Source: Planctomycetota bacterium
GTDB lineage: Bacteria > Planctomycetota > UBA11346
Assembly (NCBI GenBank): GCA_038213805.1
Contig: JBBQSO010000016.1
Location: 1-64,000, forward strand
Direction of reading: 5' to 3'
DNA length: 64,000 bases
In this document: in pieces, positions 1-64,000 of the stretch
Position numbering within the stretch: position 1 is the stretch's first letter
Layout of the letters: each line of letters begins with the position of its first letter
Translations under genes and position numbers: made by a program
The notes under the pieces: generated by a model
Seen by the model: only the letters and a program-made list of their open reading frames with translations
Told to the model about the DNA's origin: nothing
Databases searched by the model: none

Positions 1-891
1 GGGCAGGCCGGCGGGGGGCAGGGCGAAGGGCCAGCGCGCGCGCGGTGGCGGGTTGGTCGGCAGCTGCATGCGCAGCGGGTATTCGCCGTTCAAAGCGACG
101 GCCTCGGCCGCCTCCAGGCCGTGGACGGCGAGCAGGTAGCGGTGCCCGCCCGCGATCGGCAGCATCAGGGCGTCGATGGCCGTCACCCCGCCGGGCATGC
201 GCCCCGCGGGCAGACCGCAATCGTGCGGCGTGAAGCCGGTCACCTGCAGCCAGCCGGCAGCATCCGGGGTGCGACCCAGCGTCCGGCAACCCTGGGCCAC
301 GGCGGTGGCCAGTTCGTCGGCGACGAGGTGGTCGAGCGGGCTCGGCCGCGTCGGCCGCCAACCGCTGCGCTGCCAGGTCCAGAAGTGCAGGATCGACGCG
401 GCTGGGTCATAGCTGGCGAAAATACCCGCGCCGCGCCGCGGATCTTCGTACATGCGGCTCTGCACGGCGGCGCCGGTGCTCGGCCGCCACCAATCCGGGA
501 CGCGCGCCGGATCGGCGTCGTCACCCCACGGCCAGTCCGCCGGCGGGCGATCGTCGGCGGGCCGGCGGCTGCCGCGTGGGAACGAGAACAGCCGCGCCAC
601 GTCGGCGGCCGCGATATGGCAGCGGACGGCGTTGATGGTGCCGCGCGCATCGTCGACGGTGTGCATGCTGATGTCTGACCACGATGCCGGCTCGCGCCCG
701 GTCAGGTGGAAGCCGTGGCTGGCGAGCTCGCCCGCCGCGAGGTGCTCGAAGGCGATATTTGCCCAGCCCTGGCGCTGGCGGTCTGCCGACGCGTCCGCTG
801 CACGCTTGCCGACCAGCCACAGCCCCCCCACCAATCCAACCGCCACCGCGACGGTCAGGACCAGGAGCTGGACTGGGGAGCGCGCGGCCAT
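1..891 (-). CDS. Hypothetical membrane-anchored protein (partial, runs off window start)
   Basis: Manual translation from ATG at 891 (MAARSPVQLLVLTVAVAVGLVGGLWLVGKR...) is open to position 1 with GC3-rich codons and an N-terminal hydrophobic segment. It is absent from the ORF track because there is no stop in the window. Confidence 0.7.
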   Translation of the reverse strand, partial: MAARSPVQLLVLTVAVAVGLVGGLWLVGKRAADASADRQRQGWANIAFEHLAAGELASHGFHLTGREPASWSDISMHTVDDARGTINAVRCHIAAADVARLFSFPRGSRRPADDRPPADWPWGDDADPARVPDWWRPSTGAAVQSRMYEDPRRGAGIFASYDPAASILHFWTWQRSGWRPTRPSPLDHLVADELATAVAQGCRTLGRTPDAAGWLQVTGFTPHDCGLPAGRMPGGVTAIDALMLPIAGGHRYLLAVHGLEAAEAVALNGEYPLRMQLPTNPPPRARWPFALPPAGLP

Positions 892-990
892 GGGCGCGGA
901 TGGTGGCGGCTGGCATGCTGGAGGAAACCGGGGACCGCTCCCGGATGCCTGCCCCTTGCCCCCCACTCCCACCCACCATCCTCCCCCCGC

Positions 991-1779
991 ATGCTTCCGC
1001 CGGTGATCGACACCCATTGCCACCTGACCCACCAGCGCTTCGCTGGCGATCTCGAGGCAGTGCTGGAGCGGGTGCGCGCGGCCGGGGTGAAGCGGGTCAT
1101 CACCATCGGCACCTCGGTCGCCGATGCGCGCCTGTGTCAGGCGCTGGCGCAGCGGCACCCAGGTCTGATCAGCTGCGCGGCCGGTCTCGACCCTTTCGCG
1201 GTGCACGCAGCCGGCGCTGATTTTGCGAGCGAGTTCGCCGCGCTCGCGGTGCTGCTACGCGGAGGCGCTTTCTGCGCACTCGGCGAGATCGGGCTGGAAT
1301 ACCACCACCAGCTCTCCGACCATGCCGTGCAGATCGCCGCCTTCGAACAGCAGCTCGACCTCGCGGTCGAGCTCGACCTGCCGATCGTCATCCACAGCCG
1401 CGACGCCCATCCCGACATGCGCACGGTGCTGGCGCGCCACCCCCGCAACCGCGGCGTGATCCACAGTTTCACCGGCACGGTCGCGGACGCGCGCGGCTTC
1501 CTCGACCTGGGCTGGCACCTCAGCTTCAATGGCATGGTCACCTTCAAGGCCAACGACGAACTGCGCGCCGCCGTGGCCATGGTGCCCGCTGACCGCCTGC
1601 TGGTCGAGACCGACAGTCCCTATCTGGCGCCCATGCCGCGCCGCGGCCAGCGCTGCGAACCATCCTGGGTGCTGGATACCTTGCAGCTCATCGCCGAGGT
1701 GCGCGGCGAGCGCGCCGAGGACGTCGCCGCCTGGACCACGCGCAACGCCGGGCTGCTGTTCCGCCTGCCCGCACCCTGA
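991..1779 (+). CDS. tatD: TatD-family hydrolase/DNase
   Basis: IDTHCHL, GEIGLEY, IHSR, IHSF and LVETDSPYLAP motifs; start moved to ATG 991. Confidence 0.93.
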   Translation: MLPPVIDTHCHLTHQRFAGDLEAVLERVRAAGVKRVITIGTSVADARLCQALAQRHPGLISCAAGLDPFAVHAAGADFASEFAALAVLLRGGAFCALGEIGLEYHHQLSDHAVQIAAFEQQLDLAVELDLPIVIHSRDAHPDMRTVLARHPRNRGVIHSFTGTVADARGFLDLGWHLSFNGMVTFKANDELRAAVAMVPADRLLVETDSPYLAPMPRRGQRCEPSWVLDTLQLIAEVRGERAEDVAAWTTRNAGLLFRLPAP

Positions 1780-1782
1780 GCC

Positions 1783-2265
1783 GTGCATCTCGCGCTCTAC
1801 CAGCCGCAGATCCCGGGCAACACCGGCACCATCGGCCGCATGTGCGTGGGTCTGGACACCGCGCTGCACATCATCGGGCCGTGCGCCTTCGACTTCAGCG
1901 ACAAGGCGCTGCGTCGCGCGGGGCTCGACTACTGGCCCCATCTGCGCTGGACCCTGCATGCGGATCCCGCGGCCTTCCTCGCCTGGCTTGGGGACCGCCA
2001 GCCATGGCTGGTGACCAAGCACGGGGCCCTGCGCTACGACCGGCCGGCCTACGACCGCGAGGCGGTGATCATCCTCGGGAACGAGGTGCGCGGTCTGCCC
2101 GCGGACTGGCATCGCCGCTGGGCGGGGCGCTGCGTGCACCTGCCGATCATCGGCCCGGTGCGCTCCTACAACCTTGCCAACACCGCCGCGGTGGTGCTGA
2201 CCCACGCTGTGGTGGCCAGCGGGATGAGCGATGGCTATACGCCGTCGCAGCTGCCCGCAGAGTAA
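1783..2265 (+). CDS. trmL: tRNA (cytidine/uridine-34-2'-O)-methyltransferase, SPOUT family
   Basis: LYQPQIPGNTGTIGR, LRRAGLDYW, GNEVRGLP and RSYNLAN motifs. Confidence 0.92.
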   Translation: MHLALYQPQIPGNTGTIGRMCVGLDTALHIIGPCAFDFSDKALRRAGLDYWPHLRWTLHADPAAFLAWLGDRQPWLVTKHGALRYDRPAYDREAVIILGNEVRGLPADWHRRWAGRCVHLPIIGPVRSYNLANTAAVVLTHAVVASGMSDGYTPSQLPAE

Positions 2266-2300
2266 TGTAACATTTTGTCACATAATATCTTATGTATATC
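2265..2300. promoter_or_regulatory. AT-rich putative promoter/operator upstream of the hybrid kinase
   Basis: ATGTAACATTTTGTCACAT is an imperfect palindrome and also a TGTAACA/TGTCACA direct repeat with 10-bp period, in an AT-rich patch of a GC-rich genome. Confidence 0.35.
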
Positions 2301-2377
2301 GCCCTGAGAAGGCGCGCTGGTTAGGCGGCCATCCCCGGTTTGGAGGACGGGGGTTCTTCGTGCATACTCACCCACCC

Positions 2378-5077
2378 ATGCCGGACTTCCGCCGCTGCCG
2401 ACCGCAGCAGCCGACGCGCCCCCGCGTCCATGCGCTCTTCATCGTCGTCGCCCTGCTGGGCGCCGCCATGGGGATGCTGCGCGCCACCGATCTGCAGCCG
2501 GTGACCCTGCAGCTGAAATACCACCACCAGTTCCAGTTCGCCGGTTACTACGCCGCCGACCTGCGTGGCTTTTACCGCGACGAGGGCCTGCTCGTCACCA
2601 TCGACGAGCTGCAACCCGGTGTCGACCTCAACACCGAATTGAGCACCGGCCACTGCGACTTCGCCGCCTCAGGCTCGCGCCTGTTCACGCAGTGGTCCGA
2701 AGGCCAGGACCTGTTCCTGGTCGCGATCATCTGCCAGCGCAACCCCATCCAGATGCTGGTGCGCCCGGACAGCCCCTACCACAGCCTGCGCGACATCCTT
2801 GAGCTGCCCAAGGCGCGCATGGCCGGGCCGGTCGACTCCCGCGACGTAGAGGTCTGGCTCAGCCTCAAGCTGCTCGGCAAGGATCCAGTGAACTTCTTCA
2901 CCCCGCGCGGCGACGGCGACCTCGCGCGCTTCGCCGCCGGCGACTTGGACGTGCTGTCCTGCTATGCGACCAACGAGGTATTGACCTTGCGCACCCAGGG
3001 CGTGCCGTTCCGGCCCCTGACCCTGCTGCCGCGCACCACCATCTTCCCCGGCGACCTGCTGATCTGCCGCGGCGAGACCGCGCGCGCGCACCCCGACCTG
3101 GTCGCGCGCTTCCGGCGCGCCAGCCTGCGCGGCTGGGCTTATGCGCTCGGCCACACCAACGAGCTGGTCGACCACATCATCGCGCACCGCCCCAGCCGCT
3201 ATCAAGTCAACGAGCGCCGCCACCTGCTCGACGAGGCCACAGCCCTGGCCGAGTACATCGATGCCGACCGCTTCCCCCTTGGCGAGGTGCGTAGCGAGCG
3301 CGTGGTCGGCATCGCTGGACTGCTCAGCGAGGCCGGCCTGCCTACCCACGTCGACGAGGGCCTCTACTGGCACGAGCCGTCCAATCTGACCCGCGGGCTG
3401 ATCGCACTGGGCGGCGGCCTGGCCTTCGCCACCGCCGGCTGCTGCCTGCTGGCGTGGTGGTTGCTGCGCCAGCAGCGCCATCACCGCGAAGACTGGAGCC
3501 ACTACCAGAACCTGGTCGACGGCGGCGACGGCTACCTCGCCTTCCGCGCGCGCGTGCTGCCGGGCGGACGGCTGGTGCCGGAACTCGCCAGCGCCTCGAT
3601 GGCGCACCTGCTCGGCTACCCGCTCGAGGTCTACCAGGCGGACATGGGCCGGCTGTGCGCACAGCTGCCTGATGCGGAGCACGCCGGTTTCCGCGAGCTG
3701 CTCGCCGCGCTCGAGGGCCGCGACCGCACCTCCTTCCGCTTCCGCTTCCGCCTCACCCACCCGCTGCACGAGCGGCCGCGCCACCTGATACTGCACGCCG
3801 CCACGGTGGTCACCGCGCGCGGCCTGTTCCTGGACGGTATCATCACCGACTTCACCGCCGAAGCCGAGGCCGAGCAGGAGCGCCAGCGCCTGCAGCAGCA
3901 GCTGCAGCTCGCCCAGCGCAACGAGAGCCTCGGCCTGCTCGCTGGCGGCGTGGCGCACGACTTCAACAACCTGCTCAGCGCCATCCGCGGCAACGGCGAA
4001 CTGCTCTCTGACACCGTCACCGAGCGCGGCAAACCGCGCCTCGACCGCCTGATGCAGGCGGTCGACCGCGCCTCGGGCCTGGTGCGGCAGATCCTCGCCT
4101 ACGCCGGCCGCGGCACCATCGAGAGCCGGCCGCTGGACTTGCGCCAGGAGATCAGCCAGATCAACGGGCTGATCAAGCACGCGCTGCCGGCCGCGGTGGC
4201 GACCACCCTGACGCTCGCCGACGGGGTGCGGCCGGTGCTCTTCGATCCGGCGCAGTTCCAGCAGGTGGTGGTCAACCTGATCATGAACGCTGCAGAGAGC
4301 TTCGAGGGCGCGCCCGGCACGGTCGCGATCGCCCTGGACGGTGACGGCGAGACCGTGCGCCTGACCATCAGCGACCAGGGCTGTGGCATGGACGACGCCA
4401 CCATGGCGCGCATCTTCGATCCCTACTTCACCACCAAATCCAACGGCCATGGTCTGGGGCTCGCCGCGGTGCAGGGCATCATGCGCGGCGTGGGCGGCGA
4501 GATCCGCTGCGCGTCCACGCGCAGCGTCGGCACCACCTTCACGCTGCTCATGCACGCCTTCACCCGACCGCTGGTCCCGGCGCGCTTCCCCACCCCGCCC
4601 GACGCGCCGACCGCAGCCCAGCAGGTGCTGGTCGTCGATGACGACGATCTGGTGCGGCAGATGACGGTGGAGATGCTTGGCGGCATGGGCTTCGCATGCC
4701 GCGAGGCCGACAGCGGCCTGGAATGTCAGAGCCAGCTGCGCGGCAACCGTCAGGCGCTGTGCGCGCTGGTGCTGGACTGCCGGCTGGGAGATCTCGACGG
4801 CATCGACATCCTCGCCGACCTGCGCGCGCGCGGCGACCGCATCCCGGTAGTACTGATGAGCGGCATGATCAGCGCCGAGAACCTCAGCCGCCAGCTCTAC
4901 GACCAGCGCACGCGCTTCCTGCCCAAGCCGTTCAGCCAGGCGCAGCTGCGCGCCGTGCTTGATGGCCTCTTCCAGCGCGATGCCAGCTCGCTCGGCCGCG
5001 CCGCCGCCACCGTCACCGACGTGGTGCGCGAGCGCCACCGCGAGGAGAGTAGCCGGGACTGGGGCCGCACGGAATGA
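2378..5077 (+). CDS. Hybrid sensor histidine kinase: NMT1/THI5-like substrate-binding domain, TM helix, HisKA, HATPase, receiver
   Basis: VTLQLKYHHQFQFAGYYAA (NMT1-like), LAGGVAHDFNNLL (H-box), NLIMNA, DQGCGM, FDPYFTTK, GLGLA, VLVVDDD receiver; exact start uncertain. Confidence 0.9.
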   Translation: MPDFRRCRPQQPTRPRVHALFIVVALLGAAMGMLRATDLQPVTLQLKYHHQFQFAGYYAADLRGFYRDEGLLVTIDELQPGVDLNTELSTGHCDFAASGSRLFTQWSEGQDLFLVAIICQRNPIQMLVRPDSPYHSLRDILELPKARMAGPVDSRDVEVWLSLKLLGKDPVNFFTPRGDGDLARFAAGDLDVLSCYATNEVLTLRTQGVPFRPLTLLPRTTIFPGDLLICRGETARAHPDLVARFRRASLRGWAYALGHTNELVDHIIAHRPSRYQVNERRHLLDEATALAEYIDADRFPLGEVRSERVVGIAGLLSEAGLPTHVDEGLYWHEPSNLTRGLIALGGGLAFATAGCCLLAWWLLRQQRHHREDWSHYQNLVDGGDGYLAFRARVLPGGRLVPELASASMAHLLGYPLEVYQADMGRLCAQLPDAEHAGFRELLAALEGRDRTSFRFRFRLTHPLHERPRHLILHAATVVTARGLFLDGIITDFTAEAEAEQERQRLQQQLQLAQRNESLGLLAGGVAHDFNNLLSAIRGNGELLSDTVTERGKPRLDRLMQAVDRASGLVRQILAYAGRGTIESRPLDLRQEISQINGLIKHALPAAVATTLTLADGVRPVLFDPAQFQQVVVNLIMNAAESFEGAPGTVAIALDGDGETVRLTISDQGCGMDDATMARIFDPYFTTKSNGHGLGLAAVQGIMRGVGGEIRCASTRSVGTTFTLLMHAFTRPLVPARFPTPPDAPTAAQQVLVVDDDDLVRQMTVEMLGGMGFACREADSGLECQSQLRGNRQALCALVLDCRLGDLDGIDILADLRARGDRIPVVLMSGMISAENLSRQLYDQRTRFLPKPFSQAQLRAVLDGLFQRDASSLGRAAATVTDVVRERHREESSRDWGRTE

Positions 5078-5080
5078 TCT

Positions 5081-5314
5081 TCGGAAGGGACGGATAAAAC
5101 AGGAGGCGCGGAGACGCGGAGGGAAGATGAGGACGGCTCGATGGATTGGATAAACGCCCCAGCCGCGCCGATCAATTCGCCACAACCCGTCATGCCGTCG
5201 GAAGGGACGGATAAAACAGGAGGCGCGGAGACGCGGAGGGAAGATGAGGACGGCTCGATGGCTTGGATAAACGCCCCAGCCGCGCCGATCAATTCGCCAC
5301 AACCCCTCATGCCG
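5081..5314. repeat. 117-bp tandem duplication (2 copies, 2 mismatches) containing the left arm of a MITE/REP-like element
   Basis: Copies at 5081-5197 and 5198-5314 differ only at GGATTGG/GGCTTGG and CCCGTC/CCCCTC. Confidence 0.95.
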
Positions 5315-5381
5315 AATGCCATCGCCAAGACGTTGTCATGCGCCGGCCCAATCCCGCCCCGCCTGCTTCCCCTCCTCCGAT

Positions 5382-5411
5382 CTCCGCGTCTCCGCGTCTC
5401 TTGTTCTATCC
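5382..5411. repeat. Right arm of the MITE/REP-like element (inverted relative to 5092-5121 and 5209-5238)
   Basis: CTCCGCGTCTCCGCGTCTCTTGTTCTATCC is the reverse complement of GGATAAAACAGGAGGCGCGGAGACGCGGAG with 3 mismatches. Confidence 0.85.
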
Positions 5412-5430
5412 TGCTCCTTCCCCTCGTCCC

Positions 5431-6714
5431 TCAACGCCCGCCACGCTGGCGGAGGAGCTCGACCACCGACGGGTGCCCAGCCGTCATCGCGACGGTGAGC
5501 GGCGTCCAGCCGTTGTCGGCCTTGGCGTTGATGTCGGCGCCGAGCTGCAGGACCAGGTCGACCATCTCCACCTTGCCGCGGTTGGCGGCGAGGTGCAGGG
5601 GCGTCCAGCCGGAGGTGTTGCGCACGTTGAGATAGGCGCCCATGCCGGTGAGGGCCTTCACCATCGCGATGGCCGAGGCGTCGACGGCGAGATGTGCCGG
5701 GGTGTTGCCCTCGACATCCTTGGCGGTGACCGTGCCGCCCTTGGCGAACAGCAGCTGCGCGGCCGCGACCTTGTCCTTCTTCGCCGCCAGGTGCAGGGGC
5801 GTGGAGCCGTCGCGCGCCTTGGCGTTGACGTCGGCCCCGCGTGCGAGCAGCATCTCGACCAGCTCGACGCGCCCGAAGAACGCGGCGCTGTGCAGTTTGG
5901 TCCATTCCAGGCTGTCGCGCGCATGGATGTCGAGCGCGGCCGCATCGGCGACCGGCGTCGCTGCGACCGCCGACACGGAGGGCGGCGGCAGCGGCACGCC
6001 GCCGAGCTGGCGCAGCAGCGCCGCGATCGACGGCGGCTGGCCGTGCTCGCCCGCGCCCTGCTCCAGGCCGCGGCGCTTGAGTTCGGCCTCGACCAGGGCG
6101 CGGCAGCTGAGCAGTTCGTCCTCCTGCCAGGACTTCGACAATTCGCTGACCTCGAGCTGGGCGCGCAGCTGCTGGCAGCGCGTCATCAGCTCGTCGACGC
6201 GCTCGGTGAAGTCGCGGAAGCGGTTCTCTTCGAAGCGCAGCAGGTTCTCCAGCATCTGCCGGCTGGTGACCAGATCGGGCTGCACGCCCGGACCGAGCTG
6301 GGCGAGACGCTGTGCCACTGCCGCGCCGGCCTCGAGATAGTGCGGCAATTCGAACTCGCGCTCGTCGTCGCGGAAGCGCGCGAAGAACTCGGCCCAGCCG
6401 CGCAGCACGAGCTGCTCAAGGCCGAATGCGGGCAGCTCGTGCTGGGCTTCGGCAGGCAGGCTCGAGACATCGCCGAAGGGCACGATGGGGGCGTGATCAT
6501 CGTCCAGGCCGGCCGGCGCGGCGGGGAAAGGGATACCGGGGTTGGCGGCAGGCACCGCCACGGGCGCAGGCGACGCCACTGCGGAAGGAGCGGGGTCGTG
6601 GGCATCGGCGTGCGCGGGCTCGCGCGCCGCGGCCGCTTCCGCTTCCGCCTGGGCGGCCTGGGCGGCCTGCCGCATGCGGTTCCAACGGTCGGTCAAACGG
6701 TTGCGGATGTTCAT
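5431..6714 (-). CDS. Ankyrin-repeat protein with N-terminal helical/coiled-coil domain
   Basis: About 5 ankyrin repeats (GSTPLHLAA, GNTPAHLAV, GWTPLHLAA, GADINAK); start at MNIRNRL assumed. Confidence 0.88.
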   Translation of the reverse strand: MNIRNRLTDRWNRMRQAAQAAQAEAEAAAAREPAHADAHDPAPSAVASPAPVAVPAANPGIPFPAAPAGLDDDHAPIVPFGDVSSLPAEAQHELPAFGLEQLVLRGWAEFFARFRDDEREFELPHYLEAGAAVAQRLAQLGPGVQPDLVTSRQMLENLLRFEENRFRDFTERVDELMTRCQQLRAQLEVSELSKSWQEDELLSCRALVEAELKRRGLEQGAGEHGQPPSIAALLRQLGGVPLPPPSVSAVAATPVADAAALDIHARDSLEWTKLHSAAFFGRVELVEMLLARGADVNAKARDGSTPLHLAAKKDKVAAAQLLFAKGGTVTAKDVEGNTPAHLAVDASAIAMVKALTGMGAYLNVRNTSGWTPLHLAANRGKVEMVDLVLQLGADINAKADNGWTPLTVAMTAGHPSVVELLRQRGGR

Positions 6715-6823
6715 CACGAGCAAGTTCCTGACACGGCGTCCGGGCCGGTGGGCCCGATATCGGCAGTGGCGTTGCGTTTTATTCTGGCATTGCCCGCAGC
6801 CGGTACAGCCCCTAGTTTCCGCC

Positions 6824-7204
6824 ATGAATTCCTATGTCGCCATCGCCCTTGGCAGCGCCCTCGGCGGCATGCTGCGCTACGCGCTCGCCAGCGCGATCGA
6901 CCTGCGTTGGGAACACGGCGTGCCGTCCTGGATCGGCACCGCGGTGGTCAACGTCGTGGGCTGCTTCGCGATCGGCCTGGCATCAGCATTCAGCGACCGC
7001 GAATGGGTGAGACTGTTCGTCATGGTCGGTATTCTCGGCGGCTTCACCACGTTTTCTTCGTTCGGTCTGCACGCCATCCGCCTCGCCGACCAGCAGCGCT
7101 GGGGCGCGGCCGGGCTGTGCGTCCTGCTCTCAGTCGGACTGTGCCTGGTGGCGGTGTGGCTGGGCATGGCGACGATGCGCGGGATGAGGCCGCTCGCCGG
7201 GTGA
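6824..7204 (+). CDS. crcB: Fluoride efflux channel FluC/CrcB
   Basis: IALGSALGGMLRY, GTAVVNVVGCF and GILGGFTTFSSF motifs; 126 aa with 4 TM segments. Confidence 0.93.
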   Translation: MNSYVAIALGSALGGMLRYALASAIDLRWEHGVPSWIGTAVVNVVGCFAIGLASAFSDREWVRLFVMVGILGGFTTFSSFGLHAIRLADQQRWGAAGLCVLLSVGLCLVAVWLGMATMRGMRPLAG

Positions 7205-7337
7205 GCGTCGGTTCGCTGTTTGTGGAGAGTCCCGTGATGAGCTTCTCGCCCGAGGAGCGGCAGCCTCGCGATTTCTGACCTTTGCCGCGCGACTGCAGGG
7301 TGCGTAGCAGATCCGATAGCAAGGCGTGGACATCGCC

Positions 7338-7403
7338 CTGGGAGCGCCGAGCCCCAGCTCGGCTGGCTGCTTGCGAGCCGAGCCGGCGCTCGGCGCTCCC
7401 AGG
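7338..7403. repeat. REP-like long palindrome
   Basis: CCTGGGAGCGCCGAGCCCCAGCTCGGC ... GCCGAGCCGGCGCTCGGCGCTCCCAGG; each arm has its own internal hairpin. Confidence 0.75.
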
Positions 7404-7496
7404 TGGGGCTGCACCCGCTCGGGAGTGACCACCTGGATAATGGGGCCCAATGGACGACGCCCTCCGCGCGGCCACCATCGGGGCAGGAGACCTGCG

Positions 7497-7694
7497 ATGA
7501 CATGCTTCGACTACGCGACCGTGGCTTTCACCACCACGACCTTCTGGTCTAACGGCGTGCTCGACCACCAAGCTTTCAACGCCACCCTCAACCGCTACGG
7601 CGCCGAGGGCTGGGACCTGGTCAACGTCTTCGACGTCAACCGCGAAGGCGGCGTCAGCCGCGAGGTGGTCGCTGTGTTCAAGCGGGCGAAGTGA
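7497..7694 (+). CDS. DUF4177-like small protein
   Basis: AGGAGA RBS; LNRYGAEGWDLV...FKR pattern typical of DUF4177. Confidence 0.8.
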   Translation: MTCFDYATVAFTTTTFWSNGVLDHQAFNATLNRYGAEGWDLVNVFDVNREGGVSREVVAVFKRAK

Positions 7695-8062
7695 CCGTGG
7701 TGTCCCACTCCATGATGACGCTGCCCGGCGCGTTCGTGCTCCTGGCAGGAGTGCTTGGTGTCGACTGTCCTGGTGAGGCCCGGGATCCGAACAAAGCGGA
7801 GGCCGATGCCGACCGCATCGTCGCCGACTACGGGCTCACCTGGCAAGGCTCGACCAAGCCACTGCCAGCGGCGGAGCATGCGCCGGACGTCGGCGCTGCC
7901 GCCCAGACGTGCGTGCGCATCGTCAAACCCCCCGAGCACAGCGCGGATGGGTTCACCTACGAAGTCCTGATCATTTCCGGCCAGGGCGTGGCATGGGTGC
8001 ATCGCACCGGTGGGTTCGCGGGACGGCAGGCCTGGTTCGGGCCATTGCCGTTGACGCCATAA
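7691..8062 (+). CDS. Hypothetical secreted protein
   Basis: GTGA overlap with the previous stop, hydrophobic N-terminus, C-terminal TGGFAG motif. Confidence 0.55.
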   Translation: MTVVSHSMMTLPGAFVLLAGVLGVDCPGEARDPNKAEADADRIVADYGLTWQGSTKPLPAAEHAPDVGAAAQTCVRIVKPPEHSADGFTYEVLIISGQGVAWVHRTGGFAGRQAWFGPLPLTP

Positions 8063-8135
8063 ACGGTCCCTGGCAACGAACTCGCCGCCCGGTTCTCGCG
8101 ACTGCCGGCAGAAGCGCTCAGCCGTCCGCCAGACG

Positions 8136-9773
8136 CTACTTACGCACCCACTGCTTGCCGTCCCAAACCTTGCCGTCGAAGCTCGCACCGCCCTGACGGA
8201 CCGGCTTGGCATTCATCGGCTTGTCGGTCGGGGGCGTGGGCCCCTTGCCGTAGGTCTTGCGGGGCGGGCCATCGGCGCCCTGGTCGGCGCGGAAGCCGCC
8301 GCGCGGAGCGCCGTAGCCGCCGCCCGGACGGTAGCCGCCGCCACCGCCGCGATACGGCGGACGGCCGGCACCGGTGCCGCCGCCGACGCTGCGTCCGCGC
8401 GCGAGCACGGCCTCGAGGCGCTGGCCGCTCAGGCCGATGCGGTCGGGGCCGCTGATCGAGCGCTTCTCAAGCATCATCGACAGCAGCTTGGCCGCGACCT
8501 CGGTGACGTCCATCTCATCGCGCAGCTCGGCGAGCAGCTCGACCACGCCCTGGTGCACGGGCTGCTTGCACAGCGCCTTGACCAGCTTGGCGTTCTGGCG
8601 CTTGTGCACGTCGCCGATCGAGGGGATCTCGCCATGCAGGAAGGATGCCTTGATCGCGGTCTGGATGCGGCGCAGCTTCTGGAATTCGTAGCTGGTCGTC
8701 AGGGTGATGGCCTTGCCCTTCTTGCCCGCGCGGCCGGTGCGGCCGATGCGGTGGACGTAGCTTTCCTGGTCGAACGGCATGTGGAAGTTGAAGACGTGGG
8801 TGACGTCCGAGACGTCCAGCCCGCGCGCCGCGACGTCGGTCGCGACCAGCGTGTCGATGGTGCCCTTCTTGAACGCCTGGATGGCGTTCTGGCGCTGGTC
8901 CTGCTCCATGTCGCCGTGCAGCGGGCGCGCGGCCGAACCGCGCGATAGCAGCAGGTTGCAGAGGTCGTCGGTCTCGCGCTTGGTGCGGCAGAAGACGATC
9001 GCCTTGCCCGGCTCCTCGCTGTCGATCAGGCGCAGGATGGCGTCGGCGCGCTCGTGCTCCTCGATGACGTAGAAGAACTGCTCGATGTCGGTCTTGAACT
9101 CGGTCGTCGCGGTGAGGTTGATGGTCACCGGGGTCTTGAGGATCTTCTCGGCCAGGCGCTTGATCAGCGGCGGCATGGTCGCCGAGAACATCAGGGTCTG
9201 CCGCTCGCCGGGCAGGTGCTTGAAGATGCGCTCGATGTCCTCGAGGAAGCCCATGTCGAGCATCTCGTCGGCCTCGTCGAGGATGACGGTCTTCGGCGAG
9301 AAGTTACGCAGGTTCTTGGAGTCGAGGTGGTCGAGCAGGCGGCCGGGCGTGGCGACCACGATGTTGGCGCCGCGGTCGATCATCTCGAGCTGGCGGCGGC
9401 TGGACTGCCCGCCGTAGACCGAGACGGTTTTGGCATTGGCGAAGCGGCCGAGCTTGAAGAGTTCGTCGGCGACCTGGGCAGCGAGCTCGCGCGTGGGCAC
9501 GATGACCAGGATCTCGACGCCCTTCTGCAGGCCCAGACGGTTCATCGCCGGCAGGCCAAAGGCAGCGGTCTTGCCGGTGCCGGTCTGGGCCTGGGCGATG
9601 AGGTCCTGGCCGCTGAGCACCACCGGAATGGCCTGGTACTGGATCGGGCTGGGCACGATGAAACCGGCCTCGGTGACGCCGCGCATGACCTCAGCCTTGA
9701 GGCCGAAGGACGCGAAGGTCAGGTCGACGGGGACGGCAGGGGTGGGAGCGGGGGGCGTGGTCGGATCGGACAT
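8136..9773 (-). CDS. DEAD-box RNA helicase (DeaD/CshA-like) with Gly/Arg-rich tail
   Basis: AQTGTGKT, PTRELA, DEAD, SAT, ARGLD and HRIGRTGR motifs. Confidence 0.96.
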   Translation of the reverse strand: MSDPTTPPAPTPAVPVDLTFASFGLKAEVMRGVTEAGFIVPSPIQYQAIPVVLSGQDLIAQAQTGTGKTAAFGLPAMNRLGLQKGVEILVIVPTRELAAQVADELFKLGRFANAKTVSVYGGQSSRRQLEMIDRGANIVVATPGRLLDHLDSKNLRNFSPKTVILDEADEMLDMGFLEDIERIFKHLPGERQTLMFSATMPPLIKRLAEKILKTPVTINLTATTEFKTDIEQFFYVIEEHERADAILRLIDSEEPGKAIVFCRTKRETDDLCNLLLSRGSAARPLHGDMEQDQRQNAIQAFKKGTIDTLVATDVAARGLDVSDVTHVFNFHMPFDQESYVHRIGRTGRAGKKGKAITLTTSYEFQKLRRIQTAIKASFLHGEIPSIGDVHKRQNAKLVKALCKQPVHQGVVELLAELRDEMDVTEVAAKLLSMMLEKRSISGPDRIGLSGQRLEAVLARGRSVGGGTGAGRPPYRGGGGGYRPGGGYGAPRGGFRADQGADGPPRKTYGKGPTPPTDKPMNAKPVRQGGASFDGKVWDGKQWVRK

Positions 9774-9824
9774 CGTGGCTGCTTTCTGGGCGCACGGTCA
9801 TCGGCTTTGGCCGGGGAAAGGCAA

Positions 9825-9880
9825 GGTCGGAGGGTCTGGAGGTCCGGAGATCCGGAGTTCTGGAAGTCTGGAAACCCGAG
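9825..9880. repeat. Degenerate 8-bp tandem repeat (consensus about RGTCYGGA, ~7 units)
   Basis: ggtcggag ggtctgga ggtccgga gatccgga gttctgga agtctgga aacccgag, upstream of the helicase. Confidence 0.75.
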
Positions 9881-9983
9881 CAAAAATGCTGCGCGATCAA
9901 CCACTTGGACGGGCCCGTAGCAAGGGGTTGTGTCATCGGTCAACACCTCTTCCGAATGCCGCTCCGGCGCACCGCCAGACCCT

Positions 9984-10928
9984 CTACCGCGGCCAGGATC
10001 GTCCCAGCTCCCGCGGTCCGGCGGCGCCGCGCGCCATGGCTGCAAGCGCGGCCAGCGCGACCACGAAGGGCAGCGCCTTGAAGAACTGGTAGGGCACCAC
10101 GGCGTTCAGGCCCTGGCCCTGAAGGTGCTGCTGCAGGCTGTCGAGGGCGCCGAATGCGACGCAACCGACCACCAACCCGACCAGACGCCAGCGCCCGAAG
10201 ATGACCAGGGCGAGGACCACGAACCCCTGCCCGCCGGTCATCAACGGCACGAAGCTGTGGGTGCGCATGATCGACAGATAGGCGCCGGCCGCACCGGCAC
10301 AGGCACCCGCAAAGAGCAGGCAACCAACGCGCCAGGCACCCACGCGCACGCCAGCGGCGGCGCAGGCGTCGGGCGCATCGCCGAGGGCGCGCACGATCAG
10401 CCCGGCGCGCGTCGAGCGCAGCGCCCAGGCGAGCGCACCGACCAGGGCCATGGCCACGTAGGCGAGCAGGTACTGGTCGCCGAGCACCGGCCCGAGCACC
10501 GGCACGCCGTCAAGTGCATGGCCAATTCCAGGCAGACCGGAACGCGCGAAGCCTTGCCCGGGCGCGAGCTGGTCGCGTTGGTGGTTCTGCAGCAGCTGGT
10601 AGGCGGCGCCTGTGCCACCCGCAGCGACCAGGTTGATGGCCATGCCGGCAACGATGTGATCGGCGCGACCCCACACCGTGGCCAGCGCGAACATTCCGGC
10701 GAGCGTCATGCCCGCAGCGACCGCGGCGGCCAGGCCGAGCCACGCCGGGGCGCCGCACGCCACCGCCGCGAAGCCGGCGCAGCAGCCGGCCAGCATCAGG
10801 CCCTCGATGCCGATATTGAGCGTGCCGCTGCGCTCCGCGACCAGTTCGCCACAGCCGGCCAGGACCAGCGGCACCGCCGCGGTCACGGCCTGGGCCGCGA
10901 TGTCGATGGCCATGCCCTGATCACCCAT
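9984..10928 (-). CDS. ABC transporter permease (nucleoside/sugar, BPD_transp_2)
   Basis: ERSGTLNIGIEGLML, GLIVRALGD, GQGFVVLALVIFGRW motifs; start may be ATG 10913. Confidence 0.92.
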   Translation of the reverse strand: MGDQGMAIDIAAQAVTAAVPLVLAGCGELVAERSGTLNIGIEGLMLAGCCAGFAAVACGAPAWLGLAAAVAAGMTLAGMFALATVWGRADHIVAGMAINLVAAGGTGAAYQLLQNHQRDQLAPGQGFARSGLPGIGHALDGVPVLGPVLGDQYLLAYVAMALVGALAWALRSTRAGLIVRALGDAPDACAAAGVRVGAWRVGCLLFAGACAGAAGAYLSIMRTHSFVPLMTGGQGFVVLALVIFGRWRLVGLVVGCVAFGALDSLQQHLQGQGLNAVVPYQFFKALPFVVALAALAAMARGAAGPRELGRSWPR

Positions 10929-12000
10929 CGCCAGCCACCTTTCCTGGCAGCGTGGTCGCCGCGTCGGGCGCCGGTCGGGCGAGGCGGCGGCGCTGCACCG
11001 CCACCGAGCCGACCACCACCACCAGCACGATCGCGCCGCTCGCCAGGTCGCCGAGATCGTGCGGCACGTCCAGCCCGCGCTCCAGGGCGCGCGCGCCGCC
11101 GTCGAGCATGGCGAAGAACAGCGCTGCGGCCGCTACGCCGAGCGGATGCAGACCGCCGAGCAGGGCGACCGCGATGCCGGCGTAGCCGTAACTGGCGGGC
11201 GTACCGCTGAGGAAGCCAGTTACGCCAGCCACCTGCACGCCACCGGCGAGGCCGGCGAGCGCGCCGCTCAGGCCCATCACCTGCCAGCGCCGCGTCGCCA
11301 CCGGCATGCCGGCGAGCCGCGCCGCGCGCGGGTTGAGCCCGGTGACGAGCAGCTCGAAGCCGAAGGTGGTGCGCCGTTCGACGAGCCACAGCGCGATGGC
11401 CAGGACGAAGGCCAGCACCACGCCGAGGTGGAGCTGGGTACCGTCGGCCAGCACCGGCAGGGTGAAGCGCGCGTCGACCAGGGCGGTCTGCGGCGCGCTG
11501 GTCTGCGGGTCGTGCAGCGGCCCTTCGACCAGCGCCCCGATCAGCTGCACGGCGATGAGGTTGAGCAGGATGGTGGACAGCACCACCGGCACGCCGCGCC
11601 AGCGCTCGAGCGCGCTCGCCACAAGCGCCCATGCCGCCCCGGCCGCGGCGGCCAGCAGCAGCGCGACCGGCAGCACCACCCACGCTGGCCCGGGCAGCGC
11701 CCAGCGCGTACCGCAAGCGACCAGCAGCGCCGCGCCGGCCAGGAACTGGCCTTCGGCACCGATGTTCCACACGCCACAGCGGAAGGCGCAAGCGGCGGCA
11801 AGCCCGGTGAGCAGCAGCGGACAGGCGCCCTCCAGGGTCAGCGCGAGGCGCTGCCCGTTGCCCACCGCACCATGCAGCCAGGTCGCGGCGACCTCGCCCG
11901 GCGGCCAGCCGGCGCAGGCGAGCACGCCGAGCAGCACGAGCAATGCGCCGAGCGCCGCGCCGGTGGCCAGCAGCAAATCGAGGAATGCGGCGCGGCTCAT
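10921..12000 (-). CDS. ABC transporter permease (nucleoside/sugar)
   Basis: GVWNIGAEGQ, TTFGFEL, GYAGIAVALLG motifs. Confidence 0.92.
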   Translation of the reverse strand: MSRAAFLDLLLATGAALGALLVLLGVLACAGWPPGEVAATWLHGAVGNGQRLALTLEGACPLLLTGLAAACAFRCGVWNIGAEGQFLAGAALLVACGTRWALPGPAWVVLPVALLLAAAAGAAWALVASALERWRGVPVVLSTILLNLIAVQLIGALVEGPLHDPQTSAPQTALVDARFTLPVLADGTQLHLGVVLAFVLAIALWLVERRTTFGFELLVTGLNPRAARLAGMPVATRRWQVMGLSGALAGLAGGVQVAGVTGFLSGTPASYGYAGIAVALLGGLHPLGVAAAALFFAMLDGGARALERGLDVPHDLGDLASGAIVLVVVVGSVAVQRRRLARPAPDAATTLPGKVAGDG

Positions 12001-13541
12001 CGCGGCGCTGCGGCGCTGACGGACGCGGACGGCGCACTGGCATCGGCGTCGAGCATGAGTCGACCGATCGCCGCGCGGTCACAGGCCGGCCAGCCGCTGT
12101 CGACCAGCCGGCCCCCCTCCATGACCAGCACGCGGTCGCTGACCCGCAACAGCTCGTCGAGATCGCTGTGGATGAGCAGCACCGCCGCGCCGCGCGCACG
12201 TGCCGCCACCAGACGGTCGAGCACCGCGGCGGTCGCGCCCAGGTCCAGACCACGCGTCGGGTTGACCGCGACCACCGCGGGCGGGTCACAGGCCAGCTCG
12301 CGCGCCAGCACCACCTTCTGCTGGTTGCCGCCCGACAGCGCGGCGACCGGTTGCTGCGGGCCGCTGCTGCGCACGTCGAAGGCCGCGATCAGGCGACGCG
12401 CGTGGTCCTGCCAGGCGCCGCGGTCGAGCCAGCCGTGGCGGCTGGACGGCGCGTCGCCATAGGTCTTGAGCTGCAAATTGGCGCTGATCGGCAGGGCCAG
12501 CACCAGGGCCTCCTCCTGACGGTCGCCGGGGATGACGCCAAGGCGGCGCAGCGGCACAGCGGTACGCACCTCGCCCGCCTGGATGGCCAGCAGGCCGAGC
12601 AGTGCCTGAACGAGTTCCTCCTGGCCGTTGCCGTCAACGCCGGCGATGCCGACGATCTCGCCAGCGCGCACCATCAGCGTGACGCGGTCGAGCAGCGGGC
12701 GCGCGCCTGGGCCAGCGCCAACGACGGTCACCGCGCGCATGGTCAGCAGTTCCGCCGCGCTGTCAGGCGCCGGCTGTGGCGTGCGCTCTGGGAGCGCCAC
12801 CGCGCCGCCGATCATGCGCTCCGCAAGTTCGGCGCGGCTGGGTCCGGGCAAAGACCCGCTGTGCACCAGGCGGCCGCGGCGCAGGACGCTGACCGCGTCG
12901 CACAGCTGCTCGACCTCGACGAGCTTGTGGCTGATGAACACCACGGCGGTGCCCTGCGCAGCGAGCGCGCGCACCGCCGGCAGCAGGGCCTCGACCTCCT
13001 GCGGGGCGAGCACCGCGGTGGGTTCATCGAGGATCAGCGCGCGCGGCGCGCCGGTGCGGCCCGCACCATCCGGCACGGCCGCGCCGACCAGCGCCTTGAC
13101 GATCTCGACGCGTTGCTGTGCGCCGACCGATAGCCCGCCGACCAGTGCCGCCAAGTCGAGTTTCCAGCCCAGCGGCGCAACGATGCCGGCGACGCGCCGG
13201 GCCAACGCGGCGCGGTCGAAGGCGCCCACCCCGGACAACGTCGCGAGCGCAAGGTTGTCGAGCACGCTGAGCGTCGGCACCAGCTTGAAGTGCTGGTGGA
13301 CCATGCCGATGCCAAGCGCCCGCGCCGCGCGTGGCGATGCGATGCGCACCGACGTGCCAGCCACCGCAATGGTCCCGGCATCGGGCTGCGCCAGGCCGAA
13401 CAGGATGTTCATCAGCGTCGATTTGCCCGCGCCATTCTCGCCGAGCAGGCCGTGGATGCTGCCGGGCGCGACGTGCAGGGAGACGTCGGTCAGGGCGGGG
13501 ATGCCGTTGAATGCCTTGCTGATGCCGGTCAGCGTGATCAT
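11997..13541 (-). CDS. ABC transporter ATP-binding protein (two-domain, CUT2/nucleoside type)
   Basis: GENGAGKST, ILDEPT, LSGGNQQK and PTRGLD motifs. Confidence 0.95.
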   Translation of the reverse strand: MITLTGISKAFNGIPALTDVSLHVAPGSIHGLLGENGAGKSTLMNILFGLAQPDAGTIAVAGTSVRIASPRAARALGIGMVHQHFKLVPTLSVLDNLALATLSGVGAFDRAALARRVAGIVAPLGWKLDLAALVGGLSVGAQQRVEIVKALVGAAVPDGAGRTGAPRALILDEPTAVLAPQEVEALLPAVRALAAQGTAVVFISHKLVEVEQLCDAVSVLRRGRLVHSGSLPGPSRAELAERMIGGAVALPERTPQPAPDSAAELLTMRAVTVVGAGPGARPLLDRVTLMVRAGEIVGIAGVDGNGQEELVQALLGLLAIQAGEVRTAVPLRRLGVIPGDRQEEALVLALPISANLQLKTYGDAPSSRHGWLDRGAWQDHARRLIAAFDVRSSGPQQPVAALSGGNQQKVVLARELACDPPAVVAVNPTRGLDLGATAAVLDRLVAARARGAAVLLIHSDLDELLRVSDRVLVMEGGRLVDSGWPACDRAAIGRLMLDADASAPSASVSAAAPR

Positions 13542-13575
13542 GGCGGAGGCGCGCAGCTCGCGGCGCGAGACACCG

Positions 13576-14589
13576 TCACTTCTCCGGTACTACCAGCGCC
13601 CCGCTGAGCAGCTGCTTGCCCGCGTTCTCGACCAGCAGTCCCCAGTCGGCCGGGATGACCGTGCCGACCAGTTTGGGATTGAGCACGGCCACACACGTAC
13701 CGGTGGCGAGGTTCTCGCGCAGCAGGCCCGGGGTGAAGGTGCCGGCCTGCACCGTCCGCGCGACGCGCAGGAAGGTCTGGTCGAGGCGGATCACCGCACT
13801 CGCGGGCGTCGCCTCGCTGCACACCGCGTTGGCGTTCTGGTCGGCGACCGAGCCGAACACCCAGACCTTGGTCGTGGGGTTGGCGGCGTTGCGCTCGGCG
13901 ACCGCCTCGAAGATGCCGCGGCTGGCAGCGTCGACGTCGTGGTAGATGACGTCGATGCCGGCGGTGAAGAAGGCTTCGGCCTGCGACTTGGAGAGCGCCG
14001 GCTGGTCCCAGCTGGTGTAGGCGTCGGCCACGGTCGCGTCCGGTCGCACGCTGCGCGCGCCAGCGAGGAAACCACGGTAGCAGGCCAGCACCGACGGGAA
14101 CCTGGCGCCGCCGATGAAGCCGAGGTGGCCGCTGCGCGTGAGCTTGCCGGCGACCACGCCGAGCTGGTATGAGGCCTGGGAGAGGTCGAAGTCGATGGTC
14201 ACGATGCCCGGCTTGGCGACGTCGGCGCCGCTCACCGCGATGCGCATCTTCGGATTGCTGCGCGCGAATTCCGCGGCGGGATTGAGGAATTCGTAGCCGT
14301 GCGCAATGACCAGGTCGCAGCCATCCGCGGCGCAGGCGCGCAACTCGTCGCCGGCCTTGTCGCCGCTGACCTTCTGCACCACCGTCACCTTGGCGCCGAG
14401 CTGCTGCTGCGCAGCGGCCATGCCCTCCTTGGCGAGCTGGTTCCAGCCGCCATCGCTGGCCGAGCCAGAGAGGATCAGGCCGATGCGCAGCGGCTGGCCT
14501 TCCGCACACCAGACGGAGGCGAAGGCGGAGAGCAGGAACACGGCGAGCACGGCGGAGATGCGGTGGATTGCGGACACGGTGGCCTCCAT
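13576..14589 (-). CDS. BMP-family ABC substrate-binding protein (likely purine nucleosides)
   Basis: DGGWNQ, LVIAHGYEF and GFIGG motifs; signal peptide; heads the ABC operon. Confidence 0.9.
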   Translation of the reverse strand: MEATVSAIHRISAVLAVFLLSAFASVWCAEGQPLRIGLILSGSASDGGWNQLAKEGMAAAQQQLGAKVTVVQKVSGDKAGDELRACAADGCDLVIAHGYEFLNPAAEFARSNPKMRIAVSGADVAKPGIVTIDFDLSQASYQLGVVAGKLTRSGHLGFIGGARFPSVLACYRGFLAGARSVRPDATVADAYTSWDQPALSKSQAEAFFTAGIDVIYHDVDAASRGIFEAVAERNAANPTTKVWVFGSVADQNANAVCSEATPASAVIRLDQTFLRVARTVQAGTFTPGLLRENLATGTCVAVLNPKLVGTVIPADWGLLVENAGKQLLSGALVVPEK

Positions 14590-14642
14590 GCGGTGATAAC
14601 TTGCAGACAGGATGCTGGGCGAAGCCTAGCAAACCCGCCGTC

Positions 14643-17576
14643 TCACACCACCAAGCGGTCGAACCAGCTCCGCGCGCCCTCACGCGCCAGGTGCAGGGCG
14701 AGGTCGAACGCGGCGAGATCCGGGAAGGCGCAGAGCTTGGCGATGCGCGTGCGGTTGGTGGCATCGGTGGGCAGACTGCTGATCGCCTTGCCCGCCGAAA
14801 GGCGCATGCGCCCCTCGGCGAAGCGCATCAGCCGCAGCCCGCTGGTCAGCTCGGTGGCGGCTTCGACCGGGATGCGCCCGAGTTCGGCCAGGCGCGAGAA
14901 CATGCCGGCGATCGGTGTGCCCGGCGGCAGCACCGCGGGTGGCAGGCCCAGGCAACGGTGCTGGGCGATGAACTCATGGTCGACGTAGCCGCCCCAACCG
15001 CGCTTGAGGTGGTCGCGCCCGGCGACGCTCTCCTCGAGGCGGCGGCGCATGTCGCGCACCTGCCAAGCGGCGTCGTGCGGCAGCGGCTGGCCGAGCGCAG
15101 CACCGCGGATCAGCGTCAGCGCCTCGTCAGCCAGGCGCGGATCGCCGGCGAGGTACGAGGCGCGCAGCATCGCCATGCGCTCCCACAGCTCGCGCGGGGC
15201 GCCCCAGTAGTTGCGCAGCTCCTCCATGTTCGCGACCAGCGGGCCGTGCTCGCCCCACGGACGCAGGCGCGGATCGATCTCGTACAGGCGGCTGTCGGCC
15301 GCGGTGCGCATCAGGCCCTGGGCGACGCGCAGCCAGAACTCCTCGCCGTCGTGGTCGGCGCGCGGGCAGCGGCCGCCGGGGTCGCAGACGAAGAGCACAT
15401 CGGTGTCCGAGGCGTAGGTCAGTTCACCGCCGCCGAGCTTGCCCAGGCCGATGATCGCGAAGCGCGTCGGGCGGCCGCCCTGCATCGGCACGCCCCACAG
15501 GCGCGCCTGCTCGGCGACCAGGCGCTGCAGCACCGCGCTGAGCACCGCCTGAGCGAGGGTGCTGAGGTGCAGCCCCACGCGCGCCGACTCCAGGCCCTGA
15601 AGGTCGCGGATCGCCACCACTGCGGTCTCGCGCGCGATCAGGAAAGCCAGCGGCGGACCGGGGTCCTTGAGGCCGTGCACCAGGTGGCGCGCCTCGTTGG
15701 CGAGCAGCGCAGGGTTGCGTGGCCGCTGGTTGAGCACGTCGATGATCTCGTCGGCAAGGCCCGCGAAATCCTGGAGCAGCGCGACCAGGAACGTCGACCA
15801 ACCGGCGAGGTCGGTGAAGCACTGCAGGATCTCGGGGCGCGCGCCGAGCAGTTCGAAGAAGGTCGCGCGCCCGCCGACCGCCGAGACGATGCGTGCGAAG
15901 TTGTCGAGCGCCTGGTCCGGGTCCGGGCACTTGGCGAACAGTCGCAGCAGCAGGGGCAGGATCGCGACCAGGCTGCGCTCGGTGCGCGAGCGGCTGAGCA
16001 GGAAAAACGACTCGTTGGCGAGCTTGCGCAGGTTGCGCGCCGCCACCGGCAGGTCGCGGAAGCCGACCTGCGCCAGGTAGCGCCCGGCGAGGCGCTCGTC
16101 GGCTTCGCCCTGGACGAGCAGGGCGAGCATCGCGTCCTGCTCCTGAGTGTGGGTCAGGAAGTGGCGCGCGACGATCTCGCGCACGCGTACGCGCACTTGC
16201 GCCTGGTGCGCGTCGAAGCGCGCCAGCGGGTCGGCACCGGCGAAACCACAGCGCAGGGCGAGCGCGTGGCGGGCGGGCGCGGCCTTGGGCAGCTCGTGCT
16301 CCTGGCGGTCTTCCAACATCTGCAGGCGGTGCTCGACGGTGCGCAACCAGATGTAGAAGCCCTCGAGAATGTCCGCGTGGCCCTTGGGCAGGATGCCGCG
16401 GTCGCCGACCAGGCGCAGCATCGGCAGCGTGGCGCGCGCGCGCAGCTCGGGCAGGCGTCCGGCGAAGCACAGCTGGAAGAACTGCACCAGGAACTCGATA
16501 TCGCGGATGCCGCCGGCGCCGGTCTTGATGTTGGCCTCCTGGGCGCGCTCCTCGATGCGCCGGCGCATGCTGCGTGCCTCCTCCAGGGTCTCCCACTCGG
16601 GCTCCTGCGGGAACACCCAGGGGCGCAGCTCCTCGACGAATGCGGTGCCGATGGCCAGATCGCGGCGCAGCCCGGCGATGGGCCGCGCCTTGATCATCGC
16701 CTGCCGCTCCCACGGGCGCCCGATGCTGTAGTAGTAGTCGATGGTCTCGCGCAGACTCAGCACCAGCTCGCCCTTGTCGCCCTCGGGGCGCAGGCGCATG
16801 TCGACGCGGAACAGCCGGCCTCGGCCGTCGGGCTCCTCGAGCATGCCAATGAGATCGCGGCCGAGGCGCTGGAAGCGCTCGTGCATGGCGCCCTCGGGAT
16901 CGTCCTCGAGGCCGCTGCGGTAGAGGAAGATCAGGTCGATGTCCGAGCTGTAATTCAGCTCGCGGGCGCCGTGCTTGCCCATGCCCAGGACTACGAATCC
17001 GGTCGCGGGTTCGGTCAGCAGCGCGGTGTGGCGCTCGGCAACCAGGTCGAGCGCCGCCTGGACGAGCACGTCGACGATGTCCGAGAGTTCGCGCACCACC
17101 GCCTCGAAACCGAGCGCGCCGGTGACGTCGCCGAGGATGATGCGCAGGAAGTGGCGGTGCTTGAAGCGCGCCAGGACGGTCGGGCGCTGCGCCGGGTCCG
17201 CGGCGGCAAGCTCGTCCGCCAGGGTCGCGCCCAGGAAGCCTCGCCCCCACACCTGGCGGTATTCGCGCCCGGCGACCAGGGCGAGGAACTCGTGCGGGCG
17301 CAGCCGCGCGACCTCCGCGGCGTAGCGGCTGAAACTGCCGACGCGCAGCAGCAGGTCGAGGGCCTCAGTGTCGACGCGCAGGCGCTCAAGCAGCTGCGCC
17401 GGGTCGGCGCCGGCCTCGACAAAGGCGCGCAGGTCGGTCCAGGCGCGTGCCGGGTCGAGGGCGCCCCCGGCCACGGGCAGGGCGTGCGCGAGGACCGCCG
17501 CGGCGGGCTCGCCCCAGGTCTCCACCCAGGTCGCCTGCCAGGGCGCGGGAGCCGCAGGAAGGGGTTCGGTGCTCAT
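14643..17576 (-). CDS. glnE: Bifunctional glutamine-synthetase adenylyltransferase/deadenylase
   Basis: Two nucleotidyltransferase domains (GMGKHGARELNYSSDIDL; GLGKLGGGELTYASDTD), VDMRLRPEG, IKTGAGGIRDIEF; start MSTEP assumed. Confidence 0.95.
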   Translation of the reverse strand: MSTEPLPAAPAPWQATWVETWGEPAAAVLAHALPVAGGALDPARAWTDLRAFVEAGADPAQLLERLRVDTEALDLLLRVGSFSRYAAEVARLRPHEFLALVAGREYRQVWGRGFLGATLADELAAADPAQRPTVLARFKHRHFLRIILGDVTGALGFEAVVRELSDIVDVLVQAALDLVAERHTALLTEPATGFVVLGMGKHGARELNYSSDIDLIFLYRSGLEDDPEGAMHERFQRLGRDLIGMLEEPDGRGRLFRVDMRLRPEGDKGELVLSLRETIDYYYSIGRPWERQAMIKARPIAGLRRDLAIGTAFVEELRPWVFPQEPEWETLEEARSMRRRIEERAQEANIKTGAGGIRDIEFLVQFFQLCFAGRLPELRARATLPMLRLVGDRGILPKGHADILEGFYIWLRTVEHRLQMLEDRQEHELPKAAPARHALALRCGFAGADPLARFDAHQAQVRVRVREIVARHFLTHTQEQDAMLALLVQGEADERLAGRYLAQVGFRDLPVAARNLRKLANESFFLLSRSRTERSLVAILPLLLRLFAKCPDPDQALDNFARIVSAVGGRATFFELLGARPEILQCFTDLAGWSTFLVALLQDFAGLADEIIDVLNQRPRNPALLANEARHLVHGLKDPGPPLAFLIARETAVVAIRDLQGLESARVGLHLSTLAQAVLSAVLQRLVAEQARLWGVPMQGGRPTRFAIIGLGKLGGGELTYASDTDVLFVCDPGGRCPRADHDGEEFWLRVAQGLMRTAADSRLYEIDPRLRPWGEHGPLVANMEELRNYWGAPRELWERMAMLRASYLAGDPRLADEALTLIRGAALGQPLPHDAAWQVRDMRRRLEESVAGRDHLKRGWGGYVDHEFIAQHRCLGLPPAVLPPGTPIAGMFSRLAELGRIPVEAATELTSGLRLMRFAEGRMRLSAGKAISSLPTDATNRTRIAKLCAFPDLAAFDLALHLAREGARSWFDRLVV

Positions 17577-17834
17577 CGCCGTAGGTGCAGATTGCGCGCC
17601 ATTTGCGGCGTTGCCACAGGCAGGACTCTGGCTCCCGGCACGCTCACTGGCCCCTACCAATCATCCGTTCCACTGATCCTCCATGACGATCCCCCGCTGC
17701 GGGATTCCAAGGAGCAGGAATCCACCGGGACGACCAGCGAAGCAGAGGCAGCGATCACGAGCCGCAGCGGAGCGTCATGCGGGGCTGCCACTCTCCTTCC
17801 TTCCCTTCCCACCTCTTTGCGATCACATACCGGG

Positions 17835-18434
17835 ATGTTCACCGGCATCATCGAACACGTCGGCCGCCTCGCGGAGGCCCGCCACGCGCCCCAGGACACC
17901 GTCCTGTCCCTGGACCTTGGGCCGCTTGCCGAGGGCACGAAGCTTGGCGATAGCATCGCCGTGAACGGCGTGTGCCTGACCGTGGCCCGACTGGACGGCG
18001 CAGTCGCCGGCTTCGACGTCAGTGCCGAGTCGCGGCGCAAGACCACCATCCCCGGCTGGGCGGTCGGCCACGCCGTCAATCTCGAGCGCGCCCTGGCCTT
18101 CGGCCAGCGCTTGGGCGGTCACCTGGTAAGCGGCCACGTCGACGGCGTCGGCCGCCTGGTCGAGCGCCGCCGCGAAGGCGACAGCGAGCGCTTCACCATC
18201 GTGCTGCCCGACGACGGCAGCGTGCAGGTCGTCGAGAAGGGCTCGCTCGCCATCGACGGCATCAGCTTGACCACCTGGGACTGCCGGGGCGCGCGCTGCT
18301 CCATCGCCGTCATCCCCCACACCCTCGCCCACACCACCCTCGCCGGCCTGCGCGCGGGTCACCCGGTGAATCTGGAACAGGACATCGTGGGCAGGTGGGT
18401 GGAGAAGATGGTGAAGGGAACCTCAAGACCGTGA
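17835..18434 (+). CDS. ribE: Riboflavin synthase (alpha chain)
   Basis: MFTGIIE start, GDSIAVNGVCLTV, VNLERA, GGHLVSGHVDG, KGSLAIDGISLT. Confidence 0.96.
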   Translation: MFTGIIEHVGRLAEARHAPQDTVLSLDLGPLAEGTKLGDSIAVNGVCLTVARLDGAVAGFDVSAESRRKTTIPGWAVGHAVNLERALAFGQRLGGHLVSGHVDGVGRLVERRREGDSERFTIVLPDDGSVQVVEKGSLAIDGISLTTWDCRGARCSIAVIPHTLAHTTLAGLRAGHPVNLEQDIVGRWVEKMVKGTSRP

Positions 18435-18626
18435 GCCAAGACCCGGGTCTCGAAGTGCAGACGACCGCGCGATCGACCACTCTGCCATTCATGCACGCCG
18501 CGTCTGAGAGACTTCCGCTCTGAGGCGACAGCCAGCGCTCTCCCGTCACGCGTCCCAACCCTCGTGACGTCGCCGCCAACGCCTCACCCCTAGCATCCCT
18601 CCCCAACGCCGGATACGGTCCCAAGC

Positions 18627-19352
18627 ATGGCCATCACCTGGGCGATCTGCCGACGCGATCTGCTCGCGGCCTTCACCACGCCACTGGCGTGGCTGGTGCT
18701 GGCGTGCTGGTCGCTGCTGACCAACGGGGTGTTCGTGCGCACGCTGGAACGCGTGCACGGCACGCCTGGTGATGAGGTGCCACTGGCGGTCGATGCGCTC
18801 TACCTGGGGGTGTTCTTCCTCTCGTTGCTCGCTCCTGCGATCACCATGACCAGCTTCGCGGCGGAGCGCAGCCAGGGCACCATGCAGCTGCTGCTGACCG
18901 TGCCGATCCGCGAGCATCAGCTGGTGCTCGGTAAGTTCCTGGCCTCGTTCCTGGTGCTTGCTGCGCTGGTCGTGACCACCCTGGTCCACCCCCTGGTGCT
19001 GCTGCTGGTCAGCCAGGTCAACGTGCCGCACCTGCTCGCGGGCTACCTCGGCCTGCTGCTGGCGTGCGCGCTGTATGCGGCGCTGGGCACCTGGATCAGC
19101 CTGCTGGTCGACAGTCCGGTGGCCGCGTACGTGCTGACCTTCGCGGCCATCGCGGTGCTGCTGATCATCGGGTTGGCGGGCCCCGAGAGCTGGCTGCACC
19201 GTGTCGGCGATGCGCTCGGCCTGGGCGTACGCTCCGGACCGTTCTTCCGCGGCGAGGTGCGGCTCGGCAACGTTCTCTACTTCGCCGGCGGCACGGCGGC
19301 TTGCCTGCTGATGGCCCATGCAGCGCTGTGCGCACGGCGGATCCATGGGTGA
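18627..19352 (+). CDS. ABC-2 type permease (GldF-like)
   Basis: PAITMTSFAAERSQGTMQLLLTVP and LVLGKFLA motifs; 6 TM segments. Confidence 0.88.
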   Translation: MAITWAICRRDLLAAFTTPLAWLVLACWSLLTNGVFVRTLERVHGTPGDEVPLAVDALYLGVFFLSLLAPAITMTSFAAERSQGTMQLLLTVPIREHQLVLGKFLASFLVLAALVVTTLVHPLVLLLVSQVNVPHLLAGYLGLLLACALYAALGTWISLLVDSPVAAYVLTFAAIAVLLIIGLAGPESWLHRVGDALGLGVRSGPFFRGEVRLGNVLYFAGGTAACLLMAHAALCARRIHG

Positions 19353-20973
19353 ACCTGAGACGGGTCCGGAGGTCCGGAAGTCCGGAAGTCCGGAAGTCGG
19401 AGAGAACGCATCCGCGGGCAAGCCGCGGAGCGGCGGGTTCATGGCACGGTTGTCGGGGCTGGGGGCGCGCACGGTGCTGTTCCTGGTGCTGATGGTGCTG
19501 GTGGTCGCGGCAGCGGACCGCAGCAAGCTGCAGGCGGACTGGAGCGCGGACCACCGCTTCTCGCTGTCGCCCAGCTTGGTGCGCATCCTGGGCGAGCAGA
19601 CGCAGCCGGTGGAGCTGGTCACCATCTGGCGCGGCGACTACGAGCAGGACCTGCAGCCGCTGTCCGACGCCCTGCGCCTGATGGCGCAGGTGAATCCGGT
19701 GGTGACGCTGCGCCACATCGACAGCCAGCTCGACAAGGGCGCGCTCGCCGACTTCAAGCGCCGCTTCCAGGATGCCGAGGAACCGGCGATCTACCTCGCC
19801 CCGGCCGCTGGCTCGCGCGCCTTCAAGATCGCGGTGACCACGGCCACCCGGCAGGTGCTGCAGCGCGAAGTCGGCGGCGGGCTGGTCGCGCTGCGCGACG
19901 AGCATCCGCCGCAAGCGGCGCTGCTCGCGGGCCACGGCGAGCTGCGCGCGGACGGCGGCGACGAGGACGGTGACGAGCTGCTGGTGCGCACCCTCGACCT
20001 TGCCGGCTTCCAGACCGGCCGCCTGGAGCTGGCGCGCGGCGCCACGCTGCCCGCGGACGCGCTGCTGATCATCGCCGGCGCGACCGCCGCGCTCGGCGCG
20101 CACGATATCGCCGCCGTCGAGGAGCACCTCAAGGATGGCGGCGCTGCCCTGGTACTGGGCGACGACCGTTTGCCGCAGGATCTCGCCGATCTGCTGCGTC
20201 GCCACGGCGTGCTGCTCGGTCCGGGCATCCCGCGCGGCCTCGACCCGACGCAGTGGCCAGCCTTCCTCGTCGCCGGCGCGCCGACGCGGCCTGCGCAGGT
20301 GCTGGCAAGCATGCACCACCACTTCGTCGGTCAGGATGCGGTGCTGCCGCACCACAACCTGCTCTTCGACGCGGCCGGCATGAATCCCACCCATCCGGTC
20401 ACGGCGCAGACCGCCGCGGGCGGCCGCAGCGTACTCAGCCCGTGGAGCACCATCCTCACCATCGTCGACCCCGCCGGCCTAGGCGACAGCGCCGCCGCCA
20501 ACAACCTGATCGCCGCCTACCTCGCCATCGGCACACCGCCGTTCACCGCGCAGCGCCTGCTCTCGACCTATCCCGGCGACGTCTGGGCAGCGCCGCGCAC
20601 CGACCCGCTGCAGCCACCCGCGCAGCTCGCCACGGCAAAGCCGTTCGATCTCGCCTGCGCCCTGTCCTACCACGCGGCCGCCACCAGCGTGCGCCAGGAC
20701 CGCCACACCCGCCTGGTGGTGTGGGCCAGCCGCCAAGCCGCCAGCGACGGGGTGTTGGGCCTTGGCACCTTCGCCAACGCCGCGCTGCTCGCCGACTGCT
20801 GCCGCTGGCTCGCCAACCGCGAGGCCGCCACGGACATTCCCGCCGCCGAGACCGCCGCCTTCCGCGTCGACTGCAGCGACAATGCCCTCACGTATCTGAC
20901 CGCCATCCTGGTCGCGATCATCCCCTGCCTGTTCATCGGCGGGGCGATCATCGCGTGGTGGGAGCGGCGCTGA
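19345..20973 (+). CDS. GldG-like ABC auxiliary protein
   Basis: DWSADHRFSLS and LAGHGE motifs, N- and C-terminal TM segments ending WWERR; start is either 19345 (overlaps upstream stop) or 19441. Confidence 0.82.
   Translation: MGEPETGPEVRKSGSPEVGENASAGKPRSGGFMARLSGLGARTVLFLVLMVLVVAAADRSKLQADWSADHRFSLSPSLVRILGEQTQPVELVTIWRGDYEQDLQPLSDALRLMAQVNPVVTLRHIDSQLDKGALADFKRRFQDAEEPAIYLAPAAGSRAFKIAVTTATRQVLQREVGGGLVALRDEHPPQAALLAGHGELRADGGDEDGDELLVRTLDLAGFQTGRLELARGATLPADALLIIAGATAALGAHDIAAVEEHLKDGGAALVLGDDRLPQDLADLLRRHGVLLGPGIPRGLDPTQWPAFLVAGAPTRPAQVLASMHHHFVGQDAVLPHHNLLFDAAGMNPTHPVTAQTAAGGRSVLSPWSTILTIVDPAGLGDSAAANNLIAAYLAIGTPPFTAQRLLSTYPGDVWAAPRTDPLQPPAQLATAKPFDLACALSYHAAATSVRQDRHTRLVVWASRQAASDGVLGLGTFANAALLADCCRWLANREAATDIPAAETAAFRVDCSDNALTYLTAILVAIIPCLFIGGAIIAWWERR
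19363..19402. repeat. 8-bp tandem repeat (RGTCCGGA x4-5)
   Basis: ggtccgga ggtccgga agtccgga agtccgga agtcggag; same family as 9825-9880. Confidence 0.85.
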
Positions 20974-20998
20974 GGCCTGGAGAAGTTTGCAAGTGGCA

Positions 20999-21234
20999 GA
21001 TGGCTGATGGCTGATGGCTGATGGCTGATGGCTGATGGCTGATGGCTGATGGCTGATGGCTGATGGCCTCCGGTCCAGGTGGAGGGTCCCGTAATCAGGG
21101 ACCTCTATCAGAATCCCACCTGCGACCACCGCATACAAGCCGCCAGCCGCCAGCCGTCAGCGGCCCGCTGGCCGCCAGGCCAGCGCAGGCAGGGCATGAC
21201 CCACGTCCATCACCCATCAGCCATCAGCCATCAC
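20999..21234. repeat. Inverted heptamer-repeat element: (GATGGCT)x9-10 ... (CCATCAG/C)x4
   Basis: 9 perfect GATGGCT units at 20999-21061; reverse-complement units at 21207-21234; related (AGCCGCC) units near 21138-21161. Confidence 0.92.
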
Positions 21235-21293
21235 CATGCGGCAAGCCGTGCCCTCCATCGCACCGTGACGAGATCGATCCCGGGCCTCGGGTT

Positions 21294-21542
21294 TCACCTC
21301 CCTCCACGCTTCCGCTCCTCCTCCCGCGCGCGTTTCCTATCCCGCCCGCGCATCCAGAAGAACAGCGACACCCCCACCACTAGGACCAGCAGGGGCGCCA
21401 CCAGGATCGCCGCCTTGCCGAGATAGCGCACCAGCAGCGAGACCGCCATCAGCACCAGCACAAAGCCCGCGATGCGCGCGACACGGCTGCCGAGGTAGTG
21501 GCCGACGTGCACGGTGAGCCGCCAGCGGTCGCGCAGCTTCAT
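21294..21542 (-). CDS. Small two-TM membrane protein
   Basis: MKLRDRWRL..., two hydrophobic helices and a basic tail. Confidence 0.6.
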   Translation of the reverse strand: MKLRDRWRLTVHVGHYLGSRVARIAGFVLVLMAVSLLVRYLGKAAILVAPLLVLVVGVSLFFWMRGRDRKRAREEERKRGGR

Positions 21543-21677
21543 GAAATAACTAACCTGCTCGCCGTCGCATCCCGCAGACGATTCCGGTGCTCCATGCATG
21601 TGATCTAGCGATGGGGCCGACGAAACCAATCGACCAAGCCACACAGCCTCGGACAATTGAGTCGTCGAGACGATCCC

Positions 21678-23147
21678 TCAGGGCGCAGCGACGACATCGA
21701 TGACCACCTCATTGGCCACCGCAACGCCGGCGTGATAACTCAGGCGATGCCGACCGGGTTTGATCGCGGCCGCGGCCAGGGTACAGACCTCGACCCAGGT
21801 GCCGTGCTGGCGGATCGTGAAGCACCCATCAAAAGCAGCACCAGTATCCGGATGGTCGACGCCATCGATGACGAAAGCGCTGTCGCCACAGCCCTGCATG
21901 AACCGCATGGCATCAGCTTCGCGCCCGCCAAGATTTTCGATCAGCAACGCGATGCGACAACCCTTCCCGGACACCGTCCGCGCGTACGGCAGCAGGAGGA
22001 GTCGCACGCCGGCGGTGGGCTGACCCCATGACGCGGTCAGGCGCAGCAGGGCGATCTCCGGTCGCTCCCCTCCAAGCCAATGCTTATCCCACATCAAGAT
22101 ATCGGCATCAGGGTGGGCGCTTCTGCAGATCCGCGCCACCGCCGGCACGGCCGGGGCATAGCGCAGGCTCGCAAGAACCTTAGCGTACCGCGCCTGGAGG
22201 TACGGATCCTCGGTCTTTTCCAGCATCCTGAGCACTGCGGGGGCGGCGGGCTGGTAGGCAATGCGCTCAAGGGCCTGAACCACGCTTTCCCGAGTCTCGG
22301 AATCCTGCAGGTGGGCGAAGTCGTCGAGTAGGACCGGTCCGCATTCTGGCGTCGCGATCTGCGCCAAACCCCACGCCACCTCGCGTTGCCTTACTATGCC
22401 GTCCTGGGTGAGTTCCATGAGACCTAGAGTTGGTAGGAGCGCGGCGACCGCCGCGTCTCCACCGTGGTGCGCGAGAATGCTGATCGCGGCGGTCGCCGCC
22501 TGAAGGTCCTCATCACGCACCGTCTGGGTGAAGACCGTGACCGCCGGAATGTCAAGCGCGGCGAAGGAAGTGATGGCGGCACCGCGGCCGACAGCAGTCG
22601 TGACCTGGCGTGCACAGAGCTCGCTCGCATGGCGATCTGCCGCAGCGGCGCTGGCCGGGGTTGCGAATGGAGGCGCCTCCTGCGGCACGTGCGCTGCCAA
22701 CACCCTTCCGCCCTCGCCAGGGAGCCCATCGAGCAGCTCACGCACATGCGATGGGCGCTCCTCGGCGCGCATGGCGATCAACACCCCATCACGGCGCATC
22801 AGGTCGAAGGGCACCGCGACTGCCTGAAAGCCGACCCAATCCGCCGGTAGCACCCACAGGTCGCGCACCGGAGGCACCGACATTATGCGCAGGTGTACCC
22901 CGCCCCGGAGAGCCTGCCACGTCGCCGGTATCCCATCGTCGGCCACCACGGTCTGGGACCATGGCCGCCCGCTGAGGCGGGCGACAAATGCCTCGACCGC
23001 CGGCCCCGCACCCGTGCCGGCTCCATCGCCCTGAGCCATGGCCGCCTCCGCGGCGCCAACCGAGCCCAGTGCTGCCCTTGTCAAGAGCGCTATGGACCAC
23101 AGCGGGATGAACCGGACGGCAGCTCGTGGCGCTAAGTCGGACCTCAT
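21678..23147 (-). CDS. Secreted HEAT-repeat-like protein
   Basis: Signal-like N-terminus; helical repeats (REVAWGLAQI, ESVVQALERI, YAKVLASL..PAVPAV); start uncertain. Confidence 0.65.
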   Translation of the reverse strand: MRSDLAPRAAVRFIPLWSIALLTRAALGSVGAAEAAMAQGDGAGTGAGPAVEAFVARLSGRPWSQTVVADDGIPATWQALRGGVHLRIMSVPPVRDLWVLPADWVGFQAVAVPFDLMRRDGVLIAMRAEERPSHVRELLDGLPGEGGRVLAAHVPQEAPPFATPASAAAADRHASELCARQVTTAVGRGAAITSFAALDIPAVTVFTQTVRDEDLQAATAAISILAHHGGDAAVAALLPTLGLMELTQDGIVRQREVAWGLAQIATPECGPVLLDDFAHLQDSETRESVVQALERIAYQPAAPAVLRMLEKTEDPYLQARYAKVLASLRYAPAVPAVARICRSAHPDADILMWDKHWLGGERPEIALLRLTASWGQPTAGVRLLLLPYARTVSGKGCRIALLIENLGGREADAMRFMQGCGDSAFVIDGVDHPDTGAAFDGCFTIRQHGTWVEVCTLAAAAIKPGRHRLSYHAGVAVANEVVIDVVAAP

Positions 23148-23406
23148 TGGCACAGGTGAACGATGCTAGAACCGTGAAGTTCGCCACCAACTGCGTTCCG
23201 GCGTCTCAACCCGCATACCAAAAACCTGGAATCAAAGACCGCTGCCCTCTGTTCTCGCCTCTCCCTCGCGCGCCTCGCCGCCCCCGCCCCCACCCCCACC
23301 CTCGCAGGTAGACTGCCCGCCCCTCCCCCCTATCGTGCGCCCTCCTTTCCGCCTCCCCGCCCCGGGCCGTACAGGTCCGTGGGCTGCCCCGCCGCTGGAG
23401 CCCCGC

Positions 23407-24066
23407 ATGCGCCTGCCCGCCCTCTACCTGACCTCGATCATCTGCGGTTTCTGCATGATGGCCCTGGAGATCCTCGGCGGGCGTTTCATCCAGCCGATCT
23501 TCGGTTCGTCGATCGACGTGTGGGCGGCGATCATCTCGGTGTTCATCCTGTCGCTGTCGATCGGCTACGTGATCGGCGGACGCATTGCCGACCGCGCGCG
23601 CACTAATCAGCCGCTCGGCTGGCTGATCATCGGCGCCGGCATCTTCTACTGCCTGATGCCGTGGTACGGAACGCCCTTCATGGAGGCGCTCGGCGAGAGC
23701 GTGCACACCGCGCGCTGGGGCGTGCTGCTCGCGGCCCTGGTGCTGTACCTGCCGCCCTCGCTGCTGCTCGGCACGGTCTCGCCGATCCTGGTCAAGCTGG
23801 TGTTCACCGGCGCCGACAAGGTCGGCAGCACCACCGGCACGCTCTACGCCGTCGGCTCGATCGGCAACGTGCTCGGCATCCTGGTCGCTGACTACGTGCT
23901 GCTGAAGTACGTCGGACTCAACGCCAACATCTTCTCGATGGGCGTGATCCTCGGCGTGCTCGGCGTCGCCCACCTGCTGATCACCATCGCCGCCACCTCG
24001 CCCGCGGCAGCCGCGGCCAGCCAGGCACCGGCCGCAGCCACAGCCGTGCCCGGAACCACGGTATGA
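23407..24066 (+). CDS. Membrane (MFS-like) half of a fused MFS/spermidine-synthase family protein
   Basis: GFCMMALEILGGR..PIFGSS..VW, LSIGYVIGGRIADR and GTLYAVGSIG motifs; GGAG RBS. Confidence 0.85.
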   Translation: MRLPALYLTSIICGFCMMALEILGGRFIQPIFGSSIDVWAAIISVFILSLSIGYVIGGRIADRARTNQPLGWLIIGAGIFYCLMPWYGTPFMEALGESVHTARWGVLLAALVLYLPPSLLLGTVSPILVKLVFTGADKVGSTTGTLYAVGSIGNVLGILVADYVLLKYVGLNANIFSMGVILGVLGVAHLLITIAATSPAAAAASQAPAAATAVPGTTV

Positions 24067-25649
24067 AGTCTGCGCTGTTCGGCATCGCCGCGATGGTCGC
24101 CGCCGCGGTCACCGGTTACACCCTGCAGGATGAGCCCTACCGTCTGCGCGCCGCCTTCCAGGCCGCCGACCAGGCCGCCCTCGACCACCGCGACAGTCCG
24201 TACTCGAACATCACCTGGGTGGCGAGCGCTGACGAGAATTATCTGCAGCTGCGCTTCTTCGACCGGGTCGAGGGCGGCGTCTGCTTGCACCCGTCGTGGG
24301 GCGAGCTGATCGCGCTGGCCGGCAAGGATCCGCACCTGGCCCACCTGGTGCCCAAGCCCGAAGAGCTGCCGAAGCTGCCCGCCGGCCCGATGTGGCCGTA
24401 CAGTTGGCTGCCCGACCCGGGCACGGTCAGCAACTCCGCCTACGTGCGCCTGTTCCCCGCGGGCGTGCTGCTCAACCAGAAGGTGATGGCCGCGGCGGGC
24501 GGCGACTGGCGCGCCGCCGCGCCGCGCGTGATGGTCATCGGCCTGGGCTCGGGCATCGGCATCGCCACCCTCGCCCACCACTTCCCCAAGGCCGCCATCA
24601 CCGTCGTCGACATCGACCAGGCGGTCATCGACATGGTCAGGGACCACTACCCGCTGATGCGCTGGCTGACCACGCAAAAGCTGGCCGACGGTACCCCGCG
24701 CCTGCGCTTCGTCGCGCGCGACGCCCGCCAGTACCTGCAGTACGATGCGACCCGCGAGAAGCCCTACGACCTGATCGTGCTCGACGCCTACACCTCGGGA
24801 TCGACCATCCCGCCGCACCTGATGACGCGCGAGTTCTTCGCCCAGTGCGCCGCCGTGCTCGACGAATCCGGCATGGTCCTGGCGAACGTCATCGGCAGCT
24901 ACGAGCGCGACCCGCAGTCACCCGGAGACAAGCGTCTGGTCACCGGCGGCGCCGTGCGCACCTTCCGCGCCGCCGGCCTGGCCAGCGTGTGGAACTTCCC
25001 GATCCTGTCGAGCAACGAGAGCCCCGGCAGCTTCAACGACACGCGCCAGCGCAACAACATCGTCATCGCCAGCCGCCGGAAGCTTAGCCCGCATGACAAC
25101 GTGGGCGGCTGGGAGCGCCTGCGCGGCTTCACGCTTTATCCCGAGCTGCCGCTCGGCACCTGGATGACGGACAGCTACATCCTGATCGATTCCGAGCATT
25201 CGCGCTACGCCAGCGCCTGGGTGCCGGCCAGCGTGCTCGGCGCCACCGACGCCAAGCTGCGTGCGCGCATGGAGCCCGAGAAGAACGCCCCCGACGCCAT
25301 GACCGCCCCGCGTTCCTGGCGCAGCAGCGACCGCGAGCTCATGGACCAGGTCTACACCGCCGTGGCGCAGACCTACCTCGGGCAGCACCTGCCCCTGCCA
25401 AAGGGCTGGGACGACCGCGGCAGCGCCAACGCCCTCGAACGCCGTGAATCCGACTGGGTGGCCTTCGCCCGCGAGACCTTCCGCGTCAGCGTGGCCACCG
25501 CCAAGGACAGCAACAAGCACAGCGGCGAGGCCCTGACCGGCGACCTGCCCGAAGGCCCCGAACGCGACGCCATGGTCCCCAACTGGATCATTCCGGACGC
25601 GCCGCTGTTCACGGACCAGATGCCGAACGCGGACATCTACAACAACTGA
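24063..25649 (+). CDS. Spermidine-synthase-like SAM-binding protein
   Basis: SPYSNI, VMVIGLGSG, VVDID, DARQYL, YDLIVLDAY and PPHLMTREFF motifs; ATGA overlap with the upstream gene. Confidence 0.85.
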   Translation: MKSALFGIAAMVAAAVTGYTLQDEPYRLRAAFQAADQAALDHRDSPYSNITWVASADENYLQLRFFDRVEGGVCLHPSWGELIALAGKDPHLAHLVPKPEELPKLPAGPMWPYSWLPDPGTVSNSAYVRLFPAGVLLNQKVMAAAGGDWRAAAPRVMVIGLGSGIGIATLAHHFPKAAITVVDIDQAVIDMVRDHYPLMRWLTTQKLADGTPRLRFVARDARQYLQYDATREKPYDLIVLDAYTSGSTIPPHLMTREFFAQCAAVLDESGMVLANVIGSYERDPQSPGDKRLVTGGAVRTFRAAGLASVWNFPILSSNESPGSFNDTRQRNNIVIASRRKLSPHDNVGGWERLRGFTLYPELPLGTWMTDSYILIDSEHSRYASAWVPASVLGATDAKLRARMEPEKNAPDAMTAPRSWRSSDRELMDQVYTAVAQTYLGQHLPLPKGWDDRGSANALERRESDWVAFARETFRVSVATAKDSNKHSGEALTGDLPEGPERDAMVPNWIIPDAPLFTDQMPNADIYNN

Positions 25650-25688
25650 GACGCTTGCCGATCGACGACGGATGGAGAGACCGCAGAC

Positions 25689-25825
25689 GATCGAACAGGA
25701 GGCGCGGAGCGGCGGAGGTCGGATGAGGACGGCCTGGGGCGGGATGTCCAGGCTGCTGGGGTCCGGCGTGGCCCACCCGATCTCCCCTCCTCCGACCTCT
25801 GTGGCTCCGCGCCTCCTGTTCGATC
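25689..25825. repeat. MITE/REP-like element with ~40-bp imperfect terminal inverted repeats
   Basis: GATCGAACAGGAGGCGCGGAGC... / ...GCTCCGCGCCTCCTGTTCGATC; same core as 5092-5411. Confidence 0.85.
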
Positions 25826-25844
25826 CGGCTGTCCGCTCGACCCG

Positions 25845-26513
25845 TCAGAACCGGTAGCCGACCGACAACGCGCCGCCGAAGGTGGTGAAGCGGTTGCTCG
25901 CCTCATAGCTGCCGCCGGTGCCGTCGAAGCGGTTCGAGAAGTTGATGTAGTGACGGATGAGGGAGACGTTGAGGCCGATCTCGAGGTGCTCGAGCACCGC
26001 GGCGTAGGCGCCGATCGCGCCGCCGGCGGCCAGGTAGGCGCCCTTGCCACGCGCTTCAAAGGTACCATTGGTGCCGACATCAAGGTCTTCTTTGCTGGCT
26101 CGGCCAAGGTTGACCAGCGGGCCCGCTTCAAGATGCAGCCAATCGGTGATCGGGAAGGCCAAGCCGACCTCAAGGGTCACCGAGTAGATGGTGGTCTTGA
26201 GATCGGTGCCGCTCGCGCTGTCGGAAGCGGTGATGTAGTTGCCGGCCACCGCCAGCATCAGTCCGGGTCCGTCGCGCAGGTCGGCAAGGGTGTAGCCGAG
26301 CGAGACACCCTTGAACTTCTTGCTGCCCACATGGTCGGCGGAATCGCCGGCGGCCCGCGTCGAGGTCAAACCCGGGGTGTAAACGTACTCCGTGGACGCG
26401 TTCTTCTCGCTCTCCGACACCACGCTCAGGCGCAGGTCGCGGACCAGGCCCTCAACGCCGGGAGCGGCACCCATGGCGACGACGAGCAGGGTAGCGGTGA
26501 CGATGGCTTTCAT
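25845..26513 (-). CDS. Putative outer-membrane beta-barrel protein
   Basis: Signal peptide, alternating beta-strand pattern, C-terminal LSVGYRF beta-signal. Confidence 0.75.
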   Translation of the reverse strand: MKAIVTATLLVVAMGAAPGVEGLVRDLRLSVVSESEKNASTEYVYTPGLTSTRAAGDSADHVGSKKFKGVSLGYTLADLRDGPGLMLAVAGNYITASDSASGTDLKTTIYSVTLEVGLAFPITDWLHLEAGPLVNLGRASKEDLDVGTNGTFEARGKGAYLAAGGAIGAYAAVLEHLEIGLNVSLIRHYINFSNRFDGTGGSYEASNRFTTFGGALSVGYRF

Positions 26514-26717
26514 GGCGGGATTCCTGGGGCGTTCGGCCACGGCGGGTCGCGCGGCGGGTCAAGGGCGACGAGGGCGAAGGGTGCTCCTAACCGTATCCGC
26601 GCGGCAGAGCCAGCATCATCTGACCCGCGCGTCGAAAAGCGATGCGGACACCCGCCCGTGCCGCAGCCCCAGTCCCCCGACGTTGACCCGGCACCGCCCG
26701 GCGCCTAACTGGCTGGC

Positions 26718-27617
26718 ATGGCCACCGTCCTGACCATCACCGCCAATCCCCTGCTCGACCACCTCGCTGAGGCGCGTCTCGAACTGGGCAAGGTCACCCG
26801 CGTGTCGCGTTTCACGCCGGTCCCGGGCGGCAAAGGGCTGAACGTCGCGCGCGTCCTGGCGCGGCACGGCCACCGCGTGGTGGCGGCGGGCTTCGCCGGC
26901 GGCCCGGGCGGCGCCCTGATCGCCGACCTGATCGCCGCCGACGGCGTCGAACCCTGCCTGACTGCGACCGCGGCGCGCACGCGCATCGGCTTCCAGGTCA
27001 GCGCCCCGCAGCGCGGCACCACCGCCTTGCTTGAAGACGGCGTGCCGATCAGCGCCGAGGAGTGCGGCGCCCTGCTGCGCCAGGTGCGCAGCCTGCTGCC
27101 CGGCACCGCGCTGGTGGTGATCGGCGGCTCGGTGCCCGACGCCAGCACCTGCAGCGGACTCTACCGCCAGATCCTTGACGCCTGCGCCACCGCCAACGTG
27201 CCGTGCTGGGTCGACGCCTACGGCCCAGCCATGGACGAGGCCCTCGCCGGCGCTCATCCCCCGCTGCTCGCCAAACCCAACCGCCAGGAATACGGCAAGG
27301 GCCGCAAATGGCTCGCCTGCCGTGAACTGCACCTGACCGATGGCGGCGCAGAGGTCAAAGTGCGCCACCCCGATGGCCGCTACCGCGTCATCCCGCCGAC
27401 GGTGGTCGAGCTCAACCCGGTGGGCAGCGGCGATTGCTACATCGCCGGCCTGGCCCACGCGCGCCTGAGCGGCGCCGCGCTGCCCGACCAACTGCGCTAC
27501 GCCGCAGCAGCCGGCGCGGCGAACGCCGCGCGCGCCGACGTGGCGCGCATCGGTCCACACGACATCGAACCGTTGCTGGACGGCGTCGAACTCATCCCCC
27601 TCGGCGAACAGCCATGA
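26718..27617 (+). CDS. PfkB-family hexose-phosphate kinase (1-phosphofructokinase-like)
   Basis: TITANPLLD, GGKGLNVAR, KPNRQE and NPVGSGD motifs. Confidence 0.9.
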   Translation: MATVLTITANPLLDHLAEARLELGKVTRVSRFTPVPGGKGLNVARVLARHGHRVVAAGFAGGPGGALIADLIAADGVEPCLTATAARTRIGFQVSAPQRGTTALLEDGVPISAEECGALLRQVRSLLPGTALVVIGGSVPDASTCSGLYRQILDACATANVPCWVDAYGPAMDEALAGAHPPLLAKPNRQEYGKGRKWLACRELHLTDGGAEVKVRHPDGRYRVIPPTVVELNPVGSGDCYIAGLAHARLSGAALPDQLRYAAAAGAANAARADVARIGPHDIEPLLDGVELIPLGEQP

Positions 27618-28021
27618 GCATGCTCAAGCCCTGCTACCTGTCGCAAATCCTGATCGACGAGCAGGCCGACCAGCAGGTCATCTTCGTCACCGAGCAGGGC
27701 GGCACGCGGCGCATCCCGATCGTCATCGGCCCGCTCGAAGCGATGGCCATCGACCGCGCGGTGAAGGGTCAGCGCTTCGAGCGTCCGCTGACCCACGACC
27801 TGTTCGTGTCGCTGATGACCGCCACCCGCCACAAATGCCGCGAGGTGCGCATCGTCGACCTCAAAGCTGGCACTTTCTTCGCCCAGCTGGTGCTGATCGG
27901 CGACGATGGCCGCGAGATCGCCCTCGACTGCCGGCCCTCGGACGCCATCGCGCTGATGGTACGGCTGCCGGACACGGCGCTGCTGGTGGCGGAGGATGTG
28001 CTGGCGGAGGCGGGGAGCTGA
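27614..28021 (+). CDS. Bifunctional nuclease family protein (DUF151)
   Basis: IPIVIGPLEAMAI, RPLTHDL and DCRPSDAIAL motifs. Confidence 0.93.
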   Translation: MSMLKPCYLSQILIDEQADQQVIFVTEQGGTRRIPIVIGPLEAMAIDRAVKGQRFERPLTHDLFVSLMTATRHKCREVRIVDLKAGTFFAQLVLIGDDGREIALDCRPSDAIALMVRLPDTALLVAEDVLAEAGS

Positions 28022-28064
28022 GCGCCGGTATGCCGCGAAGTGCGAGTCTTTAGCCTGCGCGAGG

Positions 28065-28373
28065 CTAGTCCCTGATCAGTTCCACGGTCTGGCATCTCCA
28101 CACGCCAAGACCTTCGATGACTGTTCCATGGGTCATACCCGCGGCGTCCGGGGGCTTCCCGTCCTGGTGGCACGCCGTCTCCCACAACACGAAGATCTGC
28201 AGGTGCGGTCCGATGCTCGGATGGCCATGCATGGTGACGATGACATGCGCACCAGGCGGGAGATGCTCGTTCAACGTCCGCGTGAGGCACCGTTTCTCCC
28301 AGGCGATCCTGCCCCACACCACGGCCGTCAGTGCGAGGAGGACCGCCGTGATGGTGATGAGCACGACCTTCAT
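28065..28373 (-). CDS. Hypothetical small membrane-anchored protein
   Basis: MKVVLITITAVLLALTAVVW signal/anchor; GAGGGG upstream. Confidence 0.5.
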   Translation of the reverse strand: MKVVLITITAVLLALTAVVWGRIAWEKRCLTRTLNEHLPPGAHVIVTMHGHPSIGPHLQIFVLWETACHQDGKPPDAAGMTHGTVIEGLGVWRCQTVELIRD

Positions 28374-28428
28374 GGATCCCCTCGCATGTAGCGCTGCGCG
28401 CACGACCGCTCGCCCTGATTGCCGCGCG

Positions 28429-28758
28429 TCACCAGGTCTTGAAGGACCGGCTTACCAGCTCGACGAGGACCTGCGCGTTCGCGTTCCTGCGCACAGTCCG
28501 CCGATCCGTCACGATTCGGTCGAGCTTCATGAGCGGATAGAAGACCAGGCAGGCGCGGTCGTCCGCCGCGACCACGGTGGCAATGGTGGGCCCGCGGGAA
28601 TGGAGATCGTCGGTGGCGGACGTCCTGCCGTCCGCCCACACGAATAGGACTTCTCCCGCATCGATGCGGTAGACAGCGTACGCGATAACGTAGACCATCG
28701 CCAAGGCGAATGCGATGGTCGAGAGCAGGTAGGTGCGCGAAAACCTGGTGGTGGCCAT
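28429..28758 (-). CDS. Hypothetical small membrane protein
   Basis: N-terminal TM (LLSTIAFALAMVYVIAYAVY); VFYPLMKLDR segment. Confidence 0.55.
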   Translation of the reverse strand: MATTRFSRTYLLSTIAFALAMVYVIAYAVYRIDAGEVLFVWADGRTSATDDLHSRGPTIATVVAADDRACLVFYPLMKLDRIVTDRRTVRRNANAQVLVELVSRSFKTW

Positions 28759-28783
28759 GCGGGGCTCACGACGTGCCGGCTGT

Positions 28784-29716
28784 TCAATCCACCCATGCCA
28801 ACAGATTGTCCCCGATCGCCTGCTGCACATCCGCCGGGAAGCGGTGGTCGTAATCCCCGGCCAGCACCACCACGCGTGCGCGCGGCAATTCGACCTGGCG
28901 CCGCGCGACCGCGTTCAGCACCGGCTCCATCGCCTCGGGCATGGCGACGCGGTCGCTGCGACCGTAGCTGATGCCGATCGGGCGTGGCAGCAGGTCGGCG
29001 ACCACGTCGGCCTGGTCGAGGCCGAGCGCGAGCAGGCCCGGCAGCAGAGTGTGGCGCGGCAGCAGGCGGCCGTGGCTGAGCAGCACGCCCAGTTGGCCCA
29101 GCCCAGAGTGCAGCCACACCGCGCCGACCCGGCGATCGACCCAGGCCAGCCAGGCCGCAGCGCGCGCGCCCATGCCGTAGCCGAGAACCGAGACCGTCAA
29201 GCCGTCGGTCTTCTCATAATCGAGCAGCGCCGCGACGCCGGCACGCAACTGGTCGAGGGCGAGGCTGAGCAGGCTGCTGCCGTGCGCCAGGGCATGCGAC
29301 AGGCAGAGCTCCTCCCAGCGCTGGTCGACGGGCATGCCGGGTGGGGCCTGCTGCTGTCCGAAGCAGGGCAGGTCGGGGCACAGCACCACGAAGCCGCGCG
29401 CCGCCAGGGTCACGCCGTAGTGGTGCTCGCGCTGGCCGCGCTGGCCGGCGAGCTCGTCGCCACCCTGGGCGAAGGCGTCGCCGTGCGGGTGCAGAGCGAT
29501 CAGGCCAGGCCACGGACCGGCTCCCAGCGACGGACGCAGCAGCCACGCCGACAGCCGGCGCACCTCGCCGCCCGGCCCGCGCGTGGCATAGCTGACGCGC
29601 TGACGCCGCACTGCTCCGGAGACGAACGGCACGCCCTCGACGCGCAACTCGTGTTCGGGCAGTTCGTGTGAGAGCTTCAGCAGGCCGAGGACGGCAGCGC
29701 GTTGATCCGGGGTCAT
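28784..29716 (-). CDS. Alpha/beta hydrolase (dienelactone hydrolase/acetyl esterase-like) with atypical nucleophile elbow
   Basis: PGLIALHPHG, LAARGFVVLCPD..FG, GYGMG elbow, C-terminal DHRF; start MTPDQR. Confidence 0.8.
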   Translation of the reverse strand: MTPDQRAAVLGLLKLSHELPEHELRVEGVPFVSGAVRRQRVSYATRGPGGEVRRLSAWLLRPSLGAGPWPGLIALHPHGDAFAQGGDELAGQRGQREHHYGVTLAARGFVVLCPDLPCFGQQQAPPGMPVDQRWEELCLSHALAHGSSLLSLALDQLRAGVAALLDYEKTDGLTVSVLGYGMGARAAAWLAWVDRRVGAVWLHSGLGQLGVLLSHGRLLPRHTLLPGLLALGLDQADVVADLLPRPIGISYGRSDRVAMPEAMEPVLNAVARRQVELPRARVVVLAGDYDHRFPADVQQAIGDNLLAWVD

Positions 29717-29935
29717 GGCGGGAAGATACCTTTGGCTGGCGGAGTTGCCAACGGTCGGGATTCGGCACTCCGCTGCGCTCGCAGCGGGTGAGTGGTGCGG
29801 GACAGCGGCGACGGCGTGCCCCAGGACGCCCCGAACATCCGGGGCTCCGCCCACGACGCGGCTGCTTCGCCACCTCCGCCCAAAAGTCCTGGCCTCCCCC
29901 ATTGTCCCCGGCGATTTTCCTGGTCCCATGGGCCC

Positions 29936-31381
29936 ATGCGCCCCGCACAGAATCCCTTCGCTCCCCGTCAGTACGGCAGCCTCGAACGCCTCGGCAGCCG
30001 GGTGCATGTCTACCGCAACATCGTCAACAGCACGGTGCTGGTCGGCGCGCGCGGCATGGCCGTGGTCGACACCCAGGTCAACCACGCCCTGGCGCGCCGC
30101 CTGCTGGGCCTGATCCAGCGCGAGTTCCCCGGCAAGCCCCTGCTGTACGCGGTCAACACCCACTACCATTGGGACCACACCAACGGCAACGCGGTGTTCA
30201 AAGAAGCCGGTGCCACCCTGGTCGCCAGCCGCCGCACCGCCGCGGCGATGGTCGAGCGCGCGCCGCGCCAGAAGGGCTTCCTGTCCGGCCGCGGCTTCGA
30301 GCTCGGCCCCGATCCGCTGCAGCCCGACCTCTTCGCCGACGACGTCCAGGCCCTCGACCTGGGCGGCCTGACCCTGGAGCTGAAGCTTGGCCACGACGCC
30401 GAGACCGCCGACCCGACGCTGGTGTGGGTGCCCGAGGAGCGCGTTTTGGTCGCCGGCGACACGGTGATGACCGGCAGCTTCCCGATCTTTGGCCAGCCCA
30501 GCCAGAACGAGGGCCTGCAGGACGATAGCTGGCTGCAGGCCATCGACGAAGTGCGCGGCTTCCGCCCCAACCACGTCGTCCCCGGCCACGGCCCGGTCGC
30601 GCACGAGCCCGAACTCGCCCTGCTCGAGCGCATCTGCCGCTACTTCCTCGACCAGGTGCGCGTCCACCACCAGGCGGGCCGCAGCCTGGAAGAAACCATC
30701 CGCGTGATGGAGGACGACATGCCGGCCTGGATCACGCGCATCCCCGAGGTCTGGGGCACGCCTCGCTACGCCATCCTGCGCGCGTGGGCCGGACTCGCCG
30801 ACCTCGGCCAGCCCGGCTGGCAACACGTCAAGCCGAGCGCCATCCCCGCCGGAGAACCGCTCGAGGCGCCACTGCCAGACGACCTCGCCGCGTGGACCGA
30901 ACTCGTCCAGCAGCTTGGCGAAGGCGGCGACATGGGCGCCGCGGTGACTGCCGCGCGCGCCGCCACCGCGGCGCACCCGGATGCGCCCGAGGCGTGGTGC
31001 CAGCTCGCCGCGACCCTGATCACCGCCAGCCGCGGCATCGCCTCGGTGTTGGAAAAGGGCGACTGCTTCGACGCCGCACGCCAGGCCGTTGAGCGCGCCC
31101 TGGCCATTGACCCGGGGCACGGCGCCAGCCTGCTCCAGTCCGGCCAGTTCCACACCATGATGGCCTACCGCAACGGCGACGACCCCGGACGCGGCGAAGT
31201 CCTGCTCGAACGCGCCGCCGCCGACCCGCGCCTGACCCGCCGCCAGCGCGCCGAGATTGCCTTCTACCGCGGCATCGCCGCGCGCGCACGCGGCGACGAG
31301 CCCGCCGCCAAGGCGCGCTTCGGCGAATCGCTGGCGACGGATCCGTCCTACAAGGCGGCGATGATCGCGCAGATGGGGTGA
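29936..31381 (+). CDS. MBL-fold metallo-hydrolase with C-terminal TPR-like domain
   Basis: VVDT, NTHYHWDHTNGN, LVAGD and VPGHG motifs; helical tail (AVERALAIDP). Confidence 0.88.
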   Translation: MRPAQNPFAPRQYGSLERLGSRVHVYRNIVNSTVLVGARGMAVVDTQVNHALARRLLGLIQREFPGKPLLYAVNTHYHWDHTNGNAVFKEAGATLVASRRTAAAMVERAPRQKGFLSGRGFELGPDPLQPDLFADDVQALDLGGLTLELKLGHDAETADPTLVWVPEERVLVAGDTVMTGSFPIFGQPSQNEGLQDDSWLQAIDEVRGFRPNHVVPGHGPVAHEPELALLERICRYFLDQVRVHHQAGRSLEETIRVMEDDMPAWITRIPEVWGTPRYAILRAWAGLADLGQPGWQHVKPSAIPAGEPLEAPLPDDLAAWTELVQQLGEGGDMGAAVTAARAATAAHPDAPEAWCQLAATLITASRGIASVLEKGDCFDAARQAVERALAIDPGHGASLLQSGQFHTMMAYRNGDDPGRGEVLLERAAADPRLTRRQRAEIAFYRGIAARARGDEPAAKARFGESLATDPSYKAAMIAQMG

Positions 31382-31391
31382 CCCCCCGGCG

Positions 31392-32465
31392 ATGGAAACC
31401 GCGCTCTTCGACTACCAGTTGCCGCAGGAGCTGATCGCTCAGGAGCCGATCGAGCCGCGCGATGCCGCACGACTGCTGGTGGCCGGCTGCACCAGCGGAG
31501 CTGCGGCACATCGCCGCGTCGGCGATCTGACCGATTACCTGCGCGCGGGCGACCTGCTGGTGCTCAACCGCACGCGCGTCATCCCGGCGCGGTTGTTCGG
31601 GCGCAAAGATAGCGGCGGCGAGGTCGAAGTGCTGCTCATCCATCCCGAGCCGGAAACTCCAGGCGACGCCGCCACCGGCGAACGCTGGCGCTGCCTGGTG
31701 CGCGGCAAGGTGCGCAGCGGCACGCGCATTGCGCTGGGCGGGCCGGGGGACGCGGTCACCGCCGTGGTCACCGCCTGCGCCGACGACGGCGAACGCACTC
31801 TGGTCTTCCCGCCCGGCGTCGCGGTGCTGGCCCTGGCCGAACGCATCGGGCACATGCCCCTGCCCCCCTACATCCACCGCGCCGACCGTCCTGCCGACCG
31901 CGAGCGCTACCAGACGGTCTTCGCCGACCGCCCCGGCTCGGTGGCCGCGCCGACCGCCAGCCTGCACCTGACCGCCCCGCTGCTCGCGCGCCTCGCCGCC
32001 CAGGGCGTCGCCACCGCCTTTGTCGAGCTCGCCATCGGTCCCGGCACCTTCAAGCCGGTCGACTGCGACCGCCTTGAAGACTTCCGCATCCACGCTGAGC
32101 ACTGCGCCTGCCCCGCCGCCACCGTGGCCGCGATCGAGAGCTGCAAAGCACATGGCGGCAGAGTGATAGCCGTGGGAACCACGGTCGTACGCACGCTTGA
32201 GAGCGCCGCCGCCCAGGGCGGTGACCTGGCCCCTTTCGACGGCTGGACGCGGATCTTCCTCCACCCTCCGCAACGCTTGGCCGTGGTCGACGGGCTGATG
32301 ACCAATTTCCACCTGCCGCGCTCCTCGCTGCTCATGCTGGTCGCCTGCCTGACCGGGGTCGAGCGCCTGCACGCCCTCTACGCACAGGCCATCGCCGAGC
32401 GCTACCGCTTCTTCAGTTATGGCGACGCCATGCTGCTGCTGCCGGGGGGCACAGTCATTCCTTGA
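31392..32465 (+). CDS. queA: S-adenosylmethionine:tRNA ribosyltransferase-isomerase
   Basis: FDYQLPQELIAQEP, PLPPYI, YQTVFA, SVAAPTA, AVGTT, TNFHLP and YRFFSYGDAM motifs. Confidence 0.97.
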   Translation: METALFDYQLPQELIAQEPIEPRDAARLLVAGCTSGAAAHRRVGDLTDYLRAGDLLVLNRTRVIPARLFGRKDSGGEVEVLLIHPEPETPGDAATGERWRCLVRGKVRSGTRIALGGPGDAVTAVVTACADDGERTLVFPPGVAVLALAERIGHMPLPPYIHRADRPADRERYQTVFADRPGSVAAPTASLHLTAPLLARLAAQGVATAFVELAIGPGTFKPVDCDRLEDFRIHAEHCACPAATVAAIESCKAHGGRVIAVGTTVVRTLESAAAQGGDLAPFDGWTRIFLHPPQRLAVVDGLMTNFHLPRSSLLMLVACLTGVERLHALYAQAIAERYRFFSYGDAMLLLPGGTVIP

Positions 32466-32529
32466 CCCCCCGCTTCCCTCTCTATGCTTCCACCCCTCCA
32501 GCATAAGCCCTGTTCCCATTGAGGTCGCC

Positions 32530-32850
32530 ATGCCCCGCGTCTGTCATTTCACTGGCCGCAAGACCATCACCGGTTGGACCCGTTCCGAGAAGGGTGCCCG
32601 TCGCGACGGCGGCGTGGGCAACAAGATCAAGGGCCGCACCAAGCGCGCCGTGAAGCCCAACCTCAAGAAGCTGCGCATCGTCATCGATGGCAAGATCCAG
32701 CGCGTCTACGTCTCGACCAGCGCCATCAAGCGCGGCTGGGTGATCAAGCCCAGCAAGGTCAAGCCCGAGCCGAGCGCGATCGCCGCCAAGGTCAAGCCCG
32801 AGGCCAAGCCTGCGGTCAAGGCCGTGACCCCGGCCAAGCCCAAGGCCTGA
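32530..32850 (+). CDS. rpmB: 50S ribosomal protein L28 with Lys/Ala/Pro-rich C-terminal extension
   Basis: MPRVCHFTGRK...GGVG...TKR..KPNL...VST..IK; GAGG RBS. Confidence 0.92.
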   Translation: MPRVCHFTGRKTITGWTRSEKGARRDGGVGNKIKGRTKRAVKPNLKKLRIVIDGKIQRVYVSTSAIKRGWVIKPSKVKPEPSAIAAKVKPEAKPAVKAVTPAKPKA

Positions 32851-32881
32851 TTTCCCTCACCGCGCTGCGGCGCGGTGCCAC

Positions 32882-32952
32882 GGCGCCATGGCGGAGTGGC
32901 TACGCAGCGGATTGCAAATCCGTGCACCCCAGTTCGATTCTGGGTGGCGCCT
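32882..32952 (+). tRNA. tRNA-Cys (GCA); CCA not encoded
   Basis: Acceptor stem GGCGCCA/TGGCGCC, anticodon arm GCGGA-TTGCAAA-TCCGT, T-arm CCCAG-TTCGATT-CTGGG, discriminator U. Confidence 0.95.
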
Positions 32953-32980
32953 CACAGACGAGCTACCTGAATTCAGAGGA

Positions 32981-33012
32981 AGCCCTGGCGAAAGCCGGGG
33001 CTGCTTCGTTTT
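32981..33012 (+). terminator. Probable intrinsic terminator after tRNA-Cys
   Basis: AGCCCTGGC-GAAA-GCCGGGGCT hairpin followed by a T-rich stretch. Confidence 0.65.
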
Positions 33013-33052
33013 CGCGCTCGCGCGCTTCCTCCTCACTACTGCGCAGGCGCCC

Positions 33053-33469
33053 ATGATCACCGCCATCCACAAGCTCATCGAAGACCGCGACACCGGTCAC
33101 CTGCGCATCGGCTTCACCCGGCGCCACGAATCGGACCCGATCGGCACGATCGCCGCGCGCCTCGGCCTGGCCGAAGACGACGAGATCTACACCGGCATCA
33201 CCGAGGCCGAGGCCACACGCATTCTCAAGCACCTGCTTGGCGCGGACCTGGCGTACGGTGCCGCGCTGAATTTCGATCGCCGCGCGCTCACCGAGGTGGT
33301 CTCCGGCTACGAGGACGCGACCTGGTTCACCAATCTGGTCAGCCACGACGGCTACAAGGACTTCAGCGCGGGCTCCGCCAACGCCGCGACCGGCGCAAGC
33401 TATGACGCCGGCATCATCATCATCGCGGGGAATGTGGCGGTAGGGATCTGGGTCGAGGATGAGGATTGA
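33053..33469 (+). CDS. Hypothetical protein (DLAY...YDAG...WVEDED pattern)
   Basis: Good codon usage; the real start is after the tRNA, whereas the ORF track start overlaps the tRNA. Confidence 0.7.
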   Translation: MITAIHKLIEDRDTGHLRIGFTRRHESDPIGTIAARLGLAEDDEIYTGITEAEATRILKHLLGADLAYGAALNFDRRALTEVVSGYEDATWFTNLVSHDGYKDFSAGSANAATGASYDAGIIIIAGNVAVGIWVEDED

Positions 33470-33517
33470 ACCCTTCTCTAGGCTAAACACCCTGGGTCTT
33501 TAACAGGGAGATGTCCA

Positions 33518-33772
33518 ATGACTGACCAGGGCACCAGCGACAGCCGCCTATTCCCAATCGTCATCGCGCTGGCGGCCGCACTGCTGCTCTCGATCGTGAT
33601 CAACCTACTGCTCTACCGAAGACCGGATATCTGGAAGCAGCGCTGGCACGAGGACACCAAGCAGTTTTCGCTGGAGATAAAAGAGGCAGCGCAAAAGATT
33701 TCCGATATCTCGCAGGAAAAGCTCCAGCTCGAACGCGAACTTGCCGCCATGAAGGCGGCCGCCGGCAAATGA
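33518..33772 (+). CDS. Hypothetical single-TM coiled-coil protein
   Basis: GGGAGA RBS; TM helix followed by a heptad-like helix. Confidence 0.65.
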   Translation: MTDQGTSDSRLFPIVIALAAALLLSIVINLLLYRRPDIWKQRWHEDTKQFSLEIKEAAQKISDISQEKLQLERELAAMKAAAGK

Positions 33773-34250
33773 ATCCCCACGAGGACCGTCGCGGTCCCAG
33801 TCGTAGGAGGACCGAAATATTCCTGCCGGAGACATTGCGGTCGGCCGCGGCCGCCACCATGTCGCCACGAGGACATCGCATGCCTCGACGCCCCGACCGT
33901 CAGCGTCGGCCTGCTGGAGCCCCTGGCGCAGGGCCTGGGACCGACCTTGGCCGTGTTGGCCAAAACTCCCCTGGACCGCGACCTCGGACAAGATCGCCGG
34001 AACCAAGATCGCGCGGATGCGCGAAGCCCAGGTGTGAGGTCAAATAGGGGTGGTCCGGCTGCGCGGGCATCAGGACGTCCTCCAGCAGACCCCGCAAGGT
34101 CGCAATCGCCGCGGAGTCATCCTCAGCACGAGGCTGGCGTCCGCCCCGGCTAGGCCGGCGGCCGCTTGGACATCACGCCCGGCGCCCCTATCCTCCACCC
34201 CAGGCCCGGCCCTTTCCGTCCATCGACCCATCCCCCTGCCGCGAAACCTG

Positions 34251-35609
34251 ATGCAGCACCCCGACCTGCGCCTGCCGCCGCCGCTGCGCCCCTGCGGCCC
34301 AGGCCGTGGTGCCTTCACGCTCGTCGAGATGCTGGTGGTGGTGTCGATCATGTCGATCATCGCCGCGCTCGCCTTCGGCTCGCTGTTCGGCACCGTCAGC
34401 CACAATCGCCTGCTTGCCACCGAACATCTGATCGCCGATTCGGTGCGCCAAGCGCGGCACACGGCGCGCTCGACCGGGCAGCCGGCGGTGCTGACGATCA
34501 CGCCAGTTATGGATGATGCAGTGCCGCCGAAGGTGGTCGGCGGGCGGATCGCGGGGACGAGCAGGATTTGCGTGTGGAGTGAGACGTTCGACGAGGCGGT
34601 ACTGCCCACGCTGGGCGCTGCTGGTGACGGTACGCCGCTGCCGGCGATCCAGGATCCCGGCAACAGCGATGGCGCCGCCGTGGTAGTCGGCCGAACCGGC
34701 AAGGGCATGGTGGCGAGCGCCTTCCCCATGCCGCAGACGACCTTGGCCGGCCGCCTCATCAGCCAGGACCTAGAAAGGTCCGACCAGATCGTGCGCGGAT
34801 CGCGCACCGACGGCTTCTACCTCACCTGCAACGTCAAGCCGCCGTCGGCGCGCACCGCCGGGACCGTCAGCATCCCACTGCTGATGATCGGCGACACCCT
34901 CGATGCGGACAGCAGCCAGTGCGGGATCAGTCTGACCAACACGGTCAACAACCTGACTGCCGCCATCCCGCAATACAGCTGGGAACTCGACGGCTGGGTG
35001 ACCGGCGCGAGCGGCGCACCGGTCCACCTGCTCTCTCTCGATCCAACCACGCGGATCGTCAGCCAGGTCCCGGTGCCCTTCGCGGACATCGCCGACCCGA
35101 TCGCCGGCGGCGAGTGGATCGAGGTTGGCTTGCTCTACACGAACAGCGGGGGCGGCAGCGGCGGTCATCTCACCCTGTTCGTCGACGGCCGACCCATCGC
35201 TGAGATGCCGCAGGCCTCCGCCCCGACGGCGCCGACCGTCCCGCTCACCCTGCGCAGCGGCGCCACCGTGCATGTCGGTCATGCGACCCTCGACCCCATG
35301 GTTCCCGACCAGCGCAGCGCTGCCGCCATCGACGACGCCTGCCTCTACCGGGTCGGCACCGACCAGGTGGGCAATCTGCCTGGCGGCGTGATCGCCACGG
35401 GCACCACCGCCCAAGGAGCCCAGATCGTGGCCATGCCCGACGGCCGCGTGCAGGTCCAGCGCCAGGGCGCCACCAGCGCGGGTACCGCCGGCGCCAGCGC
35501 ACTGACCTTCGAGGAGTTGCACGCCCCGCAGCAGACGCACGTCGAGATCGCCATCGACGCGCGCGGCGTGGTGTCGAGCAAGTACGTGGTCCCGGGAGCG
35601 CCGCCATGA
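34251..35609 (+). CDS. Prepilin-type N-terminal cleavage/methylation protein (GspH/FimT-like) with LamG-like domain
   Basis: RGA|FTLVEMLVVVSIMSII; ARHTARSTG; WIEVGLLY..LTLFVDG..VHVG..AIDDACLY. Confidence 0.85.
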   Translation: MQHPDLRLPPPLRPCGPGRGAFTLVEMLVVVSIMSIIAALAFGSLFGTVSHNRLLATEHLIADSVRQARHTARSTGQPAVLTITPVMDDAVPPKVVGGRIAGTSRICVWSETFDEAVLPTLGAAGDGTPLPAIQDPGNSDGAAVVVGRTGKGMVASAFPMPQTTLAGRLISQDLERSDQIVRGSRTDGFYLTCNVKPPSARTAGTVSIPLLMIGDTLDADSSQCGISLTNTVNNLTAAIPQYSWELDGWVTGASGAPVHLLSLDPTTRIVSQVPVPFADIADPIAGGEWIEVGLLYTNSGGGSGGHLTLFVDGRPIAEMPQASAPTAPTVPLTLRSGATVHVGHATLDPMVPDQRSAAAIDDACLYRVGTDQVGNLPGGVIATGTTAQGAQIVAMPDGRVQVQRQGATSAGTAGASALTFEELHAPQQTHVEIAIDARGVVSSKYVVPGAPP

Positions 35610-38600
35610 TTCCCGCCCGCAGATCGCCGCGCTCCGGCGCCGCTTTGATCATCGCCCTCGTCATTCTCGCAGCGCTGATGCTGCTCGGCCTGCCGTTCAT
35701 CTTCAGCCAGTCCGGCGCACTCGCCGGCACGCGCTCGTTCGCACGTGGACAGACCGCGCAGGTTGGGATGGGCGCGGCCGAGAATTCGGGGATCGGCCTG
35801 GCCGGCAATGCGTCCGCACGGCACCTGCTCGCCGGCGTGAGCGTCGGTTTGACCAAGGATCAGGAGTGGAGCCGCATCGACTGGGACCTGGACACCCTCT
35901 ACGCCGCCGGGGTCGGCTCGGTGAATCCGATCCGCTGGTCGTACTTCGACGGGCGCCGCTATCAGATCGACTGGCTGAGCACGCCGCTCGCGTCCGCCGC
36001 CCCGCTGCCCGACCAGCTCCGCCGCGATCTGCTGGGACTGACCATCGAGGACGAGGGCGGGAAGCTCGACCCAAACCACTTGGACGCCGCGGGCTGGCAG
36101 CGACTGCTCGCTGCGCCAACCGTCGGCATCGCCGATCCCAACGATCCGGCCGACCATGACACGTACGGCCAACTCGCCAAGGCGCTCGCCAACCTGCGCT
36201 TCACACTGCCGGGTGGTCGCATCACCGATCTCGACCAGCTGCTCGCCGCCGTCCCGTCGGGCACCGGACGTCAGCACCTGACCAAGGCTGAGCTCGCCCA
36301 CGTGCGTCCGCACCTCACCCTGTCCAGCCTCGCGCAGGCGCGGGCCGGGCTGATCGATCTCGGCACGGTGGTGCTGGTGGACGCCCCACCGCTAACCGCG
36401 ACGGTCGTGCCCTACCTGGACAGCGTGGCGCCGTCAAAGCAGCTCGCCTTCCCGGTGACCCCCGACCTGATCGGCGCTGGAACTGTGCTGGTCTCGCAGG
36501 TCGGCACCGCGACCGCGCAGCCCAGCCGCCTGACCAGCGGGGACCTGGCTTCGAACATCACCGTCACCGCGCCCAACACCGTGGTCCTGACGCCCCTGGC
36601 CGCCAACGCCGCGCTCGCCATCGAGGCGCCGCCGGCGGTGAACATCCACGAGGCGACGACGACCACGCTCGCCACCCTGCGGCTCGTACCCATCTCGATG
36701 CCCGCACTGACCATGCCGCTCCCGGCGATGGCCTTGGACACGGTCGGCACGCTGCACAGCGTCATCGCCCAGGTCGATGCGCGAGCGGGGACGGGACCGC
36801 AGCTGTCCGCATTTGATCTGCTCGATCCGCTGGCCGACTACGACGAGATCACCACGGGAACGCTCAGCCAAAGCACTATTGGCGACGGTGTCACGCCCGC
36901 GAACGACACCGATGGCACGCCGCTGGTCGTTCAGGGCGCCATCTACTTGCACGTGCAGGGCGCTGACTTCGCCCGTGTGCCGCGCACCGGCTACGCGCGT
37001 GTCCACGGCACCTACGCCGGTAGCCACCTGCCGGCGATCGGAGGAAATCCTGCGACGCCTGCGCAGACGGGACCGGACGAGTTCATCTCCTATTCGCTCT
37101 CGCCCACCACCGCGGCCGCCACTGACCTCACTGACGTCAGCATCGTGGCATTGCGCCCGGGCGTGGCGGCGGTCTCGACGAATTTCCGCGTGGAACCGGG
37201 GAATCCTCCGGTCATCACCTTCATCTCGCCCCACGAGCAGGCGCCGGTCGCGATCGCCTCAGCCGGTGTCGTGACCATCGACAGCTCCGCGACCGTGACC
37301 GACGCCCAAGGCAAGCCCGACGCCAAACGCGGCCGGCGCATCGTGGCCCAGGCGGTCCCGCAGGAGGCGCCGCTGGAAACGCGCTGGACCACCCAGAGCC
37401 AGATCCAGGCGCTGCTCGCCAGCCGCCAGGGCAGCCTGATGACGTCCTTCCCGGTTGCGGTGCAGCGGGTCACCGACCTGACCACCAGCGACGTGGCGAT
37501 CGCGCCCACTGGCGAACTGCAGACCAGCGTCGGGCCGCCGGTGGTCGGTGAGGACCAGCTTACCGGGCTCAAGCCCGCGATCCTGCCCGCTCCGCATGGC
37601 AGCCAGCTGGACCTGCTCTGGTCGCGCACCTTTGCGGGCACCACCAACAACCCCAGCGTGAACGCGTTCTGGCAGAACGGCCTCTCACCTGGATTGCCCG
37701 CGAAGAATCCGCTGCAGACGCTTGACCACGTGATGTCGCCGGAAGGCCTGCGCATGGGCATCGGCGACAGCGCCCTGGCCTATCCGAATCCGCTCGGCAC
37801 CAACGGCTTCATCCCCTTCGGCAATGAACCGAGCTCCGGCAGCGTGTCGACGGTGGCGCCGTTCCACTTCGCCATCTGGATCAAGCCGACGATTCCCTTG
37901 AGTGGCGTGGTCACGGTCTTCGACCTGCGCATGCCTGCGGCGAGTGCTGGGTTGCCGCTGTTCGTAGCGCCCTTCGATGCCCCAGTTGCCGACTTCCCCT
38001 CGCGGCCGAGCATTGATGTGCAGAACCGCGTCTCGCTGCGCTACCTCGCCGACCTGAAACAATTCTCGCTGCTGGTCAACAACGGCGCGATCGAGCACAC
38101 CACCGATCACGGGCCGAAGATCCTGGCCGACGATTTCACCGAGCCTTTCTACGATCCGCAGAGCGGGCCCACCTCGGCCAGCGCCGATGCCCAGGCCTTG
38201 GCGCCCGGGCGGGGCAACCAGACCATCAAGCTGCGCTATGCGATGGGCGCCAATGGGCTGCAGCCCAATGTCTGGCATCTGGTGCAAGGTGTGATCTGCG
38301 GAAATCTGCCGGGGGGCATGGCGTTGATGGTCGATGGCGTGGTCGGACGGGAAGCGATCCTGGAATCGCCGGTCGACCTCAGCGCCATGGGCGACCACAT
38401 CACGCTGCCGAGCATGCGGCTGCTGACCGCGCTCCCTCTGAAGACCACCGCGGCGGTTCAGTCGAACGCGAAGAACGCGCTGCTGGCGGGTGATATCGAT
38501 CTCGATGCGTGCACCTCCGCCCTCACCCCCAGCGGCGGCCTCGACCATGGCGGTGCCGCGGTCCACGACCTGCTGCCGGCGCGGGGCATGATCCGCATCG

Positions 38601-41098
38601 GGCAGGAGTTCATCAGCTATTCGGGCATGACCGTGGCAGCGGATCGCGCTACGCTCCACCACTGCCTGCGCGCGCGCCGGCAGAACACCGATGGCGACGG
38701 CATGGGTGGGGCGCCCCTGACCGATCCGTGGCCGGTGACGCAAGCGCACGCGGTCGGCGATCTGGTTGTGCCGGGGGGGTACCGCATCTCACCACCTGCA
38801 GGTCCGCCGCGGCAGCTGTATCGTGGGGGATGCGCACTGTCGGTGGGGACACTAGCCAAGAACAGCACGGCGACGCCGCCGATCCCTTTCCCACAGGGAC
38901 CCGCTGCGTCGAATTACCAGCTATTGGCGCAAGTTGACGGTGCAGCCAACGATACCGTTGTCTCGCTTGTGGCACCGACAGCGACGCTGACTGCCCGGGG
39001 ATCGCAACTGCCCAACTGGCCGGGGCGTGGGGTGATTTGGGTAGACGCGACGAATGGCAACCCGCAGTACCTGTTCTACAACGCGCTGACACTGTCGGGC
39101 GACGGGACCAGCGGGGTGTTCAGCGGCCTGCACCGCTTGGCGATTGGCGGCACTCCGGCGGGCACGCCGGCCCAGCCATTTGCCCTCTCGAACATCAATG
39201 CCTTCACCATCCTGCTGGTCAGTCTGGAGGTGACCGGCGACCCGACCGAGGCCGGCCGATACAAGCCCAACGGCGAGTGTCTCTTCCAACTCTACGATCC
39301 CGCGGGCGATGGGCGCGCCGAGTGGATCACCTACACCGACACGGTGTTCATCACGCCGGACCTGCTCGATCCGTCGGTGCCAGCACCCGCCACTGGCGTC
39401 GGCTTCTTCATCGATCGCTACAACGGCTTCAAATACGACGTCACCAATCCGACCGCCACCACCTCCAGCCGCGGTCGCGAACGAACCCGCAACCCCGATT
39501 CGGCGCAGCCGCCACTGCCGACCGATTTCGCGGCTGGCACCCTGGTCCTGCCGGTCCAGACCGAAATCAACACGGCCGGCTCCTTGATCACCACCGGCGA
39601 CATCCTCACCATCGCTCCACGCCAACCGACGCCCGCAAGCAAGCCGCTTCAAGTATGCGTGCGCTACGCGCCGGCCGATGGCTTCTCGGGCACGGCCGAC
39701 AGCGTCGTCGACACCCACAACCACTACTTCGCCTTCACCACAACCCTGCCCGACGGCAACACCTGGAACTGCAACACCACCGCCACGGCATTCGACCTGC
39801 TCTGCTGGCCCTGCTGGAACTCCGAACTGGATCTCAGCCCGTACCTGCCGGTCGGCGGCGACAACACCCTGCTGCCGTTGACCCAGATGCCGTGGGCGAA
39901 GAGCCTGCAGACCGGTTTCGCCACGCCCGGCGACGCGCGCGTCTACTTCGGCGTCCTCGACGACCGCGCCTATCCGACCGATGCGCAGTTCCCCGGGCTG
40001 ATCGACATGCCGCAGTCCGGGCCCATGCCCCCGATCCGCATGCTGACCTCGACCAGCGTACCCGGAACCATCTGGCTGACAAAGACCGACAGCATTTCGC
40101 AACTCAATGGCATCAAAATCAACTACCCCAATGCCACATTCCCGCAGAAGCATGGGCTGGTGATGATTGGCGACGAAGTCTTCGCTTTCGAGCGCATTGA
40201 CAATCCCCCGGTGGCAATTCCACCCGCGACGCAAGATCTACCGCAAATGACAGCCAAACTCATCGGCCGCTCCCTGCTCGGCAGCAAAGCCGTCGACCAC
40301 AGTCTTTACGAAAAGATGGTCTTCCTGCCCATCGGTCCGGTCACGGAACTTGCCACCCCCATGCCGATCGGCGCAACCGGCCACGTCACCTTCCGCCTGA
40401 ACGACCGCATCGACGCGCCCGCCTTTCTGATCTGCAGCCCGGATGGCCAGGAGATGGAACTGGTCGCACTGCCGCAAATGGTTACGGCGCCGTGGCTGCG
40501 CGGGATGTACGGGACCATGCCGCACAACTGGCCGACCTCGGCCGGGACACCGCTGGTGATCGCCTGGTGGCCCCGCTATCCGAGCGCCTTCCCGCATCCG
40601 ACGGGGCTGACAGCGCTCGGCCTTCTGCCAGACCTGCAGTCCAGCCTGCTCCGCTCCCGCTCCTACGCCTGGGCTTCGTTCCCGGTTCGCTTCCACGATA
40701 CCTACTTCATTGATGCGGACCCCTTCACCATCGACTTCCCGCCCCGGCCGCCGAATTCCAATGTGACCATCAGCTATGCTGCCATGAGCAATGGCATGGC
40801 CTGGGACTTCTCGACGTTCAAGAGTCCATACGCCGGCACGCCCAGCGCGAACACGATTCCCATATCGTCGGGACAATTATTCAGCGCCACACCCTTCACC
40901 AGCGGAGGACATCCGTCGCCCGTCGACGGCGCCGAGATCCGCGTGATCTGGCAATACGCGACGCCCCCTTACATCGGCACCGACGCAGTCGCATTCCTTG
41001 AACAGGCCGCTGCCAACGCCAATCAAGCGCCAATGTTCGGTTCGGCCAAGGTCGTCGTGCGCGCGCCGAGCAAGGTCCTGGCGGTCGTGCCACCGTGA
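35606..41098 (+). CDS. Giant (1830 aa) GspK/PilX-like minor pseudopilin/adhesin with LamG-like domain
   Basis: RSG|AALIIALVILAAL (no Glu5), IEDEGGKLDPN, AVNIHEA; FAIWIKP/WHLVQ/LMVDG LamG-like motifs; ATGA coupling to the upstream gene. Confidence 0.75.
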   Translation: MIPARRSPRSGAALIIALVILAALMLLGLPFIFSQSGALAGTRSFARGQTAQVGMGAAENSGIGLAGNASARHLLAGVSVGLTKDQEWSRIDWDLDTLYAAGVGSVNPIRWSYFDGRRYQIDWLSTPLASAAPLPDQLRRDLLGLTIEDEGGKLDPNHLDAAGWQRLLAAPTVGIADPNDPADHDTYGQLAKALANLRFTLPGGRITDLDQLLAAVPSGTGRQHLTKAELAHVRPHLTLSSLAQARAGLIDLGTVVLVDAPPLTATVVPYLDSVAPSKQLAFPVTPDLIGAGTVLVSQVGTATAQPSRLTSGDLASNITVTAPNTVVLTPLAANAALAIEAPPAVNIHEATTTTLATLRLVPISMPALTMPLPAMALDTVGTLHSVIAQVDARAGTGPQLSAFDLLDPLADYDEITTGTLSQSTIGDGVTPANDTDGTPLVVQGAIYLHVQGADFARVPRTGYARVHGTYAGSHLPAIGGNPATPAQTGPDEFISYSLSPTTAAATDLTDVSIVALRPGVAAVSTNFRVEPGNPPVITFISPHEQAPVAIASAGVVTIDSSATVTDAQGKPDAKRGRRIVAQAVPQEAPLETRWTTQSQIQALLASRQGSLMTSFPVAVQRVTDLTTSDVAIAPTGELQTSVGPPVVGEDQLTGLKPAILPAPHGSQLDLLWSRTFAGTTNNPSVNAFWQNGLSPGLPAKNPLQTLDHVMSPEGLRMGIGDSALAYPNPLGTNGFIPFGNEPSSGSVSTVAPFHFAIWIKPTIPLSGVVTVFDLRMPAASAGLPLFVAPFDAPVADFPSRPSIDVQNRVSLRYLADLKQFSLLVNNGAIEHTTDHGPKILADDFTEPFYDPQSGPTSASADAQALAPGRGNQTIKLRYAMGANGLQPNVWHLVQGVICGNLPGGMALMVDGVVGREAILESPVDLSAMGDHITLPSMRLLTALPLKTTAAVQSNAKNALLAGDIDLDACTSALTPSGGLDHGGAAVHDLLPARGMIRIGQEFISYSGMTVAADRATLHHCLRARRQNTDGDGMGGAPLTDPWPVTQAHAVGDLVVPGGYRISPPAGPPRQLYRGGCALSVGTLAKNSTATPPIPFPQGPAASNYQLLAQVDGAANDTVVSLVAPTATLTARGSQLPNWPGRGVIWVDATNGNPQYLFYNALTLSGDGTSGVFSGLHRLAIGGTPAGTPAQPFALSNINAFTILLVSLEVTGDPTEAGRYKPNGECLFQLYDPAGDGRAEWITYTDTVFITPDLLDPSVPAPATGVGFFIDRYNGFKYDVTNPTATTSSRGRERTRNPDSAQPPLPTDFAAGTLVLPVQTEINTAGSLITTGDILTIAPRQPTPASKPLQVCVRYAPADGFSGTADSVVDTHNHYFAFTTTLPDGNTWNCNTTATAFDLLCWPCWNSELDLSPYLPVGGDNTLLPLTQMPWAKSLQTGFATPGDARVYFGVLDDRAYPTDAQFPGLIDMPQSGPMPPIRMLTSTSVPGTIWLTKTDSISQLNGIKINYPNATFPQKHGLVMIGDEVFAFERIDNPPVAIPPATQDLPQMTAKLIGRSLLGSKAVDHSLYEKMVFLPIGPVTELATPMPIGATGHVTFRLNDRIDAPAFLICSPDGQEMELVALPQMVTAPWLRGMYGTMPHNWPTSAGTPLVIAWWPRYPSAFPHPTGLTALGLLPDLQSSLLRSRSYAWASFPVRFHDTYFIDADPFTIDFPPRPPNSNVTISYAAMSNGMAWDFSTFKSPYAGTPSANTIPISSGQLFSATPFTSGGHPSPVDGAEIRVIWQYATPPYIGTDAVAFLEQAAANANQAPMFGSAKVVVRAPSKVLAVVPP

Positions 41099-41358
41099 CC
41101 CCTACACGCGGGACGTCGTCGTTATTGCAGGGTGCAAGCGCTGATTGACGCAACATTTGCCGAGCCCGGACCCACGCAGTATACTTACGCGCTCGCATTG
41201 CCACCCGTCCTGGATCCCGTGATGTCCACCCACCTCGTCCGCGCTGCCAATGTCACCTCCAGAAATCTGCGCTACGACCACGGCGCGGCCTCGCCAACCA
41301 CCCAGATCGCTCACCCAACGCACGAGCGGATGAGCGCGCCGATGCGGAGCGCGGCATC

Positions 41359-41709
41359 ATGAGCATGCGCAATGAAGCCCGCCAAGCGCGGCGCGAAATC
41401 GAATCCAACCCCATGGCCCAGGTCAAGGCGCGGAACGCCGTCGCGAAAGTCGATGATCTGCAGCGCGGGCTCGTCCTGCTCACCCACCGCGTCAAAGTCA
41501 TGGAGGCACTCCTCGCCCAGGCGGTTGGGCTGCCGCCAGAGAAGCTGCAGGAGATCCTCGACCAGGGCGTGCGCGAGCTCTCCCGCACCAAGACCATCGA
41601 CGAACTGGCCAAGGAGACCGTCACCTGCCCCGGGTGCAGCAGGAACGTCCACCGCAGCCTCAAGCATTGCCAGGTGTGCGGCGCGGCGGTATCCGGGACC
41701 CCCGCCTGA
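41359..41709 (+). CDS. Small coiled-coil plus C-terminal zinc-ribbon protein
   Basis: CPGC...CQVCG; strong GC3 codon bias. Confidence 0.75.
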   Translation: MSMRNEARQARREIESNPMAQVKARNAVAKVDDLQRGLVLLTHRVKVMEALLAQAVGLPPEKLQEILDQGVRELSRTKTIDELAKETVTCPGCSRNVHRSLKHCQVCGAAVSGTPA

Positions 41710-41769
41710 GTGCAGGTCATGTGGCGAAACAGGTCGACTTGGAGTCGGAACACGATCCGCTCATGACGC

Positions 41770-42207
41770 ATGTCCGCTGAAACCCCATCCACTTACTTCG
41801 TGCAGCTGTGGGCAGCCCGCATCCCCGGCATCCTCGCGTTTGCCGAACACTATTGGCTGGAGATCCGCGACGGGTCCGGAGACGAGCGCTGGGAGGTCTG
41901 GCAGCGCCCGGATGCCGGTGGCGTCAGCTGGGGTCACCTGCACCGTGACCTGCTGCCGCTTGAAAGCGGCGTCGGCAACGGACCGGGTCGCCTGGTGGCG
42001 CAGTGGGACGGAGACGTTGCGATCAGACTGCGCTCCATCATCACTGCCTCGCCGACCACCTACCCGTGGGCCGACCGTTACCGGCTGTGGCCCGGCCCCA
42101 ACAGCAACACCTACGTGCAGTGGGTGCTCGGGCGCGATCACATGCTGGGCTGGCGCGGCTTCGGCAAGCGATACGCGTTCAAAAGACCAGGTCGGGCCCG
42201 TTCCTGA
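41770..42207 (+). CDS. DUF3750-like protein
   Basis: AEHYW, RWEVW and YRLWPGPNSNTYV motifs. Confidence 0.75.
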   Translation: MSAETPSTYFVQLWAARIPGILAFAEHYWLEIRDGSGDERWEVWQRPDAGGVSWGHLHRDLLPLESGVGNGPGRLVAQWDGDVAIRLRSIITASPTTYPWADRYRLWPGPNSNTYVQWVLGRDHMLGWRGFGKRYAFKRPGRARS

Positions 42208-42367
42208 TCGCAGCTGCGACAGGAAAATGGACAGATCATCGACATCACAGGCGCGAACGGGCCACAGCCAGACTGCCTCTCCTGCCGGCGGTGATTGCAA
42301 CCAGACAGCGCACCATCTGACTGCACTCGAATTGGCCCTTTTCCCATGCCGGTCCGACGTAACCTGA

Positions 42368-42790
42368 TTGCTCATCGGCATGACCCGTGCACTCACATTT
42401 CCTTGCCGCACGGCCTGCTTTTTCGCCGGGCTGCTCATGGCTGTCTTTTCGCCATGCTGCCCTGGCGAGGAAGACCCTTGCACGCGCATCAGGATCAAGG
42501 CGGATGTCATGTCCAAGTCGCACCCGCCGAATGGTGATGCGGTGGTGTGGTTCGAGTGCGACCGGTACGACGTTCCAGGCGACAATGGCACATGGATCGT
42601 GAGCGTCGAGCACGATGGACAGGTCATGAAGACCATCCCCATCTGCGTCGCCGATGGTTTGACCGGCATCGCACAGATGGCCGGCGGGCTGGATTCCGCG
42701 CTGGCGGAACTTCCGGTCGGGATCTACACGCTCCAGGCTGGAAAAGGCACCGCGTTGAGCCGCCCCAAGACCATCCGCATCGCTGAATGA
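42368..42790 (+). CDS. Hypothetical exported protein
   Basis: Hydrophobic N-terminus with Cys; fills the gap before a convergent gene; start uncertain. Confidence 0.45.
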   Translation: MLIGMTRALTFPCRTACFFAGLLMAVFSPCCPGEEDPCTRIRIKADVMSKSHPPNGDAVVWFECDRYDVPGDNGTWIVSVEHDGQVMKTIPICVADGLTGIAQMAGGLDSALAELPVGIYTLQAGKGTALSRPKTIRIAE

Positions 42791-42817
42791 TCATCCGCAG
42801 GGCCGTCGGGCTGCGCC

Positions 42818-43630
42818 TCACTCCACCGCATCGCACCCCCGCCACGACCGCCCCGGCACAAGCCGCTGCAGCCTGCCTGTATCGATCCAGCGCGCCGGCG
42901 TCGGCGCACCATCGCCGACCAGTGTCGCCGTGACCCCAGCCAGACGCGCCTGCAATTCGTAGTATCCGCGCACCGTCATGCGCCCCGGCGCCGCGGCATT
43001 GAGCACGCCGCGCCCGAGCCCGCCCTCGAGCGCGAGCACGCACAGTTCGGCGAGGTCATCCTCGTGCAACCAGCTGAACGGCCGCTCCACATCCCCCTTC
43101 ACCACGCACGCCTCGCCGGCCGCAGCCGCGGCCGCCACGCGCCCGCGCGCGTGCGTGCGCGTCGGGCCGACCAGGGCGGTGGCGCGCAGCACCAGTGAGT
43201 CGGCCTGGGCGAGCACCGTTTCTTCGATGGCGAGCAGGGCAGCGGTCGACGGGTCGCCGCGATCGACCGCACCGTCCTCATCGACGCCTCCGCCCGCCGC
43301 GTCCGCGTAGACCGAGGTGGTGCCGGTGTACACCAGGCGCGCCGCGGGGTGGTGCGCGGTCACCGCCTGCGCGGCCTGGACCAGGCCGTTATCGCCACCG
43401 CGGCGCACCCCGGGATTGGCGGACAGCAGCACCGCATCGACGCGCGGCAGCGCGCTGGCCAAGGCGACGTGCAGGGTGGGATCGGAGATGTCGCCCGAGA
43501 CCACGGTGAAGGTGGCGGTCGACTGCGGATGGGGGCGACGACGCACGCCCAGCACGGTGTGTCCAGCCGCCGTCAGCAGGTCGCCGGCGCGCGCGCCGAT
43601 CTCGCCGCAGCCCAGGATCAGGATGTTCAT
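42818..43630 (-). CDS. NAD(P)-dependent epimerase/dehydratase-like (atypical SDR)
   Basis: ILILGCGEIG Rossmann motif, YTGTTSVY, WLHEDDLA. Confidence 0.85.
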   Translation of the reverse strand: MNILILGCGEIGARAGDLLTAAGHTVLGVRRRPHPQSTATFTVVSGDISDPTLHVALASALPRVDAVLLSANPGVRRGGDNGLVQAAQAVTAHHPAARLVYTGTTSVYADAAGGGVDEDGAVDRGDPSTAALLAIEETVLAQADSLVLRATALVGPTRTHARGRVAAAAAAGEACVVKGDVERPFSWLHEDDLAELCVLALEGGLGRGVLNAAAPGRMTVRGYYELQARLAGVTATLVGDGAPTPARWIDTGRLQRLVPGRSWRGCDAVE

Positions 43631-44589
43631 ACCGTGCTCTCGTCGTGGTGGGCGGCGCCGGCGCCCGCGGTCAAGAGATCATGCGCGGCATCGCGCCGCC
43701 GCTTCTCGCGCTTCAACTCGGCGATGATCACCGCGCTGACGATCACCAGCAGCCACCAGGAGGTCAGTTTCTGGAAGTAGACCGGCGCCCAGCCGTGGTG
43801 CTGGTTGGGATAGCGCCAGGCGCCAAGGAAGGTCGAGATGTTCTCGGCGAACCAGATGAACAGGCCGACCAGCAGGAAGCCGCTGGTCACCGGCATCCAG
43901 CGCCGCGGGCCGTTGCAGACGAACGTCACGCGCGCGCGGCGGAAGACCACGGCCACCGCAAGGAACAGCAGCAGACGCTGGTCGGGCAGGAAGTGGTTCG
44001 CGAAGAAATTGCCATAGATGCCAAGCGCCAGGGCGACGCACAGCGGACGCGCCGGCCAGCCGGTGAAGACCAGCTGCAGGCGGCGCCACGCCTGGCAGAT
44101 GTAGCTGGCCACCGCCGCATACATGAAGCCGCCGAAGAGCGGCACACCGCCGACCTTGGTCCACGCCTCGCCCGGGTAGGACCACGAGCCGTAGTGGACC
44201 TTCCACAGCTCCAGCGCCAGACCAAGCAGGTGGAACACGCAGATGACCTTGAGTTCGTCGCGGCTTTCGATGCGCGCCGCGATCATCCAGGCCTGCATCC
44301 CCAGGCAGAGCAGCAGGAGCAGGTCGTAGCGGGGCAGCCCCGGCACTGCAAAATAGTGCGTGGCGCCGAGCATGGCGAAGATGAACACCGCGAAGAGGCA
44401 GGACAGCGCCTCGTGCCAGGCAAAGGCGAGCAGTTCGGTGGCGGCACGCAGCAGCAGCGGACGCCGCGCGTCGCGCCGCAGCAGCGGGGGCAGCCACGTG
44501 CCGGCTGCGTCTGGCGCCGGCATGGGCAGGGTCGCCGCGGCGGTGTCGTATGCGGGTTCCACAACCGGGCCCCCGTCGGCTTTCACCAC
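43627..44589 (-). CDS. DUF817 membrane protein (YoaT-like)
   Basis: RYD, ELKVICVFHLLGLALELWK, GSWSYP, GFMYAAVASY, WFAENISTFLGAWRYPNQ; start may be 44523. Confidence 0.88.
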   Translation of the reverse strand: MVKADGGPVVEPAYDTAAATLPMPAPDAAGTWLPPLLRRDARRPLLLRAATELLAFAWHEALSCLFAVFIFAMLGATHYFAVPGLPRYDLLLLLCLGMQAWMIAARIESRDELKVICVFHLLGLALELWKVHYGSWSYPGEAWTKVGGVPLFGGFMYAAVASYICQAWRRLQLVFTGWPARPLCVALALGIYGNFFANHFLPDQRLLLFLAVAVVFRRARVTFVCNGPRRWMPVTSGFLLVGLFIWFAENISTFLGAWRYPNQHHGWAPVYFQKLTSWWLLVIVSAVIIAELKREKRRRDAAHDLLTAGAGAAHHDESTV

Positions 44590-45917
44590 GCGCGCAGCTT
44601 TTCCATCACCTGCGCCGCCTTCGCCGCGTCGCCGCGCAGCACGTAGGTGTGGCGCAGGTCGATGGGCTTATTGAAACTGGCGAGCAGTTCCGAGTGGTTG
44701 GTGACCGCCTCGATGATCGGCCGGCCCAGCACGCGCCGCTCGCAGAGCAGGCGCCGGCCGCCGCCGGGAGTGGTTGGGGCGCTGCCCGCACCAGCCAGCG
44801 ACGAGAACACCTGGCGCGAGTGGCGGGTGAAGACGTGGCAACCGGCGGCGCGCAGCGCGCCGACCAACTCTTGGGCGAGGAAGTTCTCCTGGGCCTCGGC
44901 GCCGACGCGCTCGCGCAGCACCAGCTTGGCGGGCTCACGGTCGAGGATGCGGCGACTCCAGGGGCTGCCGGCGCTGCGCGCGGCGTGCAGGCGGCTGTGC
45001 ACGATGTCGTCGCGCAGCTCGACCAGGTCGGGCAGGCCGCGCGCCAGCGACAGGTCGATCTCCTGCTCGGCGATGGCGTGGCCCAGGTAGTACTCGAAAG
45101 CCGGTGGGGTCTTGTGGAAGTAGACCTGCAAAAACATGTGGTAGCGCGCCAGCAGCAGGCCCTCGAGCGCGTGCACACCGTGCACGTCGAGGCCAAGCTC
45201 GGGACCGTCGGGGCCGTCCAGCACGGTCTCGCAGGCGATCAGGCGTTGCAGGTCGTAGATGCCATAGGTGACGCCGGAAAAATGCGAGTCGCGCAGCAGG
45301 TAGTCGCAGCGGTCGGCGTCGATCTCGCCGCTGACCAGCGCGCGCAGGATGCCGACCAGGGTGCCGAGTCCGGCGAGGCGCTGGCTGCGGCGCACCTCCT
45401 TCGACAGTACCGCGGCGATGTCGCGGGCCAGGTCCTCGTCGAGCACGCCCTCGCCGACCAGGCCGTGGATGATCGCCAGCGAGCAGTCCTCGTGGGTGGC
45501 CTGGCGTCCTGCCGGCACCATGCCCTGGCGGTACCAGGCGGCGGGCAGGGCGAAGAGTTCGACCGCGGGCAGGAATTCCTCGGCGGTGTGGCTGAAGGGC
45601 GCATGGCCGGCGTCGTGCAACAGGCCGGCGAAGCGCGCGACGCGGTAGGCGTAGTTCAGGTCAGCCGCGGCGAAGCCGGCCAGCCCCTTGGGGCGCGCAG
45701 CGACCAGGCGGCTGAAGCGCTCGCCGGCCAGGTGCATGACGCCAAGCGAATGCTGGAAGCGGTCATGCACCGCGCCGGGATAGACCAGATTGACGAAGCC
45801 GAGCTGGCGGATGTGGCGCAAGCGCTGCACCCACGGATGGTCGAGCACGCGCCGCTCATCCTCGGTGATGATGATGGTGCGATGGATCGGATCGCGGATC
45901 TCGTAGGTGTCGGCCAT
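44583..45917 (-). CDS. HD-domain phosphohydrolase (dNTP triphosphohydrolase / SAMHD1-YwfO-like)
   Basis: IRDPIH, QRLRHIRQLG, HDRFQHSLG, LLHDAGHAPFSH, DADRCDYL and VYFHK motifs. Confidence 0.92.
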   Translation of the reverse strand: MADTYEIRDPIHRTIIITEDERRVLDHPWVQRLRHIRQLGFVNLVYPGAVHDRFQHSLGVMHLAGERFSRLVAARPKGLAGFAAADLNYAYRVARFAGLLHDAGHAPFSHTAEEFLPAVELFALPAAWYRQGMVPAGRQATHEDCSLAIIHGLVGEGVLDEDLARDIAAVLSKEVRRSQRLAGLGTLVGILRALVSGEIDADRCDYLLRDSHFSGVTYGIYDLQRLIACETVLDGPDGPELGLDVHGVHALEGLLLARYHMFLQVYFHKTPPAFEYYLGHAIAEQEIDLSLARGLPDLVELRDDIVHSRLHAARSAGSPWSRRILDREPAKLVLRERVGAEAQENFLAQELVGALRAAGCHVFTRHSRQVFSSLAGAGSAPTTPGGGRRLLCERRVLGRPIIEAVTNHSELLASFNKPIDLRHTYVLRGDAAKAAQVMEKLRAW

Positions 45918-46008
45918 GGCGCAGCGGCTCGGGAGTGTGCGCGGGCGGGGGGAAACTCACGCGCGTTTTATGGGTTCATGAGAACCTATGAGTGGTGGCG
46001 AGGGTGGC

Positions 46009-46121
46009 AATGGCTGATGGCTGATGGCTGATGGCTGACAGCCAAGGTGATCCTCGCGTAGGTAACGCTGCTGCATTGCTTCAACCAACGAGCTTGAGAG
46101 ACGATCCGTCAGCCGTCAGCC
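46009..46121. repeat. Inverted heptamer-repeat element: (TGGCTGA)x4 ... (CCGTCAG)x2
   Basis: Same unit as 20999-21234; both are preceded by GTGGCA. Confidence 0.85.
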
Positions 46122-46321
46122 TCCCGGCCCGCTCCCAATCCCGCCATTCCAACGCTCCGCCGCCAATTCCATTCATTATTTGCATCGACTATTTCCAACG
46201 CATGCACCGGGCAGCGTATAACAGGCAACCTCTGTTTGACTTCTCCATCGCTTCTTCACACCCTTTCCAACCGCCCTTCTTACGCGCCCAGCCGCGTCCC
46301 TCGTCCTTCCCAGGAATCCCC

Positions 46322-47920
46322 ATGGCACAGATCCTCGTCACCGACGGCATGGCTCCCGAAGGCCTCGAACTGCTCAAGCAGGCGGGCCACACTGTCGACA
46401 ACCGCAAGATCTCGGTCGATGAGCTGCTGCGCATCATCGGCACGTATGACGGCCTGGTGGTGCGTTCGGCGACGCAGGTCACCGACGCCGTGCTCAAGGC
46501 CGGTGCCCCGCGCCTGAAGATCGTCGGCCGCGCCGGCGTGGGCGTCGACAACGTCGACCTGCCCAATGCCACCGCCGGCGGCGTGATCGTGATGAACGCG
46601 CCCCTGGGCAACATCACTTCGGCCGCCGAGCACACCATCGGCCTGATCTTCGCCGCCGCGCGCTTCATCCCGCAGGCGCACGCCAAGCTCGCCAAGGGCG
46701 AGTGGGACAAGAAGTCGTTCACCGGCGTCGAGATCGAAGGCAAGGTCCTGGGCATCGTCGGCCTGGGCAAGATCGGCAAGCACGTCGCGCAGGTGCTGCA
46801 GGCCGCCGGCGCCGAGGTCATCGCCTTCGACCCGTTCCTGAGCCCCGAGGTGGCCAAGGAGCTGCGCATCGAGTCGGTGACCCTTGAGCAGCTGCTGGCG
46901 CGCGCCGACTTCATCACCCTGCACACGCCGCTGACCGACCAGACCCGCAACCTGATCAACGCCGATCGCCTCAAGCTGATGAAGAAGACCGCGCGCATCG
47001 TCAACGTCGCGCGCGGCGGCATCATCGATGAGGTCGCGCTGGCCGCTGCGCTCAAGGCCGGCACCATCGCCGGCGCCGCCATCGACGTGTTCGCCGAAGA
47101 GCCGCTGCCCGCCACCAGCCCCCTCATCGAACATACCAAGACCGGCGCGCAGAACCTGATTCTGACCCCGCACCTGGGCGCCAGCACGGAAGAGGCGCAG
47201 GTCAAAGTTTCGGTCGACATCGCCAACCAGTTCAACGCCTTCTTCCTGAGCGGGAAGATCATCAACGCCGTCAACGTGCAGCTGCGCGTCGACCCGGCGA
47301 TCGACGGCTACCTGGCCGCCGCCGAGGCGCTCGGTGCCGCAGTGGTGCAGACCCTCGACGAGCCGCTCAAGGGCCTGGAGGTGACCGCGCGCGGTGATCT
47401 CGCCAAGTACGACACCAAGCCCCTGGCCACGGCCGCGCTCAAGGGCGCGCTGGCCAAGATCAGCGCCGAGGTGGTCAACTTCGTCACCGTCGCCAAGATC
47501 GCCGCCGAGCGCGGCATCACCCTGGTCAGCGCGTCCAGCGAGCAGACCATGGGCGGCAAAGGCGGCCCGATCGAGCAGCTCACCATCAAGGCGATCACCG
47601 CCAAGGGCGAGCACCTGATCGGCGGCAGCCTGATCGGCGGCGTGCTGCGCGTGCTGCGCTATAACGAATACCCGATCGACCTGCCGATCGGCGGTCATCT
47701 GCTGGTCATGGAGTACCCGGACCGCCCGGGCATGGTCGGCAAGTACGGCAGCATCCTGGGCGAGAACCGCATCAACATCGCTCGCATGGAAGTCAGCCGC
47801 ATCGACGGCCGTGGCGACGCGCTGGTGATCCTGACCCTCGACGATCCGGTGCCGGTCGCCGTGCTGGAGCAAATCAAGCAGGTGGTGCGGCCGACGAAGG
47901 CGTACAAAGTTTCGCTGTGA
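46322..47920 (+). CDS. serA: D-3-phosphoglycerate dehydrogenase (type I, ASB + ACT domains)
   Basis: VVRSAT, GRAGVGVDN, GLGKIG, NVARGG, TPHLGASTEEAQ and DRPGMVG motifs. Confidence 0.96.
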   Translation: MAQILVTDGMAPEGLELLKQAGHTVDNRKISVDELLRIIGTYDGLVVRSATQVTDAVLKAGAPRLKIVGRAGVGVDNVDLPNATAGGVIVMNAPLGNITSAAEHTIGLIFAAARFIPQAHAKLAKGEWDKKSFTGVEIEGKVLGIVGLGKIGKHVAQVLQAAGAEVIAFDPFLSPEVAKELRIESVTLEQLLARADFITLHTPLTDQTRNLINADRLKLMKKTARIVNVARGGIIDEVALAAALKAGTIAGAAIDVFAEEPLPATSPLIEHTKTGAQNLILTPHLGASTEEAQVKVSVDIANQFNAFFLSGKIINAVNVQLRVDPAIDGYLAAAEALGAAVVQTLDEPLKGLEVTARGDLAKYDTKPLATAALKGALAKISAEVVNFVTVAKIAAERGITLVSASSEQTMGGKGGPIEQLTIKAITAKGEHLIGGSLIGGVLRVLRYNEYPIDLPIGGHLLVMEYPDRPGMVGKYGSILGENRINIARMEVSRIDGRGDALVILTLDDPVPVAVLEQIKQVVRPTKAYKVSL

Positions 47921-47992
47921 TGGGTGCGGGCGTTGGCTGAGGGCCATCCCAATGCCGATTTCCCTGCCGCGCCGCCCCCTGTAGGCAAGGCC

Positions 47993-48562
47993 ATGCGCAC
48001 TGCCCGTCCGCCCGCCACGACCAGCCGCACGCGCGCGACCACCACGGCCGCCCCGCTGCGCATCACCCTCGCCGACGCCAGTCTGCCCACCCTCGGCCGC
48101 GTGCGCCTGGCGACCACTGAGACCGGGATTTGCGCCCTGGCCATGCCCGACTGGAACGACCACCAGCTCGGTCTCGAGCCGTGGACGCGCGCCGGCGCGA
48201 CCTGCGCCACGGGGCGCCACCCGCACCTCGATCTGGCATTCGCCGAGCTGCGCGGCTACGTCGCGGGCACCGTGACGTCGTTCACCGTGCCGGTGGACCT
48301 GTCGCGGATGACGCCGTTCTTCCTGCGCGTCCTGACCGAGCTGCAGCGCGTCGCGCACGGCGCCGTGCTGACCTACGGCCAGCTCGCTGATCTCGCCGGC
48401 AGCCCGCGTGCCGCCCGCGCCGTCGGCCAGGCGGTCGGCCGCAACCCGGTGGCGGTGATCGTACCGTGCCACCGCGTGCTCGCCGGCAACGGCATCGGCG
48501 GGTTCGGGTTGGGGTTGGAGGCGAAGCGGATGCTGCTGGGGCTCGAAGGGATCGAGGCCTAG
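47993..48562 (+). CDS. ogt: Methylated-DNA--protein-cysteine methyltransferase
   Basis: TYGQLA, ARAVG and NP..VIVPCHRV motifs. Confidence 0.92.
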   Translation: MRTARPPATTSRTRATTTAAPLRITLADASLPTLGRVRLATTETGICALAMPDWNDHQLGLEPWTRAGATCATGRHPHLDLAFAELRGYVAGTVTSFTVPVDLSRMTPFFLRVLTELQRVAHGAVLTYGQLADLAGSPRAARAVGQAVGRNPVAVIVPCHRVLAGNGIGGFGLGLEAKRMLLGLEGIEA

Positions 48563-48743
48563 CCGAGGGCGATCCGGGTTTTTACCCAGACCCGCGTCAA
48601 GGCTCGAATGCCGTAGTGACTGCGCGCCAAAGCCCGTCCACGCACGGGGATGGCAAGATGCCACGGAACACCCGGCACAGCCTCCACATTCCAATTGAGT
48701 CCCTGTGCGCAGGCTGATCATAGCCGCCTTCCCCGGAGTCATC

Positions 48744-51700
48744 ATGGGCATGAGCATCTTCGCCGGCATCGTCGGCCGTTTCCGCAGCTTCCTGGTCGCG
48801 CCGGGGGAATCAGGCAGGCGGTGGGGTCGCGCGCTCCTGACGTGCACGCTCCTTCTGGGGGCCGCCATCCAGGTGCAGGCGGCAGAAACCAGCCCCCTGC
48901 TGAAGCTTCCCGCCCGGTTGCGCGAGACCCTCGCCGATCCCGCGACTCAGACCACCGGCATCGGCCGCACTCTCCGGTCGCAGGTGAAAGCCACCGGGCA
49001 CGACGACACCATCTTCCTGCAACTCGACGTCATCGTGAATGACGCGAATCTCGCCGCCATCAGCGCCACCGGCGCATCCGTCACCAGCACCAGCGTGCGC
49101 TGGAATGCGGTTTCCGTCGAAGCGACGGCAGACCAGATCGTCGCCCTCGCGAACCTCCCGGCAGTTGCTGCCGTCAAGGTTCCGCGCTCGCCGTTCCATC
49201 GCGCCCAGCCCGGCACGGTGGTCAACCAAGCGGGGGCGGTGATCCATGCCGATGACCTGACCACCACCAGCAACATCACCGGCATCGGCCAGACGGTCGG
49301 CATCATCTCGGATTCCATCAATTTCACGACCGCGGTCGGAACTGGCACCACCACGGGCAGCATCGCGCCGTTCACTCTCACGGGGACCCTGCCGCAGAGT
49401 CGCGGCGATCTGCCTGCCTCCATCCAAATCGTCGAATTCGGTACGAATTCCGTCAGGGACCCCGCTACGGATGAAGGCGAGGCGATGATGGAAGAGTGCT
49501 TCAAGCTTGCGCCGGGTGCCACGTATGCGTTCGGCTCGTGCAACAAGGCCGGGCATGATCCCAGTCAGCAGAACATGGCCGACACCATCGCGGACCTGGC
49601 CAGCAAATCGCATTGCACCATCATGGCAGACGATATTGGCTTCTTCGATGAGCCGATGTTCCAGGATGGTCCAATCGCCCAGGCCGCCAACACTTTCGTG
49701 CAGAATGGCGGCATCTATCTGTCGGCCTACGGCAATGACGGCGTGCAAGGGATCCAGACAGGCTACCTGGATGTCAGCACCACGGTCGACCCACATACCG
49801 GCTATCCCCTAAGCACCGGCTTCTTCCCGACCGGTAACGACTTCCACGACTGGGGCATCGGCGGCGCCACGCCGGGATTCCTGCCGCTCGACATCACCGG
49901 TCCTTTCACCATCACCCTCGAGTGGAACCAGCCCTTCCACAGCTTCGGACTCGGAGCAGGGTCACAGAGCAATTACGACATGTATCTGTTCACCAATCCG
50001 GTCGCATCCAAGGATAATCTCGTCGATGCCATCACCCCCGGCCTCAATGCCTCTCAGAGTTTCACGGTCAGCATGGAAAACCAGGGCACGATCGGTAGTC
50101 CAGCCGGCGATCCCCTCGAAATCATCCAGTTTCAAATTGCGGGCGGCGGTCCACACCACGTGTTCCTCGCGATCGACAAGGTCGGCGGCGCATCGGGAGA
50201 CCTGCTGCGGGTCGTGATCCATTGCAATACGCTGGCCTTTCCGAGCGGTGGCGCCGGCGTGCAGGCGATGACGGGCTTTGGGCATCCCACCGCCGCGGGT
50301 GTACTCGGCATCGCTGCTGCACGATTCAGCACCCCGAACGTGCCCGAGTCTTTCACCTCCAAAGGTGGCATTGGCGGCGCCGGCGTCCCGTTCTTCTTCA
50401 ACACGACCGGTGGGGCCCTGGCTGGCGCGCCGCAGCTGCGTGACAAGCCGGAACTGACTGCACCGGATGGCGTCGCGACCTCAAACAGCGGATTCAATCC
50501 GTTCTTCGGCACGTCCGCAGCGGTGCCCAACGCGACCGCCGCCGCGGCGTTGACCTGGTCCGCAAATCCCACGCTGACCAACGCCCAGGTGACGGCGCGC
50601 ATGATCGCCACGGCCAAAGATATTGACGGTGGCGCCGCCTCCACCGGCAATGACGCGATCTCCGGCCACGGCATGGTCGAAGCCCAGCGTTCCGCCGGCG
50701 TGCCGGTCACGAACATCACCGCCACGCCAAGCACTGGCCTAGTCGAAGCTGGGAACATCGACATCAGCGTCACCTTCGCCTTCCCAGTGACGGCCACCGG
50801 GACTCCACGGCTCGCGCTGAACACCACGCCAGCCCGGTTCGCCACCTTCCTGTCCGGAAGCGGCACCACTGCCCTGGTCTTCCGCTACACCATCACCACC
50901 GGCGATGCCAGCACGCATCTCGATCTCGCCAACGCCAACGCCCTGACCTTCAATGGCGGTACCATGACCGCGACCAGCACCGGGGTGACCTTCACCGCTG
51001 GCGACCCGATCATGCTGCTGCTACCGACGCCTGGAGCGACCAACTCGCTGGGCGCCAACACCACGATCGACGTCGATACCACCGGACCGGTCGCCACCAT
51101 CGTCGGCAACCCGGCCACCAAGCAGACCTCGGACCTGACCTTTGACGTGACCTTCGCGCAGGCGGTTACCGGCCTGGGCACCGGTAGCTTCACCGTCACC
51201 AACGGCACGGTCACATCCGTCACCGGTTCGGGCGCGAGCTATGTCGCGCACGTGACGGCGACCGCGCCCGGCACGGTGACGCTCAGCATCGCTGCCAACA
51301 CGGTGTTCGATGCGGGCAGCCTCGGCAACCACGCTGCGAGCGGCACGGCGACCTTCGATATCGTCGCACCGACCCTGGTCATCACCCCGACCCTGAACAG
51401 CGTGGTGACGACAACCAGCGTGTCGGTGACGTTCACCTTCAGCGAGGCGGTAACCGGCTTCGCCGTGGGCGACATCACCATCACCAACGGCACGGCAGGG
51501 GCGCTCACCGGCAGCGGCGCGGTCTACCACATGCCGGTGACCGCCGGCTCGCCCGGCCCGCTGACCATCACCGTGCTGGGTGGCACCGTCACCGATCTCG
51601 CCAACAACGCCTCGACCACCGATGCCACGGCGACGGTCACGGTCACCGAGGTCCCGGCTTCCTCGGTGCACGGCTGCGGCCTGGGTTCGATGTTCGCTTC

Positions 51701-51770
51701 GGTGTTCGGGCTCGGCCTGCTGGCGTTGATGGCCTGGGCGCGGGGACGGGATGGCGTTACCAAGCGCTGA
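48744..51770 (+). CDS. Secreted S8/S53-like serine peptidase with Ig-like repeats and C-terminal membrane anchor
   Basis: Signal peptide; VGIISDS, DEGEAM, SAYGN, KPELTAPDG and FFGTSAA motifs; TFSEAVTGF Ig-like repeats; GCGLG-TM-basic tail. Confidence 0.88.
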   Translation: MGMSIFAGIVGRFRSFLVAPGESGRRWGRALLTCTLLLGAAIQVQAAETSPLLKLPARLRETLADPATQTTGIGRTLRSQVKATGHDDTIFLQLDVIVNDANLAAISATGASVTSTSVRWNAVSVEATADQIVALANLPAVAAVKVPRSPFHRAQPGTVVNQAGAVIHADDLTTTSNITGIGQTVGIISDSINFTTAVGTGTTTGSIAPFTLTGTLPQSRGDLPASIQIVEFGTNSVRDPATDEGEAMMEECFKLAPGATYAFGSCNKAGHDPSQQNMADTIADLASKSHCTIMADDIGFFDEPMFQDGPIAQAANTFVQNGGIYLSAYGNDGVQGIQTGYLDVSTTVDPHTGYPLSTGFFPTGNDFHDWGIGGATPGFLPLDITGPFTITLEWNQPFHSFGLGAGSQSNYDMYLFTNPVASKDNLVDAITPGLNASQSFTVSMENQGTIGSPAGDPLEIIQFQIAGGGPHHVFLAIDKVGGASGDLLRVVIHCNTLAFPSGGAGVQAMTGFGHPTAAGVLGIAAARFSTPNVPESFTSKGGIGGAGVPFFFNTTGGALAGAPQLRDKPELTAPDGVATSNSGFNPFFGTSAAVPNATAAAALTWSANPTLTNAQVTARMIATAKDIDGGAASTGNDAISGHGMVEAQRSAGVPVTNITATPSTGLVEAGNIDISVTFAFPVTATGTPRLALNTTPARFATFLSGSGTTALVFRYTITTGDASTHLDLANANALTFNGGTMTATSTGVTFTAGDPIMLLLPTPGATNSLGANTTIDVDTTGPVATIVGNPATKQTSDLTFDVTFAQAVTGLGTGSFTVTNGTVTSVTGSGASYVAHVTATAPGTVTLSIAANTVFDAGSLGNHAASGTATFDIVAPTLVITPTLNSVVTTTSVSVTFTFSEAVTGFAVGDITITNGTAGALTGSGAVYHMPVTAGSPGPLTITVLGGTVTDLANNASTTDATATVTVTEVPASSVHGCGLGSMFASVFGLGLLALMAWARGRDGVTKR

Positions 51771-51836
51771 AAAGCGCGTGCGCGCCGACAGGCTGGCGCG
51801 CACCGTCCTGACTTCGCCATGCCTGCGCCAATAAGA

Positions 51837-51866
51837 ACGGGACCGGATCGCATGATCCGGTCCCGT
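51837..51866. terminator. Hairpin between convergent genes (probable bidirectional terminator)
   Basis: ACGGGACCGGATC-GCAT-GATCCGGTCCCGT, a perfect 13-bp stem. Confidence 0.7.
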
Positions 51867-51889
51867 CATTTCCACGCGGGTGTAGATGC

Positions 51890-53038
51890 CTACTGCTCGA
51901 CGCGGTAGACCTTCCCTTCCTTCCAACCACTGCCCTCGAAGGTGGTGAGGTAGACCTCGCCATCGAGGTCCTCGCCGAACGACGTGATGTTCTTGCCGGG
52001 CTGGGCGAGCTGGTGGTTTTCGACCTGGTCGCCACTGCGCTTGAGACCCCAGATGCGCGTCGACTGGAAGTCGGCGTAGATGTAGACGCCTTCGAGCGCG
52101 GTGAAACGCTTGCCGCGGTACACGCAGCCGCCGGTGATCGACTGGCCGACGTCGTGCTTGTACTCCCAGATCGGCTCGATGGCGCCGGGGACGGGCGGCT
52201 TGTTCTCGAAGGCGTGGTGCGCCTCGTGGTGGTTCCAGCCGTAGTTGCCACCCTTGGTGACGATGTCGACCTCCTCCCAGATGTTCTGGCCGACGTCGCC
52301 CAGCCACAGCTCGCCGGTCTTGCGGTCGAAGCTCATGCGCCAGGGATTGCGCACTCCGTACGCGTAGATCTCGGGGAAGACCCCGGCCTTGCCGACGAAG
52401 GGGTTGTCCTTGGGGATGCCGTAGGGCTTGCCGTCCGCGGGATGGTCGGGGTCGATGCGCAGGATCTTGGCCAGGAAGGTGTCCATCTTCTGGCCATTGG
52501 CGTGCGGGTCGCCGCCGGCGCCGCCATCGCCCTTGCTGAGGTAGAGGAAGCCGTCCTTGCCAAACGCCACGGTGCCGCCGTTGTGGTTGTCGTAGGGGTT
52601 CTCGACCTGGATCAGGATCTCTTCGCTGGCGGGATCGGCGTGCAGGTGGTCGGCCGTCGCCTTCATGCGCGACAGGGTGTTCTTCTTCGATCCGGCGGCG
52701 GTGTAATAGATGAAGAAGACGCCGTTGGTCTTGAAGTCGGGGTGGAAGGCGAATGACAGCAGGCCCTGTTCGTTGCTGGCGCTGTTGGTCTTGGCGGTCC
52801 AATCGAGGAATACGGTCTTGTCGGCATCGTCAGCGGCGAAGGTGACGAGGTGGCCGTGCTGTTCGAGCACCACGTAGCGCGCCGTGCCGTCGGCCAGCTG
52901 GGTGAAGCCGACCGGGCGGTCGAAGGCAAGCTTGGGGAAGGCCGGGACCAGCTTGATGGCGTCGGCCGCGGTGAGCGGGGCGAAGCCGGCGCAGGCGGCG
53001 ACCAGGGCGGCGGCGAGCGGGCGGAGGACGTGGCGCAT
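51890..53038 (-). CDS. PQQ-dependent sugar dehydrogenase family (GSDH beta-propeller)
   Basis: EQGLLSFAFHPDF, NHNGG, GDGG, YGVRNPWR, GDVGQ, GGNYGW and SFGED motifs; signal peptide. Confidence 0.92.
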   Translation of the reverse strand: MRHVLRPLAAALVAACAGFAPLTAADAIKLVPAFPKLAFDRPVGFTQLADGTARYVVLEQHGHLVTFAADDADKTVFLDWTAKTNSASNEQGLLSFAFHPDFKTNGVFFIYYTAAGSKKNTLSRMKATADHLHADPASEEILIQVENPYDNHNGGTVAFGKDGFLYLSKGDGGAGGDPHANGQKMDTFLAKILRIDPDHPADGKPYGIPKDNPFVGKAGVFPEIYAYGVRNPWRMSFDRKTGELWLGDVGQNIWEEVDIVTKGGNYGWNHHEAHHAFENKPPVPGAIEPIWEYKHDVGQSITGGCVYRGKRFTALEGVYIYADFQSTRIWGLKRSGDQVENHQLAQPGKNITSFGEDLDGEVYLTTFEGSGWKEGKVYRVEQ

Positions 53039-53171
53039 CGGGTGGGCTCCAGGTGGGAAACGCTAGCTGGGTCTACGCTCGGCACCAGTCCAGCGTTGTC
53101 GGGGCGACGGGCGCTGGACACGCGCCAGCCCCACCCCAGCGTAGCGCCATGCCCGCCCCCGGTGACCCTCG

Positions 53172-54716
53172 ATGACTGGCGCCTTCCGGCCCTGGGACTG
53201 GGCGGTGTTCGCTGGTTATTTCGCCTTCCTGGTCGGCACCGGCGTGCTGCTGGCGCGGCGGCCCGGCGACGCCAAGGACTACTTCATCGGGCACCGCCAG
53301 ATGCCCTCTTGGGCGGTGGCGGTGTCGGTGTTGGCCTCGGCGTTGTCGGTGGCGACCTATCTGGGGGCGCCGCAGGAGGCATACGCGGGCGATCTGACTT
53401 ACCTGCTCGCCAACGTCGGCACCATGCTCGCCGTGGTGGTAGTGGCCTATGCCTTCATCCCGGCTTTCTACCGCCACGAGGTGGTGACGGTCTACCAGCT
53501 GCTGGGCGTGCGTTTCGGACCGCGCGCCGCGCAGGCGGCGAGCTGGACTTTCCTGGTCGGGCGCGCCCTGGCGAGCGGTGCGCGGCTGTTCATGGCGGCG
53601 ATCCCGGCGGGCATGATCCTGACCGGGGACGGCGACGCTGTCGCGCCGGTGGTGGCCGGGATTCTGATCCTGACCGCGATCGGCATCGCCTACACCCTGG
53701 TCGGCGGCATCAGCAGCATCATCTGGACCGACGTCATCCAATTCCTGATCATGATCGGTGCGGTGGTCGCCGCGTTGGTGCTGCTGTGGTCGCGCATCCC
53801 GGCGGCGCCCGCCGACATCTGGCACGCGCTGTCCGAGCCGCGCACGGACGGCCCCGGCAAGCTCGCGCTGGTGTCGCTGTCGCTGGACCCGACGCGGGCC
53901 AACACGCTGTGGACCGCCCTCGGCGGCTACCTGCTGCTCAACCTCGCGGTCTACGGCACCGACCAGGATCTGGCGCAGCGCATGCTCACGTGCCGCAATG
54001 CGGTAGCGGGGGGACGTGCGGCCCTCGCCGCGATCGTGATGAACATTCCGGTGGTGCTGCTGTTCCTGGGCCTGGGTCTGCTGCTGTGGGTGTTCTACCA
54101 GCGGCCGGATCTGATGGGCGGGGCGGTACCAGCCTACCCCGTCCCGGGAGGGCAGAAGGTTTTCCTCACCTTCATCCTGCACGAGATGCCGCAGGGCATG
54201 GCCGGACTGATGATGGCGGGGCTGTTCGCGATCGCGCTGACCAGTCTGCTGTCGGCGCTCAATGCCATGGCTTCGGCCTTCATCACCGACTGCTATCGTG
54301 GGGCGGCGCCCGGTCGCGATGAGCGCCATTACCTGACGGCCAGCCGCTGGGCGGTTGCGGGTGCCGGCGTGGTGGTCGCCCTGGTGGCGATCGGCTGCAT
54401 GGCCTGGGAGCGCCACAGCCACATGAACCTGCTGGCGCTCGCCTTCAGCGTCATGGTGCTGGCCTGTTCGGGGCTGCTCGGAGTGTTCCTGACGGCGCTG
54501 TTCACCCGGCGTGGCAATCAGACCAGCGCCATCGCTGCGCTGGTGATGGGCTTCGCGACCTGCGCAGCCCTGCAGTGGGCACCCTACGCGGAATTTTTCT
54601 GGCCGGGTGGTGGGCAGCTCGCCTGGCCGTGGATCATGGTGATCGGCACCGCGGCCGCCTTCGCCACCTGCTGCGCAGGCACCCCTTCCGCACGCACTCG
54701 TGAGACCAGACTGTGA
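53172..54716 (+). CDS. Sodium:solute symporter family transporter
   Basis: DYFIGHRQMPSW, YTLVGG..IIWTDVIQF and YGTDQDLAQR motifs; many TM segments. Confidence 0.92.
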   Translation: MTGAFRPWDWAVFAGYFAFLVGTGVLLARRPGDAKDYFIGHRQMPSWAVAVSVLASALSVATYLGAPQEAYAGDLTYLLANVGTMLAVVVVAYAFIPAFYRHEVVTVYQLLGVRFGPRAAQAASWTFLVGRALASGARLFMAAIPAGMILTGDGDAVAPVVAGILILTAIGIAYTLVGGISSIIWTDVIQFLIMIGAVVAALVLLWSRIPAAPADIWHALSEPRTDGPGKLALVSLSLDPTRANTLWTALGGYLLLNLAVYGTDQDLAQRMLTCRNAVAGGRAALAAIVMNIPVVLLFLGLGLLLWVFYQRPDLMGGAVPAYPVPGGQKVFLTFILHEMPQGMAGLMMAGLFAIALTSLLSALNAMASAFITDCYRGAAPGRDERHYLTASRWAVAGAGVVVALVAIGCMAWERHSHMNLLALAFSVMVLACSGLLGVFLTALFTRRGNQTSAIAALVMGFATCAALQWAPYAEFFWPGGGQLAWPWIMVIGTAAAFATCCAGTPSARTRETRL

Positions 54717-56617
54717 ACGACCTCCAGCATCTGCCGCCTCTGCTGCTGCCGGCTCCGCGCCTGCTCGTCGACTCCCGCGACAGCGCCGGCTGGCTGACCG
54801 TGCCGGCGACGGTGCGCATCAACGGGTACCCGCCGTACATCGCGCTGGCCACGGCGATCCTCGCCGACCACCTCCACCTGGCAGAGTCCACCCTCGCCGA
54901 CTTCGGGCCGCTGTGCGTCGACGGGGATCCGCCCGAGCCCGCGCTCAGCGGCGGCGAGGCCTACCGCCTGCGCATCGACGCGCGGCGCATCCACCTCGCT
55001 GCGCACAGCGAGGCCGGCATGCGTCATGGGCTGCGTACGCTGGCGCAACTGATCATCCAGTACGGCCGCCGCCGCCTGCCGTGCGTGCTGATCGAAGATG
55101 CACCGGTATTCGCGGTGCGCGGCGTGATGCTGGACGTCAGCCGCGACCGCGTGCCGACCATGGCGCACCTGCTCGAGACCGTCGATCAGCTCGCCAGGTG
55201 GAAGATCAACCACCTCCAGCTTTATACTGAGCACACCTTCGCCTACGCTGGCCACGAGGAGGTGTGGCGTGGCGCCTCGCCGTTGACCGCGGATGAGATG
55301 CTCACCCTCGACGTGCACTGCCGCGCGCACGGCATCGAGTTGGCCGCGAACCAGAACTGCTTCGGCCACCTGGCCGCGTGGCTGAAGCATCCGCGCTACG
55401 CGCCGCTGGGTGAGATCGCCCCGGACGCGGAGTGGGACTTCAACGGTCTGGTGATGCGACGCGGTCCGTTCAGCCTGTGCCCGAGTGACCCGCGCGCGCT
55501 GGCGCTGGTCGAGGATCTGCTCGACCAGCTGCTGCCGACCGTCGCTGGGCCGCTGGTGAACATCGGTTGCGACGAGACCTTCGACGTCGGGCAGGGCCGT
55601 TCCAAGGACGCCGTCGCCAGCCGCGGGCGCGCTGCCGTCTATCTGGAATTCGTGCGCGCGATCTGCGCCGTGGTGCGCCGCCACGGCAAGCGCCCGATGT
55701 TCTGGGCCGACATCGCGCTGGAACACCCCGAGGCGCTCGCCGAGCTGCCCGCGGACCTCATCGGCCTGGCCTGGGGCTATGAGCCCGATGCGCCCTTCGC
55801 ACGCTGGTGCCAGCAGCTGCGTGCGGCCGGGCGCGAGGTGTGGGTATGCCCCGGCACCTCGTGCTGGCGCGCGATCACCGGCCGCACCCGCGAGCGGCGC
55901 GCCAATCTGCTCGCCGCCGCGCGTGACGGCGCGGCGCACGGCGCGACCGGCTATCTCGCTACCGCCTGGGGTGACGTCGGCCACCGTCAGCAATGGCCGA
56001 TCACCCTGCACGCCCTCGCCGAAGCAGCGCACCGCGCGTGGAGCGGCAGTGCGGAGTACGATGTCCGCGCCGGGTCGCTGCACGCTTTTTCCGACCGTAC
56101 CCTGATGGTCGGCGCCTGGCTCGACGAGCTCGGCGATGTCGACGCCGGCCTGCGCGCCATCGCCGGCAAGCCGCAGGCCGACGGCCAGCCCCGCGCGCTG
56201 CGCAACGCCAGCGCGCTCTTCACCGACACCCAGAAGCCGCTCGCGGAACCCTGGAAGGGCTCGCGCGGCGACTGGGAAGAGGTCGCCGAGCGCCTCGAGG
56301 GCCTGGCCGCACGCCAGCCCCAGCTGCCCTCGAACCTGCACAACCAGGAGCTGCTGTTCTCCTGCCTCGATGCCAGCTTCGCCGCAACCCGCGCCTTCCT
56401 GCGGCGCTTCTCGCAACCGGTGATGATGGAAGGACTGCTGCCCGAGCTGCGCCTGTTCGCCGAGGCCGACCTGCCCCTCTACCGTTACCTGTGGCGCCAA
56501 CGTTCCCGTCCCGGCGGCCTGGCCGCGAGCTGCGCGCATTACCGCGCCCTGCTCACCGAACTCGGCCCGCTCGACGAGCTCGACCTGCTCGATGCGGTGG
56601 ACGACCCGGCGAGCTGA
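54713..56617 (+). CDS. Glycoside hydrolase family 20 (beta-N-acetylhexosaminidase-like), no signal peptide
   Basis: EAYRLRI, HGLRTLAQL, IEDAP, RGVMLDVSR, NHLQLY, NIGCDE and PMFWAD motifs; GTGA overlap with the symporter. Confidence 0.88.
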   Translation: MNDLQHLPPLLLPAPRLLVDSRDSAGWLTVPATVRINGYPPYIALATAILADHLHLAESTLADFGPLCVDGDPPEPALSGGEAYRLRIDARRIHLAAHSEAGMRHGLRTLAQLIIQYGRRRLPCVLIEDAPVFAVRGVMLDVSRDRVPTMAHLLETVDQLARWKINHLQLYTEHTFAYAGHEEVWRGASPLTADEMLTLDVHCRAHGIELAANQNCFGHLAAWLKHPRYAPLGEIAPDAEWDFNGLVMRRGPFSLCPSDPRALALVEDLLDQLLPTVAGPLVNIGCDETFDVGQGRSKDAVASRGRAAVYLEFVRAICAVVRRHGKRPMFWADIALEHPEALAELPADLIGLAWGYEPDAPFARWCQQLRAAGREVWVCPGTSCWRAITGRTRERRANLLAAARDGAAHGATGYLATAWGDVGHRQQWPITLHALAEAAHRAWSGSAEYDVRAGSLHAFSDRTLMVGAWLDELGDVDAGLRAIAGKPQADGQPRALRNASALFTDTQKPLAEPWKGSRGDWEEVAERLEGLAARQPQLPSNLHNQELLFSCLDASFAATRAFLRRFSQPVMMEGLLPELRLFAEADLPLYRYLWRQRSRPGGLAASCAHYRALLTELGPLDELDLLDAVDDPAS

Positions 56618-56640
56618 CCCCCTCCCACCGGGATCCCACC

Positions 56641-56686
56641 TTCGAGCTTCGAGCTTCGAGTCTCGCAGCTCGCAGCTCGCAACTCG
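56641..56686. repeat. Heptamer tandem repeats (TTCGAGC)x3 then (CTCGCAG)x3
   Basis: Read directly from the GH20-anmK intergenic region. Confidence 0.75.
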
Positions 56687-56854
56687 GCGCTGACGCCTCG
56701 CTTCCAGACTCTCGCGCCGAGCGGCCCCAGCCTCGCGCCTGGCTCTTCGCGCCGCGCGCGACCCCACAAACGCCCATTCCCCCCGCACAATCCCCCCCTA
56801 AGCCTTCCCCCCACGCCACCGCGCGGCCTGCGCCCCGGCCTGCCCAGGAATCCC

Positions 56855-58024
56855 ATGCCCCGCGCCTCGTTCACCCAGCTCTCGAAGCCGTCCGACACAT
56901 TCGACCGCGCCAACCCCGAGCATGCCCGCCAGACCCGTTCCGCACGCCGCCACCACGGCACGCGCTACGTCGTCGGCTGCATGACCGGCACCAGCATCGA
57001 CGCGCTCGACGGCGCCCTGGTGGCGATCGATGGCACCGGGATGGAGATGCGCCTTGAGCTGCTCGGCCAGGTGACGTGGCCGCTCGGCGCCCTGGCCGAG
57101 CCGCTGCGCCGTCTCGCCAACCAGGAACCGATGAGCGCACGCGACATCGCCACCCTGGCCCGCGACTTCGCCCTGCTGCACTGCGACGCCATCGACGAGC
57201 TGAAGGGGCGCAGCGAGCTGAGCCTGATCGCGGTGCACGGGCAGACCGTGTTCCATGCCCCGCCGGTGAGCTGGCAGCTGTTCAATCCCGCGCCGCTGGC
57301 GGCGCGCTTCAAAGTGCCGGTGGTCTCTGATCTGCGCGGCGCCGATCTCGCCGCCGGCGGCGAGGGCGCGCCGATCACGCCGCTCGCCGACTATCTGATC
57401 TTCCGCCACCCGCGCGAGCGCCGCACCATCGTCAACCTCGGCGGCTTCTGCAACATCACCCGCCTGCCCGCAGGCGAGGGCCTCAGCGGCCTGACCGGCG
57501 CGGATATCTGCGCCTGCAACCAGGTGCTTGATGCAATCGCGCGGCGCGTGCTGGACTGTTCCTACGACCGCGATGGGCAGCGCGCGCTGGCGGGCACCGC
57601 CAAGACCCGGCCCGCGGCGGCGCTCGCGACCATGCTTGAGGCGCAGGCCAAGTCCAAGCGCAGCCTGGGCACCGGCGATGAGCTCGGCGCGTGGATCGAC
57701 AAGCACCAGGTGCTGTCGCCCGAAGATCTCGCGCGCACCGCTTGCGCGGCCATCGCCCAGATCATCGTCCGCCACATCGGCCAGGCCGACCGCATCATCC
57801 TGGCCGGCGGCGGCATCCGCAACCGCGCCCTGCTCACCGAGCTCAGGAACCAGACGCACATCCCGCTCATCATCAGCGACGAGGCCAATGTGCCCGCCTC
57901 GCTGCGCGAGGCCATGGCCATCGCCGTGCTCGGCGCGCTCTGCCAGGACCGCGTCCCGATCACCATCCCGCGCATCACCGGGGTCGAGCGGGCGCCGGTG
58001 GCGGGGATGTGGGTGCTGCCTTAA
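56855..58024 (+). CDS. anmK: Anhydro-N-acetylmuramic acid kinase
   Basis: GCMTGTSIDALD, HGQT, DLAAGGEGAP, NLGGFCN and GGGIRN motifs. Confidence 0.93.
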   Translation: MPRASFTQLSKPSDTFDRANPEHARQTRSARRHHGTRYVVGCMTGTSIDALDGALVAIDGTGMEMRLELLGQVTWPLGALAEPLRRLANQEPMSARDIATLARDFALLHCDAIDELKGRSELSLIAVHGQTVFHAPPVSWQLFNPAPLAARFKVPVVSDLRGADLAAGGEGAPITPLADYLIFRHPRERRTIVNLGGFCNITRLPAGEGLSGLTGADICACNQVLDAIARRVLDCSYDRDGQRALAGTAKTRPAAALATMLEAQAKSKRSLGTGDELGAWIDKHQVLSPEDLARTACAAIAQIIVRHIGQADRIILAGGGIRNRALLTELRNQTHIPLIISDEANVPASLREAMAIAVLGALCQDRVPITIPRITGVERAPVAGMWVLP

Positions 58025-58033
58025 AACAGGAGG

Positions 58034-58183
58034 CCCTAGACCCTAGACCCTAGACCCTAGACCCTAGACCCTAGACCCTAGGTAGTGGCTCGGGAGTCTT
58101 TGACTGAGATCATAGGTCCACCTCATTTTCGCACAGCGATCTTCGCAAAACGATCTAGGGTCTAGGGCATAGGTTCTGGGCCC
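58034..58183. repeat. Inverted heptamer-repeat element: (CCCTAGA)x6-7 ... (TCTAGGG)x2-4
   Basis: Six perfect units at 58034-58075; reverse-complement units from 58154. Confidence 0.92.
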
Positions 58184-58232
58184 TCAGAGTCGCGCAGGCG
58201 ATGGACGAACCCCTCAAGCCGCCGATCATGGG

Positions 58233-59150
58233 ATGTCCATGGAACTCCCCCCCGACCGCTCCCACATCCTGACCGAGGCCCGCAATACGGGCAGCACCGG
58301 ACTGCACCGGTTGTCGGCGGCGGAGTGCGTGCGGCTGATGAACCGCGAGAACGCGGCGGTGCTGGCGGCGATGGAGCAGGCCGAGGCCGCTCTGACAGCG
58401 TTCATCACCGCCGCGGAGCCGGGCTTCATCGCCGGCGGGCGGCTGATCTACCTGGGCGCGGGCACCTCGGGACGGCTCGGCGTGCTCGACGCGTCAGAGG
58501 CGCCACCGACCTTCCAGGTCGAACCGGGGCGCGTGGTCGGAATCATCGCTGGCGGCGACGCGTCGCTGCGCCGTTCCAGCGAGAGCCGCGAGGACGAGAT
58601 CCAGGGCGCGTGGGACGAGCTCACTGCGCTACACCTGGGCCGCCACGACACGGTCATCGGCATCGCGGCCGGTGGCACCACGCCGTATGCACTCGGCGCC
58701 CTGACCTTCGCCAAGACTCAGGCTGCAGAGGCGCCGCTGACCGCCTTCATCTCTTGCACGCCGGTAGTGCGTCCGGAGCACGCCGACCATCTCATCGTGC
58801 TGGCCAGTGGTCCCGAGGTGCTGACCGGTTCGACCCGGCTCAAGGCGGGGACGGTCACCAAGCTCGCGCTCAACACCATCTCGACCACGCTGATGGTGCG
58901 CGCCGGCAAGGCCTACGGCAACCTGATGGTCGATGTGCGCGCGACCAACGCCAAGCTGCGCGACCGCGCCGCGCGCATCGTCGCCGAACTGACCGGTCGC
59001 GACCGCGCCGCCGCCTTCGCCCTGCTCGACGCCGCCGGCGGGACCGTGAAGACAGCGGTGGTCATGGCCCGCTGCGCCCTCGACCGTCCCAGCGCCGAAG
59101 CCCGCCTCGCCGCCCACGCCGGCCGGCTCGATCGCGTGCTGGACGGCTGA
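58233..59150 (+). CDS. murQ: N-acetylmuramic acid 6-phosphate etherase
   Basis: TEARN, GAGTSGRLGVLDASE, GPEVLTGSTRLKAGT and GNLMVDV motifs; start may be 58239. Confidence 0.96.
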   Translation: MSMELPPDRSHILTEARNTGSTGLHRLSAAECVRLMNRENAAVLAAMEQAEAALTAFITAAEPGFIAGGRLIYLGAGTSGRLGVLDASEAPPTFQVEPGRVVGIIAGGDASLRRSSESREDEIQGAWDELTALHLGRHDTVIGIAAGGTTPYALGALTFAKTQAAEAPLTAFISCTPVVRPEHADHLIVLASGPEVLTGSTRLKAGTVTKLALNTISTTLMVRAGKAYGNLMVDVRATNAKLRDRAARIVAELTGRDRAAAFALLDAAGGTVKTAVVMARCALDRPSAEARLAAHAGRLDRVLDG

Positions 59151-59384
59151 TTCCGGGGGTCGCTACCCGACGCGGCAGCGTTGCCCGCGCGTCTTGCCAA
59201 ACGCATGGTCCCAGGGCCGCACCGGGTCGTCTCCCGTCATGCCCGTCGCCTCAGCCCGCTGGCAACTCGCCTGTCGCGACTCGCCGGCTGTACCTCGTGC
59301 CTCCTCCACGCGCCCCCGCCGCCCCGACCCGCCCTTGGACGGGCACCGGGCCACAGTTACGCTCGCCAGCCCCTGGGAGCCCGC

Positions 59385-60119
59385 ATGCAGCGCCTCATCC
59401 CCGCCTTCACCCTGTTCGCGATCGTCACCGGCGGTGCCGTGACGGCCACCGCCGCAGAGGACCTGCCGAGCATCCACGACCTGTTCGTGGGCGTGCTGGT
59501 GACGCCCGTCCCGAAGATCCACGAAGAGACCCATGACAGCGCCAATACGGCGATCGCCACCGACTGGCGCGACCAGGACAGCAACGGTTTCGGCGTCAGC
59601 GTGGTCAGTCTCAATTGCAGCATGACCCATGACTGGGGCGGCATCATGTGGGGCGGCGAACTGGTCACCACCAAGGCGGACATCACCGCCGGCACGCTGC
59701 TGGAATCCGGCAGTCTGCCCGCCTACCGCAACCCGTCGACCGAACGCATGCAGTATCAGACCCTGGGCGCCAATCTGCTGGTCGGATACGAATATGGAAT
59801 CGCGGCGCTGGAGGAGGACGAGTTCGGCGGCTGGGTCGAGGTCCTCGCGGTGCTCGGTGGCGGCGGCGTGCGCGCGGACTCCGAAGACCGCTTGAACCAC
59901 ACCGTCGTGCAGCGTAAGGGCGGCAACGGCGTTTATTACAACTACGGTCTGCGCGTCGCCGGTTTCCTCACCGAGCGGCGCTGGATCTTCGGCGCCTCGG
60001 TCGAGTGGCTGGCCGGCACCGCGCAAGTCGACATCGACTACGGCGGCGCGGCGAGCACGAAGATGACCATCGATCAGAACGGGCTGGGATTCGCGTTCCT
60101 GGCGGGCTACCGGTTCTGA
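59385..60119 (+). CDS. Putative outer-membrane beta-barrel protein
   Basis: GGAG RBS, signal peptide, amphipathic strands, C-terminal FLAGYRF. Confidence 0.75.
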   Translation: MQRLIPAFTLFAIVTGGAVTATAAEDLPSIHDLFVGVLVTPVPKIHEETHDSANTAIATDWRDQDSNGFGVSVVSLNCSMTHDWGGIMWGGELVTTKADITAGTLLESGSLPAYRNPSTERMQYQTLGANLLVGYEYGIAALEEDEFGGWVEVLAVLGGGGVRADSEDRLNHTVVQRKGGNGVYYNYGLRVAGFLTERRWIFGASVEWLAGTAQVDIDYGGAASTKMTIDQNGLGFAFLAGYRF

Positions 60120-60210
60120 GGGACGGGGCCCGCGTGGGTCAGGCTGACCGGACAGCAGGCGCCGAACTCGCGCCCATCCGAAGCCCGCGGCACGGCGGGC
60201 CGGTTCTGGA

Positions 60211-63200
60211 CTAGACCTTCCGCGTGGGCGGCGTCGGAGCCGGCATCGCGCTGCCCGCCGCCGCGCGGATGCGCTCGCACAGCGCCACCACCGCCTGGCG
60301 CTGCGCCGGCAGGTCGGCGCCCAGGCCGAGGTCGGGGAAGTCGGCCAGCATGCGCTCGCATTCCTCACCAAGGCGCGAGCGCGCGGGGCCCCCGATGCGC
60401 GTCACCAGCACGCGGTGCTCGAGGAGGCGCGTGCGCGCCTCGGCGATGGCGTCGCGTTCAGCGGCCACGCGCTTGCCGACTTCAAGCAGGCCGCCACGCA
60501 GGCGACCCTCCGCGAAACCGGCGCCGCTGGGCGCGCCGCGCGCCAGGCCGGCGGGATCGCCGAGCGCCAGCAGGCACTCCTCGAGCACGCCGCCCAGCTC
60601 GCGCACCTGCCCGGCGCAACCCAGGGCCAGGACCAGGCGGGCGGCATCGGCTGGCACGGCGTCGTCCCATACCGCGAGCAGCCCGGCGCAACGGTCGGCG
60701 GCGCGCTTGGTGTCCTGTGGCTTGGTCGCAGCGAGATCGAGGCGGCGGGACAGCGCATCGAGGTAGACATCGGCGCGGCGCAGTGCGTGCCAGGGCAGGC
60801 GCGCCGGCAGGTCGGGCGCGGACAGCCGCGCCACCTGCTCGGCGGCGCTGGCGATCGCCGCCGCCGCGGCCAACGATTTGGCGCCTTGCTTGAGGCGCGC
60901 GCGCAGCGGCTCGGCGCGTGCGCAGATGCGCTCGAGCAGGGCATCGATCTCGCCGCCCGCCGCGACAAGGGCGACCTGGGCGCGTTCCTGTAGGTCGACG
61001 AAGGCCGCCGCGTCGCGGATGCGACCGCGTTCGACGCTGCGCAGCACGCTCAGCGCGCAGGCCCTGCGCAGCGCCCCGCAGCGCGCACCGAACAGGCGCT
61101 CGACGCGCGTGGTCAGCACCAGCGGTGCCGGGGCCAGCGCGAGTGCGGACAGCTCCCCATCGCAGGCCGCCTCGAGCAGCGCGTCCAGGCCGTCATCGTG
61201 CCAGGCCTGCGCGGCAAGGGCGCTGGCGAAGACCGTGCGTCGCGCCGCCACCAGCCCGCGCTCGTCGCGGCAGCGCATCAGCGCGACGTGGCCGGTCACG
61301 CCGCCGGCCGCGACCTCGCCCGGGCAGTCGCCGGGCCAGACGGTGGCCGGCGGCGTCTCCCACAGGCCGCGCAACACGCGCAGGCGATCGCCGGCAGCGG
61401 CGGCCTGAGCAGCGAGGAATTCCGGATCGCGGCCCTCGTAGGCGAGGGTGCCATCGACGCCGCGGATGCGAAAACGCAGGCGCAAATGCGCGGGCAAGGC
61501 CCCGGCCATGAACGGCGGGCAGGGCTGGCCGAGCCGTTCGCGCACCAGTTCGCCGAGCAGCTGCGGCAGACCGCGGCGGGTGGCCGAGTCAGGCAGGGCG
61601 AGGCAGCGCGCGGTCAGGTCGCGGGCGCTGTCGGCGAGCGGGATCAGGCGCCGTCGCAGGTCCTTCGGCAGCTGGCCGAGATACGCCTCGATGGTCTCGG
61701 GCAGCGCACCCGGCACCAGCCAGTCGAGGCGGCCCTGGTCGACCAGCGCGAGCTGGTCCTCACGCAGCTCGAGGGTCGCGCCGTCGTCGGTGTCACCGGG
61801 CACGAAGCGGTAGCGCAGCCCCAGGCGCTGGCCGCCCATCGCGATCTCCTCTGGGAAACCGGCCGCGGCGCGCGCCACCGCCTCGGGGTCGGCGAGGTCG
61901 GCCGCGGCTATTACCAGGCGGTCTTCACCGTGCGTGCGGAACCAGCGGCGCAGCGCGTCGCTGGAGGCGATCACCGGCGGATCGGCGGTGTCCAGGCCGA
62001 GCCGTTCGCGGTAGAATGCCGCGATTTGCGCGTCATCGATCCACAGCGTCGGATCGCGCAGGCGGTCGCGCAGGCGGCGCGCATCGGCCAGAACCGCGCG
62101 GTTGCGCGCGATGACGGGGAACTCGCCGTCAAGGTGCTCGCCACACAGGCCCTCATGCACGAACACCGCGGTCGCGTCCCGCGCATCGATGCGCTCGTAC
62201 GGCACCATGCGCCCGCTTCGCACCGGCAGGCCCTTCCAGGTGACGGTCTCGGTGCACACCACTTGGCGGCGCTTGACGTGCCAGTGCGGATCGCGGTGGC
62301 GGCGGCGCACCCGGTCCCCGGCGAGCTCGACCACCCATTCCGGATCGATGGGCGCGCACAGCCGCGCGAACAGCCGGCTGGTCTCGACCACCTCGCAGGC
62401 GACCAGCCACGGCGGTGGCGGCGGCGCGCGCTTGCCATCGTCGACCTTCCCGGCGCGCAGCGCGCTGCCGGGATGGACGTGCAACTGGCGGTCGCCGGCG
62501 CCGCGGAAGACGCGCTGCTCGGGATCGTACATCAGCACGTTGCCGAGCATGCCGGCGAGCACCGCGCGGTGCACGCGGTCCAGCGGCCACGCCTCGGCCG
62601 GGTGGCCTGTCGGCGGCACGACCGCGCCCTTGGCCTGGCCCGCGCCCGCGGGGCCCGCGCGGCGCTCGCGGATGGCCTGCCACAGCTGGTGGCGCACGTC
62701 CGCCCACTCGCGCATGCGGCGGAAGCCGATGAAGCCCGACTCGCAGAAGCGCTTGCGTGCGGATGCCGAGGCCGCTTCCTGGTAACGGTCCCACAGGCGC
62801 AGCACGGTGGCCAGGTCGCCCGCCTCGTGCGCCATGGCCTTGTGCGCGCTGTCGGCCTTGGACTCGGAGCCGAGCGGCCGCACGCGCGGATCCTGCACCG
62901 ACAGGAAGGCCGCGATGGTGCAGGCCTCGTGCGGCACGCCCTCGGAAAGCCCGGCGAGCAGGATGCGCGCGACCTGGGGGTCGGCGGGGATCGACGCGAG
63001 TTGACGCCCCATGTGGGACAGCGCGGACTGCTGGTCGCGAGGCGCGGAGTGCGGAGTGCGGAGTGCGGAGTGCCGGTCTCCTGGCGCGGTGGCCGCTGCG
63101 CTGGCGTCGCCAGGCGTGCGTTGAGAATCAACCTGCTGCTGGTCGGAGTCCGTGGGGACAGGCCGCCGCTTCGACGCAGGCACCTGCGCATTCCGCACTC

Positions 63201-64000
63201 CGCACTCTGCATCTCTCGGCGGGTCCGCAAACGCCCCGAGTTCATCGAGCAGCGACCTGGCCTGCTGCCACGCATGCCCCACGGGCGCATCCAGCCATGG
63301 GAACGATTCCGGCTGCCCCAGCCCCATGCCCAGGCACTGCAGCAGCACGCCGGCAAGGTTGGAGCGCAGGATCTCGGGTGTGGTGTAGGGATCGCGCGCG
63401 GTGAAGTCCTCCTCGGGGAAGAGGCGGATGCACACGCCGGCCGAGACCCGGCCGGCGCGGCCGGCGCGCTGCGTGCTGCTCGCCTGTGAGATCGCCTCCA
63501 CCGGCAGGCGCTCGGTGCGCGAGCCGGCCTGGTAGCGCTTGATGCGCGCCAAGCCGGTGTCGATGACGTAGCGGATGCCACTGATGGTCAGCGAGGTCTC
63601 GGCGATGTTGGTGGTGAGCACGATCTTGCGCCCGCGCACCGGCTGGAAGACGCGTTGCTGCTCCTTGGGGGTCAGGCGGCTGAACAGCGGCAGCACGGTC
63701 GCCCCGGCGAGGTCGTCGAGGCGGCGGCCAGCCTCGATGATGTCGCGCTCGGTGGGCAGGAAGCACAGCACGTCGCCGGGCTCGCGGTCGCCGTGCACCT
63801 CGCGGATCGCCGACAGTGCCGCGCCGAGGTAGCCGATGTCGTCGTCACCGGGCGGTTGATACCGGATCTCGACCGGGAACATGCGCCCTTCGACCGCGAT
63901 GATCGGCACCGGCGGCGGGACATGCGCGCTCTCCGCCAGCGGCCGCGAGAAGTAGGTGGCGAAGCGCTCGGCCTCGATGCTCGCGGACGCGATCACCACC
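60211..64000 (-). CDS. hrpA: ATP-dependent RNA helicase HrpA (partial; 5' end outside the window) with an in-frame repeat insertion
   Basis: GRMFPVEI, FLPTERDI, TNIAETSLTI, QRAGRAGR, PEILRSNL, HPGS motifs; DUF3418-like C-terminus (YRFVPGDTDDGATL, DWLVPG). Confidence 0.93.
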   Translation of the reverse strand, partial: VVIASASIEAERFATYFSRPLAESAHVPPPVPIIAVEGRMFPVEIRYQPPGDDDIGYLGAALSAIREVHGDREPGDVLCFLPTERDIIEAGRRLDDLAGATVLPLFSRLTPKEQQRVFQPVRGRKIVLTTNIAETSLTISGIRYVIDTGLARIKRYQAGSRTERLPVEAISQASSTQRAGRAGRVSAGVCIRLFPEEDFTARDPYTTPEILRSNLAGVLLQCLGMGLGQPESFPWLDAPVGHAWQQARSLLDELGAFADPPRDAECGVRNAQVPASKRRPVPTDSDQQQVDSQRTPGDASAAATAPGDRHSALRTPHSAPRDQQSALSHMGRQLASIPADPQVARILLAGLSEGVPHEACTIAAFLSVQDPRVRPLGSESKADSAHKAMAHEAGDLATVLRLWDRYQEAASASARKRFCESGFIGFRRMREWADVRHQLWQAIRERRAGPAGAGQAKGAVVPPTGHPAEAWPLDRVHRAVLAGMLGNVLMYDPEQRVFRGAGDRQLHVHPGSALRAGKVDDGKRAPPPPPWLVACEVVETSRLFARLCAPIDPEWVVELAGDRVRRRHRDPHWHVKRRQVVCTETVTWKGLPVRSGRMVPYERIDARDATAVFVHEGLCGEHLDGEFPVIARNRAVLADARRLRDRLRDPTLWIDDAQIAAFYRERLGLDTADPPVIASSDALRRWFRTHGEDRLVIAAADLADPEAVARAAAGFPEEIAMGGQRLGLRYRFVPGDTDDGATLELREDQLALVDQGRLDWLVPGALPETIEAYLGQLPKDLRRRLIPLADSARDLTARCLALPDSATRRGLPQLLGELVRERLGQPCPPFMAGALPAHLRLRFRIRGVDGTLAYEGRDPEFLAAQAAAAGDRLRVLRGLWETPPATVWPGDCPGEVAAGGVTGHVALMRCRDERGLVAARRTVFASALAAQAWHDDGLDALLEAACDGELSALALAPAPLVLTTRVERLFGARCGALRRACALSVLRSVERGRIRDAAAFVDLQERAQVALVAAGGEIDALLERICARAEPLRARLKQGAKSLAAAAAIASAAEQVARLSAPDLPARLPWHALRRADVYLDALSRRLDLAATKPQDTKRAADRCAGLLAVWDDAVPADAARLVLALGCAGQVRELGGVLEECLLALGDPAGLARGAPSGAGFAEGRLRGGLLEVGKRVAAERDAIAEARTRLLEHRVLVTRIGGPARSRLGEECERMLADFPDLGLGADLPAQRQAVVALCERIRAAAGSAMPAPTPPTRKV
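63044..63212. repeat. Inverted heptamer-repeat element inside hrpA: (GCGGAGT)x4 ... (ACTCCGC)x3
   Basis: Arms at 63044-63073 and 63188-63212; translated as ECGVRN...HSALRTPHSA. Confidence 0.88.

Follow-up and report, generated by a model that had tools for sequence, protein, structure and literature searches.

A conserved planctomycete gene cluster with a sodium symporter and a GH20 hexosaminidase as apparent stand-ins for AmpG and NagZ

A cluster of four genes, found in a 64,000-nt stretch of DNA (the window) from a member of the Planctomycetota, belongs to a conserved neighbourhood that appears, from its gene content, to serve the salvage of cell-wall sugars, with a sodium:solute symporter and a GH20 hexosaminidase doing the jobs of AmpG and NagZ. 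The cluster would encode cytoplasmic salvage of the sugar part of the peptidoglycan fragments released by lytic transglycosylases. A Na+-coupled symporter of the SSS family would move the fragment over the inner membrane, most likely as the disaccharide GlcNAc-1,6-anhydroMurNAc (anhMurNAc alone being the less probable cargo), and a GH20 enzyme without a signal peptide would take off the non-reducing GlcNAc. The anhMurNAc would then be opened and phosphorylated by AnmK to give MurNAc-6-P, from which MurQ would remove D-lactate to give GlcNAc-6-P. We put the probability of this whole reading, from import of the transglycosylase product to MurQ, at about 0.5. That the cluster works on peptidoglycan sugars is highly probable, that the GH20 performs the NagZ step is probable, and import of a MurNAc-type sugar by the symporter is somewhat favoured; the disaccharide as its cargo is proposed only tentatively. 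We infer every substrate and every activity in the pathway from sequence.

Arrangement of the cluster and the lower half of the pathway

The four genes are co-directional on the plus strand, as the earlier note described them. They encode an SSS-family (SLC5-type) sodium:solute symporter of 514 aa (53172-54716; PF00474), a divergent, three-domain GH20 beta-N-acetylhexosaminidase of 634 aa (54713-56617; PF00728 and PF02838), an anhydro-N-acetylmuramic acid kinase of the AnmK family of 389 aa (56855-58024; PF03702) and the MurNAc-6-phosphate etherase MurQ of 305 aa (58233-59150; TIGR00274 and NF003915). The overlap behind the proposed translational coupling of the first two genes was also confirmed by the ORF coordinates, with the GTG start of the GH20 gene and the TGA stop of the symporter gene sharing 4 nt (GTGA, 54713-54716, plus strand). 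The intergenic gaps measure 237 nt (GH20-anmK) and 208 nt (anmK-murQ), and a sigma-70 scan found no promoter-like site. The four genes are presumed to form a single operon. The DNA of one locus from a Planctomycetota MAG (L001) is 92.4% identical over 2724 nt, which fits the earlier assignment to a probable planctomycete.

By family assignment, the lower half of the pathway is fixed by AnmK and MurQ. MurQ exceeded the equivalog cut-off of TIGR00274 (322.2 bits; cut-off 302) and the cut-off of NF003915 (343.1 bits; cut-off 168). The kinase matched PF03702 (E 1.5e-52) and resembled solved AnmK proteins (3cqy, E 2.3e-30) more closely than it did levoglucosan kinase (E 5.8e-22). Counting against the assignment, it fell short of all NCBIfam equivalog cut-offs, the best being NF007148 at 235.8 bits (cut-off 387).

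With members of the AnmK and MurQ families present, this lower pathway is the same as that of the AmpG-NagZ-AnmK-MurQ route of E. coli, and the logic of anhydromuropeptide import, cytoplasmic removal of GlcNAc, phosphorylation and removal of lactate is shared. The upper half differs, since GlcNAc removal in E. coli is carried out by the GH3 enzyme NagZ and import by AmpG, an MFS protein, whereas the window cluster has a GH20 and a transporter of LeuT-fold SSS architecture. The E. coli ampG, nagZ, anmK and murQ genes are scattered, unlike the clustered genes of the window. No AmpG was found in the 64-kb window. The window likewise yielded no AmpD-type amidase, NagA or NagB; peptide-bearing fragments would need enzymes encoded elsewhere.

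Conservation of the neighbourhood and alternation with AmpG

Gene neighbourhoods were counted within 10 kb on either side of the GH20 gene in the best 80 genome loci with this GH20 subfamily, using loci with enough flank as denominators. By record title, 68 of the 80 loci are from Planctomycetota and four from Calditrichota, the rest being from others. The earlier note had proposed looking for conservation of the SSS-GH20-anmK-murQ neighbourhood, and the outcome was strongly positive: AnmK was encoded directly 3' of the GH20 in 54/66 loci (and at 705 and 1273 nt in two further loci), MurQ no more than 4.5 kb 3' and in the same orientation in 39/60, and the symporter directly 5' in 32/68. Of 55 loci flanked on both sides, 23 held all four genes. 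Recurrence across dozens of species-level genomes of Planctomycetota and Calditrichota puts the arrangement beyond chance. Start/stop overlap between symporter and GH20 genes was found in 22 of 34 symporter-type loci (4 nt in 14/34; 8 nt in 8/34). An adjacent symporter was absent from 36 of the 68 loci with enough upstream flank and is therefore dispensable at this position; no other transporter was detected by Pfam among 34 upstream ORFs from 20 symporter-less loci.

In six of the best 80 loci, a true AmpG-family MFS permease adjoins the same GH20 subfamily, lying directly 5' in divergent orientation in place of the symporter. One of these permeases (L026) matched TIGR00901 at 308.9 bits (E 4.5e-92), and the remaining five were linked to it by tblastn (E 9e-61 to 8.5e-44). 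Symporter-type and AmpG-type loci have flanking genes in common, encoding a GSDH-type dehydrogenase, AhpC and a Na+/H+ exchanger, and the two transporters never occurred together within 10 kb on either side in the 80 loci. In the GH20 phylogeny, a single clade (SH-aLRT 96) holds the six AmpG loci together with the window and two symporter-type loci (L008 and L009). No GH3 NagZ was found in the 64-kb window or within 10 kb of the GH20 in the 80 loci, the best tblastn match to E. coli NagZ having an E-value of 0.085.

Other genes were seen near the cluster. A possible accessory gene for a small protein lies at 59181-60119 on the plus strand; its membership of the cluster is uncertain, and relatives lie 3' of murQ in four of the best 80 loci (L005, L006, L007 and L009). 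Its product, which ends in GYRF and was without a match in Pfam and NCBIfam searches, contains an internal Met with a hydrophobic leader behind it; judged by eye from the leader and C-terminus, it resembles an outer-membrane beta-barrel. Favouring the salvage reading, four loci have an Opp-like ABC system 5' of the cluster and eight have a ROK kinase near it.

The GH20 hexosaminidase as a candidate analogue of NagZ

The GH20 scored 43.9 bits on PF00728 (cut-off 22.3) and 40.7 bits on PF02838 (cut-off 26.1). Its reported GCDE motif was present as N-I-G-C-D287-E288, with C286, D287 and E288 invariant in 25/25 aligned homologues, and by this alignment the catalytic pair D287-E288 is intact. The lack of a signal peptide held as well. 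An in-frame stop lies three codons 5' of the GTG start, so that neither a longer N-terminus nor a hidden signal peptide is possible. Of the 32 symporter-type loci that could be evaluated, 29 have the first conserved GH20 strand beginning 5-48 nt past the symporter stop, and, as judged by eye, 22 of 81 sequences carry an in-frame stop at most 17 codons ahead of this strand. The enzyme is thus predicted to act in the cytoplasm.

The AlphaFold model (pLDDT 90.4, pTM 0.93) had as its best fold matches GH20C of S. pneumoniae (5a6k) and GcnA of S. gordonii (2epo), both aligned along the whole length at TM 0.70 (E 2.7e-27), with which it has in common an N-terminal GH20b domain, a TIM barrel and a C-terminal helical domain. 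GcnA and GH20C are intracellular. Their sequence identity to the window GH20 is just 15-16%, they are not among its PDB sequence matches at E <=0.01 (the best of which reached merely E 5.3e-12), and they differ from it in genomic context and presumed substrate.

The symporter and GH20 might instead take up and cleave a different HexNAc glycoside, chitobiose or a fragment of a glycan for instance, with anmK and murQ marking merely a general amino-sugar neighbourhood. Going by PDB names, the familiar GH20 enzymes are chitobiases and glycan hexosaminidases, the entry titles of GcnA and GH20C give GlcNAc/GalNAc glycosides as their substrates, and the window GH20 is so divergent that its specificity is not readable from homology. 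Against this, the GH20-AnmK adjacency holds across phyla, the permease found in the symporter's place in six loci is a member of the AmpG family, which is specific for muropeptides, and chitinase, NagA and NagB were not found in the window or in recurrent neighbour clusters. We regard this explanation as improbable.

A GH20 can cleave GlcNAc-anhMurNAc, as described for NagX of Stenotrophomonas maltophilia, which removes GlcNAc from this disaccharide and from its peptide-bearing forms (PMC13436218). NagX has the (H/N)xG(A/C/G/M)DE motif in common with the window GH20. As described there, NagX is periplasmic, acts ahead of AmpNG import and coexists with NagZ; the window enzyme, by contrast, lacks a signal peptide, and its gene is linked to those for AnmK and MurQ. 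The window GH20 is a candidate functional analogue of NagZ.

The symporter as a candidate importer

The symporter matched PF00474 over profile positions 1-406 of 406 (E 4.1e-30) and was slightly below the cut-off of TIGR00813 (173 bits; cut-off 184). Its closest solved relative by sequence is the sialic-acid symporter SiaT of Proteus mirabilis (5nv9; E 4.7e-45, residues 9-495), whose substrate, like MurNAc, is an N-acetylated sugar acid. In alignment to SiaT, the symporter keeps the Na2-site hydroxyls T357/S358 and D187, along with the residues matching SiaT S60 and T63, which contact the substrate, while Q82 of SiaT is replaced by N81. SiaT R135, which binds the substrate carboxylate (PMC5931594), pairs with A134 in the HMMER alignment, a position flanked by two invariant TM3 arginines of the symporter, R131 and R138. 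The Na3 site is incomplete compared with SiaT, in that S345 pairs with L360, and the 64-kb window yielded no genes for sialic-acid catabolism. The symporter is a candidate importer of an (anhydro)MurNAc-containing sugar.

A symporter functionally unrelated to the three enzymes, adjacent through inherited synteny and carrying an unrelated solute or a monocarboxylate, for instance D-lactate from the MurQ reaction, is very improbable. A monocarboxylate transporter (7sl9, E 2e-30) is among its SSS relatives in the PDB, the GH20 lacks an adjoining symporter in about half of the loci, and a shuffle control on the GH20 tree showed the symporter label to be clustered by descent. However, symporter-linked loci are spread over all major clades of that tree, the overlap with the GH20 gene is kept in distant clades, and a Calditrichota-labelled locus (L046) holds all four genes.

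A closer variant keeps the same salvage pathway with the symporter as an importer of monosaccharides (anhMurNAc or MurNAc), adding to an AmpG encoded elsewhere whose disaccharides the GH20 would cleave. This variant takes after MurT of Tannerella forsythia, a MurNAc importer beside MurK and MurQ in the operon ampG-ybbC-murT-murK-murQ, as given in passages of PMC5388701 and PMC5790795; the former thus places AmpG and MurT in one operon. The superfamily of MurT is uncertain because the same review gives it as a sodium symporter in one passage and as a major-facilitator protein elsewhere (PMC5790795). By these descriptions, both the operon and the window have a non-PTS, non-AmpG transporter adjoining a sugar kinase and MurQ. 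The operon differs in holding the peptidoglycan glycosidase gene ybbC where the window has a GH20, and its kinase, MurK, acts on MurNAc, whereas that of the window is of the AnmK family. A further paper describes T. forsythia as without AnmK and suggests MurT as a reasonable anhMurNAc carrier (PMC7670621). Also in favour of a monosaccharide cargo, SiaT carries a monosaccharide acid and SSS substrates known so far are small solutes. The words 'disaccharide', 'MurNAc', 'muramic' and 'MurT' are each absent from the text of a 2021 SSS review, and since 'disaccharide' is never mentioned there, disaccharide transport would be new for the family. Yet symporter and AmpG share a slot and neighbours without co-occurring within 10 kb on either side in the 80 loci, the symporter gene is overlap-coupled to the glycosidase gene rather than to the kinase gene in 22/34 loci, and any cytoplasmic glycosidase requires import of a glycoside. 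We consider the monosaccharide importer unlikely, although less so than the other alternatives.

The double non-orthologous replacement put forward in the earlier note gains from the finding of AmpG in the symporter slot of six loci, but is less unprecedented than was implied, as both replacements have partial precedents, in MurT and the periplasmic GH20 NagX. The exchange of symporter and AmpG at one slot, as read from these sequences, is the type of evidence expected for non-orthologous displacement.

The four-gene cluster in the window

The earlier note had described a co-directional sodium:solute symporter (SSS), GH20 hexosaminidase, anmK and murQ, and had suggested that the first two may stand in for AmpG and NagZ of the E. 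coli recycling route. ORF and family searches bore out the four co-directional ORFs and their positions, all on the plus strand, and the G+C content of the window was approximately 69%. The symporter gene (53172-54716) encodes a protein of 514 aa that belongs to the SSS family (TC 2.A.21) by PF00474, which aligned over the whole profile (positions 1-406 of 406, E 4.1e-30); its score on TIGR00813 was 173.1 bits, slightly below the cut-off of 184. The GH20 gene (54713-56617, 634 aa) begins with a GTG start that overlaps the TGA stop of the symporter gene by 4 bases, in keeping with the translational coupling that had been read at this junction.

The MurQ gene (58233-59150, 305 aa) was assigned with TIGR00274, at 322.2 bits against an equivalog cut-off of 302. 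The gene that precedes it (56855-58024, 389 aa) encodes an AnmK-family protein (PF03702, E 1.5e-52, 179.4 bits against a cut-off of 24), which scored below the cut-off on all 14 NCBIfam equivalog models (best 235.8 versus 387). Solved AnmKs were closer to the protein than levoglucosan kinase was, and its context beside MurQ favours AnmK identity. Levoglucosan kinase was rejected as an identity for this gene because the solved AnmKs score better and MurQ adjoins. A scan of 52600-60400 found no promoter-like sites, a result that is uninformative as host promoters may differ, and the two terminator-like sites in the same interval were no more than shuffled sequences give.

Just past murQ lies an ORF (59181-60119, plus strand) with no family match. 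Its translation includes an internal Met with a hydrophobic leader after it and terminates in GYRF, and relatives of it lie downstream of murQ in four other loci (L005, L006, L007 and L009). By these sequence features the product looks like a small outer-membrane beta-barrel, and it could be an outer-membrane entry point for the substrates of the cluster. A minus-strand ORF at 59163-60371, also with no family match, was treated as a shadow because the GC pattern across codon positions speaks for the ORF 59181-60119 on the plus strand.

Three further plus-strand regions of the window were recorded. A 1288-codon ORF (14568-18434) has a family match at its C-terminal end only, where two lumazine-binding repeats (residues about 1188-1272) suggest riboflavin synthase; its long N-terminal part may be an over-extension in high-GC DNA and not real protein. 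In the region 34050-41098, a gene for a protein of 519 aa that bears a prepilin-type N-terminal methylation motif precedes one for an 1830-aa protein that matches no family. Within 23335-25649, a short MFS-like membrane ORF shares a start/stop overlap with the next gene, which encodes a spermine/spermidine-synthase-domain protein; tblastn with the AmpG-like protein of locus L026 indicated that this MFS-like ORF is not AmpG-like.

Conservation of the linkage and the transporter slot

A word-indexed protein search with the GH20 returned 3482 relatives among 8000 scored candidates, and the named relatives were listed as 'family 20 glycosylhydrolase' of Planctomycetes or Phycisphaerae. Two peptide patterns, derived from an alignment of 25 GH20 relatives, were scanned over species-representative genomes, and 534 stretches were found to encode a GH20 relative. 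The best 80 of these (L001-L080) were taken with up to 10 kb per side, and their neighbours were counted by tblastn with the window's four proteins, using only loci with enough flank. AnmK lay directly downstream of GH20 in 54 of 66 loci, with 2 more at 705 and 1273 nt, and MurQ had the same orientation as GH20 and lay no more than 4.5 kb away in 39 of 60. In 32 of 68 loci the symporter gene immediately preceded GH20 in the same orientation. The complete four-gene set was present in 23 of the 55 loci having both flanks, and GH20 stood alone in 9 of these. Planctomycetota accounted for 68 of the 80 locus titles, including 36 Phycisphaerae and 4 Brocadiia; one locus labelled Calditrichaeota (L046) carries all four genes, and L001, from a MAG titled Planctomycetota, showed 92.4% DNA identity to the window over 2724 nt, which agrees with the earlier assignment of the window to a probable planctomycete. 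The neighbourhood of the four genes, which the earlier note had singled out for comparison, is therefore conserved, as indicated by the neighbour counts in the 80-locus set and by the presence of all four genes in L046.

An all-against-all ORF comparison also produced many minus-strand neighbour clusters that shadow the four core genes, and these were discarded; two others (c15 and c24), which overlap the genes for a BioF-like protein and trigger factor, are probably of the same kind. Four closely related loci, L004-L007, carry a ThuA-like (PF06283) gene between anmK and murQ. A ROK-family kinase gene was observed in eight loci of one clade (L047, L053, L056, L063, L068, L070, L075 and L077), on the minus strand about 3.4-4.7 kb downstream of GH20 and together with genes for a BioF-like acyltransferase and trigger factor. 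The kinase weakly matches N-acetylmannosamine and GlcNAc kinases, and could phosphorylate GlcNAc freed by GH20 or could merely be inherited synteny.

ORFs around GH20 were clustered and cluster representatives were scanned against family models. In six loci (L002, L003, L017, L019, L026 and L066) the gene directly upstream of GH20 is a divergent MFS gene. The L026 protein scored 308.9 bits on the AmpG model TIGR00901 (E 4.5e-92, cut-off 350) and also matched E. coli-type AmpG equivalog models; the remaining five copies were 33-42% identical to it. Loci of the AmpG type and of the symporter type, named for the transporter gene directly upstream of GH20, have outer neighbours in common, namely a GSDH-type dehydrogenase (PQQ-dependent glucose/sorbosone dehydrogenase family), AhpC and a Na+/H+ exchanger. 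In the window the GSDH-type gene (51890-53038, minus strand) is divergent and upstream of the symporter, and a gene of the same family also adjoins the transporter in the AmpG-type locus L003 and in the symporter-type loci L015, L016 and L020.

A quick maximum-likelihood tree of GH20 was built from 77 sequences, leaving out two fragments (L001 and L028) and two sequences with a stop inside the matched segment (L004 and L044). All six AmpG-type loci fell within one 19-row clade (SH-aLRT 96), which also includes the window and the symporter-type loci L008 and L009, and every major clade has symporter-type loci. The AmpG-type loci, the common neighbours and the tree together indicate a stable glycosidase-kinase pair and a transporter slot that has changed between SSS and AmpG occupants. 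No other result in this analysis argues as strongly that the GH20 may act on cargo of the AmpG type, with the symporter probably in a related import role.

The window's own transporter matches SSS models only, so it is not a member of the AmpG family, and tblastn with the L026 AmpG-like protein found no match to AmpG in the window. Among loci without the symporter, 20 of the 30 listed were covered by sending the 34 ORFs nearest GH20, out of 76 listed, to Pfam; for the other ten, the cluster scan had already named most upstream genes. No other transporter was found among these 34 upstream ORFs, and the symporter can thus be missing from this slot. Genes of an Opp/Dpp-like ABC importer, comprising a family-5 binding protein and permeases, occur upstream in L021, L025, L062 and L080. 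They are divergent and upstream of symporter-GH20; in L062, where ATPases are included, they lie directly upstream of GH20. This importer may take up the peptide part of muropeptides.

The GH20 enzyme and the symporter

Membership of the protein in the GH20 family was established with the catalytic (beta/alpha)8 domain PF00728 (43.9 bits, cut-off 22.3; residues 133-355 on profile positions 1-240 of 348) and with the GH20b N-terminal domain PF02838 (40.7 bits, cut-off 26.1). The GH20 motif given in the accessible part of PMC13436218 is (H/N)-x-G-(A/C/G/M)-D-E-(A/I/L/V), with adjacent catalytic Asp and Glu. The GCDE catalytic motif noticed earlier was found as N283-I-G-C-D287-E288-T, of which N283, I284, C286, D287 and E288 were invariant in 25 of 25 sequences; the final T falls outside the quoted (A/I/L/V) set. 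The best PDB sequence match reached only E 5.3e-12, placing the protein far from any characterised enzyme. The predicted model (pLDDT 90.4, pTM 0.93) matched GH20 structures with E values down to 2.7e-27, and its top fold matches, full length at TM 0.70, were S. pneumoniae GH20C and S. gordonii GcnA; other GH20 structures reached only about 0.55. The full-length match to these two enzymes, both of which are intracellular, indicates that the predicted model has the three-domain architecture of GcnA, including a helical domain at the C-terminus.

Three codons before the GTG start there is an in-frame stop, so the N-terminus cannot be longer, and the reading of a GH20 without a signal peptide held. 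In 29 of the 32 symporter-type loci that could be evaluated, the first conserved strand (consensus PLLLPxPR) starts 5-48 nt past the symporter stop; in 22 of 34, a start codon and this stop overlap by either 4 or 8 nt. On our reading of the sequences, an in-frame stop lies no more than 17 codons from the PLLLPxPR strand in 22 of 81 sequences. From this we infer that the GH20 is cytoplasmic, as NagZ is. No GH3 Pfam match was found in the GH20 protein, and tblastn with E. coli NagZ across the window and the 80 loci with flanks gave a best E of 0.085 and no GH3. The enzyme is not a member of the NagZ family and may work like NagZ. Among candidate substrates, GlcNAc-1,6-anhydroMurNAc (GlcNAc-anhMurNAc) would fit best with a cytoplasmic, transporter-coupled exo-hexosaminidase that precedes AnmK. 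NagX, a periplasmic GH20 of S. maltophilia, removes GlcNAc from GlcNAc-anhMurNAc, according to the part of the 2026 report available (PMC13436218).

The closest solved relative of the symporter was SiaT (E 4.7e-45), the Proteus mirabilis Na+/sialic acid symporter, whose substrate is the N-acetylated sugar acid Neu5Ac; residue roles, including the Na2 site A56, L59, S342 and S343, were taken from the accessible part of PMC5931594. Residue numbers come from a manual count along the HMMER alignment. The Na2 site is kept in the symporter as A55, L58, T357 and S358, and D187 corresponds to SiaT D182. The substrate contacts S60 and T63 are retained as S59 and T62, T58 and Q82 are replaced by A57 and N81, and the carboxylate-binding R135 aligns with A134. 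Two arginines one helical turn either side of A134, R131 and R138, were invariant in 25 of 25 orthologues. These residues are compatible with an anionic sugar substrate and prove nothing. A sialic-acid transporter was rejected as the main explanation because no sialic-acid catabolic genes were found in the window and the key arginine is not matched in the alignment. A language-model look-alike search returned generic SSF clusters only, the nearest named being mostly from Bacteroidota, which gives a lead towards possible homology with MurT of T. forsythia (Tanf_08375). The terms 'disaccharide', 'MurNAc', 'muramic' and 'MurT' have zero occurrences in a 2021 review of prokaryotic SSS proteins, so a disaccharide substrate would be new to the SSS family.

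A candidate muropeptide route in Planctomycetota

In the proposed pathway, the lytic-transglycosylase product GlcNAc-anhMurNAc would enter via the Na+ symporter, or via AmpG in the six variant loci, and the GH20 would split it into GlcNAc and anhMurNAc. AnmK would convert anhMurNAc to MurNAc-6-P, from which MurQ would yield GlcNAc-6-P and D-lactate. Because it uses MurQ, this would be a catabolic branch, and the wall material could come either from the cell itself (recycling) or from other cells (scavenging). The substrates in this pathway are all putative.

The lower pathway (AnmK, MurQ) is the same as in E. coli. Its upper half lacks orthology to the E. coli route, with a transporter outside the MFS and a glycosidase outside GH3. 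In gene organisation, the described system that comes nearest, in the accessible parts of PMC5388701 and PMC5790795, is the T. forsythia ampG-ybbC-murT-murK-murQ operon, which has MurK and YbbC where the window cluster has AnmK and GH20. NagX is periplasmic (PMC13436218, part available), in contrast to the predicted cytoplasmic GH20 of the window. Each half, transporter and glycosidase, thus has partial precedent. No description of the four-gene cluster, or of a Planctomycetota peptidoglycan recycling or scavenging route, was found in the full texts searched, which include few subscription journals.

The main rival keeps the same pathway and takes the symporter as a monosaccharide importer like MurT, the T. 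forsythia MurNAc importer, beside an AmpG encoded elsewhere. The available text of PMC5790795 is inconsistent on MurT, placing it in the sodium symporter superfamily in the introduction and in the major facilitator superfamily in the discussion. The most far-reaching reading is tentative, at a probability of roughly 0.3: the symporter would be a new anhydromuropeptide permease, the first SSS protein (LeuT-fold, Na+-driven) shown to carry the disaccharide GlcNAc-anhMurNAc, and paired with the cytoplasmic GH20 it would take over completely from AmpG and NagZ across many Planctomycetota.

Most of what is known about peptidoglycan recycling comes from proteobacteria, along with some studies of firmicutes and Bacteroidetes, and the cell wall of Planctomycetota was accepted only about a decade ago. 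The cluster offers a concrete, testable recycling or scavenging route for this phylum, and appears widespread, as 534 stretches encode the GH20 subfamily. If the assignments hold, there would be a second transporter superfamily for muropeptide import, GH20 enzymes could take over the cytoplasmic NagZ step, and several hundred 'sodium:solute symporter' and 'family 20 glycosylhydrolase' genes could be better annotated. The assignments would also bear on the consumption of bacterial necromass by abundant aquatic and sediment heterotrophs. Should the symporter and GH20 fully replace AmpG and NagZ, many Planctomycetota would recycle or scavenge cell wall without an orthologue of either canonical entry protein.

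Follow-up and report, generated by a model that had tools for sequence, protein, structure and literature searches.

The window, the 64,000-nt stretch of a contig from an uncultured planctomycete that was analysed here (genome G000), ends within a minus-strand open reading frame (60211..63999, continuing beyond the window end) that encodes the DEAH-box RNA helicase HrpA. The frame spans 1552 aa in the contig, Pfam matches both Helicase_C and HA2_C in the product, and its best solved relatives are the E. coli HrpA structures 8po6/6zww (E 4e-88). Between ...LLDELGAF and LSHMGRQL... this protein carries a linker of 69 residues, encoded on the minus strand by an extended, in-frame palindrome (63022..63228, 207 nt, 69 codons), as compared with 8 residues (477-484) in E. 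coli HrpA. A short linker of 4-17 residues is also found in 18/30 genomes of the family, so the initial annotation was right to regard a short connection as normal for HrpA homologs, and the frame is open throughout the repeat element, as it had also stated.

The palindrome is built from two arrays of a 7-nt unit, neither of which is assigned a strand. The first arm is a perfect array, (GCGGAGT)x4.3 with 100% matches, at 63044..63073, where four copies had been claimed; in the mRNA this array forms the 3' arm, (ACTCCGC)n, which codes for HSALRTPHSAP. A 110-nt spacer that is unique by BLAST (63074..63183) separates it from the second arm (63184..63218), which repeat and inverted-repeat detection resolve into a degenerate reverse-complement array plus an outer stem. 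The core of this arm (63187-63211, 3.6 copies, 88% matches to the reverse-complement unit) reads ATTCCGC ACTCCGC ACTCTGC, so that the (ACTCCGC)x3 array described earlier exists, though with a single perfect copy, the other two each carrying one mismatch. The best inverted repeat in the element has 24 nt and 92% complementarity, and the one of greatest length (35 nt, 83%) has arms 113 nt apart. When the 14-mer (GCGGAGT)x2 was sought across the window with up to 2 mismatches, 6 matches were found versus 1.64 expected, a number reached in 0/100 shuffles. Peptides encoded by the insert include HSALRTPHSAPR. A Rfam scan of positions 55000-64000 of the window gave no match at E values up to 1, Pfam placed no family on residues 259-325 of P0001, the in-frame HrpA protein that covers the insert, and no PF05635 ORF lies within the element.

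Four intergenic siblings, likewise without strand, are present in the window. Three of these, which the initial annotation had grouped with the hrpA element by architecture (its elements at 20999, 46009 and 58034), each prove to consist of an array followed by an array of the reverse-complement type: (ATGGCTG)x10.6 ... (CAGCCAT)x~3 at 20994..21235, (ATGGCTG)x4.1 ... (CCGTCAG)x2.3 at 46010..46121, and (CCCTAGA)x6.9 ... (TCTAGGG)x2 with additional decayed copies at 58034..58181. The fourth (5081..5400) has octamer arms, (GCGGAGAC)...(TCTCCGCG), and its left part occurs twice, as a 117-nt tandem.

These elements belong to a class that is widespread in this genome. It has 407 perfect arrays of heptamers with 3 or more copies, versus 79 of hexamers, 89 of octamers and 13 of nonamers, and 33 of the perfect arrays are of the GCGGAGT type. 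Among 271 pairs of arrays that lie no more than 400 nt apart, 142 are inverted and 30 are direct, and the unit on the left side of inverted pairs has a fixed polarity (ATGGCTG in 58/58, CCCTAGA in 14/14, GCGGAGT in 9/9), as does the octamer AAGTCCGG, which is on the left in 25/25 pairs. The hrpA element is therefore a member of a genome-wide family of heptamer hairpins. What family members share is largely confined to their arms: when spacers were compared within the genome by BLAST with periodic stretches masked, only 10/114 shared any sequence, the shared part being a hairpin of ~25 nt, and the best non-self match of the hrpA spacer was 42 nt at 81% (E 0.003), so it has no paralogue in this genome.

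Most arrays (699/713) lie outside any coding-like spanning ORF, a conservative criterion that missed hrpA itself, and arrays are also found inside mutS and uvrA. In the 14 intragenic arrays, the unit is stop-free on both strands in 12, on one strand in 2 and on neither strand in none; used as a test this count would be circular, since no open frame can hold an array with stops. Another view comes from 19 loci at which an element has a coding-like frame abutting each of its edges: a single protein is read through the element in UvrA alone, where the unit is a stop-free octamer, and the 4 other loci with Pfam matches on both flanks show the end of one gene followed by the start of another. At none of these loci in G000 did an element whose unit has a stop codon split a gene. 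An intein, intron or translational bypass is not favoured as an account of the hrpA insert, which contains no domain and keeps its frame open in a genome where no gene was seen to be split by a stop-containing element.

Comparative analysis of the same linker indicates that its occupation is not unique to this species. Occupied hrpA alleles are present in nine genomes, all of them open, in frame and with a length divisible by 3, and the linkers contain at least 7 different heptamer units: GCGGAGT in G000 and G010, GAGGCGC in G003, GATGTCC in G009, GAAGGAG in G024, GGGGTCC in G046 and CTCCGTC in G048, with one-sided arrays in G050 and G060. In the four genomes tested (4/4), the hrpA unit is one of the genome's own abundant units; (GCGGAGT)x3 has 49 matches in G000, 174 in G010, 6 in G007 and 0 in G003 and G009, (GATGTCC)x3 has 160 in G009 and 0 in four other genomes, and (GGGGTCC)x3 has 234 in G046 and 0 in four others. 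The G003 linker could not be aligned to that of G000 and G010, and its fold has a z of -1.4 against mononucleotide shuffles; it may be either a decayed copy or a replacement. Thus, the same HrpA loop is recurrently occupied by genome-specific units and, because relatives hold different 7-base repeats there, it can be described as a recurrent dumping ground for repeat DNA.

Empty alleles, for which the initial annotation had suggested a look in relatives, exist: occupied and empty linkers are sister taxa four times on the HrpA tree, namely G009 (74 aa) with G007 (9 aa; support 100/99), G024 (49 aa) with G052 (9 aa; 95/96), G046 (46 aa) with a clade of 11-13 aa linkers (96/92), and G060 (25 aa) with G062 (5 aa; 99/97). 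By hand count, ~8 gains or 1 gain plus ~10 losses fit this tree about equally. An 8-mer of the sister's unit was present in an empty linker in 1/11 comparisons (G007 against the G009 unit, p ~0.03, uncorrected), and the other ten comparisons gave p >=0.17.

The existence of empty sister alleles, the abundance and genome specificity of the unit families, and a fixed polarity like that of terminal inverted repeats are features expected if a complete mobile element, of the kind represented by MITEs or Rickettsia palindromic elements (RPEs), had entered hrpA independently in each lineage. Such classical transposition is nevertheless very unlikely in our judgement. Spacers are essentially unique, no target-site duplication was noticed by eye at the inspected loci, and none of the 4 genes in G000 that match the Y1 transposase family PF01797 above its cut-off (5 matches in all) has an array within 500 nt. 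In addition, at a syntenic cassette that contains a gene for a PF05635 (23S-rRNA-IVS) protein, the arms alone have been exchanged, being GATGTCC in G009 and GGGGTCC in G007, so both arms have been replaced at one orthologous locus. A simple MITE-type insertion is thus unsupported, because the hrpA spacer lacks a paralogue and the ancestral linker was replaced, not split. For the same reasons, the earlier statement that an element "has entered" the gene holds insofar as it assigns the insert to a repeat-hairpin class, but not insofar as it implies a discrete transposed copy.

Comparison with the nearest relative, G010, allows divergence of the insert to be set against that of its surroundings. 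Identity across codon positions 1, 2 and 3 is 85.5%, 85.5% and 78% in the insert versus 96-99%, 96-99% and 85-89% in the flanks, the parts of hrpA that adjoin the insert being 95% and 91% identical overall. At each of its three codon positions, the insert therefore shows roughly the divergence seen at third positions of the flanks, which is near-neutral, and from this pattern the encoded peptide appears to be unconstrained. Identity is not uniform within the element (94% for the first arm, 63024-63073; 78% for the spacer; 83% for the second arm, 63184-63230), and the perfect arm is better conserved than are third codon positions of the flanks, which suggests renewal or constraint at the nucleic-acid level, beyond pure neutrality. 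The two inserts differ by indels of 21 nt and 3 nt, and the second arm of G010 is longer by 21 nt, or three units.

At the protein level, the AlphaFold2 model has residues 204-266 as coil with a pLDDT of 30-33, flanked by confidently predicted helices (184-196 and 272-278), so the insert is predicted to be a disordered peptide. The low confidence of this coil (pLDDT <50) between two confident helices, together with the existence of orthologs with short linkers, bears out the earlier proposal that the element occupies a tolerant loop.

Given these properties, the hrpA element is probably a translated and tolerated passenger derived from a self-renewing repeat hairpin, with selection removing only versions that carry a stop or a frameshift. 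In such a scenario, the hairpin pair of GCGGAGT arrays, which occupies the predicted disordered linker between two winged-helix helices (E. coli HrpA 476-485), would persist in the DNA as a repeat that is neutral or selfish, while the ribosome would read straight through it, adding ~60 unconstrained, disordered residues, and selection on the helicase would purge only stop-bearing or frame-breaking versions. This would explain why the gene holds a GCGGAGT element, as this unit contains no stop trinucleotide on either strand; ATGGCTG, which is the commoner unit in this genome, contains TGA, and CCCTAGA contains TAG. The arms would be kept alike, and replaced over time, through slippage inside an arm and through copying, either from one arm to the other or from elsewhere in the family, a form of concerted evolution in which the spacer drifts as the arms are renewed. 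Both translation of the insert and a copying mechanism are steps that we infer. Of the three readings offered by the initial annotation (a translated insertion, a processed or excised mRNA hairpin, and a slippage switch), the first fits best, in view of the in-frame alleles in nine genomes, the 21-nt and 3-nt indels and the failure of stop-containing units to split genes.

The element could instead act as RNA, if a stem of ~25-35 bp in hrpA mRNA were cut by RNase III to throttle or process expression or, in the extreme form, if the insert were removed from the transcript. The long terminal stem is evident both as an inverted repeat and in the predicted RNA fold of 63015-63240 (minus strand), which is strong (-121.9 kcal/mol, z -5.08, with 0/200 shuffles as stable). 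Similar arms bracket PF05635 genes, the ORF type of 23S rRNA intervening sequences (IVSs), and the excerpt available for Coxiella burnetii describes an IVS stem with variable heptamers that is cut by RNase III (PMC4990558). The strong hairpin would make a plausible RNase III substrate, and hrpA expression may therefore be affected. As the element's main mode of action, however, processing of this kind is unlikely. The open frame, the multiple-of-3 length of every occupied allele and the 21-nt and 3-nt indels would be needless were the RNA cut or the insert taken out of it, and cleavage by RNase III without ligation would destroy the hrpA message. Moreover, at its two degenerate positions the second arm forms A-C mismatches in the mRNA and no G-U pairs. 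The excision from mRNA that had been suggested earlier found no backing in the contigs of sequencing runs, among which no joint lacking the element was seen.

These contigs came from four runs that were compared as assembled Logan contigs. Four joints that skip 113-121 nt have other letters between their sides, or an unspecified between-part; because other letters lie there, these joints are attributed to other GCGGAGT elements of the metagenome and not to excision. Contigs of the RNA run matched the conserved flanks of a relative and not the element. In run X3, which contains a relative at ~95% identity, a contig departs from the window sequence at 63000 and may represent another linker variant. 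Contigs of run X1 (62700-63073 and 63047-63433) show 0 differences and overlap across the array, and those of run X2 cover 62700-63071 and 63183-63500, with no contig over 63078-63158; these two runs offer weak independent support because either may be the source sample of the window itself. Several contigs start or end in arrays and Logan contigs break inside this one, as might occur if the insert were an assembly artefact or a chimera formed at a repeat. This is extremely improbable in light of the overlapping X1 contigs, the open frame and a homologous insert, at 78-94% identity, in the separate assembly G010.

It has also been proposed that gain or loss of one unit frameshifts hrpA, making the array a contingency switch that turns the helicase off and on within a population. 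The 7-nt unit lies inside an ORF and is not a multiple of three, family arrays elsewhere in the genome vary from 3 to >10 copies, and the arrays in mutS and uvrA could be viewed in the same way. Against this, no more than 4 perfect copies make up the hrpA array, the indels between relatives all keep the frame, the family is mostly intergenic and the gene class is atypical of phase variation, so we give a switch little credence.

A candidate factor for renewal of the arms is suggested by the small PF05635 genes. At least 3/5 of those in G000 are bracketed by heptamer arms and, across six genomes, 13/30 have arrays on both sides, versus 0.06% of random 310-nt windows of G000. It is conceivable, though rather unlikely, that the hairpins and these genes form a cognate system that resembles REPIN-RAYT, in which each gene would lie between arms of its own heptamer and the product would recognise that array, either in DNA or as a hairpin of RNA, and drive copying or conversion of arms across the genome, including arms in disordered loops of hrpA, uvrA and mutS. 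Such a reading is allowed because this bracketing is so frequent, because G009 and G046 each have a PF05635 gene bracketed by the exact unit of that genome's hrpA, and because each of the five PF05635 genes in G000 lies next to a different unit family. It is weakened because 10/30 PF05635 genes have no nearby array, because the 90% complete G000 genome yielded none with GCGGAGT arms, and because the four-helix-bundle fold has, to our knowledge, no known catalytic activity. If true, a cognate system would explain the genome-specific units, fixed polarity, unique spacers and wholesale arm replacement, and the link between arms and PF05635 provides a concrete candidate for bench tests.

Heptamer repeats have been recognised for decades as an over-represented class in bacteria, and we know of no accepted origin or function for them. 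The hrpA locus provides a clean natural experiment, in which one 10-residue loop of a conserved helicase appears to have been refilled repeatedly, in sister species, by hairpins made of whichever 7-base unit abounds in the genome concerned. It separates what selection would govern (frame and absence of stops) from what the element would govern (arm complementarity and polarity), and from the drift of spacer and peptide. It also suggests that the dynamics of non-coding repeats can give rise to new disordered stretches of protein, 40-77 residues long.

Several known systems share features with this family, the closest in print being the Xanthomonas heptamer pairs, the RPEs and the 23S IVS hairpins. 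In this family, as in the REPIN-RAYT systems, reportedly described by Nunvar in 2010 and by Bertels and Rainey in 2011, hairpin repeats number in the hundreds in a genome and a small gene lies between inverted copies of one repeat. In contrast, the arms of this family are tandem arrays, the flanked gene encodes a four-helix-bundle protein and not a Y1 transposase, and the Y1 genes of G000 have no flanking arrays.

The cyanobacterial STRR repeats are heptamers. They are cited for Calothrix in the available part of a study of Xanthomonas, which itself reports GGGAATC heptameric simple-sequence repeats in convergent inverted pairs (Rehm et al., 2015; PMC4692102). According to the same excerpt, each Xanthomonas genome has 70-75 close opposite-strand pairs able to form stem-loops, and the heptamers show under-representation within coding regions (PMC4692102). 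The likeness to the planctomycete elements extends to tandem 7-nt units, a period-7 excess, mostly intergenic placement, a species-specific unit and inverted pairs, whereas conserved genes with in-frame hairpins, genomes with several unit families, a recurrent protein loop and a link to PF05635 set our elements apart from the Xanthomonas account as excerpted (PMC4692102). The G-quadruplex reading of the Xanthomonas repeats is unfit for GCGGAGT because this unit has no G-tract. With at least 3 copies, a nearby reverse-complement array, a period-7 excess and mostly intergenic relatives, the hrpA element has the features of a heptamer simple-sequence-repeat hairpin.

It also has the hallmark of the RPEs, reportedly described by Ogata et al. 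in 2000, as a palindromic insert that lies in frame in a conserved gene and is absent from orthologs. In the part of a review that treats RPEs and in-frame MITEs (PMC10969869), the former are palindromic repeats of ~100-200 bp that lie in frame in unrelated housekeeping genes and add a peptide at fold-tolerant positions, as the hrpA element would do. RPE copies, as portrayed in that text (PMC10969869), share a full-length consensus and a conserved peptide, whereas only the arms are shared here, and these are tandem heptamers around unique spacers.

The third comparison is with the 23S rRNA IVS of Coxiella burnetii, for which the extract describes an S23p/PF05635 ORF and a long terminal stem with variable heptamers (PMC4990558). 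Unlike this IVS, the hrpA element lacks a separate ORF and lies in frame in an mRNA, not in an rRNA, and cutting by RNase III is only hypothetical in its case. The two are alike in having a long terminal stem with heptamers, and the same type of arm brackets PF05635 genes in G000 and its relatives.

The minus-strand gene hrpA, which encodes a DEAH-box RNA helicase and occupies 60211 to beyond 63999 (an open frame of 1552 amino acids within the contig, with E. coli HrpA structures as its best solved relatives), contains a linker of 69 codons at 63022-63228, running from LLDELGAF to LSHMGRQL, whose counterpart in E. coli HrpA is the gap at residues 477-484. Nearly all of this linker is taken up by a palindrome. 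Arm 1 is (GCGGAGT)x4.3 on the plus strand at 63044-63073, and arm 2, separated from it by 113 nt, is a degenerate reverse-complement array, ATTCCGC ACTCCGC ACTCTGC, at 63187-63211; the initial annotation had described the element correctly except for this right arm, which it gave as three copies and which consists of one perfect and two imperfect ones. The two-unit 14-mer, with up to 2 mismatches allowed, has 6 matches in the window (1.64 expected). Folded as the mRNA strand, 63015-63240 reaches -121.9 kcal/mol (z -5.08), a value equalled by 0 of 200 dinucleotide shuffles.

Of 48 genomes of the GTDB family that were searched for hrpA, 35 gave a match and the linker could be read in 30, where it measures 4-17 residues in 18 genomes, 25-38 residues in five (including G050 and G060, with one-sided heptamer arrays) and 44-77 residues in seven. 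Six of these seven are clear heptamer palindromes, built from GCGGAGT in the genome studied here (G000) and in G010, GATGTCC in G009, GAAGGAG in G024, GGGGTCC in G046 (a 138-nt near-perfect palindrome) and CTCCGTC in G048; the linker of G003 has 70 residues and a GAGGCGC array, the fold of which is not significant. In each of the four genomes tested, hrpA carries a unit that is abundant in that same genome and rare or absent in the others. On an HrpA tree from which the linker was left out, occupied alleles (with a long repeat insert) and empty alleles (with a short linker) appear as sisters in four cases, each supported at no less than 95/92, so five or more gains or losses have occurred independently; by our own count on this tree, about eight gains and one gain followed by about ten losses fit about equally well. 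With a homologous insert present in G010, the idea that the element is an artefact of assembly is barely credible. In sequencing run X3, compared as Logan contigs, a relative at ~95% identity matches both flanks (window 62700-63500), but its contig departs from the window sequence at 63000, matching being resumed at 63260, and this may be another hrpA linker variant.

The linker is not the only place in HrpA where arrays are found. A second variable loop, ~175-220 residues downstream, has heptamer arrays in G052, G058 and G062; the heptamer or octamer arrays of this loop and of a third site in G052 lie at 1150-1180 of a stretch from G062 (L070), at 1091-1123 of one from G058 (L072), and at 1201-1237 and 1673-1703 of one from G052 (L076). 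This second loop is coil in an AlphaFold2 model, so arrays gather at places that the fold can accommodate. The insert itself (model residues 204-266, 26-row alignment) was modeled at pLDDT 30-33 with no secondary structure and with confident helices on either side, and a Pfam search with the hrpA protein placed no family on it.

Comparison of the homologous inserts of G000 and G010 bears on whether the encoded peptide is under selection. Identity across the two flanks is 95% and 91%, reaching 96-99% at codon positions 1 and 2 and 85-89% at position 3; within the insert, identity is 85.5%, 85.5% and 78% at positions 1, 2 and 3, the perfect arm being 94% and the spacer between the arms 78% identical. 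With these values at the three codon positions and in the spacer, the insert peptide is unconstrained. The same alignment contains two indels, one of three units (21 nt) and one of 3 nt; that the element acts as a frameshift switch, as the initial annotation had proposed among other options, is very unlikely. We consider it probable that the element in hrpA is a passenger from a larger class of heptamer repeats, translated with the gene and tolerated by it.

Because a heptamer array in one frame reads all seven trinucleotides of its unit, a translatable hairpin needs a unit that lacks TAA, TAG and TGA on both strands. Direct reading shows that GCGGAGT is stop-free on both strands, and that ATGGCTG contains TGA and CCCTAGA contains TAG. 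In a screen of 121 loci of G000, 19 had coding-like frames at both edges, and five of these had Pfam matches on both flanks; one of the five, UvrA, is a single protein read through in phase across an octamer free of stops, and the other four are the end of one gene followed by the start of the next. The one-sided Pfam matches among the 19 likewise fit the ends and starts of genes. At none of the 121 loci was a gene found to be split by an element bearing stops, which speaks against excision or bypass being something the class does in general. For the hrpA element, a role as an RNase III-type processing site seems unlikely.

Other in-frame arrays were seen outside the window. In uvrA (C5:13069-13194), inverted octamer arrays, (GTCCGGAA)n...(TTCCGGAC)n, encode ~43 residues that separate the UvrA interaction domain from the DNA-binding domain. 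A mutS gene (Pfam MutS_III, IV and V) has two one-sided arrays at C127:860-882 and 1606-1636, a GCGGAGT-type heptamer x4.4 within domain III and an octamer just ahead of domain V, where a slip of one unit in either direction is predicted to create a mutator allele. More in-frame arrays lie in open reading frames at C131:6438, C2:75544, C39:21719, C61:8062 and C73:12887; judged by motifs alone, these include a putative urease-like gene and the linker of a putative 2-oxoacid dehydrogenase E2. Within open frames the ATGGCTG family occurs only in its stop-free orientation, with the peptide SAISHQPSA, and elsewhere the first ATGGCTG unit of an array often supplies the TGA that ends the upstream gene (C19:6015-6329, window 20994 and other loci).

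Across G000 (5.5 Mb, 69% G+C, 180 contigs including C16, which holds the window; 90% complete; nearest public records Planctomycetota MAGs), perfect arrays of at least 3 copies number 407 for heptamers, 79 for hexamers, 89 for octamers and 13 for nonamers. A reverse-complement partner lies within 400 nt of 218 of the 407 heptamer arrays (median gap 95 nt), and a direct partner of 44. A looser seed gave 713 arrays and 271 pairs within 400 nt, 142 of them inverted (at 121 distinct loci) and 30 direct. AGCCATC is the most frequent unit (190 arrays), followed by ACCCTAG (38) and ACTCCGC (33), and polarity is fixed, the left arm always having the same strand form, for AGCCATC-type (58/58), ACCCTAG-type (14/14) and ACTCCGC-type pairs (9/9), and likewise for the octamer AAGTCCGG (25/25). 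Long arrays stand at contig ends (C1:1, C17:1, C21:1, end of C22); the number and length of arrays are therefore underestimated, and the assembly may lack some cassettes. At window 5081-5314, a hairpin with octamer arms has its left half duplicated in tandem (117 nt, 2.0 copies, 98% matches), and its single right arm, (TCTCCGCG)x2.5, is at 5381-5400.

Mobility as a MITE-type transposon would be another account of such a class. The hrpA spacer has no paralogue in G000, and only 10 of 114 masked spacers have anything in common with another, the common part being a ~25-nt GC-rich hairpin. This terminator-like CCGGCGC-N4-GCGCCGG hairpin, the only sequence common to different spacers, is found in many of them genome-wide beside one arm, often followed by a T run (for example C17:1-269 and C22:65282-65492), and some spacers contain nested arrays of other units. 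The spacers are not mutual copies, and the G000 elements are not a classical MITE family; MITE-type transposition of the hrpA element is highly improbable.

Genes for PF05635, the 23S rRNA IVS protein, are linked to such arrays. An array adjoins each of the five PF05635 genes of G000, with a different unit family at each, and three or more of these genes are enclosed by inverted arrays; the gene preceding the PF05635 cassette on C19 ends ...CAA TGA TGG CTG. G009 and G046 each have a PF05635 gene flanked on both sides by the exact unit that fills the hrpA loop of the same genome. Among 30 PF05635 genes in six genomes, arrays lie on both sides of 13, on one side of 7 and on neither side of 10; in random 310-nt windows of G000 the values are 0.06% for both sides and 5.75% for at least one. 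No array was near any of the four G000 Y1-transposase genes over the Pfam cut-off. Syntenic cassettes of G009 (L137) and G007 (L146), 73% identical over 2.9 kb, have different arms (GATGTCC and GGGGTCC) and the same neighboring GATGTCC element, direct evidence that a hairpin already in place can have its two arms exchanged as a pair. Since spacers are unique, linkers are replaced and arms are swapped, copying or conversion of arms fits better than transposition of whole elements.

A limited literature search found no account of in-frame heptamer hairpins that turn up repeatedly in a single protein loop, and none of PF05635 genes lying between heptamer arrays specific to their genome. Related systems are known: convergent heptamer pairs are on record in Xanthomonas, with no mechanism offered (PMC4692102); in Coxiella, RNase III is described as cutting IVS stems that carry variable heptamers (PMC4990558); and the Rickettsia RPEs are known in-frame palindromic repeats (PMC10969869).
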